Source: an uncultured Gammaproteobacteria bacterium
GTDB lineage: Bacteria; Patescibacteriota; Patescibacteriia; UBA9570; XYC2-FULL-38-9
Assembly: GCA_964344485.1 (NCBI GenBank)
Contig: CAYFNF010000001.1
Coordinates: 18,335 to 82,334 of the forward strand
DNA: 64,000 bases
Direction: 5' to 3'
Part shown: piece by piece, positions 1-64,000 of the stretch
How positions within the stretch are numbered: the first letter of the stretch is position 1
Layout: each line of letters begins with the position of its first letter
Made by a program: the position numbers and the translations under genes
The notes under the pieces: generated by a model
What the model was told of the DNA's origin: nothing
Database searches by the model: none
What the model saw: only the letters and a program-made list of their open reading frames with translations

Positions 1-25
1 TCTTTTTCGAATTAACACTACCGTA

Positions 26-829
26 ATGTTTGATGTTCAGGGTAAAAATGCACTCATCACCGGGGCTTCCAGCGGCATTGGGAGAGATATCGCCGTGTTG
101 CTCGCAGCTAGAGGTATGAATCTTATTATCGTTGCACGTAGACGAGATCGTTTAGAAGAATTAAAAAAAGAGATTCAAGAGAAGCATGATGTTCAAGTGG
201 ACATCCTCACTATGGACCTCTCCACTCCAGAGAGCCCACGGGAATTGCATACAGCTGTTACCGAACTTGAAAGGCCTGTAGATATCCTCATTAATAATGC
301 TGGTTTTGGCATTAAGGACTATTTTATAGATATTGATTTTGAGAAAGAGAACAGTATGTTGAATTTGATGTTGAATAATGTTGTTCACTGTACAAAGCTG
401 TTTGTCAGAGATATGGTTAAGCAGAAGCGAGGGATCGTCATGAATGTGAGCTCAGTTGGTGCGTTTCAGCCGACTCCTGTTTATAACACGTACGCAGCAG
501 CAAAGACATTTATTCTTCATTTCAGTATTGCGCTCAATCATGAATTGCAAAATACAGGCGTCCAGTGTTGCGTGCTCTGCCCTGGCTTTACGATTACAGA
601 GTTTCAAAAAGTCGCCAAAGATGAACTGAATGCATCAATCAGCATGCCGAAGATGACTAGTCGTGAAGTCGCTGAGATTGCGGTGAAGAAGATGCTTAAA
701 GGAAAGGTCGTTATTGTTCCAGGTCTAATAAACCGATTTAACAGCAAGCTCTCTCGGATCCTCCCGTATTCAACTGTCACGTCTGTTGCTGCCAAGTCGA
801 TCGGTGAGCCAGCTAAGCATGAAGAGTAA
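26..829 (+). CDS. Short-chain dehydrogenase/reductase (SDR) family oxidoreductase
   Basis: N-terminal TGASSGIGRDIA Rossmann motif, NNAG motif, Y-x3-K catalytic pair (YAAAK); ~267 aa is typical SDR length. Confidence 0.8.
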   Translation: MFDVQGKNALITGASSGIGRDIAVLLAARGMNLIIVARRRDRLEELKKEIQEKHDVQVDILTMDLSTPESPRELHTAVTELERPVDILINNAGFGIKDYFIDIDFEKENSMLNLMLNNVVHCTKLFVRDMVKQKRGIVMNVSSVGAFQPTPVYNTYAAAKTFILHFSIALNHELQNTGVQCCVLCPGFTITEFQKVAKDELNASISMPKMTSREVAEIAVKKMLKGKVVIVPGLINRFNSKLSRILPYSTVTSVAAKSIGEPAKHEE

Positions 830-2072
830 CTACGATTTTTATATCGTTTCCATTGGTAGAGATCCTGCGCTGATGTCGTACTGTCATCCTGATTTGATCG
901 TGACATCCAATCGAGTACCTTTGTACGATGATTTCCCAGTAATCGCGCTTAATGATTTTATAAATGACACTCCTTTTCTGTCAATTTATGATACCGATCT
1001 CATGAGTGCATTTGTTCAATATACTTCACAAGCACAAGCTCCTTCGTATTTTTCCCAAGAGATATTTGAAGCGCTTCGTCCATTTCAAGAAGCGGTATTT
1101 CATGCAATTGAGGAAGGGGCGAAAGGGAGAAATGTACTTATTAATCCGTATTATAATGCGTTCACTGATGCATTTGGGATGAAGGGTTATGATATTGTTG
1201 GCCCTAATGATGATATTGCTTATGAGCTATCGCGCAAGACCTCAGCTTTTCTACTTGCGCAGCAAGCGCATGTACCAGCGCCAGAAGGCACTATTCTTTC
1301 TGGTAAGCGAGAAGTTGTGAGTTTTTATAAAGAGCATACATCGAAAGAGCGGGGAATTTTCGTAGCCTCTGATGATGATCCATATCATCCAACTAATATT
1401 CATATCACCAGCGAACAAGAATGTGATCAACTACAAGAGGATCAAAAATACCTTGCCACAGTATGGCAAAAATGTAGAAACAGCCAGAACACGCAAGTGA
1501 TTATTGGTAAGAATCAAGTATTCTATCTGGGTGTTACTGACCAGATTATTAAAGATGATGTGAAGTATTATGGAAATACATATCCAACGCGATCGTCTTC
1601 TGTTGTTCAAAATCAACTGAAGAAGTATACATTGCAGATGGCTTCAATAATGCAGGGCCAGGGATATCGTGGCATTGCGGGATTTGACTGGATTGAAACC
1701 CAGGATGGCGAAGTACTATTTGTAGAGATCAATCCGCGCAAGAATCGTTCCACTGCAATGCTTATTGGTTTTTTGGAGCGCTGTCGCCCCCCTGATGCAC
1801 AGTCTATTATTGAGTTGGAGATCGCAGCATCGTTGGATCGTGAGTGGGATACTGAGGAGTGGCCTGTTCCGAGCGATGTTCAGTGGTCCATGGAGATTAT
1901 AAAAGCAGAGGAAGAGATGATTATAAATGAGGACAAGAAGCCCGCTTATTCAGAAGTCAATATTTTTTCCACAGAACAAGCAGAGAGCATTCTAAATTAT
2001 CCTGAAAAAGGAACGGTAGTTTCACCAGCGAACCCTGATATTGCTCGTATAATTAACGTTCGAAAACAATGA
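819..2072 (+). CDS. ATP-grasp domain protein (carboxylate-amine ligase family)
   Basis: C-terminal GIAGFDWIETQDGEVLFVEINPR resembles the ATP-grasp Mg/ATP-binding core. The ATG at 819 overlaps the upstream stop (ATGA coupling). The ORF track start at 786 is an alternative. Confidence 0.6.
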   Translation: MKSNYDFYIVSIGRDPALMSYCHPDLIVTSNRVPLYDDFPVIALNDFINDTPFLSIYDTDLMSAFVQYTSQAQAPSYFSQEIFEALRPFQEAVFHAIEEGAKGRNVLINPYYNAFTDAFGMKGYDIVGPNDDIAYELSRKTSAFLLAQQAHVPAPEGTILSGKREVVSFYKEHTSKERGIFVASDDDPYHPTNIHITSEQECDQLQEDQKYLATVWQKCRNSQNTQVIIGKNQVFYLGVTDQIIKDDVKYYGNTYPTRSSSVVQNQLKKYTLQMASIMQGQGYRGIAGFDWIETQDGEVLFVEINPRKNRSTAMLIGFLERCRPPDAQSIIELEIAASLDREWDTEEWPVPSDVQWSMEIIKAEEEMIINEDKKPAYSEVNIFSTEQAESILNYPEKGTVVSPANPDIARIINVRKQ

Positions 2073-2569
2073 GTTATGTTATTCTAATTCGAGGCCCGTT
2101 AGGAGTAGGCAAATCAACTATTGGTGCTGCTGTCGCTGAGGAGCTGCAAGCCCATCGTATTTCTGTTGATACGGTGATGCGACAGCATGGTCTTGATCAG
2201 ACCGACCCCGAAGAAGGATTTATACCAGCAGATAATGTATTAGAAACAAATAAGATTATCCTGCCCGAGATTCAAGCTCAGCTATCGCAGAAGCGCTCAG
2301 TTGTTCTTGATGGGTGTTTTTATCATAAAGAGCAGATTTTAGATTTAGAAGAGAAGATTTCAGAAGATGTATTCACCATTACATTGCGAGCGCCGATTGA
2401 AGTATGCATTGAACGAGACGCAGGCCGTAAGAAGTCGTACGGAAAAGATGCAGCAACCGTGGTTCATGCATTTGTCTCTCGGTTCAATTATGGTACAGTG
2501 ATAGATAATTCTAAGCAGACAGTGGAACAAACCGTTCAAGAAGTATTATCTTTATTACCAACACCATGA
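2069..2569 (+). CDS. P-loop NTPase, predicted small-molecule or nucleotide kinase
   Basis: Walker A GPLGVGKST at the N-terminus; 166 aa. The start overlaps the upstream stop. Confidence 0.55.
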   Translation: MSYVILIRGPLGVGKSTIGAAVAEELQAHRISVDTVMRQHGLDQTDPEEGFIPADNVLETNKIILPEIQAQLSQKRSVVLDGCFYHKEQILDLEEKISEDVFTITLRAPIEVCIERDAGRKKSYGKDAATVVHAFVSRFNYGTVIDNSKQTVEQTVQEVLSLLPTP

Positions 2570-3213
2570 AAGAACAAGTTATCATATTTGATTACGATGG
2601 AACCATGGTCGATTCACTAGATCATTTAATTGATCTATATAATCGAGTCGGCCCGTAGTATCGTTGTCGTCCAGTGAATAAAAGCGACGTTCCACGCTTA
2701 CGCAGCATGAAGCCCCAGCAGATCATGAAAGAACTCAAGATTTCTTTTTGGAAGCTACCCATTCTGTTAATGAAGTTTCGTTCTGAGTTTTCCAAAATCA
2801 CAGCAAACATTCAATTCCAGCCCGGCATGAAAGAAGCAATTCAAGCGTTGAATCAAAGTGGATATACATTAGCTATTGTGACTACTAACTCTGCAGCAAA
2901 TGTGGCGAAGTATCTAGAGCAGCACGATATGAAGGATATGTTCGTAGGGGCATATTCAAGCAAACGGTCTTATCAAAAAGATGGCGTGCTTGCTCAAGTA
3001 CTGCAGCAGCATCAATGGGCACCTGAACAGGTTATTTATGTCGGTGATGAGGTACGTGACATTGAAGCATCAAAGAGAATTGGTATTCGCTCAATTGCTG
3101 TGGGTTGGGGGTATAGCTCTCGCGATGCATTGCTAGAGCAGGAACCGGACCACTACGTGGAGTCTGCAGAGCAGCTGTTGAAAGCACTGCGTATATATGA
3201 AATTGTGATTTAA
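2566..3213 (+). pseudogene. HAD-superfamily phosphatase (PGP-like) interrupted by an in-frame TAG at 2656-2658; the ORF track only calls the downstream part (2674..3213)
   Basis: HAD motif I (FDYDGT) is encoded at 2566-2655 in the same frame as the downstream ORF, which carries HAD motifs II-IV (IVTTNS..., K..., YVGDEVRDIEA). The two parts are separated only by the TAG. Confidence 0.6.
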
Positions 3214-3217
3214 TAGT

Positions 3218-4096
3218 ATGGACCATCAACTGTCACCGAAAATTCAACGGATGATCATTGCATCACAACGCAATGAGATTAGCGAATATCACATTTACAA
3301 GAAACTCGCTACTGTCATTAAAGGAGGGGGGAACAAGAAGACGCTTGAGCAAATTGCTGAAGATGAGTTACGTCACTACCATTTCTGGAAGAGCTATACA
3401 AAGCAGGATGCATCCCCGAAAGCACTGACTGTTTGGCGTTATACGGCACTTGCGCGCGTCTTTGGTATTACGTTTAGCGTGAAGCTCATGGAGCGCGGGG
3501 AGGCTGCAGCACAACAGAATTACGCAGTGATAGCGAAGGAGATTCCTGAGGTTGAACAAGTAATACAAGATGAGAATGATCATGAGCAGCAACTGCTTAA
3601 TGTGCTGGACGAAGAAGGGCTTCGGTATGTGGGGTCAATTGTATTAGGGTTAAATGATGCGCTTGTTGAACTCACTGGCGCGCTTGCTGGCTTTATCTTT
3701 GCGCTACAACATACAAATTTAATCGCGACTGTTGGGTTCATTACAGGTGTGGCCGCGTCATTTTCTATGGCTGCATCAGAGTACCTGTCTACCAAAACTG
3801 ACAATGACGGTAAGCATCCAATGAAAGCAGCGGTCTATACTGGCCTCGCGTATATCGCGACAGTTTTCTTCTTGATATTCCCGTACTGGATTTTTGAGAA
3901 TGTCTATCTCTGTTTGGGAGTGACACTCACGAATGCAATTATCGTGATTCTAGTATTTACATTTTATGTATCTGTTGCTAAGGATGAACCGTTTAAGAAG
4001 AATTTCATGCATATGGCGAGCATTAGTCTGGGAGTGGCTGCACTTACCTTTGTGATCGGTATTCTCATACGTACATTTTTTAACATAGAAATATAA
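3218..4096 (+). CDS. VIT1/CCC1-family iron/manganese transporter with N-terminal ferritin-like domain
   Basis: N-terminal ferritin-like region (E..H motifs), GLNDALVELTGALAG and SMAASEYLS motifs, several C-terminal TM helices. Confidence 0.7.
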   Translation: MDHQLSPKIQRMIIASQRNEISEYHIYKKLATVIKGGGNKKTLEQIAEDELRHYHFWKSYTKQDASPKALTVWRYTALARVFGITFSVKLMERGEAAAQQNYAVIAKEIPEVEQVIQDENDHEQQLLNVLDEEGLRYVGSIVLGLNDALVELTGALAGFIFALQHTNLIATVGFITGVAASFSMAASEYLSTKTDNDGKHPMKAAVYTGLAYIATVFFLIFPYWIFENVYLCLGVTLTNAIIVILVFTFYVSVAKDEPFKKNFMHMASISLGVAALTFVIGILIRTFFNIEI

Positions 4097-5025
4097 TGAC
4101 AAAAGGAAATATTATTGATGTCCATCAGTTTACTCAACAGGAATGGACATCGCTTATTCAACGCGCAGTTGAGTGTAAGGAAGATAAAGATCAATACAAG
4201 CAAGTACTTTCGGGGAAGCGCGTGGGTTTAGTATTTGATTCTAACTCACTGCGTACCAAGATTTCGTTTGAAACCGCAGCATATCTGTTAGGAGCAGATA
4301 GTTACTTTGTCTCTGTTGATACCGTAACTCAAGAGCGTGACGGCACACCACGAGAGATCTATGAAGACATCATTGAAACCCTGGATCGTATGGTGGACTG
4401 CTATGTGTTGCGTGATTACTCTCGAAAGCTTTACGATGTGTTTATTCGAAAAGAATATCCGCCGTTTATTAACGGACTCTGTGAAGTCGGCCATCCCAGT
4501 CAAGCACTGGCAGACCTTGGAGTACTGCAATGGAAAAAGAAGAAAGTAGAAGGATTGAACTATGCTGGAGTGTGTCCAGTAACCGGGAGCGGCGTGATAG
4601 AGTCCTATGTCTATGGAGTGTTGTTGTTGGGAGAAAATGTGACACTAATTACCCCTACCGGAGAGTTTGCAGGAAAGAACAAGGATTTTGACGAGCAGGT
4701 AAAGCGATTATCAAAAGAGCACGGTGGAACGTTATCAGTAACCAAAGATATCGCTAGCACCGTTGCTGCTGCGGATGTGTTGTATGTTGATGAGTGGTGG
4801 GAGAATGACCCGGATTTTCTGAAAAAGAAAATGGGAGAGTATAAGGTAGATAGTACATTTTTGCAGGGAAGTAAAAAAGACCTGTCTGTCTTGCATTGCC
4901 TGCCTGCACATCACGGAAGGGAGATTGAGAGTGATGTGATCTACGGAGACCAATCACTAATATTTGATCAAGCAGAATTCCGCGTCTATTCCGCGATGAG
5001 TCTGCTACTCTATTTATTTGAATAA
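4096..5025 (+). CDS. Carbamoyltransferase of the aspartate/ornithine carbamoyltransferase family; substrate unclear
   Basis: S-L-R-T-K (carbamoyl-phosphate-binding STRTR-like), HPSQ and HCLP motifs in the canonical order. No clear ornithine DxxSMG motif. Confidence 0.7.
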   Translation: MTKGNIIDVHQFTQQEWTSLIQRAVECKEDKDQYKQVLSGKRVGLVFDSNSLRTKISFETAAYLLGADSYFVSVDTVTQERDGTPREIYEDIIETLDRMVDCYVLRDYSRKLYDVFIRKEYPPFINGLCEVGHPSQALADLGVLQWKKKKVEGLNYAGVCPVTGSGVIESYVYGVLLLGENVTLITPTGEFAGKNKDFDEQVKRLSKEHGGTLSVTKDIASTVAAADVLYVDEWWENDPDFLKKKMGEYKVDSTFLQGSKKDLSVLHCLPAHHGREIESDVIYGDQSLIFDQAEFRVYSAMSLLLYLFE

Positions 5026-5029
5026 TATA

Positions 5030-5935
5030 CTACGCAGCCTGAGCCGTGATGCCGGCATCAGATCCTGTATCATGCCTGCGGCTAGAGCTAAGTTCACGTT
5101 CTACTGCTTCTCGTGCTTCACGTTGGATTTGGGCAAGCGCTACCCTACCTTCAGAAGTAGTATGGTACCAGCTTTGGCCTAAGTCCCAGAGCGATTCTGA
5201 CTCTCTCATCTGAACTGCAGGATCTAGTTTTTCCCCGACCAGGCGCTCTACCACAGGGAGTGCAGCAGCTGGATCCTCAAACGGTCTGCATTCGTGAATC
5301 GCCTCTGCGACTGCATAGACCGTACCGAGCTCTTGCTCTGGCATGCGCAGCCCTTCTTGGACGTGGTCGAATGCTAGATGTTCACCGTCTCCTAACTCTC
5401 TGACTTCAGCGAGCAGCACTTGAATTTCGCTTTCATGAGAACCGATCAGGTCCGGCAATCCAGCAACCCGTTGTTCGAAGTACGCACGAGACCTTCGCAT
5501 GGCTTCATCTCGAACTCGTGTTTCTACTATAGCATCGATCATTTCAGGGCTTGGGGCTTTTGCGGTATGCTCTCTTGCTTCTTGTACATGTAAAAGAAAA
5601 CCCTGTTCATCTCTTGTGACAGTCCACTCTCTCCCGTCATTTGCATGTCCAGTCACAGAGTCGCCTGCCTGCATTGCTTGAATTTCATTCACTTGACTTG
5701 CGCTCATTGCAATACCGCGGTCTACTTGCATCTCCTGGACTAAGCCATCTACTGTTTGATGAGCGATATGTTCTTTGCTTGTCGCACCAGCTTCCTCGAG
5801 CGGTTCTTGGTCATCTGGCTCTTGCCGCGCGAGACGCTCAGTAGTTGGTGATAGATCTGCTGACGCATCACCTCGGATCATATTTCCTCCAGTTCCAGCG
5901 TCGGAAAAACGTTGTCGTTCTGCAGCTGTGCTCAT
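5030..5935 (-). CDS. Hypothetical acidic protein
   Basis: Long ORF with consistent coding look and slightly elevated GC versus neighbours. No recognisable motifs. Confidence 0.4.
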   Translation of the reverse strand: MSTAAERQRFSDAGTGGNMIRGDASADLSPTTERLARQEPDDQEPLEEAGATSKEHIAHQTVDGLVQEMQVDRGIAMSASQVNEIQAMQAGDSVTGHANDGREWTVTRDEQGFLLHVQEAREHTAKAPSPEMIDAIVETRVRDEAMRRSRAYFEQRVAGLPDLIGSHESEIQVLLAEVRELGDGEHLAFDHVQEGLRMPEQELGTVYAVAEAIHECRPFEDPAAALPVVERLVGEKLDPAVQMRESESLWDLGQSWYHTTSEGRVALAQIQREAREAVERELSSSRRHDTGSDAGITAQAA

Positions 5936-6035
5936 ATTGGTATATTTAACTCTTATGACTATACAGTATAGCGTGTTTTCCCCTTTTTTTCAAGTACCAA
6001 TGCAAGGAATGCATGATTTGTGCTAGGATAGGTGT

Positions 6036-6923
6036 ATGAAAAAGTTTTTTCTTATATTCGTCATTATCATTGCCCCGCTTTTTCTTCTTGGATGCAAACC
6101 GCAGCAGCAGGACAGTACTCTAGAGCGCGCGAGTAATACGGCAGCAACAACGACTGTTACGGAGTCTCAAGATGATAGCAGTAGCACGACTGACTCTGCA
6201 GCTGTAAGCTCGGAGGGCGTTAAGATTATATTCCTTCATCACAGTACCGGCAGTAATATCTGGGCCGGAGGAGTAGAAGCATGGTTTGATGAGTATAATA
6301 ATGAAAGCGGAATACACTATACTGTTACAGAACAGGATTTTCCAAAGGACTCCCCGTATGGATGGAATAACTATCCATATGACTACTGGAACATCTGGGT
6401 GAATTATGCAGGCGAGAGTACATATATGGAAGAGCCGACTCTTGAGCTGCTTACTGAGCAGTATGACATGATTATTTGGAAGCACTGCTATCCAGTGAGT
6501 CAAGTGGAAGCAGATAGCGGCAGTCCAGACATTACATCCGAAGTGAAATCAATTGAGAACTATCAGCTTCAATATAATGCACTGAAAAAGAAGATGCGTG
6601 AGTTTCCAGACACTGACTTTATTGTCTGGACTGGTGCTGCACAAGTACAAGGAGAGACCGATGCAGCAAGCGCACGGCGCGCGCAGACGTTCTTTCACTG
6701 GGTGCGGGATGAATGGGATGAAGAAGGAGACAATATCTATATCTGGGACTTTTTTCAGTTGCAAACTTCTGGTGGCATTTATTTCCGAGCGGAGTACGCC
6801 GAAAGCAAGGACGACTCACATCCGAATGCATCGTTTTCATATAAAGCAGCACCGCTATTCGGGCAGCGTGTTGTGAATGTAGCTGAGGGCAAAGGGGATG
6901 CCTCTAGTCTGACCGGAGAGTAG
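6036..6923 (+). CDS. Secreted lipoprotein, function unknown
   Basis: Signal peptide with lipobox LLGC followed by a Ser/Thr-rich linker. Confidence 0.55.
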   Translation: MKKFFLIFVIIIAPLFLLGCKPQQQDSTLERASNTAATTTVTESQDDSSSTTDSAAVSSEGVKIIFLHHSTGSNIWAGGVEAWFDEYNNESGIHYTVTEQDFPKDSPYGWNNYPYDYWNIWVNYAGESTYMEEPTLELLTEQYDMIIWKHCYPVSQVEADSGSPDITSEVKSIENYQLQYNALKKKMREFPDTDFIVWTGAAQVQGETDAASARRAQTFFHWVRDEWDEEGDNIYIWDFFQLQTSGGIYFRAEYAESKDDSHPNASFSYKAAPLFGQRVVNVAEGKGDASSLTGE

Positions 6924-6955
6924 AACTATCAAATGTAATCTGATATACTGTTTCT

Positions 6956-7657
6956 ATGTCTGTGCAACGAAATACTCATCCAACATTCAATGGAGATAAA
7001 AAAGTAGTACCGCAATCCAGGCTGGGCCAGATGGAACGGCGGTTTATTGAAAAGCATATTGATAAATGGCCGAGCTGGATTGAAGGACATCACTTGACTA
7101 TGACGACTCTGTTGTGGAGTGGCGGGCTGTTAGTATTTGGATACCTTGCTCAAGGGAATGCACATTGGTTGTGGTTGTCGTCTTTCATGATTTTCTTGCA
7201 ATGGTTTACGGATTCTTTTGATGGAGCGCTCGGTAGACATCGAGATTTTGGCATTCCACGTTGGGGGTTTTATATGGATCATTTTCTAGACTACTTGTTT
7301 CTCTGTGCCGTGTTTGTGGGATATTCATTTCTTGTCTCAGGCATCTATCAAACGATACTATTTGTTCTACTTGGAGTTTCAGTCGGGTTAATGGTGAGCG
7401 TATATCTATTTTTTGGTGCTATGAATTCATTTCGTATAGAGCATTTTAAATTCGGTCCCACGGATATGAGAATTCTATTTATTGCAATAAACACATTCAT
7501 CATATTCTTTCCAGTTCGATACTTTGAGTACTCTCTGCCGATATTTCTAGCTGTATTTTCTGCAATTTTACTTGCTGTAGTGTATAAAATGCAGCGTAGT
7601 ATTTGGCAGAAAGACATGGAAGAGAAGGCGGCACAACAACAGCAGAAGCAGCAGTAG
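6956..7657 (+). CDS. CDP-alcohol phosphatidyltransferase family protein
   Basis: DG-x2-GR-x8-G-x3-D-x3-D motif (FDGALGRHRDFGIPRWGFYMDHFLD); polytopic membrane protein. Confidence 0.65.
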   Translation: MSVQRNTHPTFNGDKKVVPQSRLGQMERRFIEKHIDKWPSWIEGHHLTMTTLLWSGGLLVFGYLAQGNAHWLWLSSFMIFLQWFTDSFDGALGRHRDFGIPRWGFYMDHFLDYLFLCAVFVGYSFLVSGIYQTILFVLLGVSVGLMVSVYLFFGAMNSFRIEHFKFGPTDMRILFIAINTFIIFFPVRYFEYSLPIFLAVFSAILLAVVYKMQRSIWQKDMEEKAAQQQQKQQ

Positions 7658-7814
7658 AATTTGTCTAATATTAGCGAAATAATTGTAAAAACAACCCATC
7701 GCAGGTTGATTTTTTATCTTTTTTTTGATATATATTGATGCGGCAAATCGCACGCAGTGCGGTTTTGTCGTCAGAAGGAGTGGATGCGCAAAATGCAGAT
7801 GAGGAGGCAGAACC

Positions 7815-8300
7815 ATGCCACGTAGCGCAACACAGGAAACCCATGGTGTAGTCCCCGTCGTCCCACGTCGCGGGACACCCCCGTCCGACCACGAGGTCGC
7901 GGCGTTCACCCTGGCCAGCAAGCCGGAGACGGTTCCGCTGATCATCCGGAACGTGGTCCAGTACGGTACGGGCGCCACGCCCGTGACCAACACGGACATC
8001 CACCGCCTGCGCCGCGCCGGGCTCGCCCGTCGCAACCGCATGGGCTTCAAGGTGGTCCGGGTCTCGGACACGGTGTTCGACGTTCTGGTCTTCGGCTGTT
8101 CCGCCAAGGGGCGGGGCTGGACCCGCAGGCAGGTCGACGAGTGGGCTCGCAACATGCAGGAGGTCCTGCACGCGATCGCGGACTTCACCGCGGTACGCGA
8201 TGTTCGCATCGAAGACTGGGACCGCACGGTTCAGGTCCCGGGCCGCGGGATGCGGCTCTACACCGTCGCCACCAGCAAGATCACCATCAGGGTCTCCTGA
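7815..8300 (+). CDS. Hypothetical protein encoded by a high-GC (foreign-looking) island
   Basis: Strong SD GAGGAGG 7 nt upstream of the ATG. GC by eye ~65-70% versus ~43% in the flanks. A GC-rich hairpin plus T8 terminator lies immediately downstream. The overlapping minus-strand ORFs look like high-GC artefacts. Confidence 0.5.
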   Translation: MPRSATQETHGVVPVVPRRGTPPSDHEVAAFTLASKPETVPLIIRNVVQYGTGATPVTNTDIHRLRRAGLARRNRMGFKVVRVSDTVFDVLVFGCSAKGRGWTRRQVDEWARNMQEVLHAIADFTAVRDVRIEDWDRTVQVPGRGMRLYTVATSKITIRVS

Positions 8301-8321
8301 CAAGCGCACTTCGCTGACGCA

Positions 8322-8358
8322 CCCCCACGCCACCGCGGCGTGATCAGGGGTTTTTTTT
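8322..8358 (+). terminator. Intrinsic terminator: GC-rich hairpin (ACGCC..GGCGT core) followed by T8
   Basis: Seen directly, downstream of the island gene stop at 8300. Confidence 0.55.
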
Positions 8359-8838
8359 ATTCTTCTCGTACCACTCTTGGTACATCGCGTCCGCCTCTTC
8401 TTTTGTCTCTACTGCGTGTACTTTCTTATAGGTTTTAGCAAAGCGCGCGAGCATATTAATGAAGAACACCATGGATTGGGTCTGTCCGTAGAACACAGTC
8501 TGGCTATTCTGTGGATGGCGTAACATTTTTTTGTACAGATCCATGGAAGGTTCTGACGGGAACTCACTATCATCTGAGCGAGTCATGTCTACATAGATAA
8601 AGAACGGCGTATCTGGGTGTTGCGGTAGCCATTTTTCGACCGTCTGCTTGTAGAGCCACTCTGTCTCCTCAGAGTGCTGCTCTTCACTCGTAGTCGGGAA
8701 CCCAAAGTGCAGATGGATCTCTTGAGTTTCGGGATAGATGGTCATCCAATCATCCGGTGGTTTATAACGAGCAAACTTCTCTGGTGGAAGCTGTTCACAT
8801 CTTTCACATTGGAACGGATAGTCGTATTTGTTTGTCAT
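8344..8838 (-). CDS. Hypothetical protein with N-terminal CxxC motif (tandem paralog 2)
   Basis: Paralogous to the upstream gene. CERCEQ motif; start MTNKYDY overlaps the upstream stop (ATGA). Confidence 0.5.
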   Translation of the reverse strand: MTNKYDYPFQCERCEQLPPEKFARYKPPDDWMTIYPETQEIHLHFGFPTTSEEQHSEETEWLYKQTVEKWLPQHPDTPFFIYVDMTRSDDSEFPSEPSMDLYKKMLRHPQNSQTVFYGQTQSMVFFINMLARFAKTYKKVHAVETKEEADAMYQEWYEKNKKNP

Positions 8839-9263
8839 ATTATTTTCTTTTCTGCTTCGTACCACTCTTGGTATAGTGCGTCCGCTTCTTCTTTACTCTC
8901 CACAACAAAGGCTTGATCTTTCATGCCAGACATACGGAACAGCACTTGGAGTACCATTTTCATTGCATGTGTTACTCCATAGAAAATCGCGCGACCGTTC
9001 TGATCATGTTTAAGCATTTCTTTGTAGAGATCGATCGCTTTCTCTGACGGGAATTCACTATTATCTCCTCGTGTCATATCCACAACAATGGTAAACAGTG
9101 TATCTGGGTGTTTATTAAAACTTTCAGTAATCGCGCAGTCATATACCCACTGTGCTTCAGCAGTACTCTCTTCTTCACTAGTCGTTGAAGTCCCGTAATG
9201 TAGGTGTAATAGTTGCTTCTTTGGATATGCTTTAAACCACGCATCTGTGTCTGCAAAATGCAA
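8835..9263 (-). CDS. Hypothetical protein (tandem paralog 1); N-terminus uncertain
   Basis: Paralog of 8344..8838. The conserved CEKC segment lies in frame upstream of the first canonical start (a TTG), up to a TAG at about 9330. Confidence 0.45.
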   Translation of the reverse strand: MHFADTDAWFKAYPKKQLLHLHYGTSTTSEEESTAEAQWVYDCAITESFNKHPDTLFTIVVDMTRGDNSEFPSEKAIDLYKEMLKHDQNGRAIFYGVTHAMKMVLQVLFRMSGMKDQAFVVESKEEADALYQEWYEAEKKII

Positions 9264-9342
9264 AAACTCTTCTGGTGCGTGAGGAGCACATTTTTCACAT
9301 TCAAACGGGTGTGTGTGTTTTTGTAGACATATCTACGTTCTA

Positions 9343-10818
9343 TTATACCTTGTTTGCAATTCCTTTTAAAGCATCGAGTTTAATTTCGTCTCCGCTGCTG
9401 AATACCTGTGTTGCATGCTTTGTTCCGACAATGCACGGGGTGTTAAATTCTCGGCTTACCATTGCAGCATGACATGTTGCTCCACCGTCGTCAGTGATAA
9501 TACCCGCAGCCTTTTTCATTGCAGGGATGAAGTCCACTGTGGTCATCGAGGTAATCAGAATTTGCCCTTCTTGAATGTTTTGGTTGGCGTCCTTTGCGCT
9601 CGCAGTCACGAACGCTGTTCCTTGAACAGTACCTGCACATGCGGGCATTCCCTGTACTGATGAGTCTGAGTCAGGTTTCATTTTTTCAATTACTAGTTCA
9701 GTGCACAGCTTCATCGCGCGTGCTCCCACAATTCTCTCCGTGTGGTTGGAACTAATGAGCCAGGTGACTCCTTGTTGTCGCTCTGAAATTTGCTGTTTAG
9801 CAAGCACAGCGTCGTGCTCAAGGAGCGCTTCAATATCTGTCGGATAGTAGTGCAGTAGCTCCTGGTACGGCACAGTAGTCCGTTCGGGAATATGGCGAAG
9901 GATGCGAAAAATGATTTGATTACATCGCATCTGGATCTCTTTTCGCTTATCATGCAGCACGTTGAATGTATCCAGTAGCTCAGAGTATTTTTGAGTCTCT
10001 TTTAGATTAATACTGTGTTTTTGTAGTAGTTCTTCTCGCTGTTGCTGAATGGTCTGTGCATGATGCTCTAGCTCGTCTAGCTCCTGTTTTCGTGCAGCAG
10101 CTTCCTCTTGCTGTGCAGCATCAATATCTTGTTGTACTTGTTCTGGAGTAAGCTCATGTGATCCATCCCAACTCATTCGGAACCAGCTGAATTCATCGGT
10201 AATGTCATGAATAGTTGCGGCATCAATTGAAGTAGACAACGATTCTTTGAGAATTCGCTTTCTATACTCTGCGTTTGCTGAAAGTGTTGTTGGCTGAATG
10301 AAGTTTGTAAGTGCTTCTGGGCTGGGTGTTACGCCTGTGACTTTTTTTATCTCCTGAGAAAAGATCTCTGCAAAGAAGTCATCAAATTGGTCTACGGTAT
10401 ATTCAGCGTATAATAGATGTGAGAATCCAATCATGCGCACTTGATGGTACAGCTTCGCCATTTCTTTTTTTGACAAGGACGGTAGGTCGATTTGCTTATC
10501 TTGCCGAAGTTGGGCAGTGAATTGTTGGTGGTCGCTATTGAATTTACCAAGGTATTGGTCCCATACCGTATCTTTGTGTATCCACTCATCCATCCATGTG
10601 TAGAATGTTTCTCGTAGTAGATCGACATCACGCGCCCACCAGAACTGACCGTTTTTAAACGTTCCTACTTCCCAGCGTTGGTCCGGAATGTACGGATGTG
10701 TAGCGGCTTCTGCTTCAAATAGAGGGATATAACACGTTAATGACTGTATAAACAGATCACTTCGTTCATAGACACGAAGTGGGCGAGTGTGATCTGCTGT
10801 AAACACAGTGTTATCCAT
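9343..10818 (-). CDS. PEP-utilising enzyme mobile-domain protein (PEP synthase or PPDK-like phosphohistidine domain)
   Basis: C-terminal GGATCHAAMVSREFNTPCIVG matches the PEP-utilisers phosphohistidine domain. Confidence 0.65.
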   Translation of the reverse strand: MDNTVFTADHTRPLRVYERSDLFIQSLTCYIPLFEAEAATHPYIPDQRWEVGTFKNGQFWWARDVDLLRETFYTWMDEWIHKDTVWDQYLGKFNSDHQQFTAQLRQDKQIDLPSLSKKEMAKLYHQVRMIGFSHLLYAEYTVDQFDDFFAEIFSQEIKKVTGVTPSPEALTNFIQPTTLSANAEYRKRILKESLSTSIDAATIHDITDEFSWFRMSWDGSHELTPEQVQQDIDAAQQEEAAARKQELDELEHHAQTIQQQREELLQKHSINLKETQKYSELLDTFNVLHDKRKEIQMRCNQIIFRILRHIPERTTVPYQELLHYYPTDIEALLEHDAVLAKQQISERQQGVTWLISSNHTERIVGARAMKLCTELVIEKMKPDSDSSVQGMPACAGTVQGTAFVTASAKDANQNIQEGQILITSMTTVDFIPAMKKAAGIITDDGGATCHAAMVSREFNTPCIVGTKHATQVFSSGDEIKLDALKGIANKV

Positions 10819-10824
10819 ATTACT

Positions 10825-11079
10825 TTACTCTAGCCAAGCACCTTCTTTTTGTAAACGCTTCTTCTTTGCGACTGTTCCTTTGTTGTAGCCCCCTACTGCT
10901 CCATCAGAGCGCACAACACGATGACACGGAACCGCAGGGTCATGATTGCTGTTTAGAATGTTTCCTACTGCACGATACGCGCGTGGCCTTCCAGCACGCC
11001 GTGCTACTTCTTTATATGTTAATACCTCTCCTTCTGGGATCTGTCGTACGATTTGAAATACCCTTTCCTTAAATATCAT
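10825..11079 (-). CDS. Methylated-DNA-protein-cysteine methyltransferase (MGMT/Ogt) DNA-binding domain protein
   Basis: PCHRVV active-site motif; 84 aa. Confidence 0.7.
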   Translation of the reverse strand: MIFKERVFQIVRQIPEGEVLTYKEVARRAGRPRAYRAVGNILNSNHDPAVPCHRVVRSDGAVGGYNKGTVAKKKRLQKEGAWLE

Positions 11080-11107
11080 ATCTCTATTGTACCAATTTTT
11101 ACTGTGA

Positions 11108-12043
11108 ATGGTATACTACGCACGTATGGATAGAGAAAGAAAGAAAAAACAAGAAGCAATTGGCGTTAGTATAGCGCTGTTCTCTGCAGTGATGTGGGGG
11201 CTGTTTCCAGTGATTGTGGTTGTAGGCGTGAAAGAGATCTCGCCGTTGTCATACGCTGCTTTGAGCATGGTGATTGCCGCTATTGGAACGTTTATCTATG
11301 CAGCGTTCACCGGCAAGCTCCGAGAGTTCTCTGTTCGTAAAGCGTACGTTCCTTTAATCATGATCACACTATGTATTGTAGTGATCCCGTATATTCTGTT
11401 CTTCATCGGTGCAAGCAAGACCTCTGGTGTGAATACCTCGGTGCTGATGCTATCTGAAATAATTTTTACTCTCGTATTTACTCAATTTATTGGGGAGCCC
11501 ACAACGCGATTGAAGTTGTATGGTGCGGGTGGAATTTTGGTTGGTGCAATATGTATTCTGTTTAATGGAACGTTCACCATTAATATGGGTGACGTGCTGA
11601 TTATTGCTAGTACCGTCACCTATCCAGTAGGAAATTTCTATGCAAAGAAAGCGTTGAACATGGTTTCGCCAGCAATGATTTTATTCTTTCGATCCTTTTT
11701 TGGTGCGTTGTGTATTTTTATTGTCGCCCGAATCGTAGAGCCAGAGATTGCAATGGGGAGCCTTTTACAGGACCATTGGATTATTATTGTACTCAATGGA
11801 TTAATTCTTCTGGGTTTCGCAAAGATAGTATGGTATGAGGGGTTAAAACGTTTGGATATCTCTAAAGCCATCTCTCTGACCATGACATTCCCATTGTTCA
11901 GTTTAATTATACTGGTGTTGTTTTACGGAGAGACCGTCTCATGGTATCAAGCGACCGGTATTATCATTATGATGATCGGGGTTTATTTCTCAGTAAAACG
12001 CCAGTCAGTAGACCCTGAGCAAACACTATATAAAAAACAGTAG
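11108..12043 (+). CDS. EamA/DMT-family transporter
   Basis: About 10 TM helices in two repeated halves, typical of drug/metabolite transporters. Confidence 0.65.
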   Translation: MVYYARMDRERKKKQEAIGVSIALFSAVMWGLFPVIVVVGVKEISPLSYAALSMVIAAIGTFIYAAFTGKLREFSVRKAYVPLIMITLCIVVIPYILFFIGASKTSGVNTSVLMLSEIIFTLVFTQFIGEPTTRLKLYGAGGILVGAICILFNGTFTINMGDVLIIASTVTYPVGNFYAKKALNMVSPAMILFFRSFFGALCIFIVARIVEPEIAMGSLLQDHWIIIVLNGLILLGFAKIVWYEGLKRLDISKAISLTMTFPLFSLIILVLFYGETVSWYQATGIIIMMIGVYFSVKRQSVDPEQTLYKKQ

Positions 12044-12070
12044 CGCGCTATAAAAACAACTACTGTTTTA

Positions 12071-12784
12071 TTATTGAGAAAGAGCTGAAATCAGTGATCG
12101 AATTTCGGTTGTAATACCCTGCATCTGCGTTCGGATTGTTTGGACTGCTGTCTTTACAGATTCTGGGCTGCTGGTATCCACACTTGATAAGGAGTCTACA
12201 TACTCTTGATGTTCTTGGATCAATGTTTGTAGGGCTGTAGTATCTGCGCCAGCGGTCTCGAGCTTTTCTACCACGGCTTCCAGTTTTGTAACAATGGTCT
12301 TTGATTTTTCTTGTATCAGAGAGATCTGCTCTTGTGTCTTTGGTGCAATCACATTTTCGCGAATCTGTTTCACACGGTTCTTATGGTTTTGTATAAACGC
12401 AAATACGCGGTCTGCAATCACGCGCAACTCTGCTGGGGCGGAGATGGAGTCTAGTGCAGTATCTTGTTCCTGGAAGAACTGAATGTCTTGTTCTAAGCGT
12501 GAAAGGATGTGATTCTGTTCATCGGTTGATAGTGCGGTATTGGATTCAATCACTGAGTACTGGTGTTGGAGTTTTTCTAACGTATCATCTACTACTGTTT
12601 GCACACGTTGCAGCGCGTTTTGGAACGATTCTTGATTTACCGGAAGGGTCTTAGGTTGTGATGCCTTCAATTCCTGGTTGATATTATTCATTGGGGCAGC
12701 ACTTGAGCAGAGTGGTAGCACAAGAAGGAAGCCAACAACCATGATGGATAACTTGATATGTAGTTGTGTTCTATTCTGTGTCAT
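12071..12784 (-). CDS. Secreted coiled-coil protein, unknown function
   Basis: Signal peptide; Q/E-rich helical content. Confidence 0.4.
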   Translation of the reverse strand: MTQNRTQLHIKLSIMVVGFLLVLPLCSSAAPMNNINQELKASQPKTLPVNQESFQNALQRVQTVVDDTLEKLQHQYSVIESNTALSTDEQNHILSRLEQDIQFFQEQDTALDSISAPAELRVIADRVFAFIQNHKNRVKQIRENVIAPKTQEQISLIQEKSKTIVTKLEAVVEKLETAGADTTALQTLIQEHQEYVDSLSSVDTSSPESVKTAVQTIRTQMQGITTEIRSLISALSQ

Positions 12785-13644
12785 ATGGTTGAGATATCTT
12801 CAATGATCGTGTTCAAATCACTGGATGGTTGGTCAAGAGAGCCTTCAAGTTGATCTACTTGCTCCAACAGATTTTCTAAATCCGCAATAGTACTTTCTAG
12901 CTCTTCTTGCAGTGATTCAATATCACTCGCGCTGCTCTCTAATCCCGCAAGGTCGATTGATGTGTCAGAATCAGTATTTGGCAGCTCAGAGTCTTGTTGA
13001 TTGACGTTGGCTATGCTTGCAGTACCTGACCCTTCATCGTCGCTTGTTTGTTCATCGGATGTTTGTTCATCAGTACCAGTGCCTTGCTCTGCAGCGGCTT
13101 CTTCAGGAGTATCCTCTGGGTTTTCTTGTAGTGCTGCGCTTGATGTTGCTGATCCAAACGCAACTACGTCTTCCTGAATGTCCTCTGTAGTGCTCGCATC
13201 TGTCACTACTGCCTCTTCAGTTGCTTTTAATGTGCTTACTGCAGGTTGTGTTCCAGTTGTGGTGTCCATTCGTTGTACAAGAACGAATATTAGCGCTGCA
13301 ACAGCTGCAACAGAGAACGATGGAATCAGTAGAATATTAAACCACTTTTTCTTTTTCGGTGCAGGCGGTTCATGTGAAGGAGTTGTGTGTTCTTGTAATA
13401 TGATTTGTTCCAGCTCTTCTTTAAAGTCGTCATCAATTTCTGAGTTTGAAGTCATGACATGGAGCTTGAGCGCGGCCTGAAACTCTGGATCATTAGAGAA
13501 TGATCGAGGAGAGCGACCTTTCTTCAGATCATTCAGCACCTGGTTGAGCTTCTCAGTTTTTTCTGGCGAGGAATGGGAAGAAAGTTCTGACTCTAGCTCA
13601 TCAGCGATGTCTTTGATATTCGGTTGTTCTGGTAGTGTCTTCAT
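12781..13644 (-). CDS. Putative anti-sigma factor (single-pass membrane protein with acidic extracytoplasmic domain)
   Basis: Immediately downstream of the ECF sigma gene with 4-nt overlap. One TM helix (IPSFSVAAVAALIFVLV), D/E/T-rich C-terminus. Confidence 0.4.
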   Translation of the reverse strand: MKTLPEQPNIKDIADELESELSSHSSPEKTEKLNQVLNDLKKGRSPRSFSNDPEFQAALKLHVMTSNSEIDDDFKEELEQIILQEHTTPSHEPPAPKKKKWFNILLIPSFSVAAVAALIFVLVQRMDTTTGTQPAVSTLKATEEAVVTDASTTEDIQEDVVAFGSATSSAALQENPEDTPEEAAAEQGTGTDEQTSDEQTSDDEGSGTASIANVNQQDSELPNTDSDTSIDLAGLESSASDIESLQEELESTIADLENLLEQVDQLEGSLDQPSSDLNTIIEDISTI

Positions 13645-13645
13645 A

Positions 13646-14212
13646 CTATTCGTTTGATTCTATGGGTCCGAGGGTTGCTGCTTTCTTCAGGGCTCGGTGC
13701 TGCAGGACCTTTGCATTGCTTATGGTGATATCCATTGCTTCAGCAGTCTCTTTAATGGAGTAGTTTTTTAGAAATCGGTACTCAAGCACTGTTCTGTAAT
13801 TATCTTTGAGTTTACTGAGCAAGTGTGCAGTCTGCTCTTCTTTAAACTGTTGATGCGCCTCTTCTTCTTCCTTGTCTTCAGCAAATTCTGGACTGGTATG
13901 AATACCAAGCACCGCATCGATATCTACTGTTGGCATCTTATACTTCTCTCTCCATAAGTCGGCGATCTTTCTTTTTGCTATTTCGTAGCACCAGTTACGG
14001 AACTTCGCTTCACCACGGAAGTTTTTCAGCCCTTTAAACGCTGCCATCATCACGTCTTGCGTCAGGTCTTCCGCATCTTCCCTGTTTCCAACTTTATAGT
14101 AGATAAAACGATAGACCTCGCGGACATGCTCTTCATATAACTGCGAAATAGCTTGTTGATTGCCTTGTTTCGCCTCTTCTATGAGCTCGTGATTTTCCAT
14201 ATGGATTTGCAC
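13646..14212 (-). CDS. ECF-type RNA polymerase sigma-70 factor
   Basis: Sigma-70 region 2 motifs (VYRFIYYKVGNREDAEDLTQDVMMAAF) and a region 4 HTH near the C-terminus. Confidence 0.75.
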   Translation of the reverse strand: MQIHMENHELIEEAKQGNQQAISQLYEEHVREVYRFIYYKVGNREDAEDLTQDVMMAAFKGLKNFRGEAKFRNWCYEIAKRKIADLWREKYKMPTVDIDAVLGIHTSPEFAEDKEEEEAHQQFKEEQTAHLLSKLKDNYRTVLEYRFLKNYSIKETAEAMDITISNAKVLQHRALKKAATLGPIESNE

Positions 14213-14312
14213 TATAAGTCAAGTACAGGTTACAGGCCGCATAGTAGCGCTATTACACAAATAGTGCAAGTAAAAAAAGGACAAGTTGACTACTGAACAA
14301 CAGCGATGAGAA

Positions 14313-15290
14313 TTATCGGATTTGCAGCAGCAGGTCGTTTAATATCGTAAAGATTTGCTTTCTTTTTTTATTCGGTTGCGGGTATCTTTGAACTGTGGCT
14401 CCTGCGATGTCAAGAAGAGTGCGTTGTGAGAAGTAGTGCAGGTCTTGTTGGACCAACCGTTGTTTCTTGCGCGAGGAGTTATTATGGTATCCACCCAGAA
14501 AGGAGAGTAGCCATTTATCAATGGTCTCTTTTGAAAAGAACGGGTGGAGCATGACAGAGGTGTGCATGAGAAATGTCGCGACGTCTAACGCAGGGTGGAA
14601 GCGCTCTGCCTCGGTGAAATCAATAACGCCGATAGTCCTGGTTGATGAGTTGAACAGTATGTTTGAAGCTTCAAAATGTCCGTGGTTGAGAACCGCATGT
14701 TCGGGCTTTGCAACGGTTCGTGCTTGTTTTCGTAGTTGCATAGCGAGCTGATGCCACACTGCGTCAAGCGTGCTTCTAGATTCTAATTTCTTTTTCAAGT
14801 GGTCGAGGAATGTCTTTTCATTTGACGCAGTGCGTTTATGGATATACGGCGCACGTGTAGAATGAATCTCTGCCAAACACTTTCCTAGCGTCTCACTATA
14901 GGTGTTCCAGAACTGAGCATTTCGTTTTGTCTCTTCCAAGGTTTTACCTTCCAGTTCAATATACAGCGCATACTGCAGCCCTGGGTTGTAGAAGATATTT
15001 CTTGGAGTGTGAAAACTTAGGACTTTTGCAGAGAGTGCATCCATGAGTTTATTGATGACTGGCTCCATATGCTTTCCTCGCACAGTCAGCTGTTTGCTCC
15101 TGTTCTCCTGAATGTATTGAATGCGATGTCGGGTTGGTAAGCTTTCATGCGCTGACAATGTACTTGGATATTCAGTTTGAACATTTTCAATCTCGGACCC
15201 TGGAAGTAGCCCGCGTTTCTGCAGCTCTTCAAATAACTCGGCCATCTGTAGCGAGTCTTGCAATGATTGTATTGTCGTGAATGAACTCAT
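14313..15290 (-). CDS. Aminoglycoside/choline-kinase-like phosphotransferase (APH family)
   Basis: HGHFEASNILF (HGD-x4-N-like catalytic loop) and IDFTEAE (DFG-like). Confidence 0.55.
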   Translation of the reverse strand: MSSFTTIQSLQDSLQMAELFEELQKRGLLPGSEIENVQTEYPSTLSAHESLPTRHRIQYIQENRSKQLTVRGKHMEPVINKLMDALSAKVLSFHTPRNIFYNPGLQYALYIELEGKTLEETKRNAQFWNTYSETLGKCLAEIHSTRAPYIHKRTASNEKTFLDHLKKKLESRSTLDAVWHQLAMQLRKQARTVAKPEHAVLNHGHFEASNILFNSSTRTIGVIDFTEAERFHPALDVATFLMHTSVMLHPFFSKETIDKWLLSFLGGYHNNSSRKKQRLVQQDLHYFSQRTLLDIAGATVQRYPQPNKKRKQIFTILNDLLLQIR

Positions 15291-15358
15291 AGCGCAGTAT
15301 TCAGTTTTGATTGGATTCTATTTGAAAACGTCCCCCAGCATGGAACGATGATGCGTGA

Positions 15359-15673
15359 TTACCGTTTTAGTAGTCTTTCAATTCTTCGTTTCCAGCGTTT
15401 TCGTTTCCATACAGAAAAGGTCTCTCGGTGTCCGTTCTTTTTTCGTATGATAATGCCTTTTGAAAAGACCCGTAGAAAATTTTTCATCTCCACTGCATGA
15501 ATATCGCTCAACACTATAGTTAAATCGTACTGACGAAAGTTCAACGGGTGAGTAGTGAAGAACAACCGCTGGTTTGTAAGGTAGAGCTTACCAGTATGTC
15601 CGATTGGGCCAATAAAATGAAACGCAAGCCCATGCCGAATGACTTTTTCTTTTGGTTGTAGTGTAATTTTCAT
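15359..15673 (-). CDS. Bacterial PH (bPH_2/YdbS-like) domain protein
   Basis: GKLYLTNQRLFF motif typical of bacterial PH domains. Confidence 0.45.
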   Translation of the reverse strand: MKITLQPKEKVIRHGLAFHFIGPIGHTGKLYLTNQRLFFTTHPLNFRQYDLTIVLSDIHAVEMKNFLRVFSKGIIIRKKNGHRETFSVWKRKRWKRRIERLLKR

Positions 15674-15725
15674 ATGATAGTGTTATTTTACAGAATCCGT
15701 AATCCAGTGTCTAATACCTATAAGT

Positions 15726-16148
15726 ATGAATATCACTATTGCCTCGATCGGCAAGACAAAAAGCGATTCGCTGCGGTCAGTAGAGGATCAATATGAAAAA
15801 CGTATCTCTGGGCGGATGCGGTGTTCCCGCCAATACGTAAAAAATGAAAAAGAACTCATTCAGCTAGTGTCTCAGTTCTCTGGAACAGTCATTGCGTGCG
15901 ATGAACGGGGAATGCAGATGACTTCATCTGAATTTGCATCGTTCATGGACCGATTGTCCCAAGAAACTCATAATGTGCTGTTTTGCATAGGTGATGCAGA
16001 AGGGTTGCCAGAAGTAATTATAGAACAAGCGCAGTCACAACTTGCACTGTCACAGATGACGCTACCACATGATCTAGCGCGAACCGTGCTACTAGAACAG
16101 TTGTATCGTGCGTACACCATACTACAAGGTCACCCGTATCATAAATAG
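15726..16148 (+). CDS. rlmH: 23S rRNA (pseudouridine1915-N3)-methyltransferase RlmH
   Basis: SPOUT fold with CDERG, FCIGDAEGL and terminal LEQLYRAYTILQGHPYHK, matching RlmH end to end. Confidence 0.85.
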   Translation: MNITIASIGKTKSDSLRSVEDQYEKRISGRMRCSRQYVKNEKELIQLVSQFSGTVIACDERGMQMTSSEFASFMDRLSQETHNVLFCIGDAEGLPEVIIEQAQSQLALSQMTLPHDLARTVLLEQLYRAYTILQGHPYHK

Positions 16149-16158
16149 AGGCTTGAAG

Positions 16159-17130
16159 TTATGAGCGCGTTTTCTTTTTACGTGCTTGCTTCTTTTTCCA
16201 TTTCTCCCATGCATCGTAGATCATGGGTCCGAAGAATATCGCATATCCAGCCAGTACTGCTCCAGCAAGAATATCAACAACGTAATGCCAACGTAGGTAC
16301 ATGGTCGAGAACCATAAACTCAAGATCATTGGCGCATAGATGTAGAAGAGCCATCGGACGTACTTCCAAGTGAAGAACCAGAACACTGCGGTTACAGCAA
16401 AGTGCAACGAAGGGAAGCAGTGAAAGTAGTCGCGATACGATCCGTATATCTCCACTACACCCTGGTACCAGGCAAATGCACCGTCTCCCTGCAGCGGCAC
16501 AGTGTGTAAATGGTGTTGAGCGAGGATCGGCCCGACACACGGGAACAGAAGATACCCAATATACCCTACATAGATCGTGAGCATAACAGAGAAGCTTGTA
16601 ATGTGGAACGCTTTTTTGTCTTTCAACATGTACATCACACCGAGCGTCAGTGGGAAGTACAAGAAATAGAGCGCATAGCATAGTCCGAACCATTCAGTCG
16701 CAATTGGTGAAACTACTTTTTCAAAGATGGTGGTTGGGTGATGCCCAAGAAACAGAATTTTATCAACGGTGATAAAGAATTGGTCAAAGTTGTACGGGTT
16801 CATCAGGCGAACGATGTCGTGTAAATTGTCGTAGACCCAGATAAAAAGGAATAATGGAATCCAGTCTCGAATAAAGTGCAGCACCTTTTTTATTGAAAAC
16901 ACCTTTCGGAGGTCTCCTTTACTCAGGAAGAGCCGAATACAGAGTATAGTGAGGTACGTGAGAAAAATCAGCAGCATCCAGATCGTGAGTGCCTTTGGGT
17001 AAAAACCCAACCCAAAGTACCGGTAGAGCACCACCATGACAATAAAAAAGAATAGTCCCATTATCTCCAGCGGCCGCAGAACTATAAAGATTGTTTTTAT
17101 AAATTTTTTCAGTTGATGCATGCCTTGCAA
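16159..17130 (-). CDS. PAP2-superfamily membrane protein (AUR1/sphingomyelin-synthase-like)
   Basis: FPSLH and H-YVVD motifs in polytopic membrane context. Confidence 0.5.
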   Translation of the reverse strand: MQGMHQLKKFIKTIFIVLRPLEIMGLFFFIVMVVLYRYFGLGFYPKALTIWMLLIFLTYLTILCIRLFLSKGDLRKVFSIKKVLHFIRDWIPLFLFIWVYDNLHDIVRLMNPYNFDQFFITVDKILFLGHHPTTIFEKVVSPIATEWFGLCYALYFLYFPLTLGVMYMLKDKKAFHITSFSVMLTIYVGYIGYLLFPCVGPILAQHHLHTVPLQGDGAFAWYQGVVEIYGSYRDYFHCFPSLHFAVTAVFWFFTWKYVRWLFYIYAPMILSLWFSTMYLRWHYVVDILAGAVLAGYAIFFGPMIYDAWEKWKKKQARKKKTRS

Positions 17131-17176
17131 TATTATATTAAATATTCTATAATAGCAACATTAAAAGAAATTATAT

Positions 17177-18049
17177 ATGCAAAAAGTACGAAAAGCAGTG
17201 ATCCCAGTTGCTGGCTTAGGCACGCGCTTCTTGCCCGTGACCAAGGCTCTTCCAAAGGAGATGTTGCCCATCGTTGATAAGCCAGTGATCCAGTACATTG
17301 TAGAAGAAGCAGTGGAGTCTGGAATTGATGAGATCATATTTGTTACTTCAGAGAATAAAATTGCGATTGAAAACCATTTTGATCGTAATGCAGCACTTGA
17401 ATGTTTGCTCGAACAGAAGAAAAAGAGCAATGAATTGTCAGCAGTAAAGGATGTTGCAGAGATGGCGGAGTTTATCTTCGTTCGACAGACCGATCCTTTG
17501 GGATTGGGCCATGCAGTCTTGCAAGCAAAGGACGTTATCGGTGACGATCCATTTGTGGTATTTGGTGGTGATGATGTCGTAGAATATGAGTCTGCTCCAG
17601 CAGCAAAACAGTTGATCGATGTCTATGAACGACACAGCGATCCAGTGATTGGCGTGCTGGAAGTTCCGAAAGAAGCAGTGAATCGATATGGAATTATCGA
17701 CCCTGTAGAGGACATGGGAGAAAACGTTGCTCGTATAAAGGATATTATTGAAAAACCAGACGTGGACGTCGCTCCATCCCAATTGGGTGTGGGTGGACGG
17801 TGGCTGCTCACTCCGGATATCTTTGACCATTTAGAACAGACCAAACCTGGCGCTGGAAATGAGATTCAGTTAACCGATGCGATCAGAGAACTCATGAATC
17901 ATCGTGATGTTTATGCCAAGACCTATGACGGTATTTATCGCGATTGTGGGAACAAGACCGAGTACATTAAAGCGATGATTGCGTTTGCAGTTCGTCACGA
18001 AGAGCTTGGTCCAGCAGTCAAAGAGTATATTCAATCATTGGATGTGTAA
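17177..18049 (+). CDS. galU: UTP-glucose-1-phosphate uridylyltransferase
   Basis: AVIPVAGLGTRFLPVTKALPKEMLPIVDKPVIQY is a classic GalU N-terminus. Confidence 0.85.
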   Translation: MQKVRKAVIPVAGLGTRFLPVTKALPKEMLPIVDKPVIQYIVEEAVESGIDEIIFVTSENKIAIENHFDRNAALECLLEQKKKSNELSAVKDVAEMAEFIFVRQTDPLGLGHAVLQAKDVIGDDPFVVFGGDDVVEYESAPAAKQLIDVYERHSDPVIGVLEVPKEAVNRYGIIDPVEDMGENVARIKDIIEKPDVDVAPSQLGVGGRWLLTPDIFDHLEQTKPGAGNEIQLTDAIRELMNHRDVYAKTYDGIYRDCGNKTEYIKAMIAFAVRHEELGPAVKEYIQSLDV

Positions 18050-18053
18050 TATT

Positions 18054-19433
18054 ATGAAGAGATTTCTTACACAGCACAAAGCACGGTCGTACTGGCTTGG
18101 AATTGTTGTGTTATTGGCAGTACTCACTACTTCAGGCGCACTATGTGGTGGGCAGAACTTAACGCCACTAGAAGCTGTCTCACTAGAGATTTGGCGCTCT
18201 GAAGATACTGAAGCTGATCTCTCTGCTGCAATGGCAGCATATGCAGGCGTATACCCACATGTATCGTTTACCTACCGGCAGTTAAAAGAAGAGGAGTACG
18301 AAGATGAGCTGTTCAAAGCATGGTCTAAGGGTGAGGGGCCGGACATTTTCTCCATTCCAAATTCGCATGTCGGGAAGTATGTAGATTTTATCACCACCAT
18401 GCCGGATGCAGTAGCATTGAAGACCGCACACATGGAGTCGAATTTCGGTAAGAAAGAAGTGGTGACTGAAGTGAACAACATTGTATTTCCAACTGCGTCG
18501 CAGTTACAAGATCAATACGTTCAAGCAGTGACCGACGATGTGGTAATTGGAGACAAGGTGTATGGACTGCCAATGAGTATTGATACGCTTGGGTTATATT
18601 ACAACCGCGAATTACTAGCAAAAGCGCAGATAGCAATCCCACCGCAGACTTGGGAAGAGTTCCGAGATGCAGTGCAGATTATGACCGAGCTTGATGATGA
18701 GCGAAATATTGTGCGTCCAGCTGCAGCACTGGGAACTGCGGAGAACGTTCCGTACTTCTTTGACATTGTTTCGGTCCTAATGATGCAGAATGGAGCAACT
18801 ATGACCTCAAAGTCTGGGCGCGTGACCTTTAATGCTGGCACTGAAGAAGGACGAAAACCTGCTGAGGAAGCGCTGGATTTCTATACCAAGTTCAGCAATC
18901 AGCAGTATAAGACCTATACATGGAATGATGAGCAGATGAATGCGCTTGAAACGTTTACGCAGGGTAATCTCGGCTTCTACTTCGGGTACTTATCGGATAA
19001 TGAAGTAATTGAAAAACGAGCGCCAAACTTGAACTACTCGTATACCTATCTTCCGCAGATCGATCCGAATAATTTTACCAATTATCCTCGGTACGCTGTG
19101 GAGACTGTTCATATCGGTTGTGAGAATCCAGAGCATGCATGGAATTTTATTCGTTTCATTGCTTCCGAGCAACAGGTGGGGGCGTATCTTGAGAGCACGT
19201 TCCGTGTCTCTGCGTTGAAATCAATAGTTAATGACCAGCAAACAGATCCAGAACGCGGAGTATTTGCCCAACAAGCACTGACCGCAAAAACGTGGTATCA
19301 TGGATTTGATCCTGGCGCAGCAGCTGCAGCGTTTCAAGAAATGATTGATACTACCAATGAGCACACTACACCGATTGAGGAAGTCATCAATCTCGCGGTA
19401 TCGAAGGTGCGGCTTACCGTCCAAGAAGAATAG
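18054..19433 (+). CDS. ABC transporter substrate-binding protein (family 1, carbohydrate-type); orphan
   Basis: Signal anchor plus SBP_bac_1-like features. No permease or ATPase is adjacent. Confidence 0.55.
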   Translation: MKRFLTQHKARSYWLGIVVLLAVLTTSGALCGGQNLTPLEAVSLEIWRSEDTEADLSAAMAAYAGVYPHVSFTYRQLKEEEYEDELFKAWSKGEGPDIFSIPNSHVGKYVDFITTMPDAVALKTAHMESNFGKKEVVTEVNNIVFPTASQLQDQYVQAVTDDVVIGDKVYGLPMSIDTLGLYYNRELLAKAQIAIPPQTWEEFRDAVQIMTELDDERNIVRPAAALGTAENVPYFFDIVSVLMMQNGATMTSKSGRVTFNAGTEEGRKPAEEALDFYTKFSNQQYKTYTWNDEQMNALETFTQGNLGFYFGYLSDNEVIEKRAPNLNYSYTYLPQIDPNNFTNYPRYAVETVHIGCENPEHAWNFIRFIASEQQVGAYLESTFRVSALKSIVNDQQTDPERGVFAQQALTAKTWYHGFDPGAAAAAFQEMIDTTNEHTTPIEEVINLAVSKVRLTVQEE

Positions 19434-19444
19434 TGAATCATCAT

Positions 19445-20122
19445 ATGAAAAAACAACTCCTTACATTTCTCATCGCTGGAATTCTACTGAGCCTTCCGTT
19501 TGTTGTTGATGCAGCGCTGCTTCCATCATGTACGACCAGCGGTAATTGTCACACCTGTGACTTCTTAGTGTTTATCGATAACCTAGCGAGTGAGATTCTT
19601 CGATACATCGGAGCGATTATAATCCTAGTGTTTGTGATCGGTGGTGTATTTTGGATTATCTCTGGGGGAAGCGCTGAACGAGTGAAGAAAGGCCAGACCA
19701 TTATGGTAGGTGCATTGATCGGACTAGGATTTGTATTTGGAGCATGGATGATAGTACATATGATCATTGCAGCGTTTGTTGCTCCGACCACGGATACTGG
19801 CGCAACTGATTGGTCAAAAGTGTCATTATTTGATAGCGGACAGAATTGGTATGAATTCTGTGTTGAAGGAACCGCGCCGAGTGGTGCGACTACTAATTGT
19901 AAAGATGAGTCAGACGGTACTGAGTGTCAGGCAGACTCTTGTACTGCAGTGGGTGTTTGTGTCTGTAAATCCGACACGTGCATCTCTTTATGTCAGTATC
20001 ATGCAGAAGAAGCAGGGCAGTCTGGTTCTTGTGTGGATGAAGTCGGCGATTGTTCCGGGGTGACAGATTCATCTACTGGTCTCTGTCCAGGCGAAACTAT
20101 ATGTTGCCGTGTTGATAGTTAA
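19445..20122 (+). CDS. VirB2/TrbC-like pilin paralog with Cys-rich C-terminal extension
   Basis: Signal peptide, two TM helices flanking the GGSAERVKKGQ loop (shared with 5 neighbours), then ~90 aa with about 20 Cys. Confidence 0.55.
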   Translation: MKKQLLTFLIAGILLSLPFVVDAALLPSCTTSGNCHTCDFLVFIDNLASEILRYIGAIIILVFVIGGVFWIISGGSAERVKKGQTIMVGALIGLGFVFGAWMIVHMIIAAFVAPTTDTGATDWSKVSLFDSGQNWYEFCVEGTAPSGATTNCKDESDGTECQADSCTAVGVCVCKSDTCISLCQYHAEEAGQSGSCVDEVGDCSGVTDSSTGLCPGETICCRVDS

Positions 20123-20143
20123 TAATTACTTACTATATATCCT

Positions 20144-20491
20144 ATGAAGAAATTACAGATAAAAACCTTTGGCACATCACTTCTCTTATGGTCTGTGTTG
20201 GCCATGCCAGTATTAGCAGACACTATGATCGAGAATCCGCTACCGTCATCTGATCCAAATGAGATCATCGCGAATATTGTTTCTGTGATCTTGGGCGTGG
20301 TTGGAGCGATTGCGCTGATGTTCTTTGTATGGGGCGGAGTTCTTATGTTGATCTCTGGAGGTAGTCCTGAAAAGACAAAAAAGGGACGAGACACGTTGAT
20401 GTGGGCAACACTCGGATTGATTATTATCTTCGGCAGCTTCGGTATTGTACGCGCAATCTTTCAAGCAATGGGCGGCGAAAGCATCGTATAA
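20144..20491 (+). CDS. VirB2/TrbC-like pilin paralog
   Basis: Signal peptide, TM-GGSPEKTKKGRD-TM architecture. Confidence 0.55.
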   Translation: MKKLQIKTFGTSLLLWSVLAMPVLADTMIENPLPSSDPNEIIANIVSVILGVVGAIALMFFVWGGVLMLISGGSPEKTKKGRDTLMWATLGLIIIFGSFGIVRAIFQAMGGESIV

Positions 20492-20502
20492 CTATTCCAA
20501 CA

Positions 20503-20531
20503 ATAAAACACCCGACGAACGGGTGTTTTTA
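20503..20531. terminator. Bidirectional intrinsic terminator (ACACCCG-ACGAA-CGGGTGT flanked by A and T runs)
   Basis: Perfect 7-bp stem; lies between convergent pilin genes. Confidence 0.65.
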
Positions 20532-20543
20532 TATTTCTATTGT

Positions 20544-20966
20544 TTATGCAAACAATGCAGAGTCTAAGTAGGAGACGATTCCTAGTGCAGAGAGAATGAT
20601 GATCGCACCGATCACTGCCCATTGAATCACGTCCTTTCCTTTTTTAATCTGGGTAGATTTCCCTGCGTAATCGCCAACTCCTAGAATACCGCCACCACTC
20701 ATAATTAGATATCCACCGTAGACGATGAACAACACCACTACTACACCCAGTACTTGAAGTAGAGTTTTGATAATGTTCAGTGCGACAGTTACTGGGTCAT
20801 CTGTTGGCATGAAGCCAGAAAAGTATCCTGAAGGGAAGTAGTCAGATGGGCTTGCAGCCAGAGCACTTAATGGAAAGCAGGCGATCAAAGAACAGACAGC
20901 AAGGATACCGCCCCATAATAGAAATGCGGTATGTTTTTTTTGCAAAGAGATCTGTTGTAGTCTCAT
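20544..20966 (-). CDS. VirB2/TrbC-like pilin paralog
   Basis: Same architecture (loop GGGILGVGDYAGKSTQIKKGKD). Confidence 0.5.
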   Translation of the reverse strand: MRLQQISLQKKHTAFLLWGGILAVCSLIACFPLSALAASPSDYFPSGYFSGFMPTDDPVTVALNIIKTLLQVLGVVVVLFIVYGGYLIMSGGGILGVGDYAGKSTQIKKGKDVIQWAVIGAIIILSALGIVSYLDSALFA

Positions 20967-20986
20967 ATATACTTAATGAATGTTGA

Positions 20987-21388
20987 TTACACTGGGACTG
21001 CTCCTTGGCCGGTCGCGCTTTCGATCACACTAAAGACATATATTGCAATTCCGTACGATGAAAGGATAATAAGCAAACCGAGTACTGCTGCTTGTAGGAT
21101 ACCGCGAGCTTTCTTAATTTTCTCTTCATTTCCAGCAGCAAACATCCAGGTGAACCCAGCGTAGACGATTAATCCAATTGCGATAACACTTAAAAAACCG
21201 AGAATAGCTGCGATAATGTTCGCTGCAGTAACTAACGGGCTCTGTGCACTCATTCCAGTAGTTGATGAGATCAAGTTTTGCATAGTTGCTGGTAGTAGAC
21301 TGCCAGCAAAGACAGCATCTGCGTATCCAAAAAGCATACAGCCGCTGACTGTGACGATGCTTGCGATTTTAGAAAGTACGTGTTTCAT
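20987..21388 (-). CDS. VirB2/TrbC-like pilin paralog
   Basis: TM-AAGNEEKIKKARG-TM. Confidence 0.5.
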   Translation of the reverse strand: MKHVLSKIASIVTVSGCMLFGYADAVFAGSLLPATMQNLISSTTGMSAQSPLVTAANIIAAILGFLSVIAIGLIVYAGFTWMFAAGNEEKIKKARGILQAAVLGLLIILSSYGIAIYVFSVIESATGQGAVPV

Positions 21389-21406
21389 ACGTATAAAAGA
21401 AATTGT

Positions 21407-21817
21407 TTATTTTGTTGCAGCTTCGATGACCTCGATCCAGAACAAAGTAATCCCCCATGCAGCCATGATGATCAGTAAACCAATTGCTCCGTTCAATAGA
21501 ATGCCTTTTGCTTTCTTTACCTTCTCTTCATTACCACCAGAGAACATCCAGGTGAAGCCACCGTACAGTACAATGATCATCGCAATGATTGCCAGAATAC
21601 CGAGCACGAGGTTTAGTATAAATGCAGCGATATCGATCGGATCATTCGAACCCAGGCCTGTTGCAGCACCGACATCCGTACCTGAAGCGTTCATAATATG
21701 TGATTGAGCGAAGGTCAGTACCGGCACTGTGGTTCCTACAAGAACTGTAAAAAAAGTAGCCACATGTTTTGGTACTGTTTTTATGTGTTGCGACATTGAA
21801 GAAAGCGCAATTTTCAT
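21407..21817 (-). CDS. VirB2/TrbC-like pilin paralog
   Basis: TM-SGGNEEKVKKAKG-TM. Confidence 0.5.
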   Translation of the reverse strand: MKIALSSMSQHIKTVPKHVATFFTVLVGTTVPVLTFAQSHIMNASGTDVGAATGLGSNDPIDIAAFILNLVLGILAIIAMIIVLYGGFTWMFSGGNEEKVKKAKGILLNGAIGLLIIMAAWGITLFWIEVIEAATK

Positions 21818-21929
21818 ATGTTTTTACAATAGAAATAGTTCATTTGGATTATACCAGATGGATCTGATTTTGTAAATACCTGAGCGTGAAATCTACGACA
21901 AACCATAGGAGATTTTTCAACATTCTGGA

Positions 21930-21958
21930 TTGACTTTCGGGTAAAAGTGTGTTAGAGT
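21930..21958 (+). promoter_or_regulatory. Sigma70-like promoter TTGACT-N17-TAGAGT upstream of the pilin gene at 22003, followed by SD AAAGGAGG
   Basis: Hexamers and spacing read directly from the sequence. Confidence 0.45.
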
Positions 21959-22002
21959 GGTGCACATAACAAGTAAACACTCATCGAAAGGAGGTGACAT
22001 AC

Positions 22003-22359
22003 ATGAAAAAATTAGCAACAACAGGGCTAACCGCTCTTGGATGGTTAGCAGCAAGTCCAGCATTCGCTCAAGTAAACACCAGTATCAGTATTACCGGATA
22101 CGGTACTAATGATCCAGAGACCATTGTCATTAACCTATTGAACTGGGTACTTGGTATTCTCGCATTAATCGCAGTCGTATTGATCCTTATCGGTGGTTTC
22201 CGATGGATGACTGCAGCAGGTAACGAAGAAAAGGTAGAATCTGCGAAGAAATTACTCGTCGCAGCAGTTATCGGACTCGTTATCATTATGGCAGCTTGGG
22301 GAATCTCACTGTACGCAGTAGGAATCCTCGCAAGCGCTACAAATGCACAAGTTGTATAA
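22003..22359 (+). CDS. VirB2/TrbC-like pilin paralog
   Basis: TM-AAGNEEKVESAKK-TM. The ATG at 22003 is preceded by an SD; the ORF track GTG at 21994 is less likely. Confidence 0.55.
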   Translation: MKKLATTGLTALGWLAASPAFAQVNTSISITGYGTNDPETIVINLLNWVLGILALIAVVLILIGGFRWMTAAGNEEKVESAKKLLVAAVIGLVIIMAAWGISLYAVGILASATNAQVV

Positions 22360-22397
22360 CATTCTATAAGCGAATTCAATTCGCGTTTGCAACATAC

Positions 22398-22426
22398 AGC
22401 CCGCCGAGATGGCGGGCTTTTCGTTT
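22398..22426 (+). terminator. Intrinsic terminator GCCCGCC-GAGAT-GGCGGGC followed by a T run; an adjacent palindrome GCGAATTCAATTCGC lies at 22370-22384
   Basis: Perfect 7-bp GC stem followed by TTTTCGTTT. Confidence 0.7.
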
Positions 22427-22428
22427 GA

Positions 22429-24069
22429 CTATTTTTTTGTGGAATATATTTGGTACTCGTCGTTCGTGAGTGCGACCGGGTAGCGTTGCGAGAAGAATTG
22501 ATCGTCTATCGTGAAAACCTCTCGTTCATACGGGCCGATGACTATAAACGAAATATTATATTTTTTTATTAATTCCTCCGCGTTCTCGCTTCCACTATAT
22601 ATATTTATAATATCCTGTTCGAGTTCATTAAAGAAGAAGCCGTATGTCCCGTTCCACTTACGGTTCCCCAATAGTATCTGCCTACCAGTGAGTGACGGTA
22701 CCCAGTGATTGTAGCGATCTGAAGTAAGCACAATATCAGTAGGCTCGGAGAAAGTTTTAAACTCTTCAGCAAGTGCAATTTCCTGAGTGGTCCATAAGAG
22801 CATGGACCGATCACTTGGAGTGCGTGCCATATGATAGAGGTCAGCAGCGCCAGTTGCAGTCATAACAAAGAATAGTACTACCACGAGAAATTTTATTGCA
22901 ATATTCTTTTGTTTCCATAGACGCTGCATATAGAGAAGAACAGGAATGATGAATATGCAGTAACTCCATGTAAATAGTTTTGAGTTATCCCACACCCATG
23001 GTTGAAAGCTGAAGATGTTCGCGAGGAGGAAAATGAGAATACCCCCAACCACCAATGGGTTCTTATACTGTTTGGTTCGCCAGATTGCAATGATGCTCAG
23101 CGGTAGAAAGAATCCCCAGTTAATGAACCAGAACCAAAGCACGTTCATGTCAGCAATACTTGTAGAAGACATCCACCCGAGTTGTAAGCGGATCATCTGG
23201 TAGTCAATCTGCCCTTGGATTAATACAAAGTTAATAAAGAAAAGCGGTATAGCAGCTGACACGGCGTAGATCGCCCATTTCTCCCAGTGCGCACGAGAGA
23301 ATAATGCGAGCACTACGCAGAACAGAACGAGCGCGAGAGTGGAGTGCGGATGAATCAGGAATAAGCATGCAGAGATGAGCCCTAAGGCAACCAAGCGCAT
23401 GAATGTCGCGTCTTTGAAGTTATTCTTAGTCCATCGGTAGAGCAGGTATAAGATGATCAGGGCAATTGGGAACCCTAGCAGCATAGCGCGTTGTGGTAAG
23501 AATTCTGAAGTAACGATATTAGTCCATGCGCAGCAACGAAAATCCCGCACTGGAAACATCAACCCAAATGCTCCGTTCATTAAAAATAGGGAGAGCGCAA
23601 AGAACGAAGCGACTACGGATTTTAAGAAGCGATTATAGAAGGCGAGCAGCAAGAATAGCAGCACCAAGGTCAGGATAATCGAGGGGATGATCACTGCTGC
23701 AATGGAGTCGATTCCAAATCGAATCAGAATACCAGAGAGTGCATCAGCAACGAACGGATAGGTGAAGTGCTTTTGTATATGAATTGGATGTGTTTGAAAC
23801 CAGTTCGTTACGGGTCGGTACGCGAATACTGCGATGTAGGTAAAGTGAGCAGCCCAGTCAGTAACGTACGGAGTAGTGGCGCTTTCGACACCTCGAGCGG
23901 TTTTCATGATCACCCGTGGCCACAGGTAGAAGAAGTACACCCCCCAAGTACAGAGCACCGCACAACACCCCCAAAACATTGGAGGGAGTGCACGACATCT
24001 TTGCCCCCAGGTCTTGGTCGCGCCAGTTTTTTTATTGGATTGCTGCGTGGCTTGTTGTGTCGACTTCAT
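22429..24069 (-). CDS. GT-C-fold membrane glycosyltransferase-like protein (PMT/ArnT-like)
   Basis: More than 10 TM helices, loop motifs and a C-terminal soluble domain typical of GT39/GT83-like enzymes. Confidence 0.5.
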   Translation of the reverse strand: MKSTQQATQQSNKKTGATKTWGQRCRALPPMFWGCCAVLCTWGVYFFYLWPRVIMKTARGVESATTPYVTDWAAHFTYIAVFAYRPVTNWFQTHPIHIQKHFTYPFVADALSGILIRFGIDSIAAVIIPSIILTLVLLFLLLAFYNRFLKSVVASFFALSLFLMNGAFGLMFPVRDFRCCAWTNIVTSEFLPQRAMLLGFPIALIILYLLYRWTKNNFKDATFMRLVALGLISACLFLIHPHSTLALVLFCVVLALFSRAHWEKWAIYAVSAAIPLFFINFVLIQGQIDYQMIRLQLGWMSSTSIADMNVLWFWFINWGFFLPLSIIAIWRTKQYKNPLVVGGILIFLLANIFSFQPWVWDNSKLFTWSYCIFIIPVLLYMQRLWKQKNIAIKFLVVVLFFVMTATGAADLYHMARTPSDRSMLLWTTQEIALAEEFKTFSEPTDIVLTSDRYNHWVPSLTGRQILLGNRKWNGTYGFFFNELEQDIINIYSGSENAEELIKKYNISFIVIGPYEREVFTIDDQFFSQRYPVALTNDEYQIYSTKK

Positions 24070-24117
24070 ACGTGTGGTTGTTGGTATGTACGTATTGTAG
24101 TATAGCAGACCGAATTA

Positions 24118-26217
24118 ATGAAATTTGTTTTTCAGGAGATCTGCTTTATACTGATACATATGCTTCAACAGTTACGAACAATAGCAATGCGACCTGTGCT
24201 ACGTATCCCGCTCATAGTATGGGCCATGGTAGCAGTATATGTGGTTGTAATGATAGTAGTCTGCGCGTTTCAGTGGACTCATTACATTTATGGAGGGTAT
24301 GATTTAGCAATTTTTGATCAGGTGTTTTGGAACAGTGCACACGGGCGATGGTTTGAGTTTTCGTTTAGTCCGTACTCCTATTTAGTTGACCATCGTTCGT
24401 TGCTCATCCCGATTCTCGTACCGTTGTATTGGATTATTCCGCATCCCATGACACTGCTAGTGTTACAGACGTTGGTTGTTGCGTCTGGTGCTCTAGCGCT
24501 GTACTTTCTTTCACGAAAAATTTTAGGCCACCTCTCTCCGCAGCCGTTTATAAGCGTTGTGATCGTTGCGCTTTACTTGATACAGCCAACCGTGCACGCA
24601 ATGAATTTGTTTGAGTTCCACATGTTGCCGTTTATTATTCCGTTGTCTTTTTTATTATGGCTCGCAGTAGAGTATAGAAAATGGCCAGTAGTGATATGTT
24701 TGTTTATTGTCATACTGTTGTTACGCGAAGATACCGCGCTTATGACAGCGGGTATTGGATTGTTACTCATTCTCACCAAACAGAAGGCGGAGCCACGCAC
24801 GCGATGGATCGTTGGCGCAGCGATGATGATAGTGAGCATGTGTTGGTTTGTGTTTATGATGTGGCTCGGCATGTTCTTTGCGCCAGACGGAACGTCGAAG
24901 TTTATTATCTTCTATGAATGGATGGGGAATACACCAGTAGAAGCTGCGCAATTTATTGTGCAGCATCCGTTACAGACTCTGGCGACGTTGGGAGATTACG
25001 ATCATAGCATTGTGGTGTTGTTCTTGTTTGCAACCGTGGGCTTCTTACCGCTCTTTCGCATTCGATATTTTATCCCAGCGGTTATTCAGCTCACACTATT
25101 CTTGTTGATCAATCAGCACATGATGCCGTCTGTATTAAAGAGCCACTACCCCGCGGTGTTTGTTCCATGGCTATGTATCGGCGCACTCTATGGATTCAGT
25201 CATGCGCACGAGAAGTTTCAGCGCTATATGAAAAAGCGACCAGCTCTGAAAGACGCTGGCGCTCCAATGGTGCTTGTTATTCTGATCTGTACTATTATTG
25301 TCGCACAGTCAGCGGCTATTGGGCCGATATGGGGTACGATTCACAATTTTAATTTGATGAAAGACCGAAATATAGAGCAGTATGATGTAGTAGTTCAAAT
25401 GGTTGGGCCAGAGGATTCAGTGATAACGACCTCTCGATTGTATTCCCACTTTGCCCAGCGTGAAAAGCTCACGCCCGCGTTACACATCTTTACTGGACGA
25501 AAACATTTTTCTGATGTTCCGTACCCGCTACCTGAAGATGTGGATTGGATTATACTTGAACAGGAGCTTATTTTACGTTGGGGAATCTACTTACGGTTAG
25601 TTGATCGGTCTGGAGCAGGAGAACGACTGCAAAGTATTATAGAACAGAGCGAGTTGGTGCCAGTCATGGCAACAGAAGACCTGGTGGTGTTTGGACGTCC
25701 ATCAGCAGGAATGCCGACAGTACCATTAGTTGAAACTTCAAATGAACCGCTAGATAATCCAGTGGATGTTACTGCTAATCAAACGATTCACTTCGATAGT
25801 TGGGAGTATGAAGAGACAGATGCAACGAGCGGGGTGCTATCACTTCTGTTTGACCGAACAAATAAGCAGTCAGTGATTAAGAATGACCAGCACATTCAAC
25901 TGACGTGGAAAGATGAGCGCGGGCAGGTGATTCGCGAAAAGATATTCGCGCTTGGGTTTGGGCTGCACCCGACGTATAATTGGGAGAAGGGAACACAGGA
26001 GCATTGGTTAATTCACCAGCCAATAGTGCAACCAGCAAACGCAGCGTCAGTTGAGTTGCATATTGGCCCGCTGGATTCAAAGTTTGGACCGTTTTTTACA
26101 CTATGGGTTGCTGACCCGATATTAAAAGAAGGGGATACGATCTCTGTTCCTCTCCGATCATTAGCACCATTAGATCAAGATCACTCAGTAGTCGCTTCTT
26201 CAGGTGCGGCATTTTGA
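24118..26217 (+). CDS. Large polytopic membrane protein with C-terminal extracytoplasmic domain (DUF2079/GT-C-like)
   Basis: GGYDLAIFDQVFWN motif near the N-terminus, multiple TM helices, ~300-aa soluble C-terminal region. Confidence 0.45.
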   Translation: MKFVFQEICFILIHMLQQLRTIAMRPVLRIPLIVWAMVAVYVVVMIVVCAFQWTHYIYGGYDLAIFDQVFWNSAHGRWFEFSFSPYSYLVDHRSLLIPILVPLYWIIPHPMTLLVLQTLVVASGALALYFLSRKILGHLSPQPFISVVIVALYLIQPTVHAMNLFEFHMLPFIIPLSFLLWLAVEYRKWPVVICLFIVILLLREDTALMTAGIGLLLILTKQKAEPRTRWIVGAAMMIVSMCWFVFMMWLGMFFAPDGTSKFIIFYEWMGNTPVEAAQFIVQHPLQTLATLGDYDHSIVVLFLFATVGFLPLFRIRYFIPAVIQLTLFLLINQHMMPSVLKSHYPAVFVPWLCIGALYGFSHAHEKFQRYMKKRPALKDAGAPMVLVILICTIIVAQSAAIGPIWGTIHNFNLMKDRNIEQYDVVVQMVGPEDSVITTSRLYSHFAQREKLTPALHIFTGRKHFSDVPYPLPEDVDWIILEQELILRWGIYLRLVDRSGAGERLQSIIEQSELVPVMATEDLVVFGRPSAGMPTVPLVETSNEPLDNPVDVTANQTIHFDSWEYEETDATSGVLSLLFDRTNKQSVIKNDQHIQLTWKDERGQVIREKIFALGFGLHPTYNWEKGTQEHWLIHQPIVQPANAASVELHIGPLDSKFGPFFTLWVADPILKEGDTISVPLRSLAPLDQDHSVVASSGAAF

Positions 26218-27815
26218 TGCGCATCTTTGCGCGGTACGCGATAGACAGTCACTTCATCGTCAGTATACGCTTCTTTGAATCGTCCGTCAGCAACGATATT
26301 CTTTTTCATCGCAGTATGTTCGTGGTCGATAATAATGAACCGGGCATTAAAGTCTCCTTGAATGATCTCTAGTAGTTGATCTTCTTGTTTGCCGATCGTG
26401 ATATTCACCCATTTCCAGTAGAGGTCTCTATCATAGTTGTACATAAACGTTGGGTCCAGCCCTACAATGTAGCGAGCACGCGCTGCATTATAAAAGAGCA
26501 TTGGGAAATCGTCCCAGTCGTTGTGGAACACTACATCTCCTTTTGTGGCGTGGTCTCTCAGCCACTCCCCGAGTTGGTCAAAGTGATATACTGAGATACC
26601 CCGATGCAGCGATTCATGCGTTTTACGAGCTTCAGTGATCATGATCCCTGGAATGATAAATACAAAATAGACCAGCACTGCAGCGGTGATTCCTTGTAGG
26701 AACGTTTCGCCGATGATACTTTTTCTTGCTGAACTGATCGCGTGTTTCACTTGATCAAGCGCGCCACCCGCGTGAAGCGTTAGTGCAACAAAAATATAAC
26801 CCCATGGAATATAGTATTCAATATACCGTTGAGACTTTAGTGTAAAGACAAAGAAAATGATGGTCATGATAAGCGCAGTGATAGATGCAGCAGTCTGTTT
26901 CTTTATTTTTACAATAAAGACAATAATACTAATGATGATGAGCGACGACAGAATGATCGGAGAAGTGATAAGATTTTCGATCTCTGTTGGATACCATTCA
27001 CCTCCAACTCCGATGACCTCTTGATAATTGATTAAACCAATCTGCACCACTTGCTGCCAATAGAACTTTAAGTGATGCGGGAACGCTGGGTGGATAAGAA
27101 GGCCGGCAACGACACCAGCGCACGCAGCAAAGAACGGTGTGAAGTACGACCACAGTTGTCTTAATGACGGTAGTTTCTTACGGTCTTTTAGCATTGCTAG
27201 CAACCACGTCACTATTGAGTATATTCCAGCGACCACGAGCAAGAGAATGAATCCACCGTAGCTCCAGACGTAGAAGAATCCCAAGAGTATTAGAAGCCGA
27301 TGTTTTTTATGCGCTAATAATAGAAAGGCGGTGACTAAGAACAGGAATCCTACACTCGGGGCTTTCGCTAGCCCCATACGAAACGCAAATGAGGAGGTGA
27401 AGAGTAAGAAGAGCGTAAAGAGTGTTGCGTACTTAACGTGCAGAGACCGGAGCAAGATGTAGAACACCGTCAGAGTGGATGCAGCAAGGAGAACAGTCGC
27501 AACCTTCATTCCAATGAATTCATCCAAGAAGAGAATAAACGGGATCAGGAAGACGTGATACAGGAAATGATGATCGACAAATGCATCTTTTAGAGTGGTG
27601 AACTGCAGCCAGGGGAATTCAACAATTGCTTGCTGTCGTTTCATCATGATTTTTGTGATCTTCAAGTGGTAGAATGAGTCCGGATCAGAAAATACTGGCC
27701 CAGAACTCCATATTGCAAACGCAGTTATGGCAATGATAAATATCACGCACGCTCCAATCCATTCATGTTCGAGCCAGAACTTTTTTATTTGTAATGTTTT
27801 AGATTTTCGATACAT
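26181..27815 (-). CDS. GT-C-fold membrane glycosyltransferase-like protein
   Basis: Polytopic membrane protein plus C-terminal soluble domain. Start chosen at MYRKSK (27815). The ORF track extension to 27935 runs through a structured leader. Confidence 0.5.
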   Translation of the reverse strand: MYRKSKTLQIKKFWLEHEWIGACVIFIIAITAFAIWSSGPVFSDPDSFYHLKITKIMMKRQQAIVEFPWLQFTTLKDAFVDHHFLYHVFLIPFILFLDEFIGMKVATVLLAASTLTVFYILLRSLHVKYATLFTLFLLFTSSFAFRMGLAKAPSVGFLFLVTAFLLLAHKKHRLLILLGFFYVWSYGGFILLLVVAGIYSIVTWLLAMLKDRKKLPSLRQLWSYFTPFFAACAGVVAGLLIHPAFPHHLKFYWQQVVQIGLINYQEVIGVGGEWYPTEIENLITSPIILSSLIIISIIVFIVKIKKQTAASITALIMTIIFFVFTLKSQRYIEYYIPWGYIFVALTLHAGGALDQVKHAISSARKSIIGETFLQGITAAVLVYFVFIIPGIMITEARKTHESLHRGISVYHFDQLGEWLRDHATKGDVVFHNDWDDFPMLFYNAARARYIVGLDPTFMYNYDRDLYWKWVNITIGKQEDQLLEIIQGDFNARFIIIDHEHTAMKKNIVADGRFKEAYTDDEVTVYRVPRKDAHQNAAPEEATTE

Positions 27816-27931
27816 AGAATACCCCATATATTGAAATCTCCCGCTATCAAGCATGGGGCTAGCGGGAGTTTTCCCGCTAAACCTCCGTGGTGCGGGAAGC
27901 ACCTTGACCTTACCAAGGTCATTTTTCCCTG
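27816..27931 (-). promoter_or_regulatory. Structured 5' leader with mutually exclusive hairpins (TAGCGGGA / TCCCGCTA / TAGCGGGA) and possible SD sequestration
   Basis: On the minus strand TCCCGCTA can pair with either of two flanking TAGCGGGA copies (8 bp each). CCCCAT is complementary to ATGGGG adjacent to the start codon. An additional TGACCTT-GGT-AAGGTCA hairpin is present. Confidence 0.4.
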
Positions 27932-28996
27932 TCAAGCATTCTTCAACTCGTCTTTTAGAAAGTTGACATTTGGGATCGGTGATGGGTCTAGGTTGTTCAG
28001 AATTGCTAGGTATAACGAGATATAACTACCGATTAACAGCAGCTCTAATGCTTGATGTAGTTTATTCTTTCCCTGTAGTGAAAGTGTTGTTGATGGGATG
28101 TTGTTGTTTTGTACTACTTGATCAGTAATCTTGTGCCGCAGCTGATTTCTTTCGTGATAGAGATCGCTTGTAATGAACACAAAAAGTAATCGGTCTAAAG
28201 ACTCGCGTGCATGTACCAGCCCTTCAATTAAATGGTGGTTCATTTCTGGTATCGGAAAGCGCACAGCAAACTGTTTTGCGTTTTCGTTGATCTGATTTGT
28301 GAATACATGCGTGCTTCCTTCCAGGAATTCTGAGCTAACAAGTACTGGGAGCGTTTCATGCATTTTTTGTGCGAGCTGTTTTGCGGCGTTGTCATCGAGT
28401 GCAACTTCTGCTCCGTGCTGTTCGTGCAAGGAAGCGATATAGGCCGTTGCTTCTGCGATGTCATTATCTGTTAATGACAACACTCCAAGCGATGATAGCG
28501 CACCACAGATGCCCATAATCGAGTATCCTACTGCCATGCGCGGTTGCTTGCTTGGATTGTACTGTGGGTCAAAGATATACGCAGGAACGTTGTGCTCTTC
28601 AGCGAATTGTTGTAAGTCGCCACCTGTAGTCACTACAAATACTTTGTTGGTTTTGTCTAAAATTGTTTTACTCGCATTCACTGTCTCTTCGGTTGTTCCA
28701 GAGTAACTGGAGAGAATTGCCAGCGTTCGTTCATTTACTGTTCCTGGAATGTCGTAGTCATTAACGATTTGAATCGGAACAGTAATTTGATCTGAGAGCA
28801 GTGCTTGAATGACATGAATTCCCAGCGCTGATCCTCCCATGCCAAAGAGAACGATACGATCGATTTCGCTATAGTGTTCTGGGAAGTGAATTTGTGTTGA
28901 TGCAGACCACGCATCGGAACATTGCTTATCCAAGACCTCAATAGAGGAAAGCATGTTCTGTGAGTCTAGTTGTTGGATGTTCTTTTTTTCTAACAT
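27932..28996 (-). CDS. SIS-domain bifunctional phosphoglucose/phosphomannose isomerase-like protein
   Basis: LFGMGGSALGIHV SIS motif; ~350 aa, typical of the archaeal-type PGI/PMI family. Confidence 0.65.
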   Translation of the reverse strand: MLEKKNIQQLDSQNMLSSIEVLDKQCSDAWSASTQIHFPEHYSEIDRIVLFGMGGSALGIHVIQALLSDQITVPIQIVNDYDIPGTVNERTLAILSSYSGTTEETVNASKTILDKTNKVFVVTTGGDLQQFAEEHNVPAYIFDPQYNPSKQPRMAVGYSIMGICGALSSLGVLSLTDNDIAEATAYIASLHEQHGAEVALDDNAAKQLAQKMHETLPVLVSSEFLEGSTHVFTNQINENAKQFAVRFPIPEMNHHLIEGLVHARESLDRLLFVFITSDLYHERNQLRHKITDQVVQNNNIPSTTLSLQGKNKLHQALELLLIGSYISLYLAILNNLDPSPIPNVNFLKDELKNA

Positions 28997-29043
28997 AGTA
29001 GTTGTATCATAGCGCTGTTATATTGAATGAGCAAGCACAAGGA

Positions 29044-29072
29044 TTGACAGTTTTTTTCCTGGGTCATAAAAT
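29044..29072 (+). promoter_or_regulatory. Sigma70-like promoter TTGACA-N17-TAAAAT giving a leaderless or near-leaderless mRNA for the HAD gene at 29079
   Basis: The -10 ends 6 nt before the ATG and no SD is present. Confidence 0.5.
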
Positions 29073-29078
29073 GGCTGC

Positions 29079-29732
29079 ATGGAAAAACACAAAGCTGCAG
29101 TATTTGACATGGACGGGGTAATCATTGATTCCGGCCCAGTCCATTTAGAAGCGTGGAAGCGCACATTCGAAGCGCGCAACCTTCCGTTTGATGAAGGCCG
29201 TTTTCGGCAGTCGTATGGGATGCGGGACTCTGAAGTGATTCCGCGACTCATCGGTATTATGAGTGATGAGGAGACACAACAGCTCGCGGATTTTAAAAGT
29301 AGAGTATTTCAAGAGCTGATCCGATCTTCAGCACAAGTCGTTGATGGGCTATCAGAGTATATTGAGCGTTTGCACGAGTGGCAGGTGATTACTGCGGTTG
29401 CTTCTTTAGCGTCATCCGCTGAGATTGAGGCTATGTTGAGCGCAGCGGGCCTGCATGAAAAACTACAGGTGATCATCACGCGAGACCAAAGCATGAAAGA
29501 TAAACCAGCGCCCGATATTTTCTTGACCGCAGCATATCGATTAGGATTTCAGCCATCAGAGATTGTAGTATTTGAAGATGCGGTAAATGGCGTGGAGGCT
29601 GCTCGTTCTGCAGGCGCGACCACTGTGGCAATCACAACAAGTTATTCTCCTGGAGAGTTATCACACGCGGATCTGGTGGTAGAGAATTTCCACGATCCAG
29701 CGCTGTTACAACTCTTTTCTTCTGCTTCATAA
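29079..29732 (+). CDS. HAD-superfamily hydrolase, subfamily IA (beta-phosphoglucomutase-like)
   Basis: FDMDGVIIDS motif I, cap region, C-terminal D-rich motif IV. Confidence 0.75.
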   Translation: MEKHKAAVFDMDGVIIDSGPVHLEAWKRTFEARNLPFDEGRFRQSYGMRDSEVIPRLIGIMSDEETQQLADFKSRVFQELIRSSAQVVDGLSEYIERLHEWQVITAVASLASSAEIEAMLSAAGLHEKLQVIITRDQSMKDKPAPDIFLTAAYRLGFQPSEIVVFEDAVNGVEAARSAGATTVAITTSYSPGELSHADLVVENFHDPALLQLFSSAS

Positions 29733-29736
29733 GCGT

Positions 29737-29765
29737 TGACAATCTAGCTAAAAGTCGGTAGACTT
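29737..29765 (+). promoter_or_regulatory. Sigma70-like promoter TTGACA-N17-TAGACT upstream of yebC
   Basis: Read directly; ~25 nt upstream of the ATG at 29793. Confidence 0.45.
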
Positions 29766-29792
29766 GATGCGATTCTTTTAATTATTGGTGAT

Positions 29793-30518
29793 ATGTCAGG
29801 ACACTCTAAATGGTCAACAATTAAGCGAAAAAAAGCAGCAACTGATGCAAAGAGAGGTGCGCTTTTTACAAAAGCAGTAAAGAATATTGCAGTAGCTGCG
29901 CGTCACGGCAAAGACCCAGAATCGAACGCTGCGTTGCGAACTGCGATTGCCCAAGCTCGGACTGTTAATCTTCCAAAGGATAAAATTGAAAATGCAATTT
30001 TAAAAGGCGCGGGAGAGCTTCCCGGAGCAGTGTACGAAGAGGTAGTCTATGAAGGATACGGCCCCGGAGGTGTGGCATTTGTTATTGAATGTGTCTCTGA
30101 TAATACTAATAGAACAGTGGCTGATGTGAGAAGCATGCTGACAAAGAGCGGTGGGTCCTTAGGAAACAGCGGGAGCGTGATGTACATGTTCAATCAGAAA
30201 GGTGTGGTGCGCATCTCCAAGGAAGACCTTACAGAGCACACTGCTGATGACGTTGAATTACTCGCCATTGATGCTGGAGCAGAGGATATTCAGTCTGAAG
30301 AAGAAGGTTTGACTATTACGGTTCCTCGAGAGCAGTTTCATTCCATGATTGATACATTTGAAAAGCAGCAAATACCCCTTGCATCGTCAGAACTGGAATG
30401 GATCACCGATACCATGATGCAACTTCCTCCAGAGGACGCTGCAAAGATCGAGAAGCTCATTGAAGCGTTGGAAGACAATGATGATGTGAATAATGTGTAT
30501 ACGAATGCTGACATTTAG
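29793..30518 (+). CDS. yebC: YebC/PmpR-family transcriptional regulator
   Basis: MSGHSKWSTIKRKKAATDAKRG is the hallmark YebC N-terminus. Confidence 0.9.
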   Translation: MSGHSKWSTIKRKKAATDAKRGALFTKAVKNIAVAARHGKDPESNAALRTAIAQARTVNLPKDKIENAILKGAGELPGAVYEEVVYEGYGPGGVAFVIECVSDNTNRTVADVRSMLTKSGGSLGNSGSVMYMFNQKGVVRISKEDLTEHTADDVELLAIDAGAEDIQSEEEGLTITVPREQFHSMIDTFEKQQIPLASSELEWITDTMMQLPPEDAAKIEKLIEALEDNDDVNNVYTNADI

Positions 30519-30521
30519 AGT

Positions 30522-31010
30522 ATGAAGTGCTTGGGTATAGATCCAGGAATTGAGATAACAGGATTCGGTATATTAGAAGCGAATGGTTCTTCACAGCAAC
30601 TGATAGAGTACGGGGTGATCCGTACTTCTAAAGATGATAGTACGCCAGACCGTTTGCTTCAGCTGCACACAGATCTGATGCAAGTGCTACAGAAGCATCC
30701 AGACATTGCAGTAGCTGGAGTTGAGGAATTATTCTTTGCTAAGAATGCAAAGTCAGCATTCCAAGTTGGACAGGCGCGAGGAGTGATTCTACTCACTCTG
30801 GAGATGCATCACATCCTCATTCGAGAGGTGAAACCAGTTGAAGTAAAAGCTGCAATTGTCGGCTCAGGAAATGCAGATAAAAAGGAGGTGCAGAAAATGG
30901 TTCAATTAACATTTAATTTGGATACGCCACCACAACCTGACGATGCCGCAGATGCAATCGCAATCGCACTCTGCATGGCGTTTGATCAAGAATTGAAACA
31001 ACAACTATGA
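30522..31010 (+). CDS. ruvC: Crossover junction endodeoxyribonuclease RuvC
   Basis: LGIDPG N-terminus and DDAADAIAIALC C-terminal catalytic region. Confidence 0.9.
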   Translation: MKCLGIDPGIEITGFGILEANGSSQQLIEYGVIRTSKDDSTPDRLLQLHTDLMQVLQKHPDIAVAGVEELFFAKNAKSAFQVGQARGVILLTLEMHHILIREVKPVEVKAAIVGSGNADKKEVQKMVQLTFNLDTPPQPDDAADAIAIALCMAFDQELKQQL

Positions 31011-32587
31011 CACATTCCATATCATTACGCGTACTGATCTCTTCACTCATTGTATTTTTTGGAATGACCGCAGCGGTCCTTCCAGCAGCAGCACAAACAG
31101 CAGAGACGTCTGAAGAGATAGTAAGTGAGCAAGTAGTATTGAAGGCAAATGCTGGTAAGGACAGAAACGTTGTTGCAGGACGAACAGTGTTGTTTGATGC
31201 TGAGACTTCCACGATTCCAACAGACGAGGTATTAACATACTCGTGGGATTTTGGTGATGGACATACTTCCACTGGAATCGACGCCACACATATCTACTCT
31301 ACAAGTGGAACGTACCGCGTTACATTAACTGTTGAATCTTCCTCAGGCACTGCTAGTGAAGATAGCATTATCGTTTCAGTACAGGATACGTTAGTGGTGG
31401 TGATTACAGACCAGAGCGTCTCTGCGGAGCAAGTTGAGGATTTACAGGTTTCAGGACTGACCCAAGGAGTGTTGGTGGTACCAATTCGAGATACCGGTGT
31501 AAACCAGGAGTATCTGACGATTCAAAATCTCGCACAGCAGATCTCTGAGAATGAAGAGGATATTAGTTCAGCAAATATCATTGTTACGTGGACTGCTGGT
31601 AATGTGGGCTTAAACTCTCTTGTTGAGCTATCTCGTATTTCATCATTTGGAGATGGGTCGTTAGAGCAGTTCGGTTTCGGATCCAAAGCCATTATTGCGA
31701 TTAATGATCAGTCGTTAGTGACGAGCTTTAAGATTGCGCAGACTACGTTTCAGAGCGTGCAGCCGTCATACTTAGTGGTCTCTGACAGCAAGATCCTTGA
31801 TGATGTGATCCAAGCAGGTACTGCTGAGAATCTGCGAGAGAATTTGAGCAACAGCGATGCGGACTACCAAGTAATTACGGAATATACGGCTCGAGGCCTT
31901 GGAAACTTGAATCCGCTGAATTTCATGTCCTGGACTGTGAATTACATGATTAATAAAGGCGTGCCTATTAATTCGTTGTATTTGATTCTGATGCTACCGG
32001 TGATGGCAACGATTATCGCAGCCGGCCGACAGATGATTGGCATTAAGGCATTCGGTATTTTTGCGCCTACGGTCATCGCATTGTCGTTTCTAGCTACGGG
32101 CATCAAATACGGGGTGACACTGTTCATCGCGATTATCATTATTGGAACTATTGCGAGGTTAATAGCGCGGAAATTCCGATTGCTGTACCTCCCGCGCATG
32201 GCGATTGTACTTTCTATCTTGGCGCTGTCTATCTTTGCAATGTTCTTTGTTGGTGCTGTGTTCAATAAAACAGGCTTCATTGCAATTTCTATCTTCCCGA
32301 TTCTGATTATGACTGTGCTGACAGAGCATTTTGTGTCAGTGCAGATTGAGCAAGGGTACCGTACCGCAATTCGCATGACCCTAGAGACCCTGTTTCTGTC
32401 ATTAATTGGATTCTGGATTGGAGACTGGACCGTGTTCAAAACCATCATTCTTGCATATCCAGAGTTGATCCTCTTAACATTTGTAGTGAACTACCTCATG
32501 GGTAAATTCTCTGGACTGCGGTTAACTGAGTATCTTCGTTTTAAAGAAGTGTTTAAACACATGAAGGATGCTAAAGGGAAGAAATAA
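31007..32587 (+). CDS. Membrane protein: signal peptide, PKD domain, extracytoplasmic region, C-terminal 7-TM module
   Basis: WDFGDGHTS..YRVTLTV PKD signature; seven hydrophobic helices in the last ~230 aa; overlaps ruvC by 4 nt. Confidence 0.6.
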   Translation: MTHSISLRVLISSLIVFFGMTAAVLPAAAQTAETSEEIVSEQVVLKANAGKDRNVVAGRTVLFDAETSTIPTDEVLTYSWDFGDGHTSTGIDATHIYSTSGTYRVTLTVESSSGTASEDSIIVSVQDTLVVVITDQSVSAEQVEDLQVSGLTQGVLVVPIRDTGVNQEYLTIQNLAQQISENEEDISSANIIVTWTAGNVGLNSLVELSRISSFGDGSLEQFGFGSKAIIAINDQSLVTSFKIAQTTFQSVQPSYLVVSDSKILDDVIQAGTAENLRENLSNSDADYQVITEYTARGLGNLNPLNFMSWTVNYMINKGVPINSLYLILMLPVMATIIAAGRQMIGIKAFGIFAPTVIALSFLATGIKYGVTLFIAIIIIGTIARLIARKFRLLYLPRMAIVLSILALSIFAMFFVGAVFNKTGFIAISIFPILIMTVLTEHFVSVQIEQGYRTAIRMTLETLFLSLIGFWIGDWTVFKTIILAYPELILLTFVVNYLMGKFSGLRLTEYLRFKEVFKHMKDAKGKK

Positions 32588-34049
32588 TGTATTAGGCTTG
32601 AACGCTCGCAGCGCAATCTACTTGCGCGGAAATAAAAAGCGAGCTCGAGCTATTGCAGACAATAAAATAGACACAAAGAAGCGACTGAAGAAGCACGGCA
32701 TTGCTACTGCAGATATGTTGGCGGTGATTCGAGAGCGTAGCGAAGCCCGTGAGTTTGATTGGGAGTCGCTACCACCTAGTTTTGTGATTAAACCGAATCG
32801 TGGACTTGGCGGGGAAGGAATACTGATTATCTTTAACCGTCTGAAGAATGGGAATTGGTTAACTACTAATAAGCGGCAGCTAACTGCCGAGGATCTTTCT
32901 GTGCATGTTCATAATATTCTAGATGGGAATTATTCCTTGTTAAATACTCCAGATATTGCATTATTTGAAGCTCGTCTTTCTATTGATCCGTTGTATAAGC
33001 GGTTTTCAACGCAAGGCATTCCTGATATTCGAGTGGTGGTGTATAACAACGTGCCGGTGATGGCGATGCTGCGGGTCCCTACAAAGAAGTCGAACGGAAA
33101 AGCAAATTTAAACCAAGGTGGGCTCGGTATTGGTATTGATATCGCGACCGGGCTGACTACTCATGTGGTGACCAAGTCATTTCTATATGAAAAGGAGATT
33201 GAGCGGCATCCAGACACGAACCTGAGTTTACGGGGTGTACGTGTTCCGTATTGGTCTGAGATATTAAAGACTGCTGTTATTGCTTCGCGTGTTATTGGGC
33301 TGAAGTACGCTGGAGTAGATATTTCTGTGGATAAGAAGCGCGGCCCGGTGGTGCTGGAGTTAAACGCGCGACCAGGTTTGGGAATTCAAGTGGCGAACAT
33401 GGCTCCATTACAGGAGCGTCTTCGTCGCATTCATGGATTGAAAGTAGACACTCCAGAGCGTGGCATCTCGATTGCAAAAGAATTATTTGCCGGACGAATT
33501 GAGCAACGCATTGCGAGCATTACCGGACGACATATCATTGGCCTCATTGAGCCGATTACTCTGTTTGGGAAAGAGAAGGCGATAAAAAAGGTGCGGGCGA
33601 AGATTGATACTGGGGCAGATAATAGTTCTGTGGATACAGCGCTGGCGCGGGAGCTTGGATATGGAGACGCTATTGATCTGTTTGATTCGTATGATATTCC
33701 AGAGGAGTTAACACACGAAGAAGCAAAAGAGCGCGCTCGAGAGATAGAGAAGAATTTAATAAAAGAGAATCGTGATATTCAAGGCCTCTCTATTGTGAGT
33801 TCTTCGCATGGAGTGTCATTGCGTATTCGAATTAAGATGGCAGCGACGCTTTCTGGATATAAGATGAACATTGAACCCACAGTAGTTGACCGTTCACATT
33901 TGAAATATCCAATATTGGTTGGACGCCGCAATCTCGCGCACTTCCTGATTGATACAACAAAAGTTTCACTAAGAAAACGAAAGGTAGTGTCTAAGAAAAG
34001 CACTGCCAAAACCACAAAAGCAAGTACAGCAGGAAAAGCTGCAGTGTGA
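32568..34049 (+). CDS. RimK-related (alpha-L-glutamate-ligase-like) ATP-grasp fused to a C-terminal retropepsin-like aspartic peptidase domain
   Basis: N-terminal LGLNARSAIYLRGNKKRARAIADNKIDTKK and ATP-grasp core. C-terminal IDTGADNSSV is the DTGA aspartic-peptidase signature. Overlaps the upstream 7TM gene by 20 nt. Confidence 0.6.
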   Translation: MLKGRNNVLGLNARSAIYLRGNKKRARAIADNKIDTKKRLKKHGIATADMLAVIRERSEAREFDWESLPPSFVIKPNRGLGGEGILIIFNRLKNGNWLTTNKRQLTAEDLSVHVHNILDGNYSLLNTPDIALFEARLSIDPLYKRFSTQGIPDIRVVVYNNVPVMAMLRVPTKKSNGKANLNQGGLGIGIDIATGLTTHVVTKSFLYEKEIERHPDTNLSLRGVRVPYWSEILKTAVIASRVIGLKYAGVDISVDKKRGPVVLELNARPGLGIQVANMAPLQERLRRIHGLKVDTPERGISIAKELFAGRIEQRIASITGRHIIGLIEPITLFGKEKAIKKVRAKIDTGADNSSVDTALARELGYGDAIDLFDSYDIPEELTHEEAKERAREIEKNLIKENRDIQGLSIVSSSHGVSLRIRIKMAATLSGYKMNIEPTVVDRSHLKYPILVGRRNLAHFLIDTTKVSLRKRKVVSKKSTAKTTKASTAGKAAV

Positions 34050-34061
34050 TACAATACCACT

Positions 34062-34640
34062 ATGATTTCATACTTAAAAGGAACAATAAAAGAGGTAGAG
34101 AGCGATCAGTGCTTGGTGCTTGTACAGGACGTTGGGTATACGGTGTATGTGCCAACACGTGTGTTAGAGACATTTAAACCAGAGCAAGAAGTAGAGCTCT
34201 ATACCTATCAATATGTACGAGAGGACACATTGGACTTATATGGTTTTATAGAGAAAACTGATTTGAACTTATTTGATAAGCTTATCCATGTTTCTGGGGT
34301 AGGTGCACGCACAGGATTAACACTGCTATCGCAGTACGCAGCTGAGGACATTCGTCGTGCGATCATCCACGGAGATATTAGCTTGCTCTCGAGTGTATCT
34401 GGTGTAGGCAAGAAAACTGCTGAACGAATCGTCCTTGATTTAAAAGAGAGCATCGCGGTTGCGGCTGGGGTAGAAGCAGTCGAAGAGTCTGGTACTGTGA
34501 CTGAGGCTTCTGCTCTTGATGCGTTACTTGCACTCGGATACTCACAATCTGAAGCCCTCGCATCACTGAAAGGAATAGACCAGACAGCATCATTAGAAGA
34601 ACAGGTGCGTCAGGCATTGAAACAAGCATCAAAGGAGTAA
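34062..34640 (+). CDS. ruvA: Holliday junction DNA helicase RuvA
   Basis: OB-fold N-terminus, two HhH motifs (VSGVGARTGL, VSGVGKKTAERI) and C-terminal domain III. Confidence 0.9.
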   Translation: MISYLKGTIKEVESDQCLVLVQDVGYTVYVPTRVLETFKPEQEVELYTYQYVREDTLDLYGFIEKTDLNLFDKLIHVSGVGARTGLTLLSQYAAEDIRRAIIHGDISLLSSVSGVGKKTAERIVLDLKESIAVAAGVEAVEESGTVTEASALDALLALGYSQSEALASLKGIDQTASLEEQVRQALKQASKE

Positions 34641-34644
34641 TGCT

Positions 34645-35670
34645 ATGAAGTCTGCTGTTCAACAGATTACCGACCGACAGGTATGGGAGGAGTTTGCTGG
34701 AAGAATTGAGCCCTCCTCTTTTTTGCATTCTTGGGAGTGGGGAGAGATGCAGAAAGAGTACGGTCGCCCGATCTATCGCTTTGGATTATTTCAAGACGAC
34801 ATATTGGTCGCCGCATTTTTGTGTATTGTATTGCCGCTCCCTGCTGGAAGGACCTATCTGTTCTCCCCACATGGACCAATAGTAGCAGCATCGCAGACCG
34901 AACAGAAAATTTCTTTTTCTGAGATCGTGGCTAGTAAGGAAATTCAAGCGGTTATTGAACAGCATCAAGTAATCTTTTGGCGAGTAGAGCCTCTAGTGGA
35001 GTCAGTTGCTCAAGCACCGGAGTTACACCGCGTTGCTGATGTGGAGCCAGCTACTACCAGCGTGCTGAACCTCTCTGAAACTGAAGAAGATCTGCTAGCT
35101 GCAATGAAACAGAAGACGAGATACAATATCCGTTTAGCAGAGAAGAAAGGTGTACAAGTGGAGTTCATCACTATGCAAGATGAGCATACGTGGGACCATG
35201 TCATGAAGCAGCTCGGTCCGTTACTTGAAGAGACAAATCAGCGACACGGGATTCGCAGTCATCCAAACGCGTACTATGATGTCATGATTCGTCAGCTTGG
35301 TGATGCGCGCCTACTCGAATGTAGTGCTGCCACGCACCAAGGAGATCTTCTCGCTATGAACATCATGATTCAGTATCGAGATACGGTAACGTATTTACAC
35401 GGCGCAGCAACTCATCATAGAAAAAACGTTATGGCTCCGTACTTGTTACAGTGGCGAGCAATTCAGCGCGCAAAGAAACAAGGGTATCAGTACTATGACT
35501 TTTATGGCATCAGCCCTGAAGACAACACAACACACGCGTTGCAAGGTGTGACCCGTTTTAAGAAGGGTTTTGGCGGGAATACTGTACAATATCCTGGAAC
35601 GTACGAGTTTCCAATTTCCACAATTTGGTATAAGATATATCGTACTATTAAGAGACTTCGATCCATATGA
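34645..35670 (+). CDS. FemAB-family peptidyltransferase (FemX-like)
   Basis: KTRYNIRLAEKKGV motif and overall length match the FemAB family. Confidence 0.75.
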   Translation: MKSAVQQITDRQVWEEFAGRIEPSSFLHSWEWGEMQKEYGRPIYRFGLFQDDILVAAFLCIVLPLPAGRTYLFSPHGPIVAASQTEQKISFSEIVASKEIQAVIEQHQVIFWRVEPLVESVAQAPELHRVADVEPATTSVLNLSETEEDLLAAMKQKTRYNIRLAEKKGVQVEFITMQDEHTWDHVMKQLGPLLEETNQRHGIRSHPNAYYDVMIRQLGDARLLECSAATHQGDLLAMNIMIQYRDTVTYLHGAATHHRKNVMAPYLLQWRAIQRAKKQGYQYYDFYGISPEDNTTHALQGVTRFKKGFGGNTVQYPGTYEFPISTIWYKIYRTIKRLRSI

Positions 35671-36386
35671 TAGAAACCATTGTTATCGCAGCTGCAGGAA
35701 AGGGAGAACGCATGGAGCATCTGTCTAAGGAGCAGCCGAAACATCTAGTGAAAGTTGCGGGGAAGCCATTTTTACACTACGTATTGCAACAGGCAGATCG
35801 TGTTGGGTGTAAGAAGATGGTAGTCGTGGTTGGGTATATGGCTGACATGGTGCGAGAGTTTCTGGCTGAGCAACCGTACGATATTGTCGTAGTGGATCAG
35901 AACGAGGTGCTTGGCGACAAATACGGAACCGCGGCAGTCATTGAAGCTGTTGAACAAGAGGTGGGCGACCAACCGTTTGTTGTTCAGAATGGAGATTCGC
36001 TCTATTCAAAGAGTGTATTTGAGAGTGTTATGGTGGATGATGGAATGAATCGTGTCGTGGGTACTCACCATCCAGATCCTCAGCATTACGGTGTGATTGA
36101 AGCAGGCACTGACGGGTTGCTCGTTCGTATTGTAGAGAAACCAAAAGAGCCGATGTGCAATGTGATTAATCTAGGGATCTATCTATTTCAACCCGAGATT
36201 TTCTCTGCAGTGAAACAAGTAGAGAAATCACCGCGCGGAGAGTATGAAGTCATTGACGCAATTAATACTCTGGCAGATGAAAAAAAAGTAAAAGTCGAGC
36301 AGTTAATTGGCGAGTGGGTAGACCTTGGAACACCAGAGGACATTCATACCGTAGAGAAATTTTTAGTTAAGCACCATTATATTTAG
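35667..36386 (+). CDS. Sugar-phosphate nucleotidyltransferase
   Basis: N-terminal G-x-G-x-R ... PKHLVKVAGKP motif of NTP-transferases. Confidence 0.65.
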   Translation: MIETIVIAAAGKGERMEHLSKEQPKHLVKVAGKPFLHYVLQQADRVGCKKMVVVVGYMADMVREFLAEQPYDIVVVDQNEVLGDKYGTAAVIEAVEQEVGDQPFVVQNGDSLYSKSVFESVMVDDGMNRVVGTHHPDPQHYGVIEAGTDGLLVRIVEKPKEPMCNVINLGIYLFQPEIFSAVKQVEKSPRGEYEVIDAINTLADEKKVKVEQLIGEWVDLGTPEDIHTVEKFLVKHHYI

Positions 36387-36388
36387 GC

Positions 36389-37312
36389 ATGGGAAAGAAG
36401 ATAGTAACGATTGGTGGCGGGAAAGGGCAACCAGAGCTGTTGCGTTATTTAAAGCACTACGATCACTCCATTACTGCAGTAGTCACTATGATGGACGACG
36501 GAGGTTCTAGTGGTGAGATTCGGCAAGAGAAAGGGTTGTTGCCACCAGGTGATATACGGCGCTGTATTGGAGCGCTCTCTTCAGATCCGGAGTTGTTGGA
36601 TCGTTGGAATGAACGGCGTAAGGACGGACATGCAGTAGGAAACATTGAGATCATTGAAGAAGTAGAGAAGCGCGGCTCTTATGAACAAGCAGTTGACGCA
36701 CTATGCGAGCAGTACGGTGTGAGTACTGGCGTGCCCGCACATCAAGTCCTTCCTGTCACCGTAGATAGCGCAGAGTTAGTTGCTCGGCTAGAGAACAGCG
36801 AAGAGATTCACGGTGAATGCAATATCGATGTTCCTCAGCACGATGCGTCGTTACATATTCAGGATGTATGGCTAGAGCCAGATGCGCAGGTAACCGAACG
36901 TGTGAAACAGGCGTTGTTAGAAGCAGATTTGGTTGTGCTGTCTATGGGAGACCTGTACACGAGCGTCATTGCCAATTTATTAGTGCAAGGTGTTTCAGAA
37001 GCGATCTCTCAAAGCAATGCAGTAGTATCTTATGTATGTAACCGTTCCACTAAGCAAGGTGAGACGCATGATTTCTCTACCATGGAGTACTATACAGAAC
37101 TCTCCCGATATTTAGCTCCAGCGACAGTACAGTATATGATAGTAGACACCGGCGAAGTGGCAGTCCCGTCCACACATCAAGCTGTGCGCTTTGAAGCACT
37201 TCCGGCTGAAGTAGAAGTGATGCGCGCAGAGTTGTCACATAGCGACATGTTACACTTTGCTTCTGGGGAGAAAGCAGCAGCAGTAATCAATACATTATGC
37301 ACATCGTTATAG
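36389..37312 (+). CDS. YvcK/CofD-family (gluconeogenesis factor/UPF0052) protein
   Basis: IVTIGGGKG and TMMDDGGSSGEIR motifs. Confidence 0.75.
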   Translation: MGKKIVTIGGGKGQPELLRYLKHYDHSITAVVTMMDDGGSSGEIRQEKGLLPPGDIRRCIGALSSDPELLDRWNERRKDGHAVGNIEIIEEVEKRGSYEQAVDALCEQYGVSTGVPAHQVLPVTVDSAELVARLENSEEIHGECNIDVPQHDASLHIQDVWLEPDAQVTERVKQALLEADLVVLSMGDLYTSVIANLLVQGVSEAISQSNAVVSYVCNRSTKQGETHDFSTMEYYTELSRYLAPATVQYMIVDTGEVAVPSTHQAVRFEALPAEVEVMRAELSHSDMLHFASGEKAAAVINTLCTSL

Positions 37313-37905
37313 ACTTTGATAATACACTATTTAACACAGACGCTATGCGCGCTGCTTTATTAGAGGCATTGGAGCAGTTTGGGGTAACAAAAGAACAGTA
37401 TCAGTCAACAGAGAAGGAGTTGATCTCACACCAAGGGACTTATAATTTAGAAGGTCATTTAGATTTGATGTTGTCTGGCTCAAAGCGTGAGCAGGCTGGT
37501 ACATTGGCTGATCAAGTTCTAGACCAGGCTGATGAGTATCTATATCCAGACGCGCAGCATTTTTTACAGCAGTATAATGAAGAGCAGTTAACGATTCTAA
37601 CCTTTGGCCCACCTGAATGGCAGCAGCGCAAGATAAAGAATGCAGGACTAGACAATGCTGTGACTGAAGTCATTACAACTCTCGGTGAAAAGAAGGACAT
37701 CATCGCTGATATGACCGAAACGGAGGTAATAGTGATAGAAGATAAAGCAAGCGAGATAGACGCAATGAAGCAGGCACGACCAGAATACACTTACATCTGG
37801 ATACGACGCGAGGGTACGAGTTATTATGATCAGCCGTGTCGCTTTGCAGATTATGAAGTGCATGATCTAGCTTTTGATGTGCGCGAGTTGATGAATTCGA
37901 AGTAA
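37297..37905 (+). CDS. HAD-like hydrolase
   Basis: IVIDFDNTLF motif I; ~200 aa. Confidence 0.5.
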   Translation: MHIVIDFDNTLFNTDAMRAALLEALEQFGVTKEQYQSTEKELISHQGTYNLEGHLDLMLSGSKREQAGTLADQVLDQADEYLYPDAQHFLQQYNEEQLTILTFGPPEWQQRKIKNAGLDNAVTEVITTLGEKKDIIADMTETEVIVIEDKASEIDAMKQARPEYTYIWIRREGTSYYDQPCRFADYEVHDLAFDVRELMNSK

Positions 37906-37916
37906 CGAGCAGGGGC

Positions 37917-39074
37917 ATGAAGATATATTCAGTCACAGAGTTTAGAGAAGAAGTGAATGACCTCCTAGATGAGGTCACTGTTGCAATTCAGGGCGAGATC
38001 TCAGACATGAATATCTCTCAGAATCGGTTTGTGTGGTTCTCATTAGTGGATGATACTACTGTACTGAAGTGTTTCATGTTGACGTTTCAATTGAAGCAAC
38101 CACTCGAAGATGGGATGGAGATTCAGGCCATTGGTTCTCCCACGTTGTTTAAGAAAGGTCAGTTCGTATTTCGACCTCGGCAGATAGAGTTAGTAGGTGA
38201 GGGATCACTCAAGCGCGCATATGAGTTACTCAAGAAAAAGCTAGAGAAAGAGGGGCTGTTCGATGAGACACGAAAGCGAGCACTACCGCGGTTCTCTGAA
38301 AAGATTGGCTTGATTACTAGCAAAGACGCAGCTGCATATACAGACGTACTACGAATTTTGAAAAACCGCTGGGCCGGGCTAGATATTCGTCATATGAACG
38401 TTCAAGTGCAGGGCGCTAAGGCAACGAACAGTATTGTCAACGCGCTCACTGAGTTGAATGAGTCACAACAGGATTTAGATTGTATTATTCTCACACGTGG
38501 AGGTGGTTCATTAGAAGATTTGCAAGCGTTTAATACTGAAGAAGTAGTGCGAGCGATCTATGCGTCAAAGATCCCTGTAGTGTGTGGTGTTGGCCATGAA
38601 CGGGACGTCACACTCTCTGATTTAGTTGCAGATGTTCGAGCCTCGACCCCATCGAATGCAGCTGAAATTGTGGCACCAGACAAACAGGACGTAATTGCGG
38701 AGCTAGAGTATATGAAAGAACGCTGCGTCACGAGTGTAGAGTCTGTGGTGAAGCAGTATCAGGACGGTGTTCAGCAAGCAGTATCCGTGTTAGAGAGCAA
38801 GATACATGAGCAGCACAGTCGCTTTGAGACGCTCCAGTATGCATTTCTCTCGAAGTTTCAGGAGTATCAAGCGCAGATTCAATTGCGCAAGGAGCAGATT
38901 GGCCACATGCAGCAGCTGATCCACTCATACAACCCACTGCATGTGTTAAAACGCGGATATACATTGACAAAAGACTCAAAAGGCAGAATGATTACTACTG
39001 CGAAAAAAGCAAAGCAACAGAAGCAGATCACTACGGTGTTTCGTGATGGCTCTGTAGAATCTACAGTTGATTAA
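37917..39074 (+). CDS. xseA: Exodeoxyribonuclease VII large subunit
   Basis: N-terminal OB fold, GLITSKDAAAYTDVL and LTRGGGSLEDLQAFN catalytic-domain motifs, C-terminal helical region. Confidence 0.85.
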   Translation: MKIYSVTEFREEVNDLLDEVTVAIQGEISDMNISQNRFVWFSLVDDTTVLKCFMLTFQLKQPLEDGMEIQAIGSPTLFKKGQFVFRPRQIELVGEGSLKRAYELLKKKLEKEGLFDETRKRALPRFSEKIGLITSKDAAAYTDVLRILKNRWAGLDIRHMNVQVQGAKATNSIVNALTELNESQQDLDCIILTRGGGSLEDLQAFNTEEVVRAIYASKIPVVCGVGHERDVTLSDLVADVRASTPSNAAEIVAPDKQDVIAELEYMKERCVTSVESVVKQYQDGVQQAVSVLESKIHEQHSRFETLQYAFLSKFQEYQAQIQLRKEQIGHMQQLIHSYNPLHVLKRGYTLTKDSKGRMITTAKKAKQQKQITTVFRDGSVESTVD

Positions 39075-40098
39075 TACTATGCTAGAAACAAAGAAGTACG
39101 ATAAGAAGAACGTTAAGGAGATGGTAGGCGAAATATGGCATTCTCCATTGCGCCTATATTCTCAAGCTGCAGTTCAACAAGGGTGTACAGTGGAGTACTA
39201 TCCCGGGCTAGTGATGGCACGTATGACCTGTCCGAAGAAAGAGTTTTTTATTAAAGACGCTGCGACTCCGCTGAATAACCATACTGCAGCTACTATCGCA
39301 AGCCATAAGTATGTAACTAATATATTGCTAGCAGAAGCGGGCCTTCCAGTATCAAAAGGAGCGTTGGTTAAGAAGAAGGAGTTTGTTGGGGATGAGTGGG
39401 ATATTGGCGACCTTCCGTTTCCGTTGTTAGCAAAACCAGCACACTCTTCTTTTGGTGGGGCTGGAATCCACTCCAATATTCAATCCATGGATGACTTGAA
39501 GAAGGCACTGACTGAGAGTTTTAAAAAGTACACCGCAATGCTTGTGGAGGAGTTCCATCAGAATTTGATTGACTATCGCATCTTGGTGCTAGATGGAGAA
39601 GTGCTAAGCTCTGTTAAACGTACTCCAGCAACAATATATGGAGATGGTAGTTCTACCGTACAAGCATTAGTAGATGCAAAAACAGAGGAACGAAAACGAT
39701 TGAAAACATTATCGTATCCAGTAGTAAAAATAGATGATGAAGTACTTCGTTCGCTCCAAGAGATGAACCTATCATTAGATGCTGTGCCAGAGAAGGGCCA
39801 GCGAGTGCAGCTTCGGGAACAGTGCAACTTAAATCTTGGAGGAGAAACAGAGAATGTTGATGATCAAATTTGTGAAGAGAATAAACAGATCGCGATTCGT
39901 GCTGCAGAAGTGCTAGGCCTTCGTTTGGCAGGAATGGATTTTTTATGTGAGGATATTAGCGTTCCAATGACTGAGTCGCGAGGAGTGATCGTGGAAGCAA
40001 ATCAGCACCCCGGTATTACATTAAATGCTCTTCCAACCATTGGGGAGGGTACTGATGTTGCTACGCCAATTATAAAAACGATTATAGAGACAGGGTGA
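39067..40098 (+). CDS. Stand-alone cyanophycin-synthetase G-domain-like ATP-grasp ligase (paralog 1)
   Basis: Collinear with the CphA ATP-grasp domain: LLAKP..GGAGI, DYRILVLDGEVL, GDGSSTVQALVD, NLNLGGETENV, GLRLAGMDFL, GVIVEANQHPG. Confidence 0.65.
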   Translation: MINTMLETKKYDKKNVKEMVGEIWHSPLRLYSQAAVQQGCTVEYYPGLVMARMTCPKKEFFIKDAATPLNNHTAATIASHKYVTNILLAEAGLPVSKGALVKKKEFVGDEWDIGDLPFPLLAKPAHSSFGGAGIHSNIQSMDDLKKALTESFKKYTAMLVEEFHQNLIDYRILVLDGEVLSSVKRTPATIYGDGSSTVQALVDAKTEERKRLKTLSYPVVKIDDEVLRSLQEMNLSLDAVPEKGQRVQLREQCNLNLGGETENVDDQICEENKQIAIRAAEVLGLRLAGMDFLCEDISVPMTESRGVIVEANQHPGITLNALPTIGEGTDVATPIIKTIIETG

Positions 40099-40099
40099 T

Positions 40100-41116
40100 A
40101 TGAAAAAACGAAAAATTGTAAGAGTCACCAAACAAAACATTGATACTATCATGCCGAAGAAGCTTGAGGCATTGATTATTAAAGAAGCGTATGAGATGGG
40201 GTATCGGATTGATGTATATACTGGAACAAATAACTATCGGCTCACACATAAAGATGGGCGTCAGAAATGGATTCGTGGAATTTTCTTTCCGTTGAATACG
40301 TTTTCAGGAATTGTGTTTACCAAAGACAAGTATTGGACCAACCTGCTGTTAGATCAGGAGGGCTTGCCGGTCCCTAATGGACGACGAATTTCTGCAGCAA
40401 AGATTAACGCAAAGAAGTACTCGGTCGCTGGAGTGAAATTTCCAGTAGTAGCTAAGCCGTCGTTTGGTACGGCATTTGGTAAGGGTGTTATCACTGGCAT
40501 CCCAAACAAGAAGGAGTTACATCAGCACTTGGCGCGTCTCGCCAAGCGATATAATAATGTTTTAGTTGAAGAGTATCACACGAATGTTGAGGACTACCGT
40601 GTGTTAGTGTTGGATGGAAAAGTTATTGGCGCGCTGCATCGTATCCGTCCATTTGTCACTGGCGACGGTATGCATACCATTCAAGAGTTGGTGGAACAAA
40701 AAAATAAGGAGCGAGCAGAGCGTACTGAGATGACGTATTTACCAATTCCACTGGATACAGAGCTGAAGCAGACCATACGCACTCAAGGACATACTCTTAA
40801 AAGCATTCCAAAAAAAGACGAATACGTCTTAGTTCGCAATATCTGCAATCTGTCTGCTGGAGGCGACATTGGAGACGTGACTGACACCATGCATTCGAAG
40901 AACAAAGAGATTGCAATTCGCGCTGCAGAGGTGTTGGGCCTTCGTTTGGCCGGTGTGGATATTCTCTGTAAGGATATCACTGTTCCGATTACAAAAAATG
41001 GTGGTGTAATAATAGAGGTGAATAGCTTGCCAGGATGTGCACTGCACTACTATCCAGAGTACGGCAAACCTCGAAGAGTAGCGAAAGAGATCGTTAAAGC
41101 GATTTTTTCTAAATAA
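40100..41116 (+). CDS. Stand-alone cyanophycin-synthetase G-domain-like ATP-grasp ligase (paralog 2)
   Basis: Paralog of 39067..40098 with the same motif order (VVAKPSFGTAFGKGV, DYRVLVLDGKVI, GDGMHTIQELV, NLSAGGDIGDVTD, GLRLAGVDIL, GVIIEVNSLPG). Confidence 0.65.
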   Translation: MKKRKIVRVTKQNIDTIMPKKLEALIIKEAYEMGYRIDVYTGTNNYRLTHKDGRQKWIRGIFFPLNTFSGIVFTKDKYWTNLLLDQEGLPVPNGRRISAAKINAKKYSVAGVKFPVVAKPSFGTAFGKGVITGIPNKKELHQHLARLAKRYNNVLVEEYHTNVEDYRVLVLDGKVIGALHRIRPFVTGDGMHTIQELVEQKNKERAERTEMTYLPIPLDTELKQTIRTQGHTLKSIPKKDEYVLVRNICNLSAGGDIGDVTDTMHSKNKEIAIRAAEVLGLRLAGVDILCKDITVPITKNGGVIIEVNSLPGCALHYYPEYGKPRRVAKEIVKAIFSK

Positions 41117-41122
41117 TTGTCA

Positions 41123-41151
41123 TTGACATAACCGGTAAATACACGTACTCT
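41123..41151 (+). promoter_or_regulatory. Sigma70-like promoter TTGACA-N17-TACTCT with a very short leader upstream of xseB
   Basis: Read directly; the -10 ends ~10 nt before the ATG at 41162. Confidence 0.4.
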
Positions 41152-41161
41152 AGTATTAAAT

Positions 41162-41407
41162 ATGGCTAAAAAACAGGGAAAAAAACGAACAACTGCTGGA
41201 GCAAAGTCATCCAAGACGTTTGCAAACCGCTTTGAAGAGTTGGAAAAGATTGTTGAGTCTTTTGACTCCGAAGAGCTGGATGTAGATGCAAGCGTTAAGC
41301 AATTCGAAAAGGGCTTGAAGCTTGCAGAAGAGTTAAAAGAAACATTAGAATCCGTAGAGAATAAGATTGAAACTCTGAAGAAGAAATATCACGTGGAGGA
41401 AGAATAA
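41162..41407 (+). CDS. xseB: Exodeoxyribonuclease VII small subunit
   Basis: 81 aa; FEELEKIVESF..FEKGLKLAEEL matches the XseB helical core. Confidence 0.75.
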   Translation: MAKKQGKKRTTAGAKSSKTFANRFEELEKIVESFDSEELDVDASVKQFEKGLKLAEELKETLESVENKIETLKKKYHVEEE

Positions 41408-41421
41408 GTAACAACACCCCC

Positions 41422-42270
41422 ATGCGATTTTTTTGTATTACCAGTCCAGCGCAACAGCAGTCGAACGACTTGCTGAAACAAGCGTGTGATGCACGCTCAT
41501 TTGAGTATATTGAGGTGGATGTAGAAGGATTTGATTATTCCGAGCAACTCATTGTTGATGCTCGAGATATTTTGTATAACACTATTGGTTTTGGGAAGTC
41601 TCGGGAGATAGAGAAGTTCTTTATACAGAGAGGAGTGAACAGTTTTTTTGCATATAGTAAGCGACCGTACGCAGTGTATTCTCAATTACATTTGTTTGCA
41701 GCTTCTGGGATTCCAATACCAGAGACCATATTTCATCTCACCAAGGATCGAAAGCGGTTACAAGCGTACGTTGAGAAGCTCAGTGGCTTTCCAGTGATTA
41801 TCAAGCGATCTTCAGGTGGTAGTCACGGTGTAGGTGTGATGAAAGTAGAGTCAAATGATGCGTTATTTTCTGTTGTAGACTATCTCCTGTCTTCTACGAA
41901 AGACATCTTTGTATTGCAGCAGTATATTCCAGCAAAGACATCCGCGCGATTGATTGTACTGAAAGACAAGGTGATAGACAGCATCGAATACCAAGCGCCA
42001 GATGATGACTTTCGATCAAACGAAGGTAAGAAACCGACCGTGGCTGCTAAAGAATTCCCTAAACAGTATCAAGACATTGCAGTGCAAGCAGTGCAAGCCA
42101 TGGATGTGGAGTTTGGTGGAGTGGATATCCTTACGCACGACAATAAGCTCTATGTTACTGAAGTGAATTTTCCATGTTTCTTTCCACGTGCGCAGTTAAC
42201 GACTGGTGTAGATATCGCAGGAATGATGTTAGATCACCTACAGAGTAAGACTCCGCCAGATGATAGATGA
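41422..42270 (+). CDS. RimK/GshB-like ATP-grasp ligase
   Basis: FPVIIKRSSGGSHGVGV and GGVDILTHDNKLYVTEVNFPCFF. Confidence 0.6.
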   Translation: MRFFCITSPAQQQSNDLLKQACDARSFEYIEVDVEGFDYSEQLIVDARDILYNTIGFGKSREIEKFFIQRGVNSFFAYSKRPYAVYSQLHLFAASGIPIPETIFHLTKDRKRLQAYVEKLSGFPVIIKRSSGGSHGVGVMKVESNDALFSVVDYLLSSTKDIFVLQQYIPAKTSARLIVLKDKVIDSIEYQAPDDDFRSNEGKKPTVAAKEFPKQYQDIAVQAVQAMDVEFGGVDILTHDNKLYVTEVNFPCFFPRAQLTTGVDIAGMMLDHLQSKTPPDDR

Positions 42271-43543
42271 GGAGTATAAGAAAATTGTTATTACCGGCAC
42301 CAAAGGCAAGACCACGATTGTCCGGTTGCTTGATCATGTGCTACTGGAGCTAGGGTTCCACACGTTGAGAGTGGATACTGACGGGCACTTTAAGGACGGA
42401 AAGCAACGTAGTTCTTATGAAGAGTCGCGAAAGTATTGGGGTATGGTGCCGAACGTCTGCCCAGGACGTTACCTCTATGATTTGGAGGGATTGCCAGTGA
42501 ATAGAACTGTAGTATTGCTAGAAGCAGCAATTGGATCCTCTTCATTGCGTGGTCTCGGGTATTCGTATCATCAAATTGGGGTGTTTACGAATGTATTTGA
42601 GGATCATATTACAAAGGTGCGAATCAAGAATAGAAAAGACATTTACGACGCAAAACGGTTTGCATTTACACGACTCAGAAAGGACGGGCAGTTTATTTAC
42701 AATTCCAGTGATTCGTTTTTGGCAAAACAGTTACAGCAAGAAATCATTGGCCGTCGAATGATAGCAGTAGGGGAGGAATTGAAATATGTACAACCGCAGT
42801 CGTTCTTTAAAGGCGGCAATGTTCATTTTTTAATTGAAGGATCACGCATTTTCTACATGACTGCAAAAACAAAGCGACTGCTCGTAGACACTGCTACTAT
42901 TCCATTGTCGTTTAACGGAATGTTTGTACCGAATAACTACAACATCGCGTTCGCATTAGGAGTGTTGTATGCGCATTTTGGGTCTACACAGTTCTTTAGA
43001 AAATTACATAAAATTCGAGCAGCGTTAGAATCTTATACGTTGGACACTGCCGGTGGAAGACTGTTGTTATTACAGTCCAAGAATAAAGACCTGTCTGTAT
43101 TAATTGATTTTGCGCATGAAGCGCGATCATTACGGGAAGTGGGTAAACTGGCAAAGAAGCTGAGTAGCAACAGAGTCATTGGAGTATTACGGCTCGATCC
43201 ATCTCGAACAAACAAGGAGATTCAGCAAGCTGCACGTGCAATCAAAACTGCGTATGATGAGATTATTATCTACGATAAGGTAGACGGCGTACAGCAAAAA
43301 AAGAGCAGAACTGTTGCCGAGGGGAAGCGCAGAACCGTTGGTCAGACCGCGCGTCTATTTGTACGAGAGCTAAAGCGTGCAGGGCACAAGAATGTGCAAA
43401 TGGAGTTACGCGAGCAACGTGCATTTAACAGCGCAGTACAGCAAGCCGAACCCGGAGACGTAATAGTGTATATTGGTCGCGGAGAGGATCACAGGAAAAC
43501 GTACGATGTTGTTAAGAAGAAGCTTAGGAGCATTCGATCATGA
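42260..43543 (+). CDS. Mur-ligase-family amide ligase (CphA M-domain / PgsB-like), stand-alone
   Basis: ITGTKGKTT P-loop of the Mur-ligase central domain at the N-terminus; overlaps the upstream gene. Confidence 0.6.
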   Translation: MIDEEYKKIVITGTKGKTTIVRLLDHVLLELGFHTLRVDTDGHFKDGKQRSSYEESRKYWGMVPNVCPGRYLYDLEGLPVNRTVVLLEAAIGSSSLRGLGYSYHQIGVFTNVFEDHITKVRIKNRKDIYDAKRFAFTRLRKDGQFIYNSSDSFLAKQLQQEIIGRRMIAVGEELKYVQPQSFFKGGNVHFLIEGSRIFYMTAKTKRLLVDTATIPLSFNGMFVPNNYNIAFALGVLYAHFGSTQFFRKLHKIRAALESYTLDTAGGRLLLLQSKNKDLSVLIDFAHEARSLREVGKLAKKLSSNRVIGVLRLDPSRTNKEIQQAARAIKTAYDEIIIYDKVDGVQQKKSRTVAEGKRRTVGQTARLFVRELKRAGHKNVQMELREQRAFNSAVQQAEPGDVIVYIGRGEDHRKTYDVVKKKLRSIRS

Positions 43544-44499
43544 TAAAAGCTTGCGTACTCATCGGACTAGGCTGTGGACGCCGAAATCATCCCTTCGTAA
43601 AAGGGAGTATTTATGAAGGAGCGTATAGAGTATTATCACAACAAGCTGAGGAGCAGGGGGTGCAGTTCTATCGATGCAAGAATAAATCATTTAGTTTTAC
43701 AACTGGCCGTTTTTCTAGTGGATGGACATTGAGAAATAATAAATGGGTTCGTGTGAAAAATATTAAACCAGATGTGTTACTGGATAAATCAACAGCTATT
43801 TATCGGTCCGAGACGTTTCGTCATAAAGTGAGGATGTCAACCTATGCGCCAATCGTGAATTCGTTAGACTTTACTATGCTATTTGGAAGTAAGATGTTTA
43901 CGTACACAATATTCAGTAAGTTTATGAAAAAAAGCATTCGCGTAACGAATGCGTCAGAATTGCGGGATGCGGCGAAACAGTTAAAGACCAATCGTATAGT
44001 GGTAAAGCCGGTGTACGGGTCTTCTGGAAAGGATATTTCAATAGTGACTAAGGATAAAATTCGCACTGTCCAAATTAATCGCCCCATGATCGCACAGGAG
44101 TTTATCGATAGTTCAAAAGGCATTAAGGGGCTGACAGATACTGTTCATGATCTTCGTTTAGTATTTGAAAGTGATTCATTCATTTATAGTTATATCCGTA
44201 CGCCAGTGAAAGGCTCGCTATTAGCAAATGTCGCCCAAGGAGGATCTATGAAGATAGTGACTAAGAAAGAGATGCCGAAAAAAGTATGGGATATCATTAA
44301 GGAAGTTCATGCGTCATTACGACCGTATTTTCCAGGTATCTATACTATAGATCTTATGTTTGATAAACAGCAGCAACCATGGATCGTCGAGTTAAATACC
44401 ATGCCGGGTATCTATTTTTATGAGGATCAAAAGAAATGGCAAGATCGGTTTTATGCAGCACAGATAAAGATATTAAAGAATGCAGTAAATAAGAGATAG
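43540..44499 (+). CDS. ATP-grasp protein (YheC/YheD- or TTL-like), paralog 1
   Basis: IVVKPVYGSSGKDISIV and LANVAQGGS motifs. Confidence 0.45.
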   Translation: MIKACVLIGLGCGRRNHPFVKGSIYEGAYRVLSQQAEEQGVQFYRCKNKSFSFTTGRFSSGWTLRNNKWVRVKNIKPDVLLDKSTAIYRSETFRHKVRMSTYAPIVNSLDFTMLFGSKMFTYTIFSKFMKKSIRVTNASELRDAAKQLKTNRIVVKPVYGSSGKDISIVTKDKIRTVQINRPMIAQEFIDSSKGIKGLTDTVHDLRLVFESDSFIYSYIRTPVKGSLLANVAQGGSMKIVTKKEMPKKVWDIIKEVHASLRPYFPGIYTIDLMFDKQQQPWIVELNTMPGIYFYEDQKKWQDRFYAAQIKILKNAVNKR

Positions 44500-44500
44500 A

Positions 44501-45451
44501 ATGAAAGAACAAATCATCGGGTTTATTTATAACGATTCGGATTGGGAGCGGACTGTACCGTTTCAAAAGCCCGCGATGCGGGAGTCATATGAGCGCATGT
44601 ACGATCGCGCGGTACAGAAATACGGCATGCGGATCTACCGTATGAGTAAGGAATGGTATAAGGACGGCGCGTTTCATCGTGCATGGACATGGAAAGACGG
44701 GAAATGGATAAAAGTGCGACAACGCATCAAGGCAGACATCTACTATGACAAGATGTCCACTACGTATCAAAGCATGTCTTTTCAGCAGCAGTTCTATCAA
44801 GAGAATCGCGTGGTGAATGCGCCAGAGTTTGATTTAGTTGCTTCAGATAAGTTATTAACCTATCTTGCGTGCGGTGATATCATGACCAAGACCTACGTTG
44901 TGAACTCTACAGTTGATTTAAAGAATGCACTTGCGAAGATATCAACAAAGAAAGCAGTATTGAAACCACGGCTTGGGTATGGGGGCGCTGGTATTCAGAT
45001 AACTAGCAAAGCACAGTTACTAAAGAAGCGAGTCTCTGGGAGCTATATAGTGCAACCGTATGTCGACACATCAGGTGGCGTGCCAGGGTTGTTTAAGGGA
45101 ACGCATGATTTTCGGGTGATATTAGCAAACGATAAGCCAGTCATGGCGTATATCCGCACTCCAGCGCCAGGTACTGAGTTGTGCAACATCTCTTTAGGAG
45201 GAGGGATCTGTTTTGTGCCAGTATCTAAGATGCCAAAGACAGTAAAGCCATTACTACGGAGAATGTCAGAAGCGTTTGCGGTCTTTCCGCAGAAGTTTTA
45301 CGGAGCAGATTTTTACTTTCAGAACGGTAAACCACAGTTAGTAGAGATAAATACTAAACCGAACATGGTCTATTTCTTGGATAACTTACAGCAAGAGGCC
45401 AAGATGCACGACAACGTACTGTCATATATGCAGTCAATTATTCAATCATGA
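44501..45451 (+). CDS. ATP-grasp protein (YheC/YheD- or TTL-like), paralog 2
   Basis: Paralog of 43540..44499 (VLKPRLGYGGAGIQIT, NISLGGG). Confidence 0.45.
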   Translation: MKEQIIGFIYNDSDWERTVPFQKPAMRESYERMYDRAVQKYGMRIYRMSKEWYKDGAFHRAWTWKDGKWIKVRQRIKADIYYDKMSTTYQSMSFQQQFYQENRVVNAPEFDLVASDKLLTYLACGDIMTKTYVVNSTVDLKNALAKISTKKAVLKPRLGYGGAGIQITSKAQLLKKRVSGSYIVQPYVDTSGGVPGLFKGTHDFRVILANDKPVMAYIRTPAPGTELCNISLGGGICFVPVSKMPKTVKPLLRRMSEAFAVFPQKFYGADFYFQNGKPQLVEINTKPNMVYFLDNLQQEAKMHDNVLSYMQSIIQS

Positions 45452-46275
45452 GAAAGTTTTTCGCATTCATTGTTGGTTTCATAGTGAGTTTCATCTGCTG
45501 CTGTATTGTGTTTATGATTGCGGTATATATTACTGCTCCATCGCACTATAATGTGCTGTTTGTTGGGTCTGATCAACGCGAGAATGAGCGAGCACGATCT
45601 GATGTCCTATTTGTGGTGTCGCTTCCAAAAAGCGGCGATGAACAGCCGTTCTTTTTAACTATCCCGCGTGATACTAAGATTGAACACGATGAATGGGGAT
45701 TGCAGAAGATTACGCACTTCTACGCGCTTGGTGAGCGGCCAGACGATGGAAAGCTACTTGGTAATATTGACTTAGTAGAAAGCGTGGTGGAAGAGCTACT
45801 CGACATCAAGATCCATGCGACCGCAGAGGTAACGTTTACCAGTTTTGAAGAGATTATAGATGAGCTGGGTGGCGCTGTTCTAGATGGACAGGTGATCTCT
45901 GGCCAAGAAGCGCTTGATGTGGTGCGTGATCGTTTTACCGAAGGTCGATCGGATTTCGACCGGCAAGCAGATGCGCGAGAGATCCTTCGTTCATTGATGA
46001 CAAAAGTGAAGAGTCCTTCTACTGTAAAAACAGTACTGCAGTACTTTAATGATGCGACGTATGCACGCGTGGACTACGGCAAGATGAAAGCAGTCCACTT
46101 TTTAATCGGAGCTGGCATCTCTCGTAAAGGAGATGTGAGAATCGGGGAGATGGAGGAAGAAGCGTTGCCAGGGCAGAGTGACCGGATCTACACTCCGGCA
46201 TTCGGCAAAGAACTGTACTACTGGGTCCCCGACCAAGAAGCGTTAGAAGAGATTATTGATAATCACTTTAAATAA
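45448..46275 (+). CDS. LytR-CpsA-Psr (LCP) family polymer-to-peptidoglycan transferase
   Basis: N-terminal TM anchor, RSDVLFVVS and IPRDT motifs. Confidence 0.7.
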   Translation: MRKFFAFIVGFIVSFICCCIVFMIAVYITAPSHYNVLFVGSDQRENERARSDVLFVVSLPKSGDEQPFFLTIPRDTKIEHDEWGLQKITHFYALGERPDDGKLLGNIDLVESVVEELLDIKIHATAEVTFTSFEEIIDELGGAVLDGQVISGQEALDVVRDRFTEGRSDFDRQADAREILRSLMTKVKSPSTVKTVLQYFNDATYARVDYGKMKAVHFLIGAGISRKGDVRIGEMEEEALPGQSDRIYTPAFGKELYYWVPDQEALEEIIDNHFK

Positions 46276-47036
46276 TGTTTTCCGCCTCCCCATTCAAGTT
46301 ACGCATGTTTGAGACCTGCCCTCGGCAGTACAAGTTTACGTATGTTGATGACTTGGCAAAAGAGTATAAAAAGCCTAAGCCGTACTTGACCATGGGGGCG
46401 CACGTGCATAATGCGTTGAAGGATTTCTATGAACAGTTAGATCTAGAGAGCCGCACGTATGAGGAGCTAGAAAAAATTCTGCGCCGACGATGGACCGAGA
46501 ATAGGAAGGGATTCAGTGACAAGGATGATGAAGCAAAGTGGGGCACCAAGGCACTGAACATGTTGCGGCTGTTTGTGCATCGCATGGATGTCTCTGTTGA
46601 CCCAGCCATGCTCGAAGACTACTACGATGTGGAGCTAGATGAGAGCTTGAAGTTAATTGGACGTATTGACCGTGCGGATGAGTTAGAAGACGGTTCACTC
46701 CATGTGATTGATTATAAAACTGGAAAGTTTGATCCGGAGGACGTCTCTGACCTGCAGTTGATCTTGTATGCGTTAATTGTCTCTGCGAATCAGAAGAAGC
46801 CGGTGACCAAGGCGAGTTATTTATATCTGCAGACCTGGGACTGGCATACGATTGATGTAGGGCAAGACGAAGCCGAGCATGCAGTAGAGATGGTGAAAGA
46901 ACAGGTAGAGAAGATCAAGCAAGAGAGCGAGTTTGCTCCACAAGTGAACAAGTACTGCAAGAACTGTGATTACTTAAGTATCTGCCCAGCTAAGGATCAA
47001 GTAGAAATTGGAATCAGCTCAGAAGAATCAGAGTAA
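46275..47036 (+). CDS. PD-(D/E)XK nuclease (Cas4/RecB-like, with Fe-S Cys cluster)
   Basis: IDRADE...VIDYKTGK nuclease core; one N-terminal Cys (ETCPRQ) plus C-terminal CKNCDYLSIC. Confidence 0.6.
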   Translation: MFSASPFKLRMFETCPRQYKFTYVDDLAKEYKKPKPYLTMGAHVHNALKDFYEQLDLESRTYEELEKILRRRWTENRKGFSDKDDEAKWGTKALNMLRLFVHRMDVSVDPAMLEDYYDVELDESLKLIGRIDRADELEDGSLHVIDYKTGKFDPEDVSDLQLILYALIVSANQKKPVTKASYLYLQTWDWHTIDVGQDEAEHAVEMVKEQVEKIKQESEFAPQVNKYCKNCDYLSICPAKDQVEIGISSEESE

Positions 47037-47042
47037 ATCAAA

Positions 47043-47071
47043 ACACCCCAGCTGAAGTTACCGGGGTGTTT
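47043..47071. terminator. Bidirectional intrinsic terminator (CACCCC..GGGGTG hairpin between A and T runs)
   Basis: Lies between convergent genes. Confidence 0.55.
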
Positions 47072-47082
47072 TATTGTATATC

Positions 47083-48654
47083 TTACTTAAATAGGTTTTC
47101 TTTTTGACCGAGGATTACTTTTACGGTTCCTTGTTCTGAAACCACATTATAATCTGATAACACAACAAAGTACCACTCCTGATCGTATCGGTGTTTTGCA
47201 ATGTGGTTCATGTATGTGTAGTTATTTGATGCATCTAACACACCGTATGGAGTCTCCTCTCCAACTTCCCATGCGTAGATCTTGGAATCATCTAAGGTTT
47301 CTCGATCACGCATCTGAGTGTAGTAGTCTGATCCATCTTCTGAGCGTGTAGAGTCCAACAGCCAGCTGAAGCGTACATCGTCGTATGATTTTTTAAGCCA
47401 CGTCACTTCAGCGTCCCACTCTTTTGTGTCTGGGCGATAGAACGCATCGTACCACCGGTCTCCGTATTTACAGATAATTTGGATAGTTCCGTCTTTATAC
47501 GTATAAATATCTTGCACTCCAGCTTTTCCGCCAAAAGAACCTTTCTCTTGCCACCCAGTGCTGCCCTTCCACATCTTGTAATACGTCTTATTCTTTCCCT
47601 TATGCCAAGAGACAATATATTGCCCTTTTCCGTAGTCATTATATGCCACTGCATATCTTCCGGACCGAAATCCTTTCTTCTTTGCAATCCGCTCCGGTGT
47701 GGTTGCGGTTTTTTCAGAAATATTCACTATAGCGCTTCGTACATATCCTTTTCGTTTGAATAGAATATGAATAGAATCTGTATCTCCCCAACGAGCATCA
47801 AGTACTGTTGTTTTCTTCTTGCCAGAAATGGTTGCAACAGACGACTTTTCTCCTTCATATGTTTTTGTCACTACAACGTCATTATCAGCTACACCAACGA
47901 AATAGATACCAGAGCCCGCACCAACAGAACCGTTTTCTGAAGTTGACGGTAAAACGAAAAAGTTTTTTTCAGGGTCTACCTTTTTTTCTCCGAGAGTGAC
48001 GAGCGAGAAATCGCTACTTGTATCGATCATCCAATCAATCGTGTGAAGTTTGCCGTCTTCTCGCCATACCACCCAATAGGAGTTGCTTCCAGTTTGAGAG
48101 CGCGGGAATATCTTGAAATAAGCATCATCAGCGTTGTCTACTATTAAGTTTAGGTCTGTGCCCCAGATACTATCATCCCCTCCAAAGAAAAGTGAGTCAC
48201 GCAGGGTGACGCTCTCAGCACCACCCCGTCCAATATTGTTCGCTTCATAGCTGATGCCAACCAGATTGTCATCTGCGTCAAAGTGTTTTGCCATGAAGCT
48301 TACTGTCCAGTTTGTGCGTAGAGCAACAATGTCGATGTTATATGCCTTCACTGTCTCTGCACCTTCGATTGGGTCCGTAGTAATGGAAGCAGAGTTCCAT
48401 GAATCGGTGTTGTTCGAATAGACGTAGACTTTTACAGTATTTTGATCTGTTGCGAGATGAGCGAGCGCCATCTCACCACCATTCTTTTTAATTCGTGCAT
48501 CGGAAGCGAACCACGCACCTGACTCATCTGCTATAGCATCCATGGAGTGGGTGAGGTTTAGGTCTTCGGTGACAGTCGTGGTTTTTGCTTCCGCGGTACT
48601 GACGAATAAGAAAACAGCCAGTACACTTACTAAGAACCAGCTTTTTTTCATCAT
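47083..48654 (-). CDS. Secreted protein, unknown function
   Basis: Signal peptide MMKKSWFLVSVLAVFLFVSTAEA at the chosen start; ~520 aa rich in W/Y/G/D. Confidence 0.45.
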   Translation of the reverse strand: MMKKSWFLVSVLAVFLFVSTAEAKTTTVTEDLNLTHSMDAIADESGAWFASDARIKKNGGEMALAHLATDQNTVKVYVYSNNTDSWNSASITTDPIEGAETVKAYNIDIVALRTNWTVSFMAKHFDADDNLVGISYEANNIGRGGAESVTLRDSLFFGGDDSIWGTDLNLIVDNADDAYFKIFPRSQTGSNSYWVVWREDGKLHTIDWMIDTSSDFSLVTLGEKKVDPEKNFFVLPSTSENGSVGAGSGIYFVGVADNDVVVTKTYEGEKSSVATISGKKKTTVLDARWGDTDSIHILFKRKGYVRSAIVNISEKTATTPERIAKKKGFRSGRYAVAYNDYGKGQYIVSWHKGKNKTYYKMWKGSTGWQEKGSFGGKAGVQDIYTYKDGTIQIICKYGDRWYDAFYRPDTKEWDAEVTWLKKSYDDVRFSWLLDSTRSEDGSDYYTQMRDRETLDDSKIYAWEVGEETPYGVLDASNNYTYMNHIAKHRYDQEWYFVVLSDYNVVSEQGTVKVILGQKENLFK

Positions 48655-48780
48655 ACTTCGTATATTAATAGTATTCCTTATATAGATTATACAAACATGA
48701 AGTGCAATATTTGTAAATATGTCTTTATGGGCAGCATGTGATCCTTGCTGGACACCGGTATACATAGTAGTATTACTCAT

Positions 48781-49584
48781 ATGGATAGCATGACAGATAA
48801 AAGAATCGTTTTCGATATAGAGACCAAGAAGACGTTTGATGAAGTCGGGGGGCATGAGAATCAGGCAGAGCTAGGCGTATCGTATGTTGGTGTGTATTCC
48901 TATACACAACAGAAGCCGTTCGGCTTTTTTGAGAATGATTTGGATAAACTAGAGAAGATACTGCAAACAGAGAAACCTATGTTGATTGGGTTTAACTCTA
49001 TACATTTTGACGTGCCTGTGTTACAGCCGTACTTTAAAAATTTTGATCTGACCACATTGCCACATTTGGATATGTTAAAGGAGATAGAGAAGAGTTTGGG
49101 GCATCGAGTGAAGCTAGATAGTGTTGCAGACGCAACGTTATATGAAGGGAAGTCCGGCTCGGGACTAGATGCGATTCGATGGTTCCGTGAAGGAGACTTT
49201 GAGTCGCTGGTCAAGTACTGCATGGATGATGTGCGCATTACCAGAGATCTCTATGAATATGGACTTCGGCATGGGCGGATATTCTATCCAACTGGCGGTG
49301 AGTATAAACCGATTGATATTGGTTGGGGTGAGCACCCGACTATTCGGGAGCAGCTAGAAGAGGCGTTCAAGAAGCACGTGCAAATTGATATCGAGTATTT
49401 TGATGTGGATCAGGATCGTAGTAAAGAGAATGTGGCACGCACTATTGAGATTTTGTCATTTGACGGAGAGCATTTTGATGCGTTCTGCCATCACTCGAAC
49501 GACAAAAAGCGATACCACCTCTCTCGAGTGTGGGAGATAAAAGATACTGGCGATACTTTTGCGCACCAAGGGTCGCTGTTCTAG
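48781..49584 (+). CDS. DEDDy-type 3'-5' exonuclease (PolA/PolB-exo-like)
   Basis: Exo I (IVFDIE), Exo II (FNSIHFDVPVL) and Exo III (YCMDDVRITRDLY) motifs. Confidence 0.6.
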   Translation: MDSMTDKRIVFDIETKKTFDEVGGHENQAELGVSYVGVYSYTQQKPFGFFENDLDKLEKILQTEKPMLIGFNSIHFDVPVLQPYFKNFDLTTLPHLDMLKEIEKSLGHRVKLDSVADATLYEGKSGSGLDAIRWFREGDFESLVKYCMDDVRITRDLYEYGLRHGRIFYPTGGEYKPIDIGWGEHPTIREQLEEAFKKHVQIDIEYFDVDQDRSKENVARTIEILSFDGEHFDAFCHHSNDKKRYHLSRVWEIKDTGDTFAHQGSLF

Positions 49585-49865
49585 AGCAAGGTCATTACAT
49601 TTGCTGCTATACGAAGACGCTGAAATAGCGTTTTTTTGGTTGTAGCTTGAGGAAGCGCTGGAGTTACCGCTGGTTTTTTCTTTTGCGCAATAGAGAGGTT
49701 GTTCGTTACTACGCGAATACTGGGGCCAAATAACTCAATGAGCACCTTTTCAGGCATGCGTTGAAGTTGTCCTGCAGTGTGAATATCTAAATCATGGAGT
49801 ACTTGTGCGGTACGTACACCGATTCCAGGGAGAAATTGTACAGGAGTGTTTGATGCAAACGACAT
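49581..49865 (-). pseudogene. Remnant of a Y-family DNA polymerase (DinB/UmuC thumb-HhH region only)
   Basis: FLPGIGVRTAQVLHDLDIHTAGQL is the Y-family HhH/thumb signature. Only 94 aa; no palm or fingers domains anywhere nearby. Located immediately downstream of lexA. Confidence 0.45.
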
Positions 49866-49869
49866 AGAT

Positions 49870-50508
49870 TTAGAATTTACGGATGATGCCCACTACTTTC
49901 CCTTGAATCACAACGTTTTTTACTTTTATCGGCGGGTACTTTTTATTTCGTGGTTGTAACCGAATATATGTTTTCTCTTTATGAAACTCTTTCAACGTTG
50001 CAGAGCCGTCTTCCAGGAGCGCGACGACAATATCTCCGTCATTTGCCATGTCTTTCTTTTCTACTACTACAAAGTCGCCGTCATCTATAAAGCTTTCGAT
50101 CATTGAGTCTCCTTTGACCTTTAATACATAGCAGTCCGGACGTTGTGCTAGTTCGCGGGGCACGGTGAGCATTTGAGTGCGGTCTTCCACTGCTTCAATT
50201 GGAGCACCAGCAGTAATTAACCCTGCAATAGGGAGCTGTACTGAAGAACCTTCTATAAAGACATCTTCTGCTGTTGATCCGTCTGATAATGTACTCTCTT
50301 TTGTATTGATAATCTCTATATCTCTTCCGTCACGTTTAATAAACCCGTGTTTTTCCAGATAGCCCAAGTGCTCATGGACGGTTGCTGGAGATGATAGTTT
50401 AAACTTTTTAGCTATATCACGCAGAGTAGGGGCGTATCCACGATCTTGAATATACTCCTTTAAATACTCCAAGATCTTCTGTTTTTTCTTTGGAAGCATT
50501 GTAGGCAT
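49870..50508 (-). CDS. lexA: LexA repressor (S24 peptidase)
   Basis: N-terminal wHTH (LRDIAKKFKLSSPATVHEHL), AG cleavage site, GDSM Ser and downstream Lys of the S24 fold. Confidence 0.9.
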   Translation of the reverse strand: MPTMLPKKKQKILEYLKEYIQDRGYAPTLRDIAKKFKLSSPATVHEHLGYLEKHGFIKRDGRDIEIINTKESTLSDGSTAEDVFIEGSSVQLPIAGLITAGAPIEAVEDRTQMLTVPRELAQRPDCYVLKVKGDSMIESFIDDGDFVVVEKKDMANDGDIVVALLEDGSATLKEFHKEKTYIRLQPRNKKYPPIKVKNVVIQGKVVGIIRKF

Positions 50509-50544
50509 ATATTTCAGGGTTAATAGTGATTATATACACCGTAC

Positions 50545-50600
50545 CCGAACAAAACCCGAATGTCAAATATCACCTGTGGATAACCGAATAAAACCCGAAT
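50545..50600. promoter_or_regulatory. Two copies of a GAAC/GAAT-N7-GAAT direct-repeat motif (CCGAAyAAAACCCGAAT) upstream of lexA; candidate LexA operator
   Basis: Read directly. It resembles, in reverse complement, the alphaproteobacterial GTTC-N7-GTTC LexA box. Confidence 0.3.
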
Positions 50601-50799
50601 AAGTATTGACTTCCGTGCAGTTGCGTAATAACGTGACAGTCTGAGAAATCAGATTAGGTCCAACAATTTGTATCCTCTTCTCCACTATAGCTGAAAGTAG
50701 AAGTGCGTAACTCCTATTTTCAACTGTATTGGATGGACGGAACAACGAGAATGGCCCAAGAACGGACGGGCCAGTGACGCCTCGGAGGAGGGCGACAAC

Positions 50800-51249
50800 A
50801 TGATTGTGAGACCGAGTGACGAGTACGTGGGAGACGCCTACGTCTTCCAGGTGGACGGGCAGTGGTTCGAGGCCCTGCCGTTCGTCAAGCCGGACGACAA
50901 GGGTCCGGACGACCGCCAGAGCGTGGACGGCCGCACCATGCTGGAGCGCGTGCCCGTGAGCGATGCCCAGGGCACCAAGGCGCAGGGCCAGCTGTGCATG
51001 GAGCACCAGCTCGACATGAGCGTGCTCACGCACAAGCCGCTGGGCCAGCGCGGGATGACCGTGACCGGTGTCGTGCACCTGGTGTTCGCGAACTGGGAGG
51101 CACAGCCCATCGTGGACGGGCTCACCGAGCTGTTCTACGACGCCGGGCAGTGGAGGCCGGGCAGCATGAGTCTGGGTAGCCAGTTCTTCGCGCACCACCG
51201 AGTGGTCCGCCCCTGCGACCCGCCGCCCGAGGCCGGTGACGCGAGCTGA
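50800..51249 (+). CDS. Hypothetical protein, high-GC island gene
   Basis: SD GGAGGAGG 8 nt upstream; abrupt GC increase at ~50740. The minus-strand ORF 50563..51198 crosses the GC boundary and is rejected. Confidence 0.4.
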   Translation: MIVRPSDEYVGDAYVFQVDGQWFEALPFVKPDDKGPDDRQSVDGRTMLERVPVSDAQGTKAQGQLCMEHQLDMSVLTHKPLGQRGMTVTGVVHLVFANWEAQPIVDGLTELFYDAGQWRPGSMSLGSQFFAHHRVVRPCDPPPEAGDAS

Positions 51250-51486
51250 GGCACTGGACCTCTTTTTTTATTTTCATACTTTGTAGGATATGTTTCTAAG
51301 CGCTTAACAGCACAGAAAAAGCTGAAAAATCGCATTAATGTAATCTTCGTCATTTCTTTAAAAAAAGAGCGGTTTTTCTATTGACAACATATGCACAGAA
51401 ATGTCTTGACATATACTATTCCTCTACTACTATGGGTATCACGCACGCAGATCCTCTGGACATGGAGGTGGAAGGGAGTGTGCATT

Positions 51487-52890
51487 ATGTCGAAAACCGC
51501 GTTGGTTTTCGGAGGTGTTGGCTTGGTGGGCGGAGAGGTCATCCGCCTGCTGGCCAGTCAGTTCAACCTGAGCATCGTGGTCTGCGATCGCAGGCCACCC
51601 GAGGAGGAGATCGACGGCGTGGTCTACGTGACCGGTGACCACGTCAACGTGTTCAGTCGTTCGTTCGTGGACGACATGATCGCGCAGCACGCCCCGGCCC
51701 TGATCGTGGACGCGGTCAACATCGCGAGCATCGCGAGCCGGAGCGGCGACCTGGAACAGATGGTCCGCGCCTACTGCTTCAACGTGATTCGGCCCACGAT
51801 CCGGCGTGGCATCACATGGATCGACATCGGCACGGTCGCGACCGGCGGCCTGGGCCTCGAGATCCCGTACACCCACAACGAGGAGTCCGACGGTGGGATC
51901 GCCCCCGGGCTGATCCTCAAGAACGAGGCGGCCGAGATCCACGGCGGGTTCCTGGACCTGTTCGGTCGTACACCCGGCATGCGCGTGGGACGCGTGATCC
52001 CCAGGGGCATGATCGGCTTCGAGACGCCGACGTTCGGCGCCATGACCGTGGCGCACCTGAACGGCACCCCGACGCGCTACCGCAGCATCCGCGTGGACGT
52101 GGCCGACGCGCAGGCCGTGACGTTCGTGCCCCTGGGCGAGTACCAGGACGTGGGTGTCCGGTGCGGTGAGAACGGCCAGTTCGGGGTCGAGGAGACCATC
52201 GCGATCACCGCGATCGGCCAGATGGAATCCGTGACCGCGCAGGCCGTGGCCCGTGGGTGCGGCCGTGTCTACGGCTGTCTGCTCTCGGGTGCCGGCGAGT
52301 ACGTGCAGTGCAACATCGACCCGGACCTGACGTCCTTCGCCGCGCGCAACCGCGTGATCAAGCGCATGAACGACCTGTCCGGTCGGCACCGCGTGCACAG
52401 CATCGCGTTCGGCAACCTGGGCCCGTACATCACGTGCGACCTGTGGGAGCTCCACGTGCTGGCGCGTCACGGCTTCACGCCGCAGAACCTGGCCGAGTTC
52501 GAGGGCGCGGTCCTGTGGCAGGACGAAGTCATCGAGGAGATGGCCACCTGGCTCCCGGGCCTGGGCATTCCCATCGCCATGGACGGGCATCTGTACCCCG
52601 CGTTCCAGGGCGAGGTCGAGCTGAGCCGCGACGACGTGGCCGAGCAGATCCAGGCCGTGACCACGGGCAACGAGCCCAAGCTGTGGTACGTGGACCTGCG
52701 CACCGAGCGCGTGCTCCACTGGGCCAGGATCGCGAGACAGATCCAGCAGGCCGATCCGGAGGACTACCCCCGGAGCCACCTGCCGCTTTCCGCGGGCAAG
52801 CTGGTCCGCCCCGGTTCCTTCTGGGCCGCGTACCAGACCGTGACCGGGCACAGCCGCAACGCGTACAGCGAAGGCGCGCGCTACGTCTAG
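51487..52890 (+). CDS. NAD(P)-binding Rossmann-fold protein (saccharopine-dehydrogenase-like N-terminus), high-GC island gene
   Basis: ALVFGGVGLVGGEV GxGxxG at the N-terminus; SD GGAGGTGGAAGGGAG upstream; AT-rich spacer with TTGACA boxes upstream; hairpin plus T7 terminator at 52924-52956. Confidence 0.5.
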   Translation: MSKTALVFGGVGLVGGEVIRLLASQFNLSIVVCDRRPPEEEIDGVVYVTGDHVNVFSRSFVDDMIAQHAPALIVDAVNIASIASRSGDLEQMVRAYCFNVIRPTIRRGITWIDIGTVATGGLGLEIPYTHNEESDGGIAPGLILKNEAAEIHGGFLDLFGRTPGMRVGRVIPRGMIGFETPTFGAMTVAHLNGTPTRYRSIRVDVADAQAVTFVPLGEYQDVGVRCGENGQFGVEETIAITAIGQMESVTAQAVARGCGRVYGCLLSGAGEYVQCNIDPDLTSFAARNRVIKRMNDLSGRHRVHSIAFGNLGPYITCDLWELHVLARHGFTPQNLAEFEGAVLWQDEVIEEMATWLPGLGIPIAMDGHLYPAFQGEVELSRDDVAEQIQAVTTGNEPKLWYVDLRTERVLHWARIARQIQQADPEDYPRSHLPLSAGKLVRPGSFWAAYQTVTGHSRNAYSEGARYV

Positions 52891-52923
52891 GCAGGACACG
52901 TCCTGCACGGGCGTGACCAACAA

Positions 52924-52956
52924 CCTCATGGGATGAGGAGCCTACGAGGTTTTTTT
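52924..52956 (+). terminator. Intrinsic terminator CCTCAT-GGG-ATGAGG followed by T7
   Basis: Read directly, downstream of the island gene stop. Confidence 0.5.
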
Positions 52957-53072
52957 AATTCCGTAATATTTCGCTCTGAATAGCGAAAAAATGCGGTTTC
53001 CGCAGCTTTAGCACGCAAAAAGTAGCAATTACTGCGACGCAGGGAAAGCGTGATTTTCCACCTGTAGAACTT

Positions 53073-53101
53073 GACATTTCAAGCTTTTTTTTATACGATT
53101 G
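53073..53101 (+). promoter_or_regulatory. Promoter-like TTGACA-N17-TACGAT in the AT-rich spacer ahead of a high-GC gene; a 7-bp hairpin ACTCGCC..GGCGAGT lies in the leader
   Basis: Read directly. Confidence 0.35.
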
Positions 53102-53188
53102 GTTACTCGCCCTGGAATAATGGCGAGTCCAAACTGGGGAACGATCAACGTATCGACGATAGTATATTCCACCAGACGGGAGAAGGTA

Positions 53189-53604
53189 TGCTGGCACCTG
53201 ACGCAGCAGACCACGTCCGACAAAGCGCATTCATGCGCTACCTGAGCCGCCTCATGATGCTGCGCGGCATCGGGGCGTCGGACCTCACCGATCGACTGAT
53301 GGTGGCCGATGACGGCCCCACGGTCCAACGCGCAGCGCAAGACCAGCTCTTGCTCAAGTCCACGACAGCGCTTCCGCGAGACGTGGTGCGCAGCCTGCCG
53401 GCCGAGGAGCACATCCAGGACATGCTCGACAACGCCGAGCTTCTGGAGGCCATCCACGACCTGGCGCAGGCAGCAGCACGCAGTGCGGTACAGGCAACTG
53501 GACACGACGTGGACTGGGTCCAGATCCTGAACGTGGACCTGGCGACGAGCTTCGCGGTCGCGCGGCGACTGTTCGGTGATGCCCGCATGGAGGGCAGAGC
53601 CTGA
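53189..53604 (+). CDS. Hypothetical small protein (possible regulator), high-GC island gene
   Basis: SD GGGAGAAGG before the ATG at 53189; high GC. Confidence 0.35.
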
Positions 53605-53681
53605 CCTGATCGGACGGTCAACTGCAACCCACACCTGAGGCCGAAGAGAGAGACGACCATCAGGCTTTTTTATACCCAAAT

Positions 53682-53708
53682 AAAAAAAGCGGCACGAAGC
53701 CGCTTTTA
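53682..53708. terminator. Bidirectional intrinsic terminator GCGGC-ACGAA-GCCGC between an A7 and a T4 run
   Basis: Perfect 5-bp GC stem flanked by A and T runs. Confidence 0.6.
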
Positions 53709-53718
53709 TGTATATCAC

Positions 53719-54198
53719 TTATTCAGTACAGCCGTCAGTATCGATACAGTTATCAATGATATGTACCATGTCAGTTGTATAGTCGTCTTTCCACTTGTCT
53801 AGATTATCTGCCTCTCCATAGATACCGAGGTCAATTAAGTTTTCTTCGCGATCATTTTCCACTGTATCTCTCATGTCGTTTACTTTGTTCTCTGCAATTT
53901 CTTCTGCGCGTTCATCAACATGAACATTGAACTGCCCCTCGTCAAAATATGCTGAAGGACCGAGTACAGCGTCAGGATTTGTTTCTAGATATTCTTTTAT
54001 TTGTTCATCTACAAGTGCATTTAGTTTAGCTTTATTTATGCCCGTGCCAGCATAAGATTGTTGTGACATCATGAAGAATGCTGCCGCACTTCCTCCAACT
54101 AAAATCACTGCGGCTGCAACCGCGACACCGATTTTAGTTTTAGTTCGTGTTACCGTGGTGGTTTGTTCCATGTTTTTATGGTTACGTATTTGTTTCAA
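53719..54198 (-). CDS. Membrane-anchored hypothetical protein (host-like composition)
   Basis: N-terminal TM helix; acidic C-terminal domain. Confidence 0.4.
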   Translation of the reverse strand: MKQIRNHKNMEQTTTVTRTKTKIGVAVAAAVILVGGSAAAFFMMSQQSYAGTGINKAKLNALVDEQIKEYLETNPDAVLGPSAYFDEGQFNVHVDERAEEIAENKVNDMRDTVENDREENLIDLGIYGEADNLDKWKDDYTTDMVHIIDNCIDTDGCTE

Positions 54199-54347
54199 TT
54201 ATATACCTTTGAGCATAGAATACAAATGCGACTGGCTACATTGTTGATAACTGTTTATTAGTTATTCGAATAAAAAAAAGAGGTGCGTGCTCCTCCGGCA
54301 ATCAAACCTCTAGCCCCTGTGCAACGGGCTTGGGTCTACGCCGTGGA

Positions 54348-55679
54348 TCAGCTGTCCTCGGACCCGCTGTCCTGCAGGTAGGTGCGCTCGACGTAGAAGA
54401 AGCGCGACACCGCGATGTAGGCCAGGGCCATGACGACCATGAAGGCCGCGAAGAACAGGTAGTACGTCGGACCGCTCATGTTCGTCAGCGTCTCGCTGGA
54501 GCTGATGACCCAGTTCACCGCGGCGGTGAACAGGTTGCCCAGCGCGATTGCGACGCAGAACAGTCCGAAGACCAGGCTCTTCAGCTTGGGCGGTGCCTGG
54601 GTGTAGAAGAACTCCAGGGCGGTGCCGTAGGTCAGCGTTTCGCCGATGGACAGGATCAGCCAGGCGAGCATCTGCCACTTGAGGTTGAGCACCACGTCGG
54701 CGTCCAGCTGCGACTGGATCCAGGCCGCGAGCACGAACGAGCCGGCCGCGAAGAACAGGCCGGTGCCGATCTTGCGGATCGCGGTGAACTCCACGACGTG
54801 GTTGATCCACTTGTAGACCCAGCGGTTGAAGACGAACACCAGCACGATGATCATCACCGGGTTCACCATCGGGACCTGCGCCGGGAGCCACTTGAAGCCC
54901 AGGAAGTGCAGGTCCATCTCCTTGGCCTGCAGCACCCAGCGCGACGCGCCCTGGTCGTAGAGGCTGAAGAACCCCGTGATGAAGACGAGCAGCATGGAGA
55001 TGCGTGCCAGCACCACGAGGGTCTCGCGGGTGAAGACCTCGCGGCGGAAGGACGGCCAGTCCGGCGGGGTGTGGTTGTAGTGGTGCCGCCCCAGCCAGAA
55101 GATGAAGATGGCCACGAGCATCAGCACCGCCGGGATGCCGAACGCCACGCGCGGACCGAACCACTCCAGCATGAACGGGCTGATCACCGAGGAGAGGAAC
55201 CCCCCGGCCTGGATGCCCATGTAGAAGTAGCTGATGCCCTTGTCCAGCAGGCTGGCGTTCTCCTTGCTGTACAGGTCGCCGACCATGGCGACCATGCAGG
55301 GCTTGATGCCGCCCGAGCCGAGCGCGATCAGGCCCAGGCCCAGGTACAGGCCGAGCCGCGTCTGGTCCATCGCCAGGACGATGCAGCCCGCGGCGTAGAC
55401 CAGGGAGAGGCTGAGCACGGTCTTGTATTTCCCGATCAGCAGGTCCGCCAGGAAGCTGCCCAGCAGCGGGCAGAAGTAGTTGGCGAACGCGAACAGGTGG
55501 AACACCACCGCGGACTCTTCCTCGCTCATGGGTGAGAGCACACCGGCCCGGTTCACGATGTAGTCGGTCATGTAGACCACGAGGATCGACCTCATCGCGT
55601 AGTAGGTGTAGCGCTCTGCTGCTTCGTTGCCGACCAGGAACTTCAGTCCCGGCGGCATTCTCGTTTTGTTGGTTGTCAT
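54348..55679 (-). CDS. POT/PTR2-family proton-dependent di/tripeptide transporter, high-GC island gene
   Basis: GGIKPC, FYMGIQAGGF and a 12-14 TM layout typical of DtpT-like POT transporters. SD GGAGAG upstream (minus strand). GC by eye ~65%. Confidence 0.75.
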   Translation of the reverse strand: MTTNKTRMPPGLKFLVGNEAAERYTYYAMRSILVVYMTDYIVNRAGVLSPMSEEESAVVFHLFAFANYFCPLLGSFLADLLIGKYKTVLSLSLVYAAGCIVLAMDQTRLGLYLGLGLIALGSGGIKPCMVAMVGDLYSKENASLLDKGISYFYMGIQAGGFLSSVISPFMLEWFGPRVAFGIPAVLMLVAIFIFWLGRHHYNHTPPDWPSFRREVFTRETLVVLARISMLLVFITGFFSLYDQGASRWVLQAKEMDLHFLGFKWLPAQVPMVNPVMIIVLVFVFNRWVYKWINHVVEFTAIRKIGTGLFFAAGSFVLAAWIQSQLDADVVLNLKWQMLAWLILSIGETLTYGTALEFFYTQAPPKLKSLVFGLFCVAIALGNLFTAAVNWVISSSETLTNMSGPTYYLFFAAFMVVMALAYIAVSRFFYVERTYLQDSGSEDS

Positions 55680-55876
55680 CCCAACTCTCCTTTCCCTTGT
55701 GATTCACGTATCTGCACGTAATCACCGGACGTGGGGTGTAGAACGTTGTTGCTTTCCTCCGAAGCAAGTCCTTATCAAGGAACTCACTGCTAGAAAGCAG
55801 CTTGCACAGGCAGTCATTGAAGCAGAATTCGAGCTAATCCGTCAAGTTTTTACTAGTAAAATGATTAATATAAAAT

Positions 55877-55897
55877 CCCCGGAGAAATCCGGGGATT
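55877..55897 (-). terminator. Intrinsic terminator CCCCGGA-GAAA-TCCGGGG followed by a T-rich tract on the minus strand (downstream of the M23 gene)
   Basis: Perfect 7-bp stem with a GAAA tetraloop. Confidence 0.6.
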
Positions 55898-55901
55898 GAA
55901 G

Positions 55902-56399
55902 TTATGGTAGTGTGACAAATTGTAAAGGATTCACGAAGTGCTTTTTTTTCTTAATCATGAAGTGTAGATGTGGTCCAGTGCTTCTATACGATCCTTTGGT
56001 ACCTGGCTTGCCACCGCTCAAAGCAATAAGTTGTCCAGCAGTAACTCTATCGCCTTTTTTTACATAGACTTTGTTGAGTTGCGCGTAGACAGATTTGTAT
56101 TTCTTATTGTGCTTGATGACAATACGTGCAGGCCGTTTTTTATGACGCTTCTTTGGCTTGTTCACCTTAATCACTTTCCCATCTGCTGCTGCATACACTT
56201 CACTTTTTTGTGGAATTGCTAGGTCGATCCCTTTATGATTACGAAAAGGGTATCCGATCATGAAGCCAAATGGTTGAGTGAGAAAAGCTTCTTCTTGAAT
56301 GGGCGCCTCCCATTCAATCGCTGCGTCTGCGTGATTCGGTAGAATCACAATTGATAGAACGAATAGTGCTACGAATAACACTAATGGTTTTTTTAACAT
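55902..56399 (-). CDS. M23-family metallopeptidase (LytM-like)
   Basis: Signal peptide; HKGIDLAIP ... GPHLHF motifs. Confidence 0.8.
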   Translation of the reverse strand: MLKKPLVLFVALFVLSIVILPNHADAAIEWEAPIQEEAFLTQPFGFMIGYPFRNHKGIDLAIPQKSEVYAAADGKVIKVNKPKKRHKKRPARIVIKHNKKYKSVYAQLNKVYVKKGDRVTAGQLIALSGGKPGTKGSYRSTGPHLHFMIKKKKHFVNPLQFVTLP

Positions 56400-56625
56400 A
56401 TAAGATGTTAATGGATTAGTTAGATTGTCAAAGTGCGAAACGCATCATGATACGCAGTGAACAAGGCTAGCATAGATAGCTAAAACCGCAACACTAGAAT
56501 TATGTGGATAATCAGAACAAGATTACCCTTGTATTTACTATGTCACTGGTCGATTTTGGAAAAAAGGGCTCGGATCAGAAAGGGTGTTTTTTTTCGTTTC
56601 AATGAGCGTATACTTGAAAGCGACC

Positions 56626-56654
56626 TTGCAAAAAAGCAAAAAAAATGGTAAAAT
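56626..56654 (+). promoter_or_regulatory. Promoter TTGCAA-N17-TAAAAT with a TGn extended -10, giving a leaderless mRNA for the S8 protease
   Basis: The -10 ends 6 nt before the ATG at 56661; no SD. Confidence 0.5.
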
Positions 56655-56660
56655 GCTTGT

Positions 56661-59618
56661 ATGAAACAAATACAAATCCGTGCTTTTTTTGTATGGACTC
56701 CTCAGCGAGTAATCACAAGTGTCGCGGCACTCGTACTGCTCGTTTTTATAATTTCATCGGTTTCTAGTACTGCACAAACCGCAGAGACGCCAAGCACTGA
56801 CGTTCCTGTCACGCCAACAGCCATTGAACAAGTAGAAGATGAGTTAATCGTGAAGTACACCGAAGGAAGCGAGCCAGAGAGTAGTGCGAACCAGCATGCT
56901 GGCCTGTCCATCGCCTCAATAGATCAAGAACAGACTCAAGAGATAGGAAACACTGGATATTGGAAGCAGCAAGTTCCAGAAGGCCAAACGGTTGAACAAG
57001 CAATCGAAGAGTTAGAACAAGATCCAACCGTAGAGTCTGCAGAACCAAATAGAATTCGCCGCATGACCGTTACCCCGGACGATACCTACCTCTCCCTTCA
57101 ATTACATTTACTGGATGCTGCAGGCGGTATCGATGCATATGATGCTTGGGACATCGGCACAGGTTCTTCGGATGTCGTTGTAGCAGTTATTGACACTGGA
57201 GTAGACACGGACCATGAAGATCTTGCTGCTAATATGTGGACCAACACCGGCGAGATCGCGAGTAACGGTATAGATGACGACGGAAACGGGTATGTAGATG
57301 ATGTGTATGGATATGACTTTGTAGATGATGACAACGATCCAAATCCATCACCGAACGGTTTGGATGATGATGACTACGGAGGTGCGGACACTGGAATTAC
57401 GCACGGAACCCATGTAGCTGGTATTGTTGCTGCAGTTGGAAACAACACCACTGGTGTTACGGGTGTAGCGTGGACTGCTTCTATTATGGCGCTGCAAGTA
57501 TTAGATGATGAAGGGATTGGTGCAGACGCTGATATCTCTGAAGCAGTAGAGTACGCAGCTGACAACGGCGCTGACATCATTCAAATGAGTCTCGGCGGAT
57601 ATGGTTCTACTTCGGTCCTTGAAGACGCTATTGAGTACGCTGCAGGCAAGGGCGTTCCAATTATCGCTGCTACTGGAAACGACGGAATAAATATCAATAA
57701 CGATCCGTTCTACCCTGCGTGTTATGATGACGTGCTCGGAGTTGCTTCTGTTGATGCAAATGATGCCGCGTCATACTTTACCAATTACGGAACGAACTGT
57801 GCGGACTTGAGTGCACCAGGAGAGTTTGTTCTCTCTACACTGTATACTGATGATGCAACGTACGGATTCACTACAGACTATGACTACATGTCTGGAACTT
57901 CCATGGCAACACCGAGTGTAAGTGGCGTAGCTGCATTAATCCTTGGTCAAGATGACACCATTGAACGAGATGACCTGTACAGCATTATTACATCCACCAC
58001 CGAAGACGTTGGGCTAGCAGCAAAATACGGAAGCGGACGTTTAGACGCAGAAGCTGCATTGCTCGGCATGGACATCGCTTCGTATCCATCTACTCCAGGA
58101 AATCTACAAGCATACGGCGGCTCCAGCAAAGGCACGGAATACGAAGACGGAGATCGTACAACTGACACCACGCCGTACTTTACTTGGGATGCTTCAACTG
58201 ACGATGTTGCAGTGACTGGGTACTATGTCTATTTTGGAACAGATAATGCTGCTGATCCGGAAACCGCAGGAACGCTCCAAACTGAACGAACGTATGAGCC
58301 AACCGTGAGCGAAGGGAATGAAGTGTCGTACCACTTGCGCATAAAAGCAACGGACGATGAGGGAAACACATCACTCACTGCTGCGTCGTTTGAGTATATT
58401 GTTGACACCACGGTCACAAAACCGAAAAAAGTAACAGCCACTAGAACATCTAATGGAGTGAAAGTCACATGGAAAAAAGTCACGGGCGAGCATGTAAATA
58501 AATATAAAGTGTTGCGCAAGAATCTTTCAAAGAAGAAGGGGAAGTATAAAGTGATCAAGTCCCTAAAGAGCAGCAAGACGCAGTATATTGATAAAAGCGT
58601 GAAGCCGAATAAAACGTATCGATACAAGGTACGTGCAGTCGATGACTTAAAGAACAAGAAAGTCTCTAAGAATAAGAAGGTGACGTTCTACCCACGTGAT
58701 CGTTTGGTCGTTACTGCAGGAGACGGCGGCGGCCCAGTAGTTGGAATTTATAACGTCAAGACCAAGGAATGGGAGCAAGCGTGGTATGCGTTTAAGAAGA
58801 GCAGCTACTTCGGGTTGGAAGTTGCAGTTGGGAACTTTGATAAGGACTCTAAAGATGAAATAGTCACAGCACCAACCAGCGGTAGCTCAAAAGTACGCAT
58901 CCTTGAAGCAGGCGGTAAAAAGAAGAAGACATTTTATGCATATGGGAAGGATTTCACCGGAGGCGTCCGAGTTGCAGCTGGAGACGTGGATAATGACGGA
59001 GTAGATGAGATTATCACTGCACCAGGACCAGGAGGCGGACCGCATATAAAAGTATTTGAAAAGAACGGCAAGCTAAAATGGGACTGGATGGCGCTGGACG
59101 GTGCATTCACTGGCGGTGCGTTTGTCACTGCAGTGAATTGGGATGGAAAAGGCCGTGATGAAATTGCAGTCTCTGCTGGTGAAGGTGGCGGCCCAACAGT
59201 CTATATCTACAACCCCAAAACCGGTGCACGCATTACATCCTTTACTCCATACGCGTCAGAGTTTACCGGAGGCGTCCGAGTTGCAACATCACGCTTAAAG
59301 AACGAGACCAAAGAAGCAGTAGTGACTGTTCCGGAGTCTGGTGCTACTCAAGTGCAGAAATATAAGAAAAAAGGAAGCTCAGCAAAGAAGGTAAACGGCG
59401 GTTTCTACGCATTTGTTCAGACGTATACTGAAGGTGGAATTGTTGCTGCAGGTGATTTGTATCAAAAGAATAAGGATAACTTGATGATCGGCAGTAACGG
59501 AGTGCGCATGTCTACTGTCCAGATCTATAATAATACTGGAAAGACTTTAAAAAAGACGCTCTATCCATTTGGGTCGTACTACGGAGCAGTGCACGTAGCG
59601 TCTGGGTGGGTCTACTAA
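56661..59618 (+). CDS. Subtilisin-like (S8) serine protease with Fn3-like and FG-GAP/VCBS repeat C-terminal region
   Basis: Catalytic triad motifs (VAVIDTGVD, HGTHVAG, GTSMATP); signal anchor; repeated GDVDNDGVDEIITAPGPGGGP units. Confidence 0.85.
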   Translation: MKQIQIRAFFVWTPQRVITSVAALVLLVFIISSVSSTAQTAETPSTDVPVTPTAIEQVEDELIVKYTEGSEPESSANQHAGLSIASIDQEQTQEIGNTGYWKQQVPEGQTVEQAIEELEQDPTVESAEPNRIRRMTVTPDDTYLSLQLHLLDAAGGIDAYDAWDIGTGSSDVVVAVIDTGVDTDHEDLAANMWTNTGEIASNGIDDDGNGYVDDVYGYDFVDDDNDPNPSPNGLDDDDYGGADTGITHGTHVAGIVAAVGNNTTGVTGVAWTASIMALQVLDDEGIGADADISEAVEYAADNGADIIQMSLGGYGSTSVLEDAIEYAAGKGVPIIAATGNDGININNDPFYPACYDDVLGVASVDANDAASYFTNYGTNCADLSAPGEFVLSTLYTDDATYGFTTDYDYMSGTSMATPSVSGVAALILGQDDTIERDDLYSIITSTTEDVGLAAKYGSGRLDAEAALLGMDIASYPSTPGNLQAYGGSSKGTEYEDGDRTTDTTPYFTWDASTDDVAVTGYYVYFGTDNAADPETAGTLQTERTYEPTVSEGNEVSYHLRIKATDDEGNTSLTAASFEYIVDTTVTKPKKVTATRTSNGVKVTWKKVTGEHVNKYKVLRKNLSKKKGKYKVIKSLKSSKTQYIDKSVKPNKTYRYKVRAVDDLKNKKVSKNKKVTFYPRDRLVVTAGDGGGPVVGIYNVKTKEWEQAWYAFKKSSYFGLEVAVGNFDKDSKDEIVTAPTSGSSKVRILEAGGKKKKTFYAYGKDFTGGVRVAAGDVDNDGVDEIITAPGPGGGPHIKVFEKNGKLKWDWMALDGAFTGGAFVTAVNWDGKGRDEIAVSAGEGGGPTVYIYNPKTGARITSFTPYASEFTGGVRVATSRLKNETKEAVVTVPESGATQVQKYKKKGSSAKKVNGGFYAFVQTYTEGGIVAAGDLYQKNKDNLMIGSNGVRMSTVQIYNNTGKTLKKTLYPFGSYYGAVHVASGWVY

Positions 59619-59622
59619 TGAT

Positions 59623-60570
59623 ATGTCTATGACTCTGTGGCAACTCGTACTCGTGTTTGGCGGAAGCATCTATGTGCTAGTAAAAGCCGCGGGTATGTTC
59701 ACGAAATCTGCTGAAAAGATCGGGCGTGCATTGAATATGCCGAATTTTATTATTGGTACTGTCATTGTTGCCATTGGTACATCCGCTCCAGAAGCGCTGA
59801 CTTCTATTTTCGGTACTACTGCTGGAGAAGAACAGTTCTTAGCTGGAAACGTCATTGGTACGGTGTTGGCGAATACGTTACTCGGATTAGGAATCGCTGT
59901 GTTGTTAACTAAAAAGATTGTTCGCTTTGATTGGGATTTGATCTCTAACGATCTGCCGATCTTTTTTGCTGCAGCGATATTTCTTGCGGTCATGCTCATT
60001 GACGGACAGTTCACGACCACGGAAGCGATCATTATGTTCTTGGGGTACGGTGTGTATCTGATGTATGCCTATCGCATGCATCGTGTACATCAAGATGAGT
60101 TTAAGCTTGAACGCAAACGGAAGCTTTCGATAAAGATGGTGTTAATGTTTATACTCTCTTTAGCTATTCTGTTTTTTGCATCTAAGATAGTAGTGGATTC
60201 GATTGTGGAGATCTCTCATATGATCGGAGTGGGCTCTTCTGTGCTTGCCGCATCTGCAGTTGCGCTTGGTACGTCGCTGCCAGAAATTCTCGTCGCGACC
60301 ATTGCAGTGCGCAATGGAAATATGGACTTGGCGCTGGGTGACATAGTAGGGTCGAATATCTTTGACTTGTTTGTGATTTTCGGAGTTGGTGGTTTGATCT
60401 CTACGCTCTCAATTAGTCAGACCATGCTGTCGTTCTCACTGCCGTTACTCCTGGGCACCATAGTCTTATTGTGGCTCGTTCTTATTGATAAGAAGTTTAC
60501 AAAAACAGAGGCAGCGTTGTTCTTGTTGGTCTACGTCTTGTTTATTGGCAAATTGTTTTACTTTATATAA
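59623..60570 (+). CDS. CaCA-family Na+/Ca2+ antiporter (YrbG-like)
   Basis: Two alpha-repeats, GTSAPEALTS and GTSLPEILVA. Confidence 0.75.
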   Translation: MSMTLWQLVLVFGGSIYVLVKAAGMFTKSAEKIGRALNMPNFIIGTVIVAIGTSAPEALTSIFGTTAGEEQFLAGNVIGTVLANTLLGLGIAVLLTKKIVRFDWDLISNDLPIFFAAAIFLAVMLIDGQFTTTEAIIMFLGYGVYLMYAYRMHRVHQDEFKLERKRKLSIKMVLMFILSLAILFFASKIVVDSIVEISHMIGVGSSVLAASAVALGTSLPEILVATIAVRNGNMDLALGDIVGSNIFDLFVIFGVGGLISTLSISQTMLSFSLPLLLGTIVLLWLVLIDKKFTKTEAALFLLVYVLFIGKLFYFI

Positions 60571-60579
60571 AATACCTGT

Positions 60580-61020
60580 ATGGAATTACAACTGATTGTT
60601 ATAGGAAAAATTTTACTTTCATCGATTCTTGGTGCGATTGTTGGATATGAGCGATGGCATGAGCATAAGGAAGCAGGCATCCGAACGCATGCGCTGGTTG
60701 CTATGGGCGCAACGTTATTCACCCTAATCTCTTTATATGGTTTTGAAGGTCTAGTGGACATGAGTCGTGTTGAGCACTCCCGTATTATGTCGCAGGTGGT
60801 TACTGGCGTTGGGTTTTTAGGTGCAGGTATGATTATCTTCCGCGGACATCGTGTACACGGGTTGACCACAGCTGCTGGCCTATGGGTCTGTGCAGCAGTG
60901 GGAATGGCTGTGGGTGTGGGGTGGTACGCAGCAGCAGCAGCAGGCACTATCATCATGTTGTTGTTTCTACATCTTATTGGTAGATTATTTCCAAAGGAGG
61001 ATTTTGACAGTGAAGATTAA
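60580..61020 (+). CDS. MgtC/SapB-family membrane protein
   Basis: ILGAIVGYERWHEHKEAGIRTHALVAMGATLFTLIS core. Confidence 0.8.
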   Translation: MELQLIVIGKILLSSILGAIVGYERWHEHKEAGIRTHALVAMGATLFTLISLYGFEGLVDMSRVEHSRIMSQVVTGVGFLGAGMIIFRGHRVHGLTTAAGLWVCAAVGMAVGVGWYAAAAAGTIIMLLFLHLIGRLFPKEDFDSED

Positions 61021-61025
61021 CCGTC

Positions 61026-62333
61026 GTGAAAGAACTCATTAAAAAAATTATTCCCGAACCACTACTCTCTCTGTATCATAAGACGCTCGCAATTATTGCG
61101 GCGTTTTGGTATCGCCACCCATCTCGGGAGATGATCGTTATTGGAGTAACTGGCACCAAGGGTAAGTCTACGACATCAAACATCATCTGGAAGTTGTTGA
61201 CTGATGAAGGGTATACTGTTGGTCTGACTGGGACTATAAATGTCCGCGTTGGTAAGAAGAATACACTTTCAACCAACAAGATGACTATGGTTGGGCGGTT
61301 TCAGATGCAGAAGTTACTGCGTGAGATGGTGAAAGCTGGATGTACAGCAGCAGTGATCGAAACCACATCCGAAGGGATAAAACAGTGGCGACACTACGGA
61401 ATACAGTATGACATCGGTGTGTTTACCAATTTAACACCAGAGCACTTAGATGCGCACGGTGGATTTGAAAACTACAAGAAAGCAAAGCTACAGCTGTTTG
61501 AACATATTGCGCGCAGCCCCAAGAAGGTGATTTCTGGCCAAGAAGTGGCACGGGCGTCAGTAGTGTTTATGGACTCTGAGCACGGAAAGGACTTTGCTGC
61601 TGTAGGTGACTATAACAAAGTTTCAGTTGGAAGCGGGCAAGACGTTGATGTGCAGATCTCTGAGGTGCAATCTACGACTTCTGGAACCACATTTGCGTTG
61701 AATCAGTTAAGCGCGTTTATACCGTTACTTGGAGAGTGGAACGCCATGAACGCTGCGATGGCTGTGGGCGTGGGCACGGTTCTGGACGTTTCTTTAGAGC
61801 ATATGGTGAAGTCATTGAAGACTATAGAACAAGTTCCAGGCCGTATGGAGTTTGTAGATGCAGGGCAGCCGTTCTCTGTGATTGTGGACTATGCATATGA
61901 AACCGTCAGCTTATCCTTATTGTATGAATTCTGCCGCAAGTTGATTGACCCAGGTCGACGCATGATTACATTAATGAGCTCGACTGGAGGAGGGCGTGAT
62001 ATTGGACGTCGTTCAACAAACGGAGCAGTAGCTGCAAAGTATTGTGACTACGTGATCGTGACAGATGAAGATCCGTATGATGATGACCCGCAAGAGATTA
62101 TCGATCAAGTTGCTGAAGGTGCAAAAGAGGCCGGGAAAGAAGAAGGAAAAAATATGTGGAAAGTTCTAGATCGGCGAGAGGCGATAAAGAAAGCATGCTC
62201 TCTTGCACAATCTGGAGACCTGGTGATTCTAACGTGCAAAGGAGCGGAACAGAAGATGTGCGTGAAAGGTGGGAAGAAGATCGACTGGGATGATCGCGAG
62301 GTTGCTCGAGAGATTATTAACGGAATGAAATAA
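61026..62333 (+). CDS. Mur-ligase-family protein (MurE/MurF/MurT-like)
   Basis: VIGVTGTKGKSTTS P-loop and central-domain features; ~435 aa. Confidence 0.65.
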   Translation: MKELIKKIIPEPLLSLYHKTLAIIAAFWYRHPSREMIVIGVTGTKGKSTTSNIIWKLLTDEGYTVGLTGTINVRVGKKNTLSTNKMTMVGRFQMQKLLREMVKAGCTAAVIETTSEGIKQWRHYGIQYDIGVFTNLTPEHLDAHGGFENYKKAKLQLFEHIARSPKKVISGQEVARASVVFMDSEHGKDFAAVGDYNKVSVGSGQDVDVQISEVQSTTSGTTFALNQLSAFIPLLGEWNAMNAAMAVGVGTVLDVSLEHMVKSLKTIEQVPGRMEFVDAGQPFSVIVDYAYETVSLSLLYEFCRKLIDPGRRMITLMSSTGGGRDIGRRSTNGAVAAKYCDYVIVTDEDPYDDDPQEIIDQVAEGAKEAGKEEGKNMWKVLDRREAIKKACSLAQSGDLVILTCKGAEQKMCVKGGKKIDWDDREVAREIINGMK

Positions 62334-63562
62334 TGGTTATGAGATCAGCGCGTCGAACACCGGCACCAGAGCCACGACGTCGAACTACTCCACCGAGAAA
62401 ACGCCCTGACGTGGAGGAGCAACTCCAGCTGTTTGAACAGCGGTTGCCAGGGGAGAATGCAGAGCAGTTGCGAGGGATTGCGGCACGGGTGCAAGAGTTG
62501 CGTGCAGTACATCCGCCTCGTGATATGGTGGAGTTGAATACACCGACTGATACTCCAGAACCGTTGCAAGCAAGCGCTGCTGAAGCGCAAACCGCAGAAG
62601 TGGAAGAGCAGCACGTGAAGGGGTCAGAAGCGTTAGAGGATTTTATTGAAAGCGCGCGCAGCCCGCAGGATTATTTCTATTTAGATCGAACCCTCCCTGT
62701 TGAAGAGCTGGAAGAGCGACGACAGGTGCTAGACGAGTTATATCAGCTGTATTTAAACGCATCTGCTGATGAGCGCATGTATATGGAAGAGGCGATTAAT
62801 CGGTTGTTCGGTATTGCGCGGATCTCTGACAAGGCAGCAGCGTACTTAGATTATATCGATGGGCTTGCATCTACTGGAAAGTCTCAAGGAGCAGAGAACC
62901 GGAATCTCATGTTTGTGGACCATACGCAGAAATCGCAAGTTATTAAGATCTCTCTTGAAAGACATGATTTTGATTTCACTTCTATATTGAAATTGATGCG
63001 TGATATGCATGCATTAGCGTTGCACATGAATTCGGATCATGAATTGCCAGACGGCACTCCAGTACATATACGTACCATGATGCACGATATGATGGTCTAT
63101 ATGGACGGGGATTCAAATTATAAACGCATGATGCGACAGGACTTTGCACCTGGCATGCCGATTGGTCAAGTCACTGAAGAGATGCGACAGGATCCACAGT
63201 ATCAGCAAGCATGGAAGCTGTTCTTAGGGCAGGTGGATACTATGAAAGAGCCGCATGGAGTGTTTTTAGACGTCTCTGATTCTAGTAAATCCACACCTGC
63301 GCGTGGGAATGTCGCGAATACAGAGAATGTATTTGTTTATCAATTGCCTGAAGGCGGGTATCTATTTTCAATTGTAGATTTAGATGTGTTTGATGTGCGC
63401 GGAACCGGCGTTCATAAGTTTGATCCTTTAGAGTACGAGTTTCATTCTGAGGCAGCCCCATCATTGCGAAAAAAAGCACGGAAAGTGCGATTAACGAATT
63501 GGTCACGTGATACATTGGTATCGCGATGGCAGGATAACTACTCACAAAAAGAGCAGGAATAA
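62333..63562 (+). CDS. Hypothetical protein (acidic, Arg/Pro-rich N-terminus)
   Basis: ORF only; no motifs recognised. Confidence 0.35.
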   Translation: MVMRSARRTPAPEPRRRTTPPRKRPDVEEQLQLFEQRLPGENAEQLRGIAARVQELRAVHPPRDMVELNTPTDTPEPLQASAAEAQTAEVEEQHVKGSEALEDFIESARSPQDYFYLDRTLPVEELEERRQVLDELYQLYLNASADERMYMEEAINRLFGIARISDKAAAYLDYIDGLASTGKSQGAENRNLMFVDHTQKSQVIKISLERHDFDFTSILKLMRDMHALALHMNSDHELPDGTPVHIRTMMHDMMVYMDGDSNYKRMMRQDFAPGMPIGQVTEEMRQDPQYQQAWKLFLGQVDTMKEPHGVFLDVSDSSKSTPARGNVANTENVFVYQLPEGGYLFSIVDLDVFDVRGTGVHKFDPLEYEFHSEAAPSLRKKARKVRLTNWSRDTLVSRWQDNYSQKEQE

Positions 63563-63578
63563 AAAAAGCAGGAGTAGC

Positions 63579-63878
63579 TCACTCAGTCGTGTGCTTCCTG
63601 CGCTCGGTTTTGCGTCCGAGCTCGTACGCCATGTCGAGCAGGTCGTCCACGGTCTCCCAGATCGGATCCGAGACGCTCATGATCGCGCGGAGCGCATCCA
63701 AGCCTTCTCCGTCGATCTTGTGCCCGTCCAGCTTCACGCAGTGGACCATGGGCTCTCCGTCGTACGTCTGCGACTCGAGGTTTTCCTGGTCGCAACCGGT
63801 GAGCAGGATTTCGTGGAACCCGCCTTGGTCCGTGTGTTCGATCACGGTCAGGGTGTACGTCCATTTCTTTTCGCTCAT
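63579..63878 (-). CDS. Hypothetical protein, high-GC island gene
   Basis: SD GAGGAGGAG before the ATG; high GC. The plus-strand ORFs over the same span are rejected as artefacts. Confidence 0.4.
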   Translation of the reverse strand: MSEKKWTYTLTVIEHTDQGGFHEILLTGCDQENLESQTYDGEPMVHCVKLDGHKIDGEGLDALRAIMSVSDPIWETVDDLLDMAYELGRKTERRKHTTE

Positions 63879-64000
63879 GACTCCTCCTCTGTACGCTGCT
63901 TGCGCATTTTTTTCTCAGCTGCGATGCCGGCCATTGCCGCGGTGGTGACGAACTTGCTGAAGTCGTCGTCCGCGACGTAGAGCCAAGCCACCCTGGTGAG
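63875..64000 (-). CDS. C-terminal end of a further high-GC ORF running off the window (ATGA-coupled to 63579..63878)
   Basis: In-frame translation ...VADDDFSKFVTTAAMAGIAAEKKMRKQRTEEES ends in a TGA that overlaps the next ATG. Confidence 0.3.
   Translation of the reverse strand, partial: LTRVAWLYVADDDFSKFVTTAAMAGIAAEKKMRKQRTEEES

Follow-up and report, generated by a model that had tools for sequence, protein, structure and literature searches.

What does a tiny-genome bacterium of the Patescibacteria make with a single gene cluster that encodes five ligases of the ATP-grasp type and a stand-alone one of the Mur type within the window (the whole 64-kb stretch of DNA analyzed)? The earlier note had proposed a nonribosomal peptide or poly-amino-acid system in which cyanophycin synthetase (CphA) is split and duplicated and an LCP-family protein anchors the product to the cell wall. 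The general function still seems the most reasonable one, but the split-CphA and LCP-anchoring parts are not supported, and our best reading is a new multiprotein form of peptide or poly-amino-acid synthesis by ATP-dependent amide ligases. ORF and profile analysis recovered all the genes of the cluster (Table 1), with the domain assignments and the GTKGKTT P-loop described previously, and the ATP-grasp matches of the window all fall in this cluster or in the RloC-like gene.

Table 1. Genes of the ligase cluster and of the upstream RloB/RloC-like module.
Feature	Coordinates	Strand	Remarks
Class-A ATP-grasp ligase 1, stand-alone, CphA1 G-domain-like	39067..40098	+	TTG start; cyanophycin synthetase model
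Class-A ATP-grasp ligase 2, stand-alone, CphA1 G-domain-like	40100..41116	+	CphA model, PDB 7lg5
xseB, exonuclease VII small subunit	41162..41407	+	Pfam Exonuc_VII_S 7.4e-12
Class-R ATP-grasp ligase, RimK-like	41422..42270	+	Pfam RimK 4e-28
Stand-alone Mur-type ligase, CphA1 M-domain-like	42260..43543	+	Pfam Mur_ligase_M + Mur_ligase_C
Class-G ATP-grasp ligase 1, GshB/LysX/RimK-like fold	43540..44499	+	Weak YheCD/ST/TTL Pfam matches; AF2 fold
Class-G ATP-grasp ligase 2, old paralog of class-G ligase 1	44501..45451	+	28% identity, E 4e-45
LCP-family protein, N-terminal TM helix	45448..46275	+	Pfam LytR_cpsA_psr 2.9e-18
RloB-like membrane protein, probably associated module	31007..32587	+	NCBIfam RloB 7TM region E 2.3e-21
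RloC-like ATP-grasp/retropepsin fusion, probably associated module	32568..34049	+	ATPgrasp_ST 2.1e-65, Zn_protease 4.7e-7

The cluster is part of an 18-kb codirectional array (29079-47036) with overlaps or gaps of no more than 60 nt throughout, which also includes ruvC, ruvA, yvcK, xseA, and xseB. The gene overlaps reported from 41422 through 46275 are real at four junctions, namely, class-R ligase/Mur-type ligase (11 nt), Mur-type ligase/class-G ligase 1 (4 nt), class-G ligase 2/LCP gene (4 nt), and LCP gene/46275-47036 (1 nt), but the two class-G genes are separated by a 1-nt spacer, as are the two class-A genes. Translational coupling is not supported as a sign of one unit, as the overlaps run through the whole array with its unrelated genes, and gene adjacency is, for the same reason, weaker evidence than usual in compact genomes. 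The promoter-like sequence TTGACA-N17-TACTCT proposed ahead of xseB is present at 41124-41152; however, its -10 element is weak, and such sites are no more common between 31 and 49 kb (29 found) than in shuffled sequence (34.5 +/- 6.5 expected). xseB itself, although inside the cluster, is probably functionally unrelated to the ligases, and in the relatives L082 and L087 it is located upstream of all the ligase genes.

The class-A proteins are old paralogs (37% identity) whose closest known relative, in both sequence and fold, is the G domain of CphA1. The collinearity with this domain is borne out, with class-A ligase 1 covering positions 195-473 of 871 of the NCBIfam cyanophycin synthetase model (E 1e-60) and class-A ligase 2 covering 212-473 (E 2.5e-73); the best PDB match of the latter is the G domain of CphA1 (7lg5 residues 211-480, E 3.7e-41). 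The Ddl, RimK, and GshB models give far weaker matches to both (Ddl, 5e-10 for class-A ligase 1). The start of class-A ligase 1 is probably the ATG at about 39079 (fifth codon), implied by a public gene call of 339 aa. The ATP/Mg residues K220, K261, R309, D431, E450, and N452 (CphA1 numbering) are kept in the class-A proteins, as are R323 and N394 in both and S396 in class-A ligase 2. In CphA1, E215 binds the Arg side chain of the beta-Asp-Arg primer, H267 stabilizes the acyl-phosphate, and R458 binds the alpha-carboxylate of the Asp that comes in (PMC9427784). These three residues are replaced by T, G, and T in class-A ligase 1 and by V, F, and A in class-A ligase 2, and they are not conserved among the eleven Patescibacterial class-A proteins compared. 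Stand-alone ATP-grasps of the CphA-G-like type also turn up where the context is unrelated, as in Legionella.

The Mur-type ligase consists of the central and C-terminal Mur domains only, with TGTKGKTT at residues 12 to 19, and no N-terminal (UDP-binding) domain was detected by profile search. Its best model is the M domain of CphA (482-860 of 862, E 6.5e-42), as the earlier note had suggested, with weaker matches to MurE (9e-17), FolC (5e-4), and PgsB (4e-3). The AF2 model (pLDDT 92.7) has CphA1 as its top fold match (TM 0.79, E 4.5e-25), followed by MurE (TM 0.69), and a profile search of 1.84 billion proteins retrieved stand-alone proteins of ~420 aa at the top and then CphA1 from about 200 bits. 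Both sequence and predicted fold thus point to the CphA1 M domain as its nearest relative. All the ATP/Mg/catalytic residues (K17, T18, T40, E88, N111, D115, H116, R267, and H286) are kept; seven of them are invariant in 26 members of the family, while T18 and D115 are found in 24. The equivalents of TeCphA1 K499, T500, T522, E558, R731, and H748, whose roles we took from PMC9427784, are present and invariant or nearly so, and the enzyme looks catalytically intact. The protein is not a housekeeping MurC-F or FolC, as it lacks the N-terminal domain and scores far under the cutoff for MurE, while the window has a canonical murE elsewhere, at 61026-62333 (319.8 bits; cutoff, 257.3).

The class-R protein is RimK-like, as previously assigned (best PDB match, RimK 5zct, E 5e-20), with 105.5 bits against rimK_fam (cutoff, 143.4). 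The class-G proteins had been described as YheC/D- or TTL-like, and they are indeed ATP-grasps of the YheCD/ST/TTL/GshB type, though with weak profile matches. Homologs of class-G ligase 1 form more than 200 clusters, with every labelled one from Patescibacteria, and its AF2 model (pLDDT 92.6) matches the fold of GshB, ArgX/LysX, and RimK (TM 0.65-0.73). The RimK-like and class-G proteins, class-G ligase 2 included, retain K, D, E, and N at the invariant positions, and they look active, like the class-A pair. GshB, LysX/ArgX, and RimK all act on peptide carboxylates, so the class-G enzymes, being nearest to them in predicted fold, may do the same.

About 100 clusters at 50% identity make up the family of stand-alone Mur-like ligases, all of them with Patescibacteria as the source label except one MAG labelled Gammaproteobacteria. 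Among the 36 informative loci, which have at least 1.5 kb of sequence on each side of the Mur-like gene and are not independent (several are near-duplicates), 33 have an ATP-grasp gene no more than 2.5 kb from it, two or more are this close in 16, and 22 contain a RimB-like retropepsin domain. The neighborhood is therefore conserved in related genomes, the loci with no adjacent ATP-grasp being L002, L003, L108, and possibly L128, which is outside the 36 as its Mur-like gene is partial and too little upstream sequence is available. The usual partner throughout the phylum, and the commonest neighbor, is a RimK-like ATP-grasp together with the retropepsin, while the CphA-G-like type accompanies the Mur-like ligase in a minority of loci. 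Seven loci have, directly upstream, an unannotated family (about 350 aa, no Pfam match) that is a divergent ATP-grasp (hhalign probability 96%), and several have an L-amino-acid-ligase-type ATP-grasp (ATP-grasp_4 + LAL_C2) beside the Mur-like ligase.

The ligase complement differs between relatives. L082 combines a single class-A ATP-grasp with the Mur-like ligase and a RimK-like ATP-grasp, while in L087 three ATP-grasps of class A and two of class G are accompanied by a DUF3541 protein in place of the Mur-like ligase, so at least one relative can do without this ligase, and the enzymes need not all feed one product. This variation, the interleaving of unrelated genes such as xseB, and the genome-wide overlaps would agree with independent ligases that share no function and were gathered by genome compaction and local duplication. 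We consider this very unlikely, as the Mur-like gene adjoins an ATP-grasp gene in at least three different layouts and in several Patescibacterial classes, and profile search found single proteins (P0454 and P0488) in which an ATP-grasp region precedes Mur_ligase_M and Mur_ligase_C.

Genuine cyanophycin (poly-Asp with Arg branches) from a split CphA1 is suggested by the closest known relatives of the class-A and Mur-type proteins, by the conserved R309, R323, and N394, and by the name "cyanophycin synthetase" that JGI and automated pipelines give to many family members. The usual RimK-like and retropepsin partners and the loss of E215, H267, and R458 argue against a CphA fusion that was split and duplicated, as does the Pfam search, which found the CphA N domain (PF18921) in no cluster protein. 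The scores against cyanophycin synthetase models are also low (130-248 bits; cutoffs, 850-877), and the general Pfam annotation of five neighborhoods, rather than a dedicated S51 search, lists no cyanophycinase family. Authentic cyanophycin is not expected as the product, and this reading is most improbable.

The commonest layout is a Mur-like/RimB-like/RimK-like triad, and the RimK-like and other ATP-grasps could instead tag protein C termini with Glu-rich tails (e.g., on ribosomal protein S6), to which the Mur-type ligase would add a residue and which the retropepsin would remove. RimK and RimB are a known pair editing S6 tails (PMC11957051). The class-G fold also resembles that of LysX/ArgX, which act on the C terminus of the carrier protein LysW. 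The RimK-like protein of the window, however, falls below the rimK_fam cutoff and reaches only 81 bits against the S6-ligase equivalog (cutoff, 331). No gene stands out here as a carrier or target, with no small ORF left over and with intergenic gaps of at most 45 nt. We know of no Mur-type ligase that modifies a protein, and tagging seems unlikely.

The gene after the ligases belongs to the LCP family, as the earlier note had stated (TIGR00350, 57.8, just under the cutoff of 62.3). Anchoring by this protein is not supported, as the ligases are followed by an LCP gene in the window and its two syntenic relatives alone (L082 and L087), and there it is part of a fixed LCP-PD(D/E)XK-RNaseH-LexA block whichever ligases precede it; other lineages carry PBP1A, DUF192, or other genes in its position.

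A link to the wall could still come from a short defined peptide, varying between lineages and with no polymer, in which the ATP-grasps would add one specific residue each to give a di- or oligopeptide and the Mur-type ligase would attach it to a carboxylate acceptor, e.g., the peptidoglycan stem, a cross-bridge, or another envelope component. Ddl plus MurF is the established precedent for cooperation between both superfamilies, PBP1A is directly downstream in L083, L084, L088, L091, and L099, and the window contains further wall genes (FemX-like, a GlmU-N-like nucleotidyltransferase, YvcK, and LCP). A varying ligase set is expected for a varying peptide composition, and where the ATP-grasp is of the dipeptide-forming LAL type, a short peptide fits better than a polymer. 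However, the Mur-type ligase has no UDP-binding domain and is nearer to the CphA M domain than to MurF or MurE, the wall neighbors reflect lineage-specific synteny intermixed with DNA repair genes (ruvABC, xseAB, and lexA), and the commonest partner, RimK-like with a poly-Glu-type retropepsin, suggests homopolymeric acidic tails. A short wall peptide is thus possible but doubtful.

Two upstream genes had been overlooked previously. The RloB-like protein has a signal peptide, a PKD-like domain, and a 7TM region, with 60% identity to an L082 protein annotated as PF14402 (7TM_transglut), and the RloC-like protein is an ATPgrasp_ST domain fused to a RimB/RloA-like retropepsin (TIGR02291, 272.7 bits; RloA3, 9e-8) with a DTG motif (KIDTGAD). 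This module directly abuts the Mur-like cluster in seven other loci (L083, L084, L088, L091, L097, L099, and L102). As rloABC of Pseudomonas influences the shape of the cell, its tolerance of hypo-osmotic conditions, and its sensitivity to beta-lactams, the association hints at a role in the envelope.

We tentatively favor, as somewhat short of an even call, the reading of the cluster as one instance, rich in paralogs, of an amide-ligase system that works without ribosomes and occurs throughout the Patescibacteria, with one Mur-type ligase and one to five ATP-grasps. Activation of a carboxylate as acyl-phosphate and its joining to an amine is established for both superfamilies, and each cluster enzyme would work in this way. 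If they share one product, the ATP-grasps (RimK-like, CphA-G-like, and GshB/LysX-like) may build the backbone by C-terminal extension of an acidic alpha-peptide chain rich in Glu/Asp, and the Mur-type ligase may form branches, joining an amino compound to a carboxylate at a side chain or chain end, much as the M domain acts when cyanophycin is made. Trimming or priming of the chain would fall to the RimB/RloA-like retropepsin, and the RloB-like 7TM protein may link the product to the envelope. An acidic product is suggested by the handling of poly-Glu by these families, as poly-alpha-glutamate is the product of RimK and stretches of 8 Glu or more are cut by RimB and RloA (PMC11957051), and by R323 and N394 of the class-A pair.

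By analogy, the cluster probably works as cyanophycin synthetase does, joining amino acids into a peptide or poly-amino acid independently of the ribosome, but it is not that enzyme. The N domain of CphA1 is absent from the cluster proteins; R323 and N394, which in CphA1 hold the incoming Asp by its beta-carboxylate, are kept in the class-A pair.

The best-supported reading of the cluster is that of a multi-protein, ribosome-independent amide-ligase system, working like cyanophycin synthetase (CphA1) while lying outside the CphA1 family, in which extension of a backbone would fall to the ATP-grasps and decoration of a carboxylate to a Mur-type ligase. The open reading frames described in the earlier note coincide exactly with our ORF map of the window. 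ATP-grasp genes occur in the 64-kb window only in the cluster and in the RloC-like fusion gene upstream, so their clustering is not a background property of this sequence.

Coordinates of the features discussed, in window positions (strand given where reported)
Feature	Position	Strand	Description
Co-directional array	29079-47036	+	Overlaps or gaps of ≤60 nt throughout
RloB-like protein	31007-32587	+	Signal peptide, PKD-like domain, 7TM region
RloC-like/retropepsin fusion	32568-34049	+	ATPgrasp_ST fused to retropepsin, DTG motif intact
First class-A ATP-grasp	39067-40098	+	CphA G-domain profile match; 37% identical to second
Second class-A ATP-grasp	40100-41116	+	CphA G-domain profile match
xseB	41162-41407	+	C-terminus ...HVEEE
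RimK-like ATP-grasp	41422-42270	+	
Mur-type ligase	42260-43543	+	Mur_ligase_M and Mur_ligase_C domains only; P-loop TGTKGKTT from residue 12
First class-G ATP-grasp	43540-44499	+	Poorly annotated class; 28% identical to second
Second class-G ATP-grasp	44501-45451	+	Poorly annotated class
LCP protein	45448-46275	+	Hydrophobic N-terminus
Cas4-like PD-(D/E)XK nuclease	46275-47036	+	TIGR00372 cas4 65.6 (cutoff 65); Cas4-type PADLOC match
Hairpin	47039-47073		14-bp stem
Convergent ORF	47083-48855	-	590 aa; no match in Pfam, NCBIfam or PADLOC
RNase_H_2/PolB-exo-like protein	48745-49584		By lexA
lexA	49870-50508		
GC-rich stretch	50500-56000		~5.5 kb; GC 0.54-0.60 (~0.44 elsewhere in window)
Long ORF in GC-rich stretch	51391-52890	+	
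Long ORF in GC-rich stretch	51439-52929	-	
Long ORF in GC-rich stretch	54310-55767	-	
Long ORF in GC-rich stretch	54330-55535	+	
M23 peptidase gene	55902-56399		
MurE	61026-62333		TIGR01085 319.8 bits (cutoff 257.3)
ORF after MurE	62333-63562		409 aa; no NCBIfam match

The Mur-type ligase resembles the M domain of CphA1 more than any other enzyme. This domain was its best profile match (E 6.5e-42), followed by MurE (9e-17), FolC (5e-4) and PgsB (4e-3), with all bit scores below the family cutoffs (130-143 against 850-877 for the CphA models, 60.7 against 373 for MurE, the best of its kind, 19.6 against 162.65 for folC and 16.1 against 222.7 for PgsB). It thus shows no family-level match to FolC or PgsB (CapB), and it has neither the equivalog score nor the UDP-MurNAc domain of the housekeeping MurC-F enzymes, the latter being absent from the Pfam scan of a protein whose P-loop begins this close to the N-terminus. 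Superposition of the AF2 model (pLDDT 92.7) gave CphA1 M domains as the closest fold (TM 0.79, E 4.5e-25) and MurE as the second (TM 0.69, E 2e-19). Equivalents of K499, T500, T522, E558, N581/D585/H586, R731 and H748 of the TeCphA1 M domain, which bind ATP or Mg or stabilise the transition state (PMC9427784), are all present, and in an alignment of 26 family members K17, E88, R267 and H286 are invariant, T18 is found in 24 and T40 in 25. Judged from these residues, the enzyme looks catalytically intact. Together with the fold, the canonical MurE encoded elsewhere in the window marks the CphA1-M-like ligase as an extra enzyme without a housekeeping role; its substrate is expected to lack UDP. 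This MurE aligns to its model only from position ~67-86, so its N-terminal domain may be short or the gene may begin further upstream.

A word-indexed search and an exhaustive profile search agreed on a distinct family of stand-alone Mur-like proteins of ~420 aa. The former recovered ~110 clusters at 90% identity, which share 32-51% identity with the query; in the latter, roughly 100 representatives at 50% identity ranked above everything else, with full-length CphA1 (870-900 aa, matched at about 480-865) coming next, from ~200 bits. One mark of the family is the GTKGKT motif, with a Lys that is invariant here and stands in place of the Asn of CphA1 (GTNGKT); another is an added segment at residues ~41-70 with invariant G42, S56, P68 and G69. 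Where a source was labelled, it was patescibacterial (Moraniibacteriota, Saccharimonadales, Pacebacteria, Microgenomates), the only exception being locus L002, from a MAG labelled Gammaproteobacteria. Other architectures were seen among the relatives (P0443, P0449, P0420, P0454, P0488). Some join the N and M domains of CphA but lack a G domain (616-645 aa), one is a tandem fusion of two Mur modules (972 aa), and in others an ATP-grasp region precedes the Mur domains (661-697 aa). L002 also carries tandem Mur-like genes (8015-10551).

The class-A ATP-grasps are related in the same way to the other catalytic half of CphA1. In profile searches they fit the cyanophycin synthetase models best, over the span of the G domain (positions ~195-473 of 871; E 1e-60 and 2.5e-73), ahead of GshAB (1e-45 to 1e-54), RimK (1e-16 to 1e-24) and Ddl (~1e-9). 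Among solved structures the G domain of CphA1 comes closest (7lg5 residues 211-480, E 3.7e-41); the second paralog aligns to CphA1 only from ~residue 198. Bit scores on the CphA models (206-248) lie below the cutoffs (850-877), and the CphA N domain (PF18921) had no Pfam match in any cluster protein. The catalytic set K220, K261, R309, D431, E450 and N452 is kept, as are R323 and N394, which in CphA1 contact the beta-carboxylate of the incoming Asp; S396 is retained in the second paralog only. Both proteins have replaced E215 (T/V), H267 (G/F) and R458 (T/A), which in CphA1 contact the primer Arg side chain, stabilise the acyl-phosphate and contact the Asp alpha-carboxylate, respectively, and these three positions are unconserved across 11 patescibacterial class-A proteins. 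The full set of residues that recognise primer and Asp in CphA1 (E215, H267, R309, R323, N394, S396, R458) is therefore not found here. The cluster probably does not make cyanophycin; genuine cyanophycin, a product that the retained Asp-contacting residues recall and the three replacements speak against, seems to us highly improbable.

Stand-alone CphA-G-like ATP-grasps are also found in other phyla, in unrelated contexts. An example is a 361-aa protein of a Legionella-like contig (L086, 8001-9086), wrongly named "UDP-N-acetylmuramyl tripeptide synthase" in public records; its neighbours are HMGL-like, isocitrate/isopropylmalate dehydrogenase-like (Iso_dh), RraA-like and DUF6282 genes, and the locus looks like a different small-molecule pathway.

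The remaining ATP-grasps are a RimK-like protein and the two of class G. The RimK-like protein scores 98.8 bits on Pfam RimK (cutoff 21), 105.5 on TIGR00768 (cutoff 143.4) and 81 on the S6-ligase equivalog (cutoff 331). Class G is a large family (>200 clusters) whose labelled members all come from Patescibacteria, and its model (pLDDT 92.6) lies nearest to GshB, ArgX/LysX and RimK (TM 0.65-0.73), all of which ligate onto peptide or protein carboxylates. These likenesses would suit a system that adds a tail to the C-terminus of a protein, as RimK does with S6, a reading that the low equivalog score does not favour and that we regard as rather improbable. By profiles, the class-A proteins are not ordinary Ddl, RimK or GshB enzymes, nor is the Mur-type ligase an ordinary MurC-F or FolC; the earlier note had held that the opposite outcome would be fatal to its proposal.

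The gene for XseB lies directly 5' of the RimK-like gene, and its acidic C-terminus recalls RimK-type acceptor tails, probably by coincidence. XseB was considered as a tagging target and set aside: in two syntenic relatives, L082 (8691-8930) and L087 (6831-7052), the C-termini are acidic yet different (...YDAE and ...DSDGD), so they are not informative on tagging.

Other pathways were also considered. A graspetide or RiPP system was rejected because the cluster leaves no room for a precursor ORF (no free small ORF, intergenic gaps of ≤45 nt); the graspetide maturase model TIGR04187 gave 35 bits against a cutoff of 350. Anti-phage defence was discarded because PADLOC gives no match for the six ligases, nor for the LCP protein. 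A further idea, that the NTP-transferase, "CofD" and HAD genes upstream form an F420-like or phospho-linked head-group pathway supplying the ligases, was dismissed: the supposed CofD is YvcK (TIGR01826 above cutoff), and the transferase resembles GlmU-N/RmlA.

The association of the Mur-like ligase with ATP-grasps is widely conserved. We collected five loci by exact protein look-up, at least three family loci from genomes and 58 metagenome loci by a family-specific sub-alignment, and classed their ORFs with profiles built from the window proteins, with spot checks against Pfam. In 36 loci the Mur-like gene has 1.5 kb or more of sequence to each side. Among these, an ATP-grasp gene lies within 2.5 kb of it in 33, at least two ATP-grasp genes are present in 16 and a RimB-like retropepsin domain in 22, counts that are not fully independent because some loci are near-duplicates. 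The neighbourhood is thus conserved in related genomes, the other point on which the earlier note had staked its proposal. No adjacent ATP-grasp was found in L002 (with its two tandem Mur-like genes), L003 and L108; none was seen either in L128, whose partial Mur-like gene has so short an upstream flank that the locus stands outside the 36.

Three layouts recur. In the Saccharimonadia type, DnaJ is followed at times by a class-A gene and then by an unannotated protein of ~350 aa, the Mur-like ligase, a RimB-like retropepsin (~165 aa), a RimK-like protein (~302 aa) and DUF192. The Moraniibacteria type, found in seven loci, runs from ruvC through 7TM_transglut and ATPgrasp_ST, with or without the retropepsin fusion, to at least one ATP-grasp (RimK-like, class-G or class-A), the Mur-like gene and usually PBP1A. 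The third consists of DsbA-like, Mur-like and ATP-grasp genes and then an L-amino-acid-ligase-type ATP-grasp (ATP-grasp_4 and LAL_C2). The unannotated protein represents a family of ~300-370 aa with no Pfam match, immediately 5' of the Mur-like gene in L085 (9099-9989), L117 (8106-9206) and five other loci; comparison with class G by hhalign identified it as a divergent ATP-grasp (probability 96%). Several classes have retained the pairing of Mur-like and ATP-grasp genes, and the product therefore probably matters to the biology of Patescibacteria.

The module upstream of the cluster gives some indication of what this product might be. The segment 31007-34049 carries candidates for all three parts of the RloABC/RimBK module (7TM, ATP-grasp and DTG retropepsin), each scoring below the curated cutoff. 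The RloB-like protein matches RloB only in its 7TM region (76 bits against 900), and no inactive transglutaminase domain was detected in its N-terminal half; the fusion protein reaches 272.7 on TIGR02291 (cutoff 314.2). The Pseudomonas enzyme RloA, like RimB, cuts stretches of eight or more Glu, and the osmotic, morphological and antibiotic-sensitivity defects of an rloA-null strain are suppressed by loss of rloB or rloC (PMC11957051). As the RloB/RloC-like module is directly contiguous with the Mur-like cluster in seven loci, the two appear to belong to one system, whose product this arrangement suggests to be acidic and possibly envelope-related. We can tentatively imagine, as one joint claim that we hold possible rather than likely, a phylum-wide multi-protein synthetase of a branched or decorated acidic poly-amino acid (a "glutamate-backbone cyanophycin analogue"). 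RimK-like, CphA-G-like or GshB-like ATP-grasps would supply its backbone, the stand-alone CphA-M-like ligase would add the branches, the retropepsin would control length, and the product would be delivered to the cell envelope, or act there, via the RloB-like 7TM protein. If this is true, the stand-alone modules represent an unfused state related to the ancestor of cyanophycin synthetase. The rival readings differ mainly in the product or the acceptor.

Within the window's own lineage, the ligase complement is variable. L082 and L087 share its gene order (7TM, ST/retropepsin fusion, ruvA, femX-like, nucleotidyltransferase, yvcK, HAD, xseA, xseB, ligases, LCP, PD(D/E)XK, RNaseH-like, lexA), and XseA is 59% identical to that of L082. 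The ligase set of L082 comprises one class-A ATP-grasp, the Mur-like ligase and one RimK-like ATP-grasp; that of L087 has three class-A, a DUF3541 and two class-G genes, with the Mur-like ligase absent. In the window the class-A genes sit between xseA and xseB; in L082 and L087 every ligase gene lies after xseB. The complement has thus been remodelled at this position, while the LCP gene belongs to a constant downstream block. In L087 the DUF3541 protein (11024-11992, 322 aa) occupies the place of the Mur-like ligase, between the class-A and class-G genes, and may be an alternative partner enzyme.

The LCP protein scores 66.9 bits on Pfam (cutoff 24.6) and 57.8 on TIGR00350, just below its cutoff of 62.3, and from its sequence it belongs to the LCP family, with the catalytic domain and a predicted N-terminal membrane anchor. 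The earlier note had assigned it the anchoring of the product to the wall. This proposal loses ground, as an LCP gene lies beside the ligases only in the window lineage, within the constant block; its absence from all other layouts undercuts a specific ligase-LCP functional link without excluding one. The nuclease-lexA part of the block likewise recurs in L082 and L087; the surroundings of the Cas4-like nuclease showed no sign of a CRISPR or cas context.

Gene overlap tells us little about the cluster as a unit. Translational coupling had been read from the overlapping start and stop codons, but overlaps or short gaps also join unrelated genes along the co-directional array, which includes yebC, ruvC, ruvA, FemX-like, sugar-1-P nucleotidyltransferase, yvcK, HAD, xseA and xseB genes, so overlap is a trait of a compact genome and not of the ligase cluster. 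The promoter that had been noted (TTGACA-N17-TACTCT) is indeed present, but such sites are no commoner than in shuffled sequence. Since promoter and terminator counts did not exceed those of shuffled sequence, and the sole strong hairpin lies at the end of the array, operon boundaries within the cluster are not definable. Scans of the full 64 kb for tRNA genes and for Rfam families at the gathering threshold gave no match; the cluster thus has no RNA element within it or close by. The hairpin also follows the convergent 590-aa ORF. Further downstream, the GC-rich stretch between lexA and the M23 peptidase gene holds long ORFs on both strands that lack Pfam matches. Searches for rRNA, tRNA and Rfam families found nothing in it either, and the stretch may represent coding DNA that is foreign or unusual.

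Despite the very small genomes of Patescibacteria, ~7 kb are given to six ATP-dependent ligases in this lineage. The product may act at the cell surface, through which their epibiotic lifestyle is mediated. These proteins are natural relatives of the CphA1 G and M domains in unfused form, and could clarify the origin of the CphA1 fusion and yield new ATP-dependent peptide-polymer chemistry. Automated pipelines label the genes "cyanophycin synthetase", and published metabolic reconstructions credit CPR bacteria with cyanophycin synthesis, an inference that, by the residue and architecture tests, would seem unsafe if it were drawn from members of this family. In the literature we found only automated or annotation-level calls of this name in CPR genomes and no paper tying Mur ligases to RimK in this sense; a 2009 survey of ATP-grasp gene contexts, outside the scope of this search, may hold an earlier mention.

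Among known systems, PgsB/CapB, MurT/GatD and FolC are Mur-type ligases acting on carboxylates with no nucleotide link; ATP-grasp partners are not known as a feature of these systems, and profiles gave no suggestive match to PgsC/PgsA or GatD among the cluster proteins and their immediate neighbours. In the MurC-F and Ddl pathway, ATP-dependent ligases of both superfamilies build one peptide stepwise, and the ATP-grasp product is passed to a Mur ligase. A short, defined wall peptide made on this pattern would account for the two superfamilies side by side. We consider it unlikely, as the Mur-like ligase has no UDP-binding N-terminal domain; the class-A proteins reach Ddl only weakly.

RimK/RimB, RloABC and CphA1 also bear comparison with the cluster. 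A RimK-like and RimB-like pair, as in the system of the S6 poly-alpha-glutamate ligase and its retropepsin, is the commonest neighbour of the Mur-like ligase, and the window adds putative counterparts of Pseudomonas RloABC: a 7TM protein resembling RloB, and an ATP-grasp of the RloC type joined to a DTG retropepsin. The rim and rlo operons, as described in PMC11957051, include no Mur-type ligase. The window differs further in its retropepsin, which forms one protein with the ATP-grasp and lacks a separate signal peptide, in scores below the equivalog cutoffs, and in the PKD-like N-terminal part of its RloB-like protein, of which only the 7TM half matches. With respect to CphA1 (PDB 7LG5, 7WAC), the earlier proposal of a literally split enzyme is not supported: the G and M modules are separate proteins with low scores, the N domain is absent, E215, H267 and R458 are replaced, up to five ATP-grasps accompany one Mur-like ligase, and the usual partner across the phylum is RimK-like. 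What the cluster does share with CphA1 is the same two types of catalytic module, the principle that an ATP-grasp is paired with a Mur-type ligase, and all the ATP, Mg and catalytic residues, together with R309, R323 and N394.

Follow-up and report, generated by a model that had tools for sequence, protein, structure and literature searches.

Atypical GC content and codon usage are said to mark foreign genes, as formulated in the amelioration model of Lawrence and Ochman. For Patescibacteria, hundreds of individually transferred genes have been reported: the streamlined CPR genomes gain transporters and metabolic enzymes through the insertion of single genes foreign in composition, most of the gene traffic runs between Patescibacteria, and the donors are often unrecovered (mSystems 2025, PMC12455944). 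The DNA analyzed here, a stretch of 64 kb denoted as the window, probably stems from an ultra-small bacterium of the Patescibacteria/CPR type and likewise harbors single genes of foreign composition, including transporter and enzyme types. Compared with the reported islands, the contrast is extreme (GC3 0.8-0.96 vs 0.43) and can be followed for each gene individually, with AT-rich spacers in between, Shine-Dalgarno sequences (SDs) precede five of five GC-rich genes vs 2 of 51 host genes, no donor is identifiable, and the family of one of these genes (ORF2) is GC-rich across many recipients. We consider it fairly probable that the genes were acquired one by one from GC-rich bacteria, each being domesticated as a monocistronic cassette in a low-GC chromosome. 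The five genes are neither one operon nor traceable to one demonstrable donor.

Five separate GC-rich genes (ORF1, ORF2, ORF3, a POT gene, and the gene at 7815-8300, denoted as cassettes A to E) lie in the AT-rich background of the window. The first four are all located inside a variable interval between lexA and an S8 protease gene, where two host-type genes are interleaved with them, and cassette E is found ~43 kb from the others:

7801..8358, plus strand: cassette E, outside the span of the preliminary description of this DNA; SD GAGGAGG at 7801-7807
7815-8300, plus strand: cassette E coding sequence, 161-aa ORFan, GC 0.673, GC3 0.858
8321-8351, plus strand: hairpin at the cassette E 3' end (z -2.3), with a T8 run at 8351-8358
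50509..50799: divergent lexA-ORF1 spacer, GC 0.44
50542-50561 and 50581-50600: direct repeats in this spacer
from ~50735: GC-rich leader of ORF1, SD GGAGGAGGG at 50784-50792
50800..51249, plus strand: cassette A coding sequence (ORF1, 149 aa), GC 0.68, GC3 0.91, ORFan
51248..51269, plus strand: cassette A 3' end, 4-5 bp hairpin (-4.4 kcal/mol, z 0.06), T7 run at 51263-51269
51406-51433, plus strand: cassette B promoter-like site, TTGACA, 16-nt spacer, TACTAT
51464-51478, plus strand: SD region GGAGGTGGAAGGGAG in the GC-richer leader of cassette B
51487..52890, plus strand: cassette B coding sequence (ORF2, 467 aa), GC 0.675, GC3 0.92
52894..52956, plus strand: cassette B 3' UTR, a predicted intrinsic terminator, hairpins 52894-52918 and 52922-52951 (-25.7 kcal/mol, z -3.3), T7 run at 52950-52956
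53071-53099, plus strand: cassette C promoter-like site, TTGACA, 17-nt spacer, TACGAT
within 53071..53186, plus strand: 80-nt leader of cassette C, SD GGGAGAAGG at 53178-53186
53188..53604, plus strand: cassette C coding sequence (ORF3, 138 aa), GC 0.657, GC3 0.78, ORFan
53634..53707: cassette C 3' end, weak hairpin 53634-53664, T6 run at 53666-53671
53685-53707: strong palindromic bidirectional terminator, common to ORF3 and the convergent host gene
53719..54198, minus strand: interleaved host-type gene (159 aa, N-terminal TM segment), GC 0.40, GC3 0.33, no SD
54272..54343, minus strand: cassette D 3' UTR, GC-rich hairpins (-27.5 kcal/mol, z -2.0), T8 run at 54279-54272
54348..55679, minus strand: cassette D coding sequence, POT/PTR2 proton-coupled peptide transporter (443 aa), GC 0.633, GC3 0.957
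55685..55845, minus strand: cassette D leader of ~115-150 nt, SD AAAGGAGAG at 55693-55685, -35-like TTGACGG at 55845-55839
55897-55874: strong terminator of the M23 gene's own
55902..56399, minus strand: host-type M23 peptidase gene, GC 0.41, closing the variable lexA-S8 interval

The preliminary description had drawn attention to ORF1-3 as an anomaly ending at 53715. This observation is confirmed and larger than reported, with the POT gene (minus strand) following after one host-type gene and a further cassette at 7815-8300 on the plus strand; the coordinates given for ORF1 and ORF2 hold, and the start of ORF3 moves from 53189 to 53188. That ORF1-3 are far GC-richer than the host is borne out by computation (GC 0.66-0.68 vs 0.44 and GC3 0.78-0.92 vs 0.43, z 7-10). 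ORF1, ORF2, and ORF3 show a GC of 0.680, 0.675, and 0.657 and a GC3 of 0.913, 0.919, and 0.784, vs a GC of 0.442±0.023 (maximum 0.517) and a GC3 of 0.426±0.050 (maximum 0.563) in the 51 host genes of the window, corresponding to z scores of 9.4-10.5 (GC) and 7.2-10.0 (GC3). For all five cassettes the scores are 8.4-10.5 and 7.2-10.7, respectively, and the spacers between them are AT-rich (GC 0.38-0.48). The codon usage, rightly described as foreign and GC3-rich, is of the bacterial high-GC type (CTG, CGC, GGC, ATC, GCC~GCG, and CCG preferred), with no CpG avoidance in the GC-rich genes. It is alike in ORF1 and ORF2 and differs in ORF3, which has a GC3 of 0.78 and uses GCA and CGA. The cassette proteins contain few lysines and many arginines; lysine makes up 0.7-2.7% of the ORF1-3 proteins vs 4.7-14.5% of the 13 host-type proteins measured (6.3-14.5% in 12 of them, one falling below). 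The plus-strand frames of ORF1-3 follow the coding-type order GC3>GC1>GC2. Antisense and alternative ORFs over them display an atypical position pattern and yield 0 Pfam matches. The classification of all five cassettes as compositionally foreign genes is supported.

The succession of promoter, ribosome-binding site, coding sequence, and terminator looks designed, the window proteins have no exact match in the public collection, and the related contigs L006 and L007 terminate inside or beside a GC-rich gene. An assembly or binning chimera, or engineered codon-optimised genes with synthetic parts, could be suspected from this, but such an artefact or human construct is scarcely credible. A chimera is very unlikely, since all ten composition junctions coincide precisely with gene/UTR (expression-signal) boundaries, host-type genes are interleaved, and a like architecture surrounds ORF2 homologs in at least ten independent public assemblies from different projects and assemblers. 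An engineered insertion is also very unlikely: blastn of 50509-56660 against 72,556 plasmids returned no match, tblastn of ORF1 and ORF3 against a phage collection gave 0 matches, and natural homologs of like layout are present in public metagenomes. The cassette proteins are no known markers or reporters, and the products of ORF1, ORF3, and 7815-8300 belong to no recognised family.

Strong SDs, mostly missing in the host, had been noted beforehand, and this is confirmed: four of the five cassettes carry a 6-nt SD and ORF3 a GGAG, vs SDs of at least 5 nt in 2/51 host genes. The coupling of SDs with GC-rich genes recurs at six other loci. Other expression signals proposed earlier are retained in part. 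TTGACA-type promoter-like sites are found in the AT-rich spacers upstream of ORF2 and ORF3, and the scan, modestly above chance (6 sites vs 2.8±1.6 in shuffles), gave no convincing site upstream of ORF1. A T6-T8 run closes all cassettes at the GC-to-AT switch; the hairpin said to accompany it is strong at ORF2 (z -3.3), POT (z -2.0), and 7815-8300 (z -2.3) and weak at ORF1 (z 0.06) and ORF3 (z -0.6). Every cassette is monocistronic in layout, consisting of an AT-rich spacer, an SD-bearing leader, a GC-rich coding sequence, and the T-run. The GC-rich segments are roughly transcript-shaped: they set in 50-115 nt ahead of the start codon and stop at the T6-8 run. According to promoter and terminator prediction, each GC-rich gene is a separate transcription unit.

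These predicted units bear on the earlier proposal of one island or small functional unit, i.e. a block transfer of three genes from a high-GC donor, e.g. an Actinobacterium as presumed host of a Saccharibacterial epibiont. ORF1-3 are adjacent and co-oriented, ORF1 and ORF2 agree in codon usage, and the composition of all three proteins is of the high-GC type. However, AT-rich spacers with promoter-like sites and T-run terminators separate the three genes, the codon profile of ORF3 deviates, and ORF1 and ORF3, themselves devoid of homologs, accompany ORF2 homologs in none of 11 other loci. Moreover, host-type genes are interleaved, and the GC-rich set includes the opposite-strand POT gene and a gene 43 kb off. 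No Actinobacterial relative was seen, the closest relatives of ORF2 all residing in lower-GC genomes and none in a GC-rich genome; an Actinobacterial donor is unsupported, as is a Saccharibacterial host. A block transfer is therefore given a low probability, and the overall interpretation of the preliminary description is partly supported.

In the syntenic relatives L010 and L012, the gene order x45448-PDDEXK-RNaseH-IMS-lexA ... S8-Mur is preserved. Their lexA-S8 interval contains an asparaginase and an AI-2E permease gene (in L010 additionally DUF559), all low-GC, and lacks the GC-rich genes of the window; both relatives are distant (LexA 53-59% identical). For the product of 53719-54198, the metagenome scan returned no relatives. 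The absence from syntenic relatives and the GC-to-AT decay in some ORF2 homologs (see below) resemble classical islands and the amelioration model. Unlike a classical island, the set is non-contiguous with host-like intergenic DNA and a fifth unit 43 kb away. The 64-kb window contains no tRNA genes, no integrase domain was found in the lexA-S8 interval genes, and no repeats flank the cassettes or are common to them, the spacers being unique.

Lined up in a variable slot, the unrelated single-gene units, of which many are ORFans, are also reminiscent of integron arrays. A cassette-type mobile system inserting promoterless single genes could be such an array or could operate by retro-transfer of foreign mRNAs, the mobile unit then being bounded by the transcription start and the U-tract of the terminator. 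The transcript-shaped segments, the single-gene units, and the tRNA genes that adjoin ORF2 homologs in two independent contexts agree with this scheme. In contrast to integron arrays, the cassettes have their own promoters and terminators, mixed orientation, and interleaved host genes; attC-like sites and conserved inverted or direct repeats are lacking at their ends, no intI integrase or reverse transcriptase was detected among the ORFs examined in and around the interval, and no recognisable start marks the onset of high GC in the ORF1 leader. A mobile system of this kind is judged improbable.

In line with the earlier statement that two of the three proteins belong to no nameable family, ORF1 and ORF3 have 0 homologs among 5.8 billion proteins. 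The N-terminal ~60 residues of ORF1 weakly resemble one FG-GAP-like repeat, and when 1.84 billion representatives were scanned in full with HMMER, ORF1 gave weak repeat-type matches and nothing else. A single-sequence structure model of ORF3 is all-helical at low confidence (pLDDT 51). Together with the cassette E product, both are predicted to be small cytosolic proteins. Cassette D, judged from its sequence, encodes a member of the proton-coupled peptide transporter family, with matches to PTR2 (PF00854, 1.3e-63) and MFS_1 (5e-23) in Pfam and a TIGR00924 score above the cut-off. Among PDB entries, its closest matches are of the PepTSo and the Xanthomonas PepT type (2xut, 2e-75; 6ei3, 2e-69), and it shares with PepTSo-type POTs the PTR2 domain and the ExxERxxYY motif of TM1, read off the translation as ExxER(Y)xYY at residues 19-27 (E19-A-A-E-R-Y-T-Y-Y27). 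Unlike these, it is shorter (443 vs 514-524 aa) and shows a GC3 of 0.96 in a 44% GC genome. The transporter would import di-/tripeptides by proton symport, an activity that would be useful to an auxotroph.

The Rossmann fold recognized early on in ORF2 is corroborated by the N-terminal GxGxxG motif (GGVGLVGG at residues 9-16; G9, G10, and G12 nearly invariant and G15 invariant in the family alignment) and by Foldseek matches to extended SDRs (E 3e-8, TM just 0.3-0.5). The classical SDR motif YxxxK is not evident among the invariant columns of this alignment, and the match to Epimerase (PF01370, E 0.002) stays under the curated cut-off. PF27054 ('Beta_methylindole_red_C') has precomputed matches in 26/26 ORF2 homologs, and ORF2 itself returned no PF27054 match against the local Pfam copy. 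ORF2 thus appears, from sequence and model fold, to be an extended-SDR-like reductase with PF27054 assigned via its homologs, and it may act as an NAD(P)H-dependent keto or 2-oxo-acid reductase. PF27054 is represented by the Ind2-type beta-methylindolepyruvate reductase of the indolmycin pathway (PMC5925218). Similar to Ind2, the ORF2 homologs carry PF27054 and a weak Epimerase/Rossmann match, and ORF2 has the NAD(P)-binding motif and an extended-SDR-like model fold. Unlike Ind2, ORF2 is only 25-30% identical to family members of GC-rich genomes and has no indolmycin-type context: its homologs elsewhere stand alone or pair with GCS2 and GATase genes, and the window ORF2 is alone.

The closest relatives of ORF2 are 44-56% identical (best hit 54%), and several sit in Patescibacteria-like genomes. 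DNA context is available for 11 close relatives; every one is a GC-rich gene within a genome of lower GC (flanks 0.40-0.50), and none is a donor-like copy in a GC-rich genome. Distant relatives (25-30% identity) occur in genomes of 62% and 72% GC, with matching gene GC. A GC3 of 0.9 implies very recent arrival, and near-identical donor genes would therefore be expected somewhere. Fourfold sites are near saturation between the window ORF2 and every relative, and, unlike in the amelioration model, several family copies hold a GC3 of 0.87-0.92 despite near-saturated fourfold sites. Polarised fourfold changes in the homologs P1 and P3 are GC-to-AT vs reverse 8:0 and 21:0, which points to amelioration in progress. 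The P4 branch (locus L087) shows 7 S-to-S and at most 1 S-to-W changes and no GC decay; P4 has its tRNA and GCS2-GATase synteny and its AT-rich promoter in common with relatives.

Such persistence suits a different reading, in which the cassettes are long-resident and their high GC, then no sign of recent arrival, is actively maintained in situ, with leader, coding sequence, and 3' UTR kept GC-rich and SD-dependent. Candidate forces are RNA-level selection (stability, resistance to AU-specific RNases), GC-biased gene conversion in accessory genes that are often exchanged, or recurrent replacement of alleles, via the conserved tRNA flanks, by others from a GC-rich pool not yet sampled. Besides the 11 of 11 GC-rich relatives and the P4 branch, a block ORF2h-GCS2-GATase shared by L003 and L087 at 59, 66, and 67% amino-acid identity argues for maintenance: the saturated fourfold sites of GATase have a GC4 of 0.33 in both, while ORF2h (0.57 in L003, 0.88 in L087) and GCS2 (0.53 and 0.63) stay higher. 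P1-P4 also have an AT-rich promoter (TTGACAAA...TgGTATAAA) and leader hairpins in common, P1, P2, and P4 are located in one tRNA-Arg/Lys ... tRNA-Phe cluster, and SDs are kept across the whole family in otherwise SD-poor genomes. On the other hand, P1 and P3 are clearly decaying, and therefore a force maintaining GC cannot be general to all hosts; neighbors of ORF2 homologs that are highly expressed, ribosomal genes included, are not GC-rich, the effects of biased gene conversion in bacteria are small by published estimates, and the evidence comes from one family. Maintenance in situ is considered rather unlikely.

Gene-by-gene acquisition is favored by the GC/GC3 outliers, the SD distribution, the absence from syntenic relatives, the decay in P1/P3, and the distant ORF2 relatives in GC-rich genomes. 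Counted against it are the failure to find a donor, the 11/11 close relatives in lower-GC genomes with P4 undecayed, and the lack of an integrase, flanking repeats, or a tRNA at the window insertion. In this process, the recipient would be a chromosome of ~44% GC largely without SDs, and the foreign genes would arrive singly from GC-rich bacteria, four into the lexA-S8 interval and one at 7815-8300, presumably after short DNA fragments had been taken up and had integrated illegitimately at an intergenic site that tolerates insertions. The AT-rich spacer would provide a sigma-70-like promoter and a GC-richer leader of 50-150 nt the strong SD; the coding sequence would retain the GC3-rich codons of the donor and encode its protein, poor in lysine and rich in arginine, and the GC-rich 3' UTR would terminate in a hairpin and/or T-run. 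The strong SD may be retained because GC-rich structured leaders cannot use the SD-independent initiation of the host.

The ORF2 family, GC-rich in 11/11 cases, with partly conserved promoter and synteny, near-saturation, and one undecayed lineage, suggests a wider, tentative idea: AT-rich, SD-poor genomes might keep a second 'expression dialect', comprising a few transcript-shaped, GC3-rich, SD-dependent units, over long evolutionary times, which we regard as doubtful. If true, possible causes are selection acting on the RNA, biased gene conversion among accessory genes that are exchanged, or recurrent replacement out of a GC-rich pool not yet sampled; most speculatively, these genes would be adapted to the translation machinery of a GC-rich partner cell.

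Elsewhere in the window, the gene at 5030-5935 combines an amino-acid composition of the GC type with a host-like GC3, in keeping with an ongoing influx of genes acquired at different times.

GC content in the window changes gene by gene. In a 300-bp sliding window, it rises from ~0.40-0.44 to 0.65-0.71 over 50800-51250, 51500-52900 and 53200-53650, and returns to 0.42-0.46 between these peaks. The underlying plus-strand genes ORF1, ORF2 and ORF3 lie 7-10 standard deviations from the mean of the other, low-GC genes of the window, here called host genes (n=51; mean GC 0.442±0.023, GC3 0.426±0.050, highest GC3 0.563), which bears out the anomaly reported in the preliminary description. Its coordinates hold for ORF1 and ORF2, while the start of ORF3 moves by one base, from 53189 to 53188. 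Its island of three genes proved too narrow, as two more GC-rich units exist, the second of them 43 kb off:

50800-51249 (+), ORF1, GC 0.680, GC3 0.913
51487-52890 (+), ORF2, GC 0.675, GC3 0.919
53188-53604 (+), ORF3, GC 0.657, GC3 0.784
53719-54198, host-type gene separating ORF3 from the fourth GC-rich gene, GC 0.40
54348-55679 (-), fourth GC-rich gene, coding for a POT transporter, GC 0.633, GC3 0.957
7815-8300 (+), fifth GC-rich unit, coding for 161 aa, GC 0.673, GC3 0.858

Together, the five coding sequences occupy 6.4% of the window, and the spacers show a GC of 0.38-0.48. Long antisense and alternative ORFs are expected in GC-rich DNA. The plus-strand frames of the GC-rich segments display the coding-type order GC3>GC1>GC2, whereas the antisense and alternative ORFs have no Pfam matches and an atypical, non-coding-type GC periodicity. 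At the fifth unit, the antisense ORFs 7671-8333 and 7568-8227 are longer than 7815-8300(+) but probably no genes, the latter being the real one. Codon usage of ORF1, ORF2 and the POT gene is of the bacterial high-GC type without CpG depletion, and that of ORF3 is somewhat different. The proteins of ORF1-ORF3 are lysine-poor (0.7-2.7% K) and arginine-rich, in contrast to the lysine-rich host proteins. Host genes strongly avoid GCC and CCC, which make up 27/471 codons for Ala and 15/212 for Pro and which the cassettes use freely, and favor GGA and CGA. A 301-aa ORF at 5030-5935(-) combines a protein of GC-type composition (1% K, 8.6% R; GC1 0.70, GC2 0.45) with a GC3 of 0.39, like that of host genes; it lacks an SD, belongs to no family, and by its look may be an old, ameliorated acquisition.

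All five units have one build in common: an AT-rich spacer, a leader, a Shine-Dalgarno (SD) sequence, a GC3-rich coding sequence, and a 3' UTR with a T run. The leaders (50-150 nt) have a GC of 0.48-0.63, the next 100 nt upstream 0.30-0.46. The following signals were located:

51406-51433, promoter-like TTGACA-type site upstream of ORF2
53071-53099, promoter-like TTGACA-type site upstream of ORF3
upstream of the POT gene, promoter-like TTGACGG
7801-7807 (+), SD of the fifth unit, and 8351-8358 (+), its T8 run, an architecture like that of the other cassettes

The TTGACA promoters first noted in the spacers were recovered as promoter-like sites for ORF2 and ORF3; upstream of ORF1 the scan gave no convincing promoter-like site, and its total of six sites is only modestly above chance (2.8±1.6 in shuffles). 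The strong SDs were confirmed, with 6-nt matches in four of the five cassettes (AGGAGG, GAGGTG, AAGGAG, AGGAGG) and GGAG in ORF3. They are rare in the host genes, 2/51 of which have a match of at least 5 nt and 16/51 none at all. A proposal that host genes are mostly leaderless is unsupported (TANNNT located 4-10 nt upstream of the start codon in 15/51, against 12 in a control window). The 3' UTRs have a GC of 0.60-0.62 in four cassettes, ORF1 being almost devoid of one, and a T6-T8 run closes the 3' UTR exactly where AT-rich DNA resumes. Of the hairpin terminators described for the three ORFs, the T runs are present throughout; the hairpin is convincing for ORF2 (z -3.3), as it is for the POT gene (z -2.0) and the 7815-8300 gene (z -2.3), but weak for ORF1 (z 0.06) and ORF3 (z -0.6), the latter backed up by a palindromic terminator at 53685-53707. 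The divergent lexA-ORF1 spacer contains a direct repeat, TA(C/A)CCGAA(C/T)AAAACCCGAAT, at 50542-50561 and 50581-50600, which could be an operator, e.g. for LexA, placing ORF1 under SOS control.

Searches for repeated spacers, attC-like sites and shared or flanking direct repeats, the last of which the preliminary description had proposed as a check, yielded chance-level matches only, and tRNA and Rfam scans of the window gave no match. An integron-like or retro-transfer cassette mechanism is very unlikely, with no attC site or repeat found and no integrase among the genes examined near the cassettes. The locus differs in the same way from an integron array (no attC, no intI) and from a classical genomic island, since the cassettes are not contiguous and show no mobility signatures; in its behavior it resembles a group of accessory genes acquired by horizontal transfer.

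Only ORF2 encodes a protein with recognizable relatives among the three original genes. It carries the glycine-rich motif GGVGLVGG and a sub-threshold Epimerase match. PF27054 ('Beta_methylindole_red_C') was found in all 26 of its homologs and was not among the matches of ORF2 itself to the local Pfam copy. An AlphaFold model from 12 sequences is good (pLDDT 84, pTM 0.80) and in Foldseek loosely resembles extended short-chain dehydrogenases, epimerases, and dehydratases (E ~3e-8, TM 0.3-0.5, 10-16% identity); a profile search against PDB sequences returned the same extended-SDR families with weak E-values. The Rossmann fold assigned at the outset is upheld by motif and model, and on motif, homologs, fold and profile matches together the protein is predicted to be a divergent NAD(P)-dependent oxidoreductase of the extended-SDR/PF27054 group. 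The family name derives from Ind2-type reduction of 3-methylindolepyruvate (PMC5925218); no other member of this indolmycin-type pathway is found at the ORF2 locus.

For ORF1 and ORF3, the absence of a nameable family was corroborated: no homolog appeared in a word-indexed search of 5.8 billion proteins, no tblastn match in 50,697 phage genomes, and nothing significant in Pfam, NCBIfam, PADLOC, and PHROGs. Because the latter four gave nothing significant, a defence-system or phage origin is unsupported. HMMER, run with ORF1 over the full set of 1.84 billion representatives, gave three weak matches to repeat proteins, the sole meaningful one relating residues 6-63 to one FG-GAP-like blade ('GSAYIFQ..NGQW'). 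ORF3, modeled without alignment, is predicted with low confidence to be all-helical (pLDDT 51, too low for a fold search). The 7815-8300 protein belongs to no recognized family in Pfam, NCBIfam, and PDB, and the transmembrane protein encoded between ORF3 and the POT gene has no relatives in the metagenome scan. The 54348-55679(-) product is, by its matches, a bona fide POT/PTR2 peptide transporter (Pfam 1.3e-63, TIGR00924 above cut-off, PDB PepTSo 2xut 2e-75). A eukaryotic origin, prompted by a match of the TIGR00926 type and by GC1 and GC2 values like those of the host, was rejected because its codons show no CpG depletion and its best matches in PDB, PepTSo and 6ei3, are bacterial.

Elevated GC recurs among the close relatives of ORF2. 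The DNA context of ten more genes from the close subfamily (L001, L003, L004, L005, L006, L087, L089, L093, L094, L095/96), which are 44-56% identical to ORF2 and at most 76% among themselves, showed a gene GC of 0.51-0.68 and a GC3 of 0.53-0.92 against flanks of 0.40-0.50 at 10/10 loci, from independent projects and assemblers. Among one genome per species (n=185,579), only two ORF2-family loci occur, both on a low-GC background; the sole members residing in GC-rich genomes, of 62% and 72% GC and with a gene GC to match, are distant relatives of 25-30% identity. The SD contrast seen in the window with its 51 host genes is repeated at six loci (L001, L003, L004, L087, L089, L095), where host genes lack SDs, while the ORF2 homolog has one, as do other genes of elevated GC, including GCS2 (L087), HMGL (L001), and some small ORFs. 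A chimera or an engineered insert, both considered initially, is the least credible origin: the same architecture recurs in at least ten independent assemblies, ten composition junctions (about 50735, 51265, 51434, 52955, 53105, 53670, 54275, 55800, 7790 and 8355) coincide exactly with signal boundaries, host genes are interleaved, and no plasmid match was obtained.

The neighborhoods of ORF2 homologs vary. A GCS2-family carboxylate-amine ligase adjoins in three loci, with a class-I GATase/C26-like hydrolase added in two:

L003 8001-11316, ORF2 homolog with GCS2
L087 684-4442, ORF2 homolog with GCS2
L004 3242-5933, ORF2 homolog with GCS2

In both L003 and L087, GC3 decreases from the ORF2 homolog over GCS2 to GATase. 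The module, with or without GATase, hints at a small gamma-glutamyl-type pathway; neither partner is present in the window. ORF1 and ORF3 homologs were never seen near ORF2 homologs in the examined loci. This lack of co-occurrence, the predicted internal promoters and terminators, and the wider set of GC-rich genes contradict one foreign three-gene functional unit, so that its arrival as a block from an Actinobacterium is very unlikely. tRNA genes flank the ORF2 homolog in two independent contexts:

L001 3746-4011 and 6438-6513; L087 214-548 and 2475-2550, tRNA-Arg(TCG), tRNA-Lys(CTT), tRNA-Phe(GAA)
L096 737-809 and 2831-2904, tRNA-Gly(CCC), tRNA-Thr(CGT)

This bracketing may mark an integration/recombination hotspot or be a coincidence. 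Several of these tRNAs decode G-ending codons.

At fourfold-degenerate sites, ORF2 is near saturation against all relatives (identity 0.33-0.45 observed, 0.28-0.41 expected from composition). Within the clade P1-P4 of ORF2 homologs, polarized changes run almost exclusively from GC to AT in P3 (21:0) and P1 (8:0), an amelioration in progress that speaks for an ancestor rich in GC and its decay in AT-rich genomes. P4, the copy at L087, has a GC3 of 0.92, with seven S-to-S changes (S, G/C; W, A/T) and at most one S-to-W; against ORF2, observed and expected fourfold identity are both 0.41 and GC4 is ~0.9 in both. Its tRNA-Arg/Lys ... tRNA-Phe setting is common to L087 and L001, its AT-rich promoter and leader hairpins to P1-P3, and the downstream GCS2-GATase pair is 66% and 67% identical to that of L003, the GATase fourfold sites being saturated with GC4 0.33 in both. 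P4 is either a recent replacement, drawn from an unsampled GC-rich pool with the same AT-rich promoter, or a copy whose GC was kept in place. The undecayed state of P4 in shared synteny is the basis for proposing maintenance of high GC in situ, which as a general explanation is unlikely but deserves consideration.

The interval between lexA and an S8 protease gene, which holds ORF1-ORF3 and the POT gene, was compared among metagenome relatives of LexA (53-66% identity). L010 and L012 keep the order x45448-PDDEXK nuclease-RNaseH-like-IMS fragment-lexA ... S8 protease-Mur ligase and carry asparaginase and AI-2E permease genes in between (plus DUF559 in L010), all low-GC; none of the window's six interval genes occurs there. 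The interval is therefore a variable slot, and the window's content is lineage-specific. Neither the ORF2 nor the LexA protein has an exact match on record in public assemblies. In the closest LexA relative (L007, 66% identity), the contig stops inside a partial gene of GC 0.63 directly beyond lexA-IMS (11145-11457(-)), and in L006, too, the contig ends within the GC-rich ORF2 homolog; genes of this kind may interrupt assemblies. A 94-98 aa ORF that has no more of a Y-family (IMS) polymerase than the HHH/thumb motif directly adjoins lexA in four related genomes:

window 49581-49865 (-), IMS-fragment ORF
L007 10646-10942, IMS-fragment ORF
L010 ~10621-10776, IMS-fragment ORF
L012 8382-8669, IMS-fragment ORF

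The locus is real and natural, and horizontal gene transfer accounts for most of it. Its best reading, which we consider fairly probable, is that a permissive slot took up genes from GC-rich bacteria one by one, since composition, protein make-up, absence from syntenic relatives, and the decay in P1 and P3 fit, as do the ameliorated-looking 5030-5935 gene and the many individually transferred genes reported in Patescibacteria (PMC12455944). Each acquired gene would have been domesticated as its own transcription unit, the recipient supplying the promoter and the donor's SD being kept, as GC-rich leaders might be unable to use the host's SD-independent initiation. The weak point is that no donor was found despite a nearly undecayed GC3.

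Unusual features are the gene-level sharpness, the SDs exclusive to GC-rich genes, and a family-wide high GC without a visible donor. If the transfers are recent, the locus provides a very clean case, found in nature, of one-at-a-time gene domestication in a streamlined bacterium that barely uses SDs, and a variable slot beside lexA is identified. If high GC is actively maintained, GC/codon deviation would be challenged as a clock of transfer age, and an unknown force, either selective or recombinational and specific to certain genes, would be indicated in Patescibacteria. The coupling of SDs to GC-rich genes offers a directly testable handle on CPR translation initiation, and the contrast connects to the anti-SD motif reportedly missing in some CPR bacteria, part of Parcubacteria (PMC9297842).

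The host is probably a Patescibacteria/CPR-type organism, because of its SD-poor genes, its many ATP-grasp, FemAB, and Mur-ligase genes, and the ORF2-homolog contigs, which contain DUF5654 and DUF5671 and one of which is labelled Patescibacteria; the window itself contains neither a marker gene nor an rRNA gene. A long co-oriented cluster at 29079-47036(+), rich in ATP-grasp/RimK-like ligases, FemAB, and Mur-ligase-like proteins and further holding a PKD + 7TM_transglut protein, exonuclease VII, and a PD-(D/E)XK nuclease, may be a cell-envelope or peptide-ligation locus.

Follow-up and report, generated by a model that had tools for sequence, protein, structure and literature searches.

The described transporters that best match the protein analysed here, in sequence and in fold, are PepTSo of Shewanella oneidensis (2xut/4uvm) and PepTXc (6ei3). 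The HA/HB helices are typical of many bacterial members of this family (POT) and are not defining for it. CPR/Patescibacteria, the group to which the organism belongs, are believed to rely on other cells for their amino acids. Two described patterns of gene gain invite comparison with the locus. Phage morons are added DNA of deviating GC content with its own promoter and terminator, forming an independent transcription unit (PMC3594210). Groundwater Patescibacteria have received single genes and islands, often transporters, from donors that were mostly not recovered, and these transfers are 4-35% diverged from the identified partner (PMC12455944).

We analysed a window of 64,000 nucleotides. 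Its host is Candidatus Kerfeldbacteria, a member of the CPR/Patescibacteria with a reduced genome, the kind of recipient that a first-pass annotation had envisaged; the LexA encoded in the window shares 72% and 64% identity with MAG proteins of Kerfeldbacteria. The window contains a POT gene, which lies among the following features.

54272-54347, minus strand: GC-rich 3' UTR with a terminator-like end (weak hairpin at 54280-54296, then T8 at 54272-54279)
54348-55679, minus strand: POT/PTR2 peptide:H+ symporter coding sequence (ATG start, 443 amino acids, GC 0.633, GC3 0.957)
55685-55692, minus strand: Shine-Dalgarno site AAGGAGAG, holding GGAGAG (55685-55690), 5 nt before the ATG
55816-55845, minus strand: candidate sigma70-like promoter (-35 TTGACG at 55840-55845, 18-nt spacer, -10 TTCAAT at 55816-55821)
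55874-55897, minus strand: intrinsic terminator (10-bp stem) that closes the M23 peptidase gene lying upstream

The assignment of this minus-strand gene to the POT permeases, made at first from the letters alone, holds. The protein matches the PF00854 (PTR2/POT) profile with E=1.3e-63 and 215.7 bits (cut-off 27) and NCBIfam TIGR00924 (oligopeptide:H+ symporter) with 144.7 bits (cut-off 130.2); MFS_1 is also matched, at 81.9 bits. The POT motif GGIKPC occupies residues 123-128, and the proton-coupling motif ExxERFxYY of TM1 is present as E19-A-A-E22-R23-Y-T-Y-Y27, with Y in place of F. In the alignment, E19, E22, R23, Y27, Y68, K126 and E347 are invariant. K126 of GGIKPC and E347 of 'IGETL' align with 'GGIKPL' and 'FGEVL' of PepTSo, and the TM4 lysine and TM10 glutamate of the peptide-binding site are thus conserved. 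PepTSo and PepTXc share with the window POT the ExxER motif, the TM4 GGIKP lysine and the TM10 glutamate in 'GEvL', whereas the window POT and its subclade have ERYTYYAM for ERFSFYGM and FYMxIQ for FYFxIN in the PTR2 signature motifs. An AlphaFold2 model (pLDDT 85, pTM 0.83) shows an MFS fold with 12 core helices, and all of the 50 top Foldseek matches to this model are POT/SLC15/NPF proteins, with TM-scores of 0.70-0.85. By sequence, the nearest solved structure is PepTSo 2xut (E=2e-75), and PepTXc 6ei3 is matched with E=2e-69. Residues 207-225 of the query stand where PepTSo has 208-299, a stretch that we take to be the HA/HB insert; compared with PepTSo and PepTXc, about 73 residues between TM6 and TM7 are absent, which leaves 12 TM as in SLC15. 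Of the 12-14 TM helices first proposed, the model and the PepTSo alignment thus bear out 12 and not 14. The shortening is common to all relatives of about 450 amino acids in the alignment, and the same short architecture is seen in the 450-aa 'POT family MFS transporter' proteins of Polyangiales, Pirellulales, Opitutus and Verrucomicrobiota MAGs, which align over the full length at 45-49% identity. The gene encodes an intact POT (SLC15/PTR2) protein in a minimal 12-helix form. Its predicted activity is proton-coupled di/tripeptide import.

The GC content of the gene, put at about 65% by eye in the first-pass annotation, is 63.3% when measured (GC1/2/3 of 0.552/0.390/0.957). The 57 host ORFs within the window have a GC content of 0.439±0.021 and a GC3 of 0.424±0.048, with a GC3 maximum of 0.56, which gives the POT gene a z of 9.3 for GC content and of 11 for GC3, in line with the high-GC gene in a low-GC genome that the first-pass annotation described. 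The spacers that flank it are AT-rich (0.44-0.45 GC). We compared the gene with 32 unrelated POT loci, relatives sampled from JGI metagenomes at 38-47% identity. The difference in GC between gene and flank is +0.19 for the window POT and ranges from -0.06 to +0.05 in the control loci; JGI POT genes match their own genome to within ±0.06, while the window gene and its subclade do not. In this control set, POTs with a GC3 of 0.93-0.95 occur in contigs of 68-75% GC. The bias extends to amino acids, since the soluble proteins of the island contain 0.7-2.7% K and 5-13% R, against 6.3% K and 4.2% R for the host. We conclude that the window POT was truly and recently acquired by horizontal transfer, from a very GC-rich pool not yet sampled.

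The gene also carries signals of its own. The GGAGAG Shine-Dalgarno sequence and the terminator-like hairpins in AT-rich surroundings, both noticed at the outset, are present, the hairpins lying at 54272-54296 and 55874-55897. The 5' signal is softer: we infer the candidate promoter from a reading by eye, since it falls below the criteria of our promoter scan. It would imply that the 5' UTR measures about 130 nt (55680-55809, with a GC content of about 50%); the fold of this leader is not significant (z=-1.6). The Rfam scan of the window returned no matches, which argues that this leader contains no riboswitch. On the 3' side, the terminator hairpin is weak, with a stem of 4-5 bp, and the GC change-point falls at 54281. 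Upstream, the terminator of the M23 gene is predicted to insulate the POT unit. The gene thus appears to be a self-contained transcription unit, with a putative promoter and presumed expression.

The position of the gene was analysed against related Kerfeldbacteria loci, with reference to the following features.

49870-50508, minus strand: lexA, conserved flank to the left of the variable region
50608-56590, no strand: variable region, about 6.0 kb that separate the operator region of lexA from the promoter of the S8 protease gene, defined against the Kerfeldbacteria locus L005
56661-59618, plus strand: S8 subtilase with fn3 and FG-GAP domains, conserved flank to the right

L005 lacks the POT gene and has lexA next to the S8 gene. 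Its intergenic DNA aligns with the window as far as about 50607, and the alignment resumes at about 56590. Since lexA stands directly beside the S8 gene there, the approximately 6 kb between these points (≈50608-56590) is an insertion. At a second locus, L004, other cargo occupies the same site, so the POT gene is missing from the syntenic position in both relatives. The lexA-S8 interval is a hot spot in which accessory DNA collects. LexA, a PD-(D/E)XK nuclease, the S8 protease and the M23 peptidase are the products of the ORFs that flank the region, with no intI integrase among them. Mur ligases and ATP-grasp enzymes lie near the insertion together with lexA, a chromosomal context. No integrase, transposase, flanking repeat or tRNA was found in or beside the variable region; the tRNA scan of the whole window was empty, which argues against a tRNA integration site.

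The first-pass annotation had pictured a single high-GC island in which the POT was the only gene with an assignable function. Both parts of this picture had to be abandoned. In the variable region, four high-GC genes stand singly, apart from one another, together with two genes of low GC, and a fifth high-GC unit lies elsewhere in the window. Besides the POT gene, these are:

7815-8300, plus strand: fifth high-GC unit, outside the variable region, a 161-aa ORFan (GC3 0.858)
50800-51249, plus strand: high-GC unit, a 149-aa ORFan (GC3 0.913), with a hairpin plus U7 terminator
51487-52890, plus strand: high-GC unit (GC3 0.919), a 467-aa protein whose N-terminus is Rossmann (Epimerase-like) and whose C-terminal domain is PF27054
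53188-53604, plus strand: high-GC unit, a 138-aa protein without family match (GC3 0.784)
53719-54198, minus strand: low-GC (0.40) gene between high-GC units, for a 159-aa predicted membrane-anchored protein
55902-56399, minus strand: low-GC M23 peptidase gene inside the variable region

The 467-aa protein has assignable domains as well, and the region also encodes the M23 peptidase. For the 467-aa protein we found no PDB relative, and for PF27054 no literature. Each high-GC island gene has AT-rich flanks and a Shine-Dalgarno site, three of the four have a promoter-like site, the units lie in both orientations, and all five in the window end in a hairpin plus U6-8. The promoter scan found 8 promoter-like sites, against 3.8±2.0 expected. 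Consensus-like promoters precede two high-GC units by scan and one more by eye: TTGACA-16-TACTAT at 51406-51433 for the 467-aa unit, TTGACA-17-TACGAT at 53071-53099 for the 138-aa unit, and TTGATT-17-TATATA at 7706-7734 for the 161-aa unit, whose hairpin plus U8 ends at about 8358. The spacers between units have a GC content of 0.38-0.48 and are unique in the window. Because these unique AT-rich spacers part the units, the island did not arrive as one block; nor are the spacers eroded donor DNA, given that synonymous sites in the genes are still 78-96% GC.

This bears on the idea that a degraded mobile element (an ICE, a prophage remnant or a transposon, for instance) brought in the whole 6-kb segment in one step. 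Such an arrival would account for the absence of the entire segment from L005 and for its content of accessory and ORFan genes. We nevertheless hold it to be improbable: GC alternates between 0.38 and 0.70 from gene to gene, with two host-like low-GC genes inside; the segment contains no integrase, phage or conjugation genes, terminal repeats or tRNA; a fifth unit of identical style stands alone at 7.8 kb; and the island genes are unlinked in relatives. No phage or conjugation genes occur in or near the variable region, PADLOC (defence-system) and PHROG scans of the island proteins gave nothing meaningful, island DNA had no match among plasmids, 24 kb of window DNA had none among phages, and neither did the three small high-GC proteins by tblastn; no POT was found in viral contigs. 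Integron gene cassettes were considered and rejected, as there is no repeated attC-like site and no adjacent intI, and the units have putative promoters of their own and lie in both orientations. A shared attC-like or TIR-like boundary element was not found either; upstream spacers are unrelated and downstream spacers share the T-tract only. Phage morons were compared as well. The GC contrast of the window units is clear and all five have hairpin/U6-8 ends, the promoter of the POT being a candidate; unlike morons, the units are chromosomal and not in a prophage, with no phage genes or phage DNA matches.

So extreme a change of composition, together with the fact that ENA assembly contigs break within the GC-rich genes, could also suggest an assembly or binning artefact in which GC-rich reads of another organism were stitched into a CPR contig. 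We looked at the junctions in ENA assembly contigs from two runs, which match 55346-56983 at 99.9-100% and 53276-54651 at 100%. Both POT junctions are spanned by short contigs of separate assemblies. In total, low-to-high GC boundaries lie within three short contigs of the two runs (99.9-100% identity), and a fourth carries the 161-aa unit. The contigs across the junctions have no traced link to the window assembly and possibly stem from the same reads, so they may not be fully independent. Exact-protein look-up led to contigs for two queries only, the M23 gene and the low-GC ORF in its 150-aa form, and the POT, LexA and the 467-aa protein had no record there. Against an artefact stand also the roughly ten alternations of GC, which coincide with the limits of genes, the ribosome-binding sites and host-type terminator tails (TTTTTTTATT) of the high-GC units, and the like pattern in unrelated Logan and JGI datasets. 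Taken with the spanning contigs, these make an artefact very hard to credit.

We then turned to the relatives of the gene. Above 51% identity there is only one group, at 56-61%, and all its members lie in other low-GC contigs. In an NJ tree the window POT forms a clade with P0001-P0006 (bootstrap 100/100). All four subclade members examined are GC-elevated single genes, with a GC3 of 0.69-0.81 against 0.27-0.43 for the other genes of their contigs. A Patescibacteria assignment was obtained for contig L169 and not for the four Logan contigs that carry subclade POTs. Named relatives are non-CPR (Polyangiales and others), at 45-49% identity. At four-fold sites the window gene is 30-42% identical to subclade members, that is, saturated. 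With the GC3 of 0.957, this saturation indicates that the window copy has spent almost no divergence time in a low-GC genome. The other members appear to be eroding towards AT: polarised changes in L084 and L166 number 26 GC->AT against 6 AT->GC, a count by parsimony, which leans towards inferring GC->AT when the outgroup is GC-rich. The warning sign named beforehand, closest homologues in low-GC relatives of similar GC, is thus half present: the homologues do sit in low-GC contigs, but their own GC is not host-like. As they deviate from their own genomes, and as R far exceeds K in the soluble island proteins, a composition found in high-GC organisms, this does not refute transfer.

The persistence of the GC elevation in all subclade members examined, despite old divergence, is what a native Kerfeldbacteria gene would show if selection or biased gene conversion kept its GC3 high locally. 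We give almost no weight to this reading, since two relatives lack the gene at the syntenic site, its bias recurs in four unrelated genes of the neighbourhood that also have a GC-rich amino-acid composition, and the relatives display not maintenance but a net GC->AT decay. A search for the donor among 5.8 billion proteins found none from a GC-rich context closer than about 50%, and a scan of JGI metagenomes gave only relatives at 29-50%. The hope that homologues and a tree of the transporter would lead to the donor lineage was therefore disappointed. Unlike the published groundwater transfers, the window POT has no partner in the databases searched, and its GC3 contrast with the host is 0.96 to 0.42.

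The immediate source could also be another Patescibacterium or a CPR mobile element, with GC-rich single-gene cassettes circulating within CPR. All closer POT relatives do lie in low-GC contigs, and a homologue of the 467-aa protein (51% identical) is a GC-elevated single gene in a verified Patescibacteria contig. In L084, L166 and L167 a conserved inverted repeat of 15-16 nt encloses the POT module, which lies in different neighbourhoods, and a survey assigns 83% of the detected transfers into Patescibacteria to other Patescibacteria (PMC12455944). We nonetheless consider such a source unlikely, because the GC3 and the saturated four-fold sites leave almost no time in a low-GC genome, the window lacks the relatives' 15-nt repeat, and the untranslated regions of the window unit have no homology to theirs. 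Two repeat candidates were rejected: single matches to the relatives' repeat in viral contigs look like chance, and a 13/16 inverted repeat around the window POT (54316-54331 / 55795-55810) is no better than regional chance pairs.

We therefore favour, as the probable course of events, a recent horizontal gain of the intact POT gene by a Kerfeldbacterium, into a hot spot filled piecemeal from a GC-rich unsampled source. The gene would have been acquired very recently from an organism or element of about 68-75% GC, and the interval between lexA and the S8 gene would have been filled unit by unit. The POT unit would run from an AT-rich promoter-like region through a 5' UTR of about 130 nt, AAGGAGAG and the coding sequence to a hairpin and U-tract. 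The occurrence of the subclade as GC-elevated single genes in low-GC contigs suggests at least two separate entries from an unsampled GC-rich reservoir. A bolder idea, to which we attach little probability, is that this CPR group captures foreign genes as transcript-shaped units and not as random DNA fragments. Such a unit would comprise a 5' UTR, one coding sequence and a 3' UTR with its terminator hairpin down to the U-tract, placed behind an AT-rich promoter, and might come from a very GC-rich partner, possibly the host cell lived on. Suggestive of this, each of the five high-GC units ends precisely at a terminator T-tract and begins near the expected transcription start, unique AT-rich DNA separates the units, and other low-GC or CPR contigs carry members of two unrelated island families, again as GC-elevated single genes. 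RNA-mediated capture by a reverse transcriptase, or a dedicated cassette-installing mechanism, would account for the pattern.

Curation pipelines that drop GC-elevated segments as contamination may remove real accessory genes of this kind. The GC-rich signature is a compositional fingerprint, and matching it to co-occurring GC-rich genomes could nominate the donor, perhaps the host cell. The likely benefit of the gain would be the uptake of small peptides by an organism presumably unable to make most amino acids, which makes this freshly gained, intact peptide importer a concrete candidate for a CPR amino-acid supply line.

The minus-strand ORF at 54348-55679 encodes a POT/PTR2 peptide transporter, as the first-pass annotation had read it. 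In Pfam, its product matches PF00854 (POT/PTR2) with E=1.3e-63 and 215.7 bits (cut-off 27) as well as MFS_1, and the protein reaches 144.7 bits against the NCBIfam model TIGR00924 (oligopeptide:H+ symporter), above the curated cut-off of 130.2. The GGIKPC motif occupies residues 123-128 and the TM1 motif reads E19-A-A-E22-R23-Y-T-Y-Y. The GGAGAG Shine-Dalgarno site and the terminator-like hairpin noticed at first reading were both located:

54348-55679, minus strand: POT/PTR2 peptide transporter ORF, 443 residues, ATG start
55685-55690, read upstream of the ATG: ribosome-binding site GGAGAG
54272-54296: weak hairpin, then T8, at the 3' end of the gene
55816-55845: candidate promoter TTGACG-18-TTCAAT, from reading of the sequence only

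Among solved structures, PepTSo (2xut, E=2e-75) and PepTXc (6ei3) come closest, ahead of mammalian PepT2 and PepT1. Residues 207-225 align in place of PepTSo 208-299, the segment between TM6 and TM7 that we take to be the HA/HB insert. The transporter is thus a minimal 12-helix form which, unlike PepTSo, lacks the insert, as do all its ~450-residue relatives; of the 12-14 helices first suggested, the count is 12 and not 14. The AlphaFold2 model, built from an 11-sequence alignment, is confident (pTM 0.83, pLDDT 85), and each of the 50 PDB entries that Foldseek ranks highest against it is a POT, SLC15 or NPF transporter. The alignment shows no variation at E19, E22, R23, Y27, Y68, K126 and E347, and the gene looks intact and functional; as a member of this family, it should mediate proton-coupled di-/tripeptide uptake by alternating access. 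The subclade to which it belongs carries its own PTR2 signatures, ERYTYYAM replacing ERFSFYGM (window residues 22-29) and FYMxIQxGG replacing FYFxINxG (152-159), and its substrate range may therefore be shifted.

The gene, estimated at first at about 65% GC, has a measured GC of 63.3% and a GC3 of 0.957 between AT-rich flanks, against a GC of 0.439±0.021 and a GC3 of 0.424±0.048 (maximum 0.56) for 57 host ORFs of the window (z ~9 and ~11, respectively). The gene-minus-flank difference in GC is +0.19, versus -0.06 to +0.05 at 32 unrelated POT loci from metagenomes, each compared with its own flanks. An assembly artefact is very unlikely to lie behind such GC-rich genes, since a chimera would have to recur identically at gene boundaries in several assemblies. 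ENA short contigs match 55346-56983 at 99.9-100% and 53276-54651 at 100%, thereby crossing both transporter junctions and one junction of a 138-aa gene; they come from assemblies of two PRJEB17505 runs, may rest on the same reads as the window's own assembly, and are perhaps not fully independent. These contigs all stop within GC-rich genes (53276, 54651, 55346 and 55384), which suggests either a coverage drop there or strain-level presence/absence of the genes.

The chromosome around the transporter belongs to Candidatus Kerfeldbacteria (Patescibacteria/CPR): the adjacent LexA shares 72% and 64% identity with proteins from two Kerfeldbacteria MAGs, and gene order around lexA is kept in both. 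The neighbours are ATP-grasp and Mur ligases, LytR, a PD-(D/E)XK nuclease, lexA, an S8 subtilase, a Na/Ca exchanger and MgtC; no phage genes were found in this neighbourhood. In one related locus, L005, only ~155 bp separate lexA from the divergently oriented S8 gene next to it, and the DNA between them aligns with the window up to ~50607 (lexA operator-like repeats) and again from ~56590 (S8 promoter). The ~6.0 kb between these two matches is thus additional DNA in the window. Locus L004 of a related Kerfeldbacteria genome carries different cargo in the same gap, which is an accessory-gene hot spot. That cargo (L004:8141-9729) comprises two ORFs, one of 215 aa that is cysteine-rich and one of 234 aa that is highly acidic, of low complexity and up to 0.74 GC. 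Just upstream of lexA, the direct repeats TACCCGAACAAAACCCGAAT and TAACCGAATAAAACCCGAAT (50542-50561, 50581-50600), conserved in L005, probably serve as the Kerfeldbacteria LexA (SOS) operator; a 149-aa high-GC gene starts immediately beside them.

Both the L005 and the L004 arrangements speak against a native transporter gene with selected GC, which we regard as very unlikely. So does protein composition: the soluble proteins of the region contain 5-13% R and 0.7-2.7% K, against 4.2% and 6.3% in the host, and therefore evolved in a GC-rich background rather than through a local codon effect.

The first-pass annotation had pictured one island. The variable region is not one: a fine-scale GC profile with change-point analysis resolves the high-GC DNA into four distinct single genes, namely the transporter and those for proteins of 149, 467 and 138 aa. 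Two low-GC genes are interspersed among them, one encoding a membrane-anchored protein of 159 aa and the other an M23 peptidase. A fifth high-GC unit stands elsewhere:

7706-8358: high-GC unit standing alone, with a 161-aa ORFan gene at 7815-8300, GC3 0.86

It has a promoter-like TTGATT-17-TATATA and a hairpin with U8, is inserted with a CDP-alcohol phosphatidyltransferase gene on one side and a low-GC 173-aa gene on the other, and is also carried by a separate ENA contig, the sole database match of its product; the 149-aa gene is likewise an ORFan. A Shine-Dalgarno site precedes every high-GC gene, the AT-rich DNA just upstream of three of them contains consensus-like -35/-10 pairs, and all five units close with a hairpin directly followed by U6-U8, the GC-rich stretch halting at the T-tract. 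The spacers (GC 0.38-0.48) are mutually unrelated and unique within the window; they are not eroded donor DNA, because synonymous sites of the genes are still 78-96% GC. Delivery of the whole segment in one shot by a mobile element is unlikely, as GC alternates gene by gene, low-GC genes are enclosed and no mobility genes were found in the region; nor were attC-like repeats, an integrase, a tRNA or terminal repeats found in or around it. The unit architecture resembles that of phage morons (PMC3594210), but there is no prophage at this locus. Capture of foreign genes as transcript-shaped units, possibly RNA-mediated, would be a long shot, suggested by coinciding boundaries: the objective 5' change-points lie between -48 and +23 nt relative to the start codons, and the ~50% GC of the 5' UTRs is ambiguous.

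The transporter had been proposed as a handle on donor identity. Among 5.8 billion proteins searched, the donor is absent: where the organism is named (Polyangiales, Pirellulales, Opitutus, Verrucomicrobiota), the best matches reach only 45-49% identity. Only six proteins are nearer (56-61%), and they form one clade with the window copy (neighbour-joining bootstrap 100/100). Transporters with GC3 of 0.93-0.95 are found in contigs of 68-75% GC; the donor was about as GC-rich, and too little time has passed since the transfer for amelioration to show.

DNA was fetched for four of the six relatives. In all four, the transporter is again a GC-elevated single gene (GC3 0.69-0.81, GC 0.53-0.58) among genes of GC3 0.27-0.43, so that the closest homologues do reside on low-GC contigs but do not share their composition. 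Compared with these relatives, the window copy is saturated at four-fold sites (30-42% identical). L084 and L166, the two closest relatives, differ by polarised changes that number 26 GC->AT and 6 AT->GC, an excess consistent with ongoing decay, its direction being exaggerated by parsimony polarisation. In three relatives the gene is flanked by a conserved 15-16-nt inverted repeat, TGACAAGCAGTTAGA / TCTAACTGCTTGTCA, with arms ~1540 nt apart:

L084:990-1004 and 2553-2567: inverted repeat arms around the transporter gene
L166:1441-1455 and 3001-3015: the same
L167:655-670 and 2207-2222: the same

The left arm overlaps a TTGACA -35 box, and just inside the right arm is a 3' UTR of ~110 nt whose several hairpins are conserved. 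L084 and L167 are homologous only as far as the arms and differ in their neighbouring genes, hence this module looks mobile or regulated. Beside the transporter of a further contig, L085:3669-5038 holds a DNA methyltransferase, a XerC-like integrase and a small GC-elevated ORF (4628-5038, GC3 0.70), which hints that GC-elevated units cluster near recombinases in some genomes.

Spread of cassettes from CPR to CPR is plausible for the relatives, whose module is bracketed by the repeat in different neighbourhoods, and agrees with published surveys (PMC12455944). It fits the window copy poorly, given its GC3 of 0.957 and the absence of both the relatives' untranslated regions and their inverted repeat. 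Most simply, a GC-rich reservoir that carries this subclade would have given rise to two or more separate entries; one would be very recent (the window copy) and one or more older (the relatives).

The transporter is not, as first thought, the only gene here with an assignable function: the 467-aa protein has Rossmann and PF27054 domains, with only 26 detectable homologues. One, 51% identical, is encoded by a GC-0.62 gene among neighbours mostly of GC 0.32-0.49, on a contig whose RNase III and QueH proteins fall into 90%-identity clusters with NCBI Patescibacteria and Uhrbacteria proteins. This Patescibacteria contig (L169:1-15656, JGI Ga0265296_1000568) is a gene-by-gene GC patchwork from 0.32 to 0.62; genes of HMGL-like, PEP mutase and aminotransferase type point to phosphonate metabolism, and the PF27054 gene has an M19 dipeptidase gene beside it. 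Linkage of the island genes to one another is absent in all fetched relatives.

Both the POT family and genes gained horizontally by CPR are already known. Here, a real, intact peptide importer was recently acquired by a Kerfeldbacterium and appears to form its own transcription unit, with a candidate promoter, in a lexA-adjacent accessory hot spot. Beyond routine are its extreme, unameliorated compositional contrast, the finding that, for two island genes, the closest relatives likewise occur singly and with elevated GC in other low-GC/CPR contigs, with the GC-rich source unsampled, and a piecemeal, moron-like single-gene architecture without any prophage.
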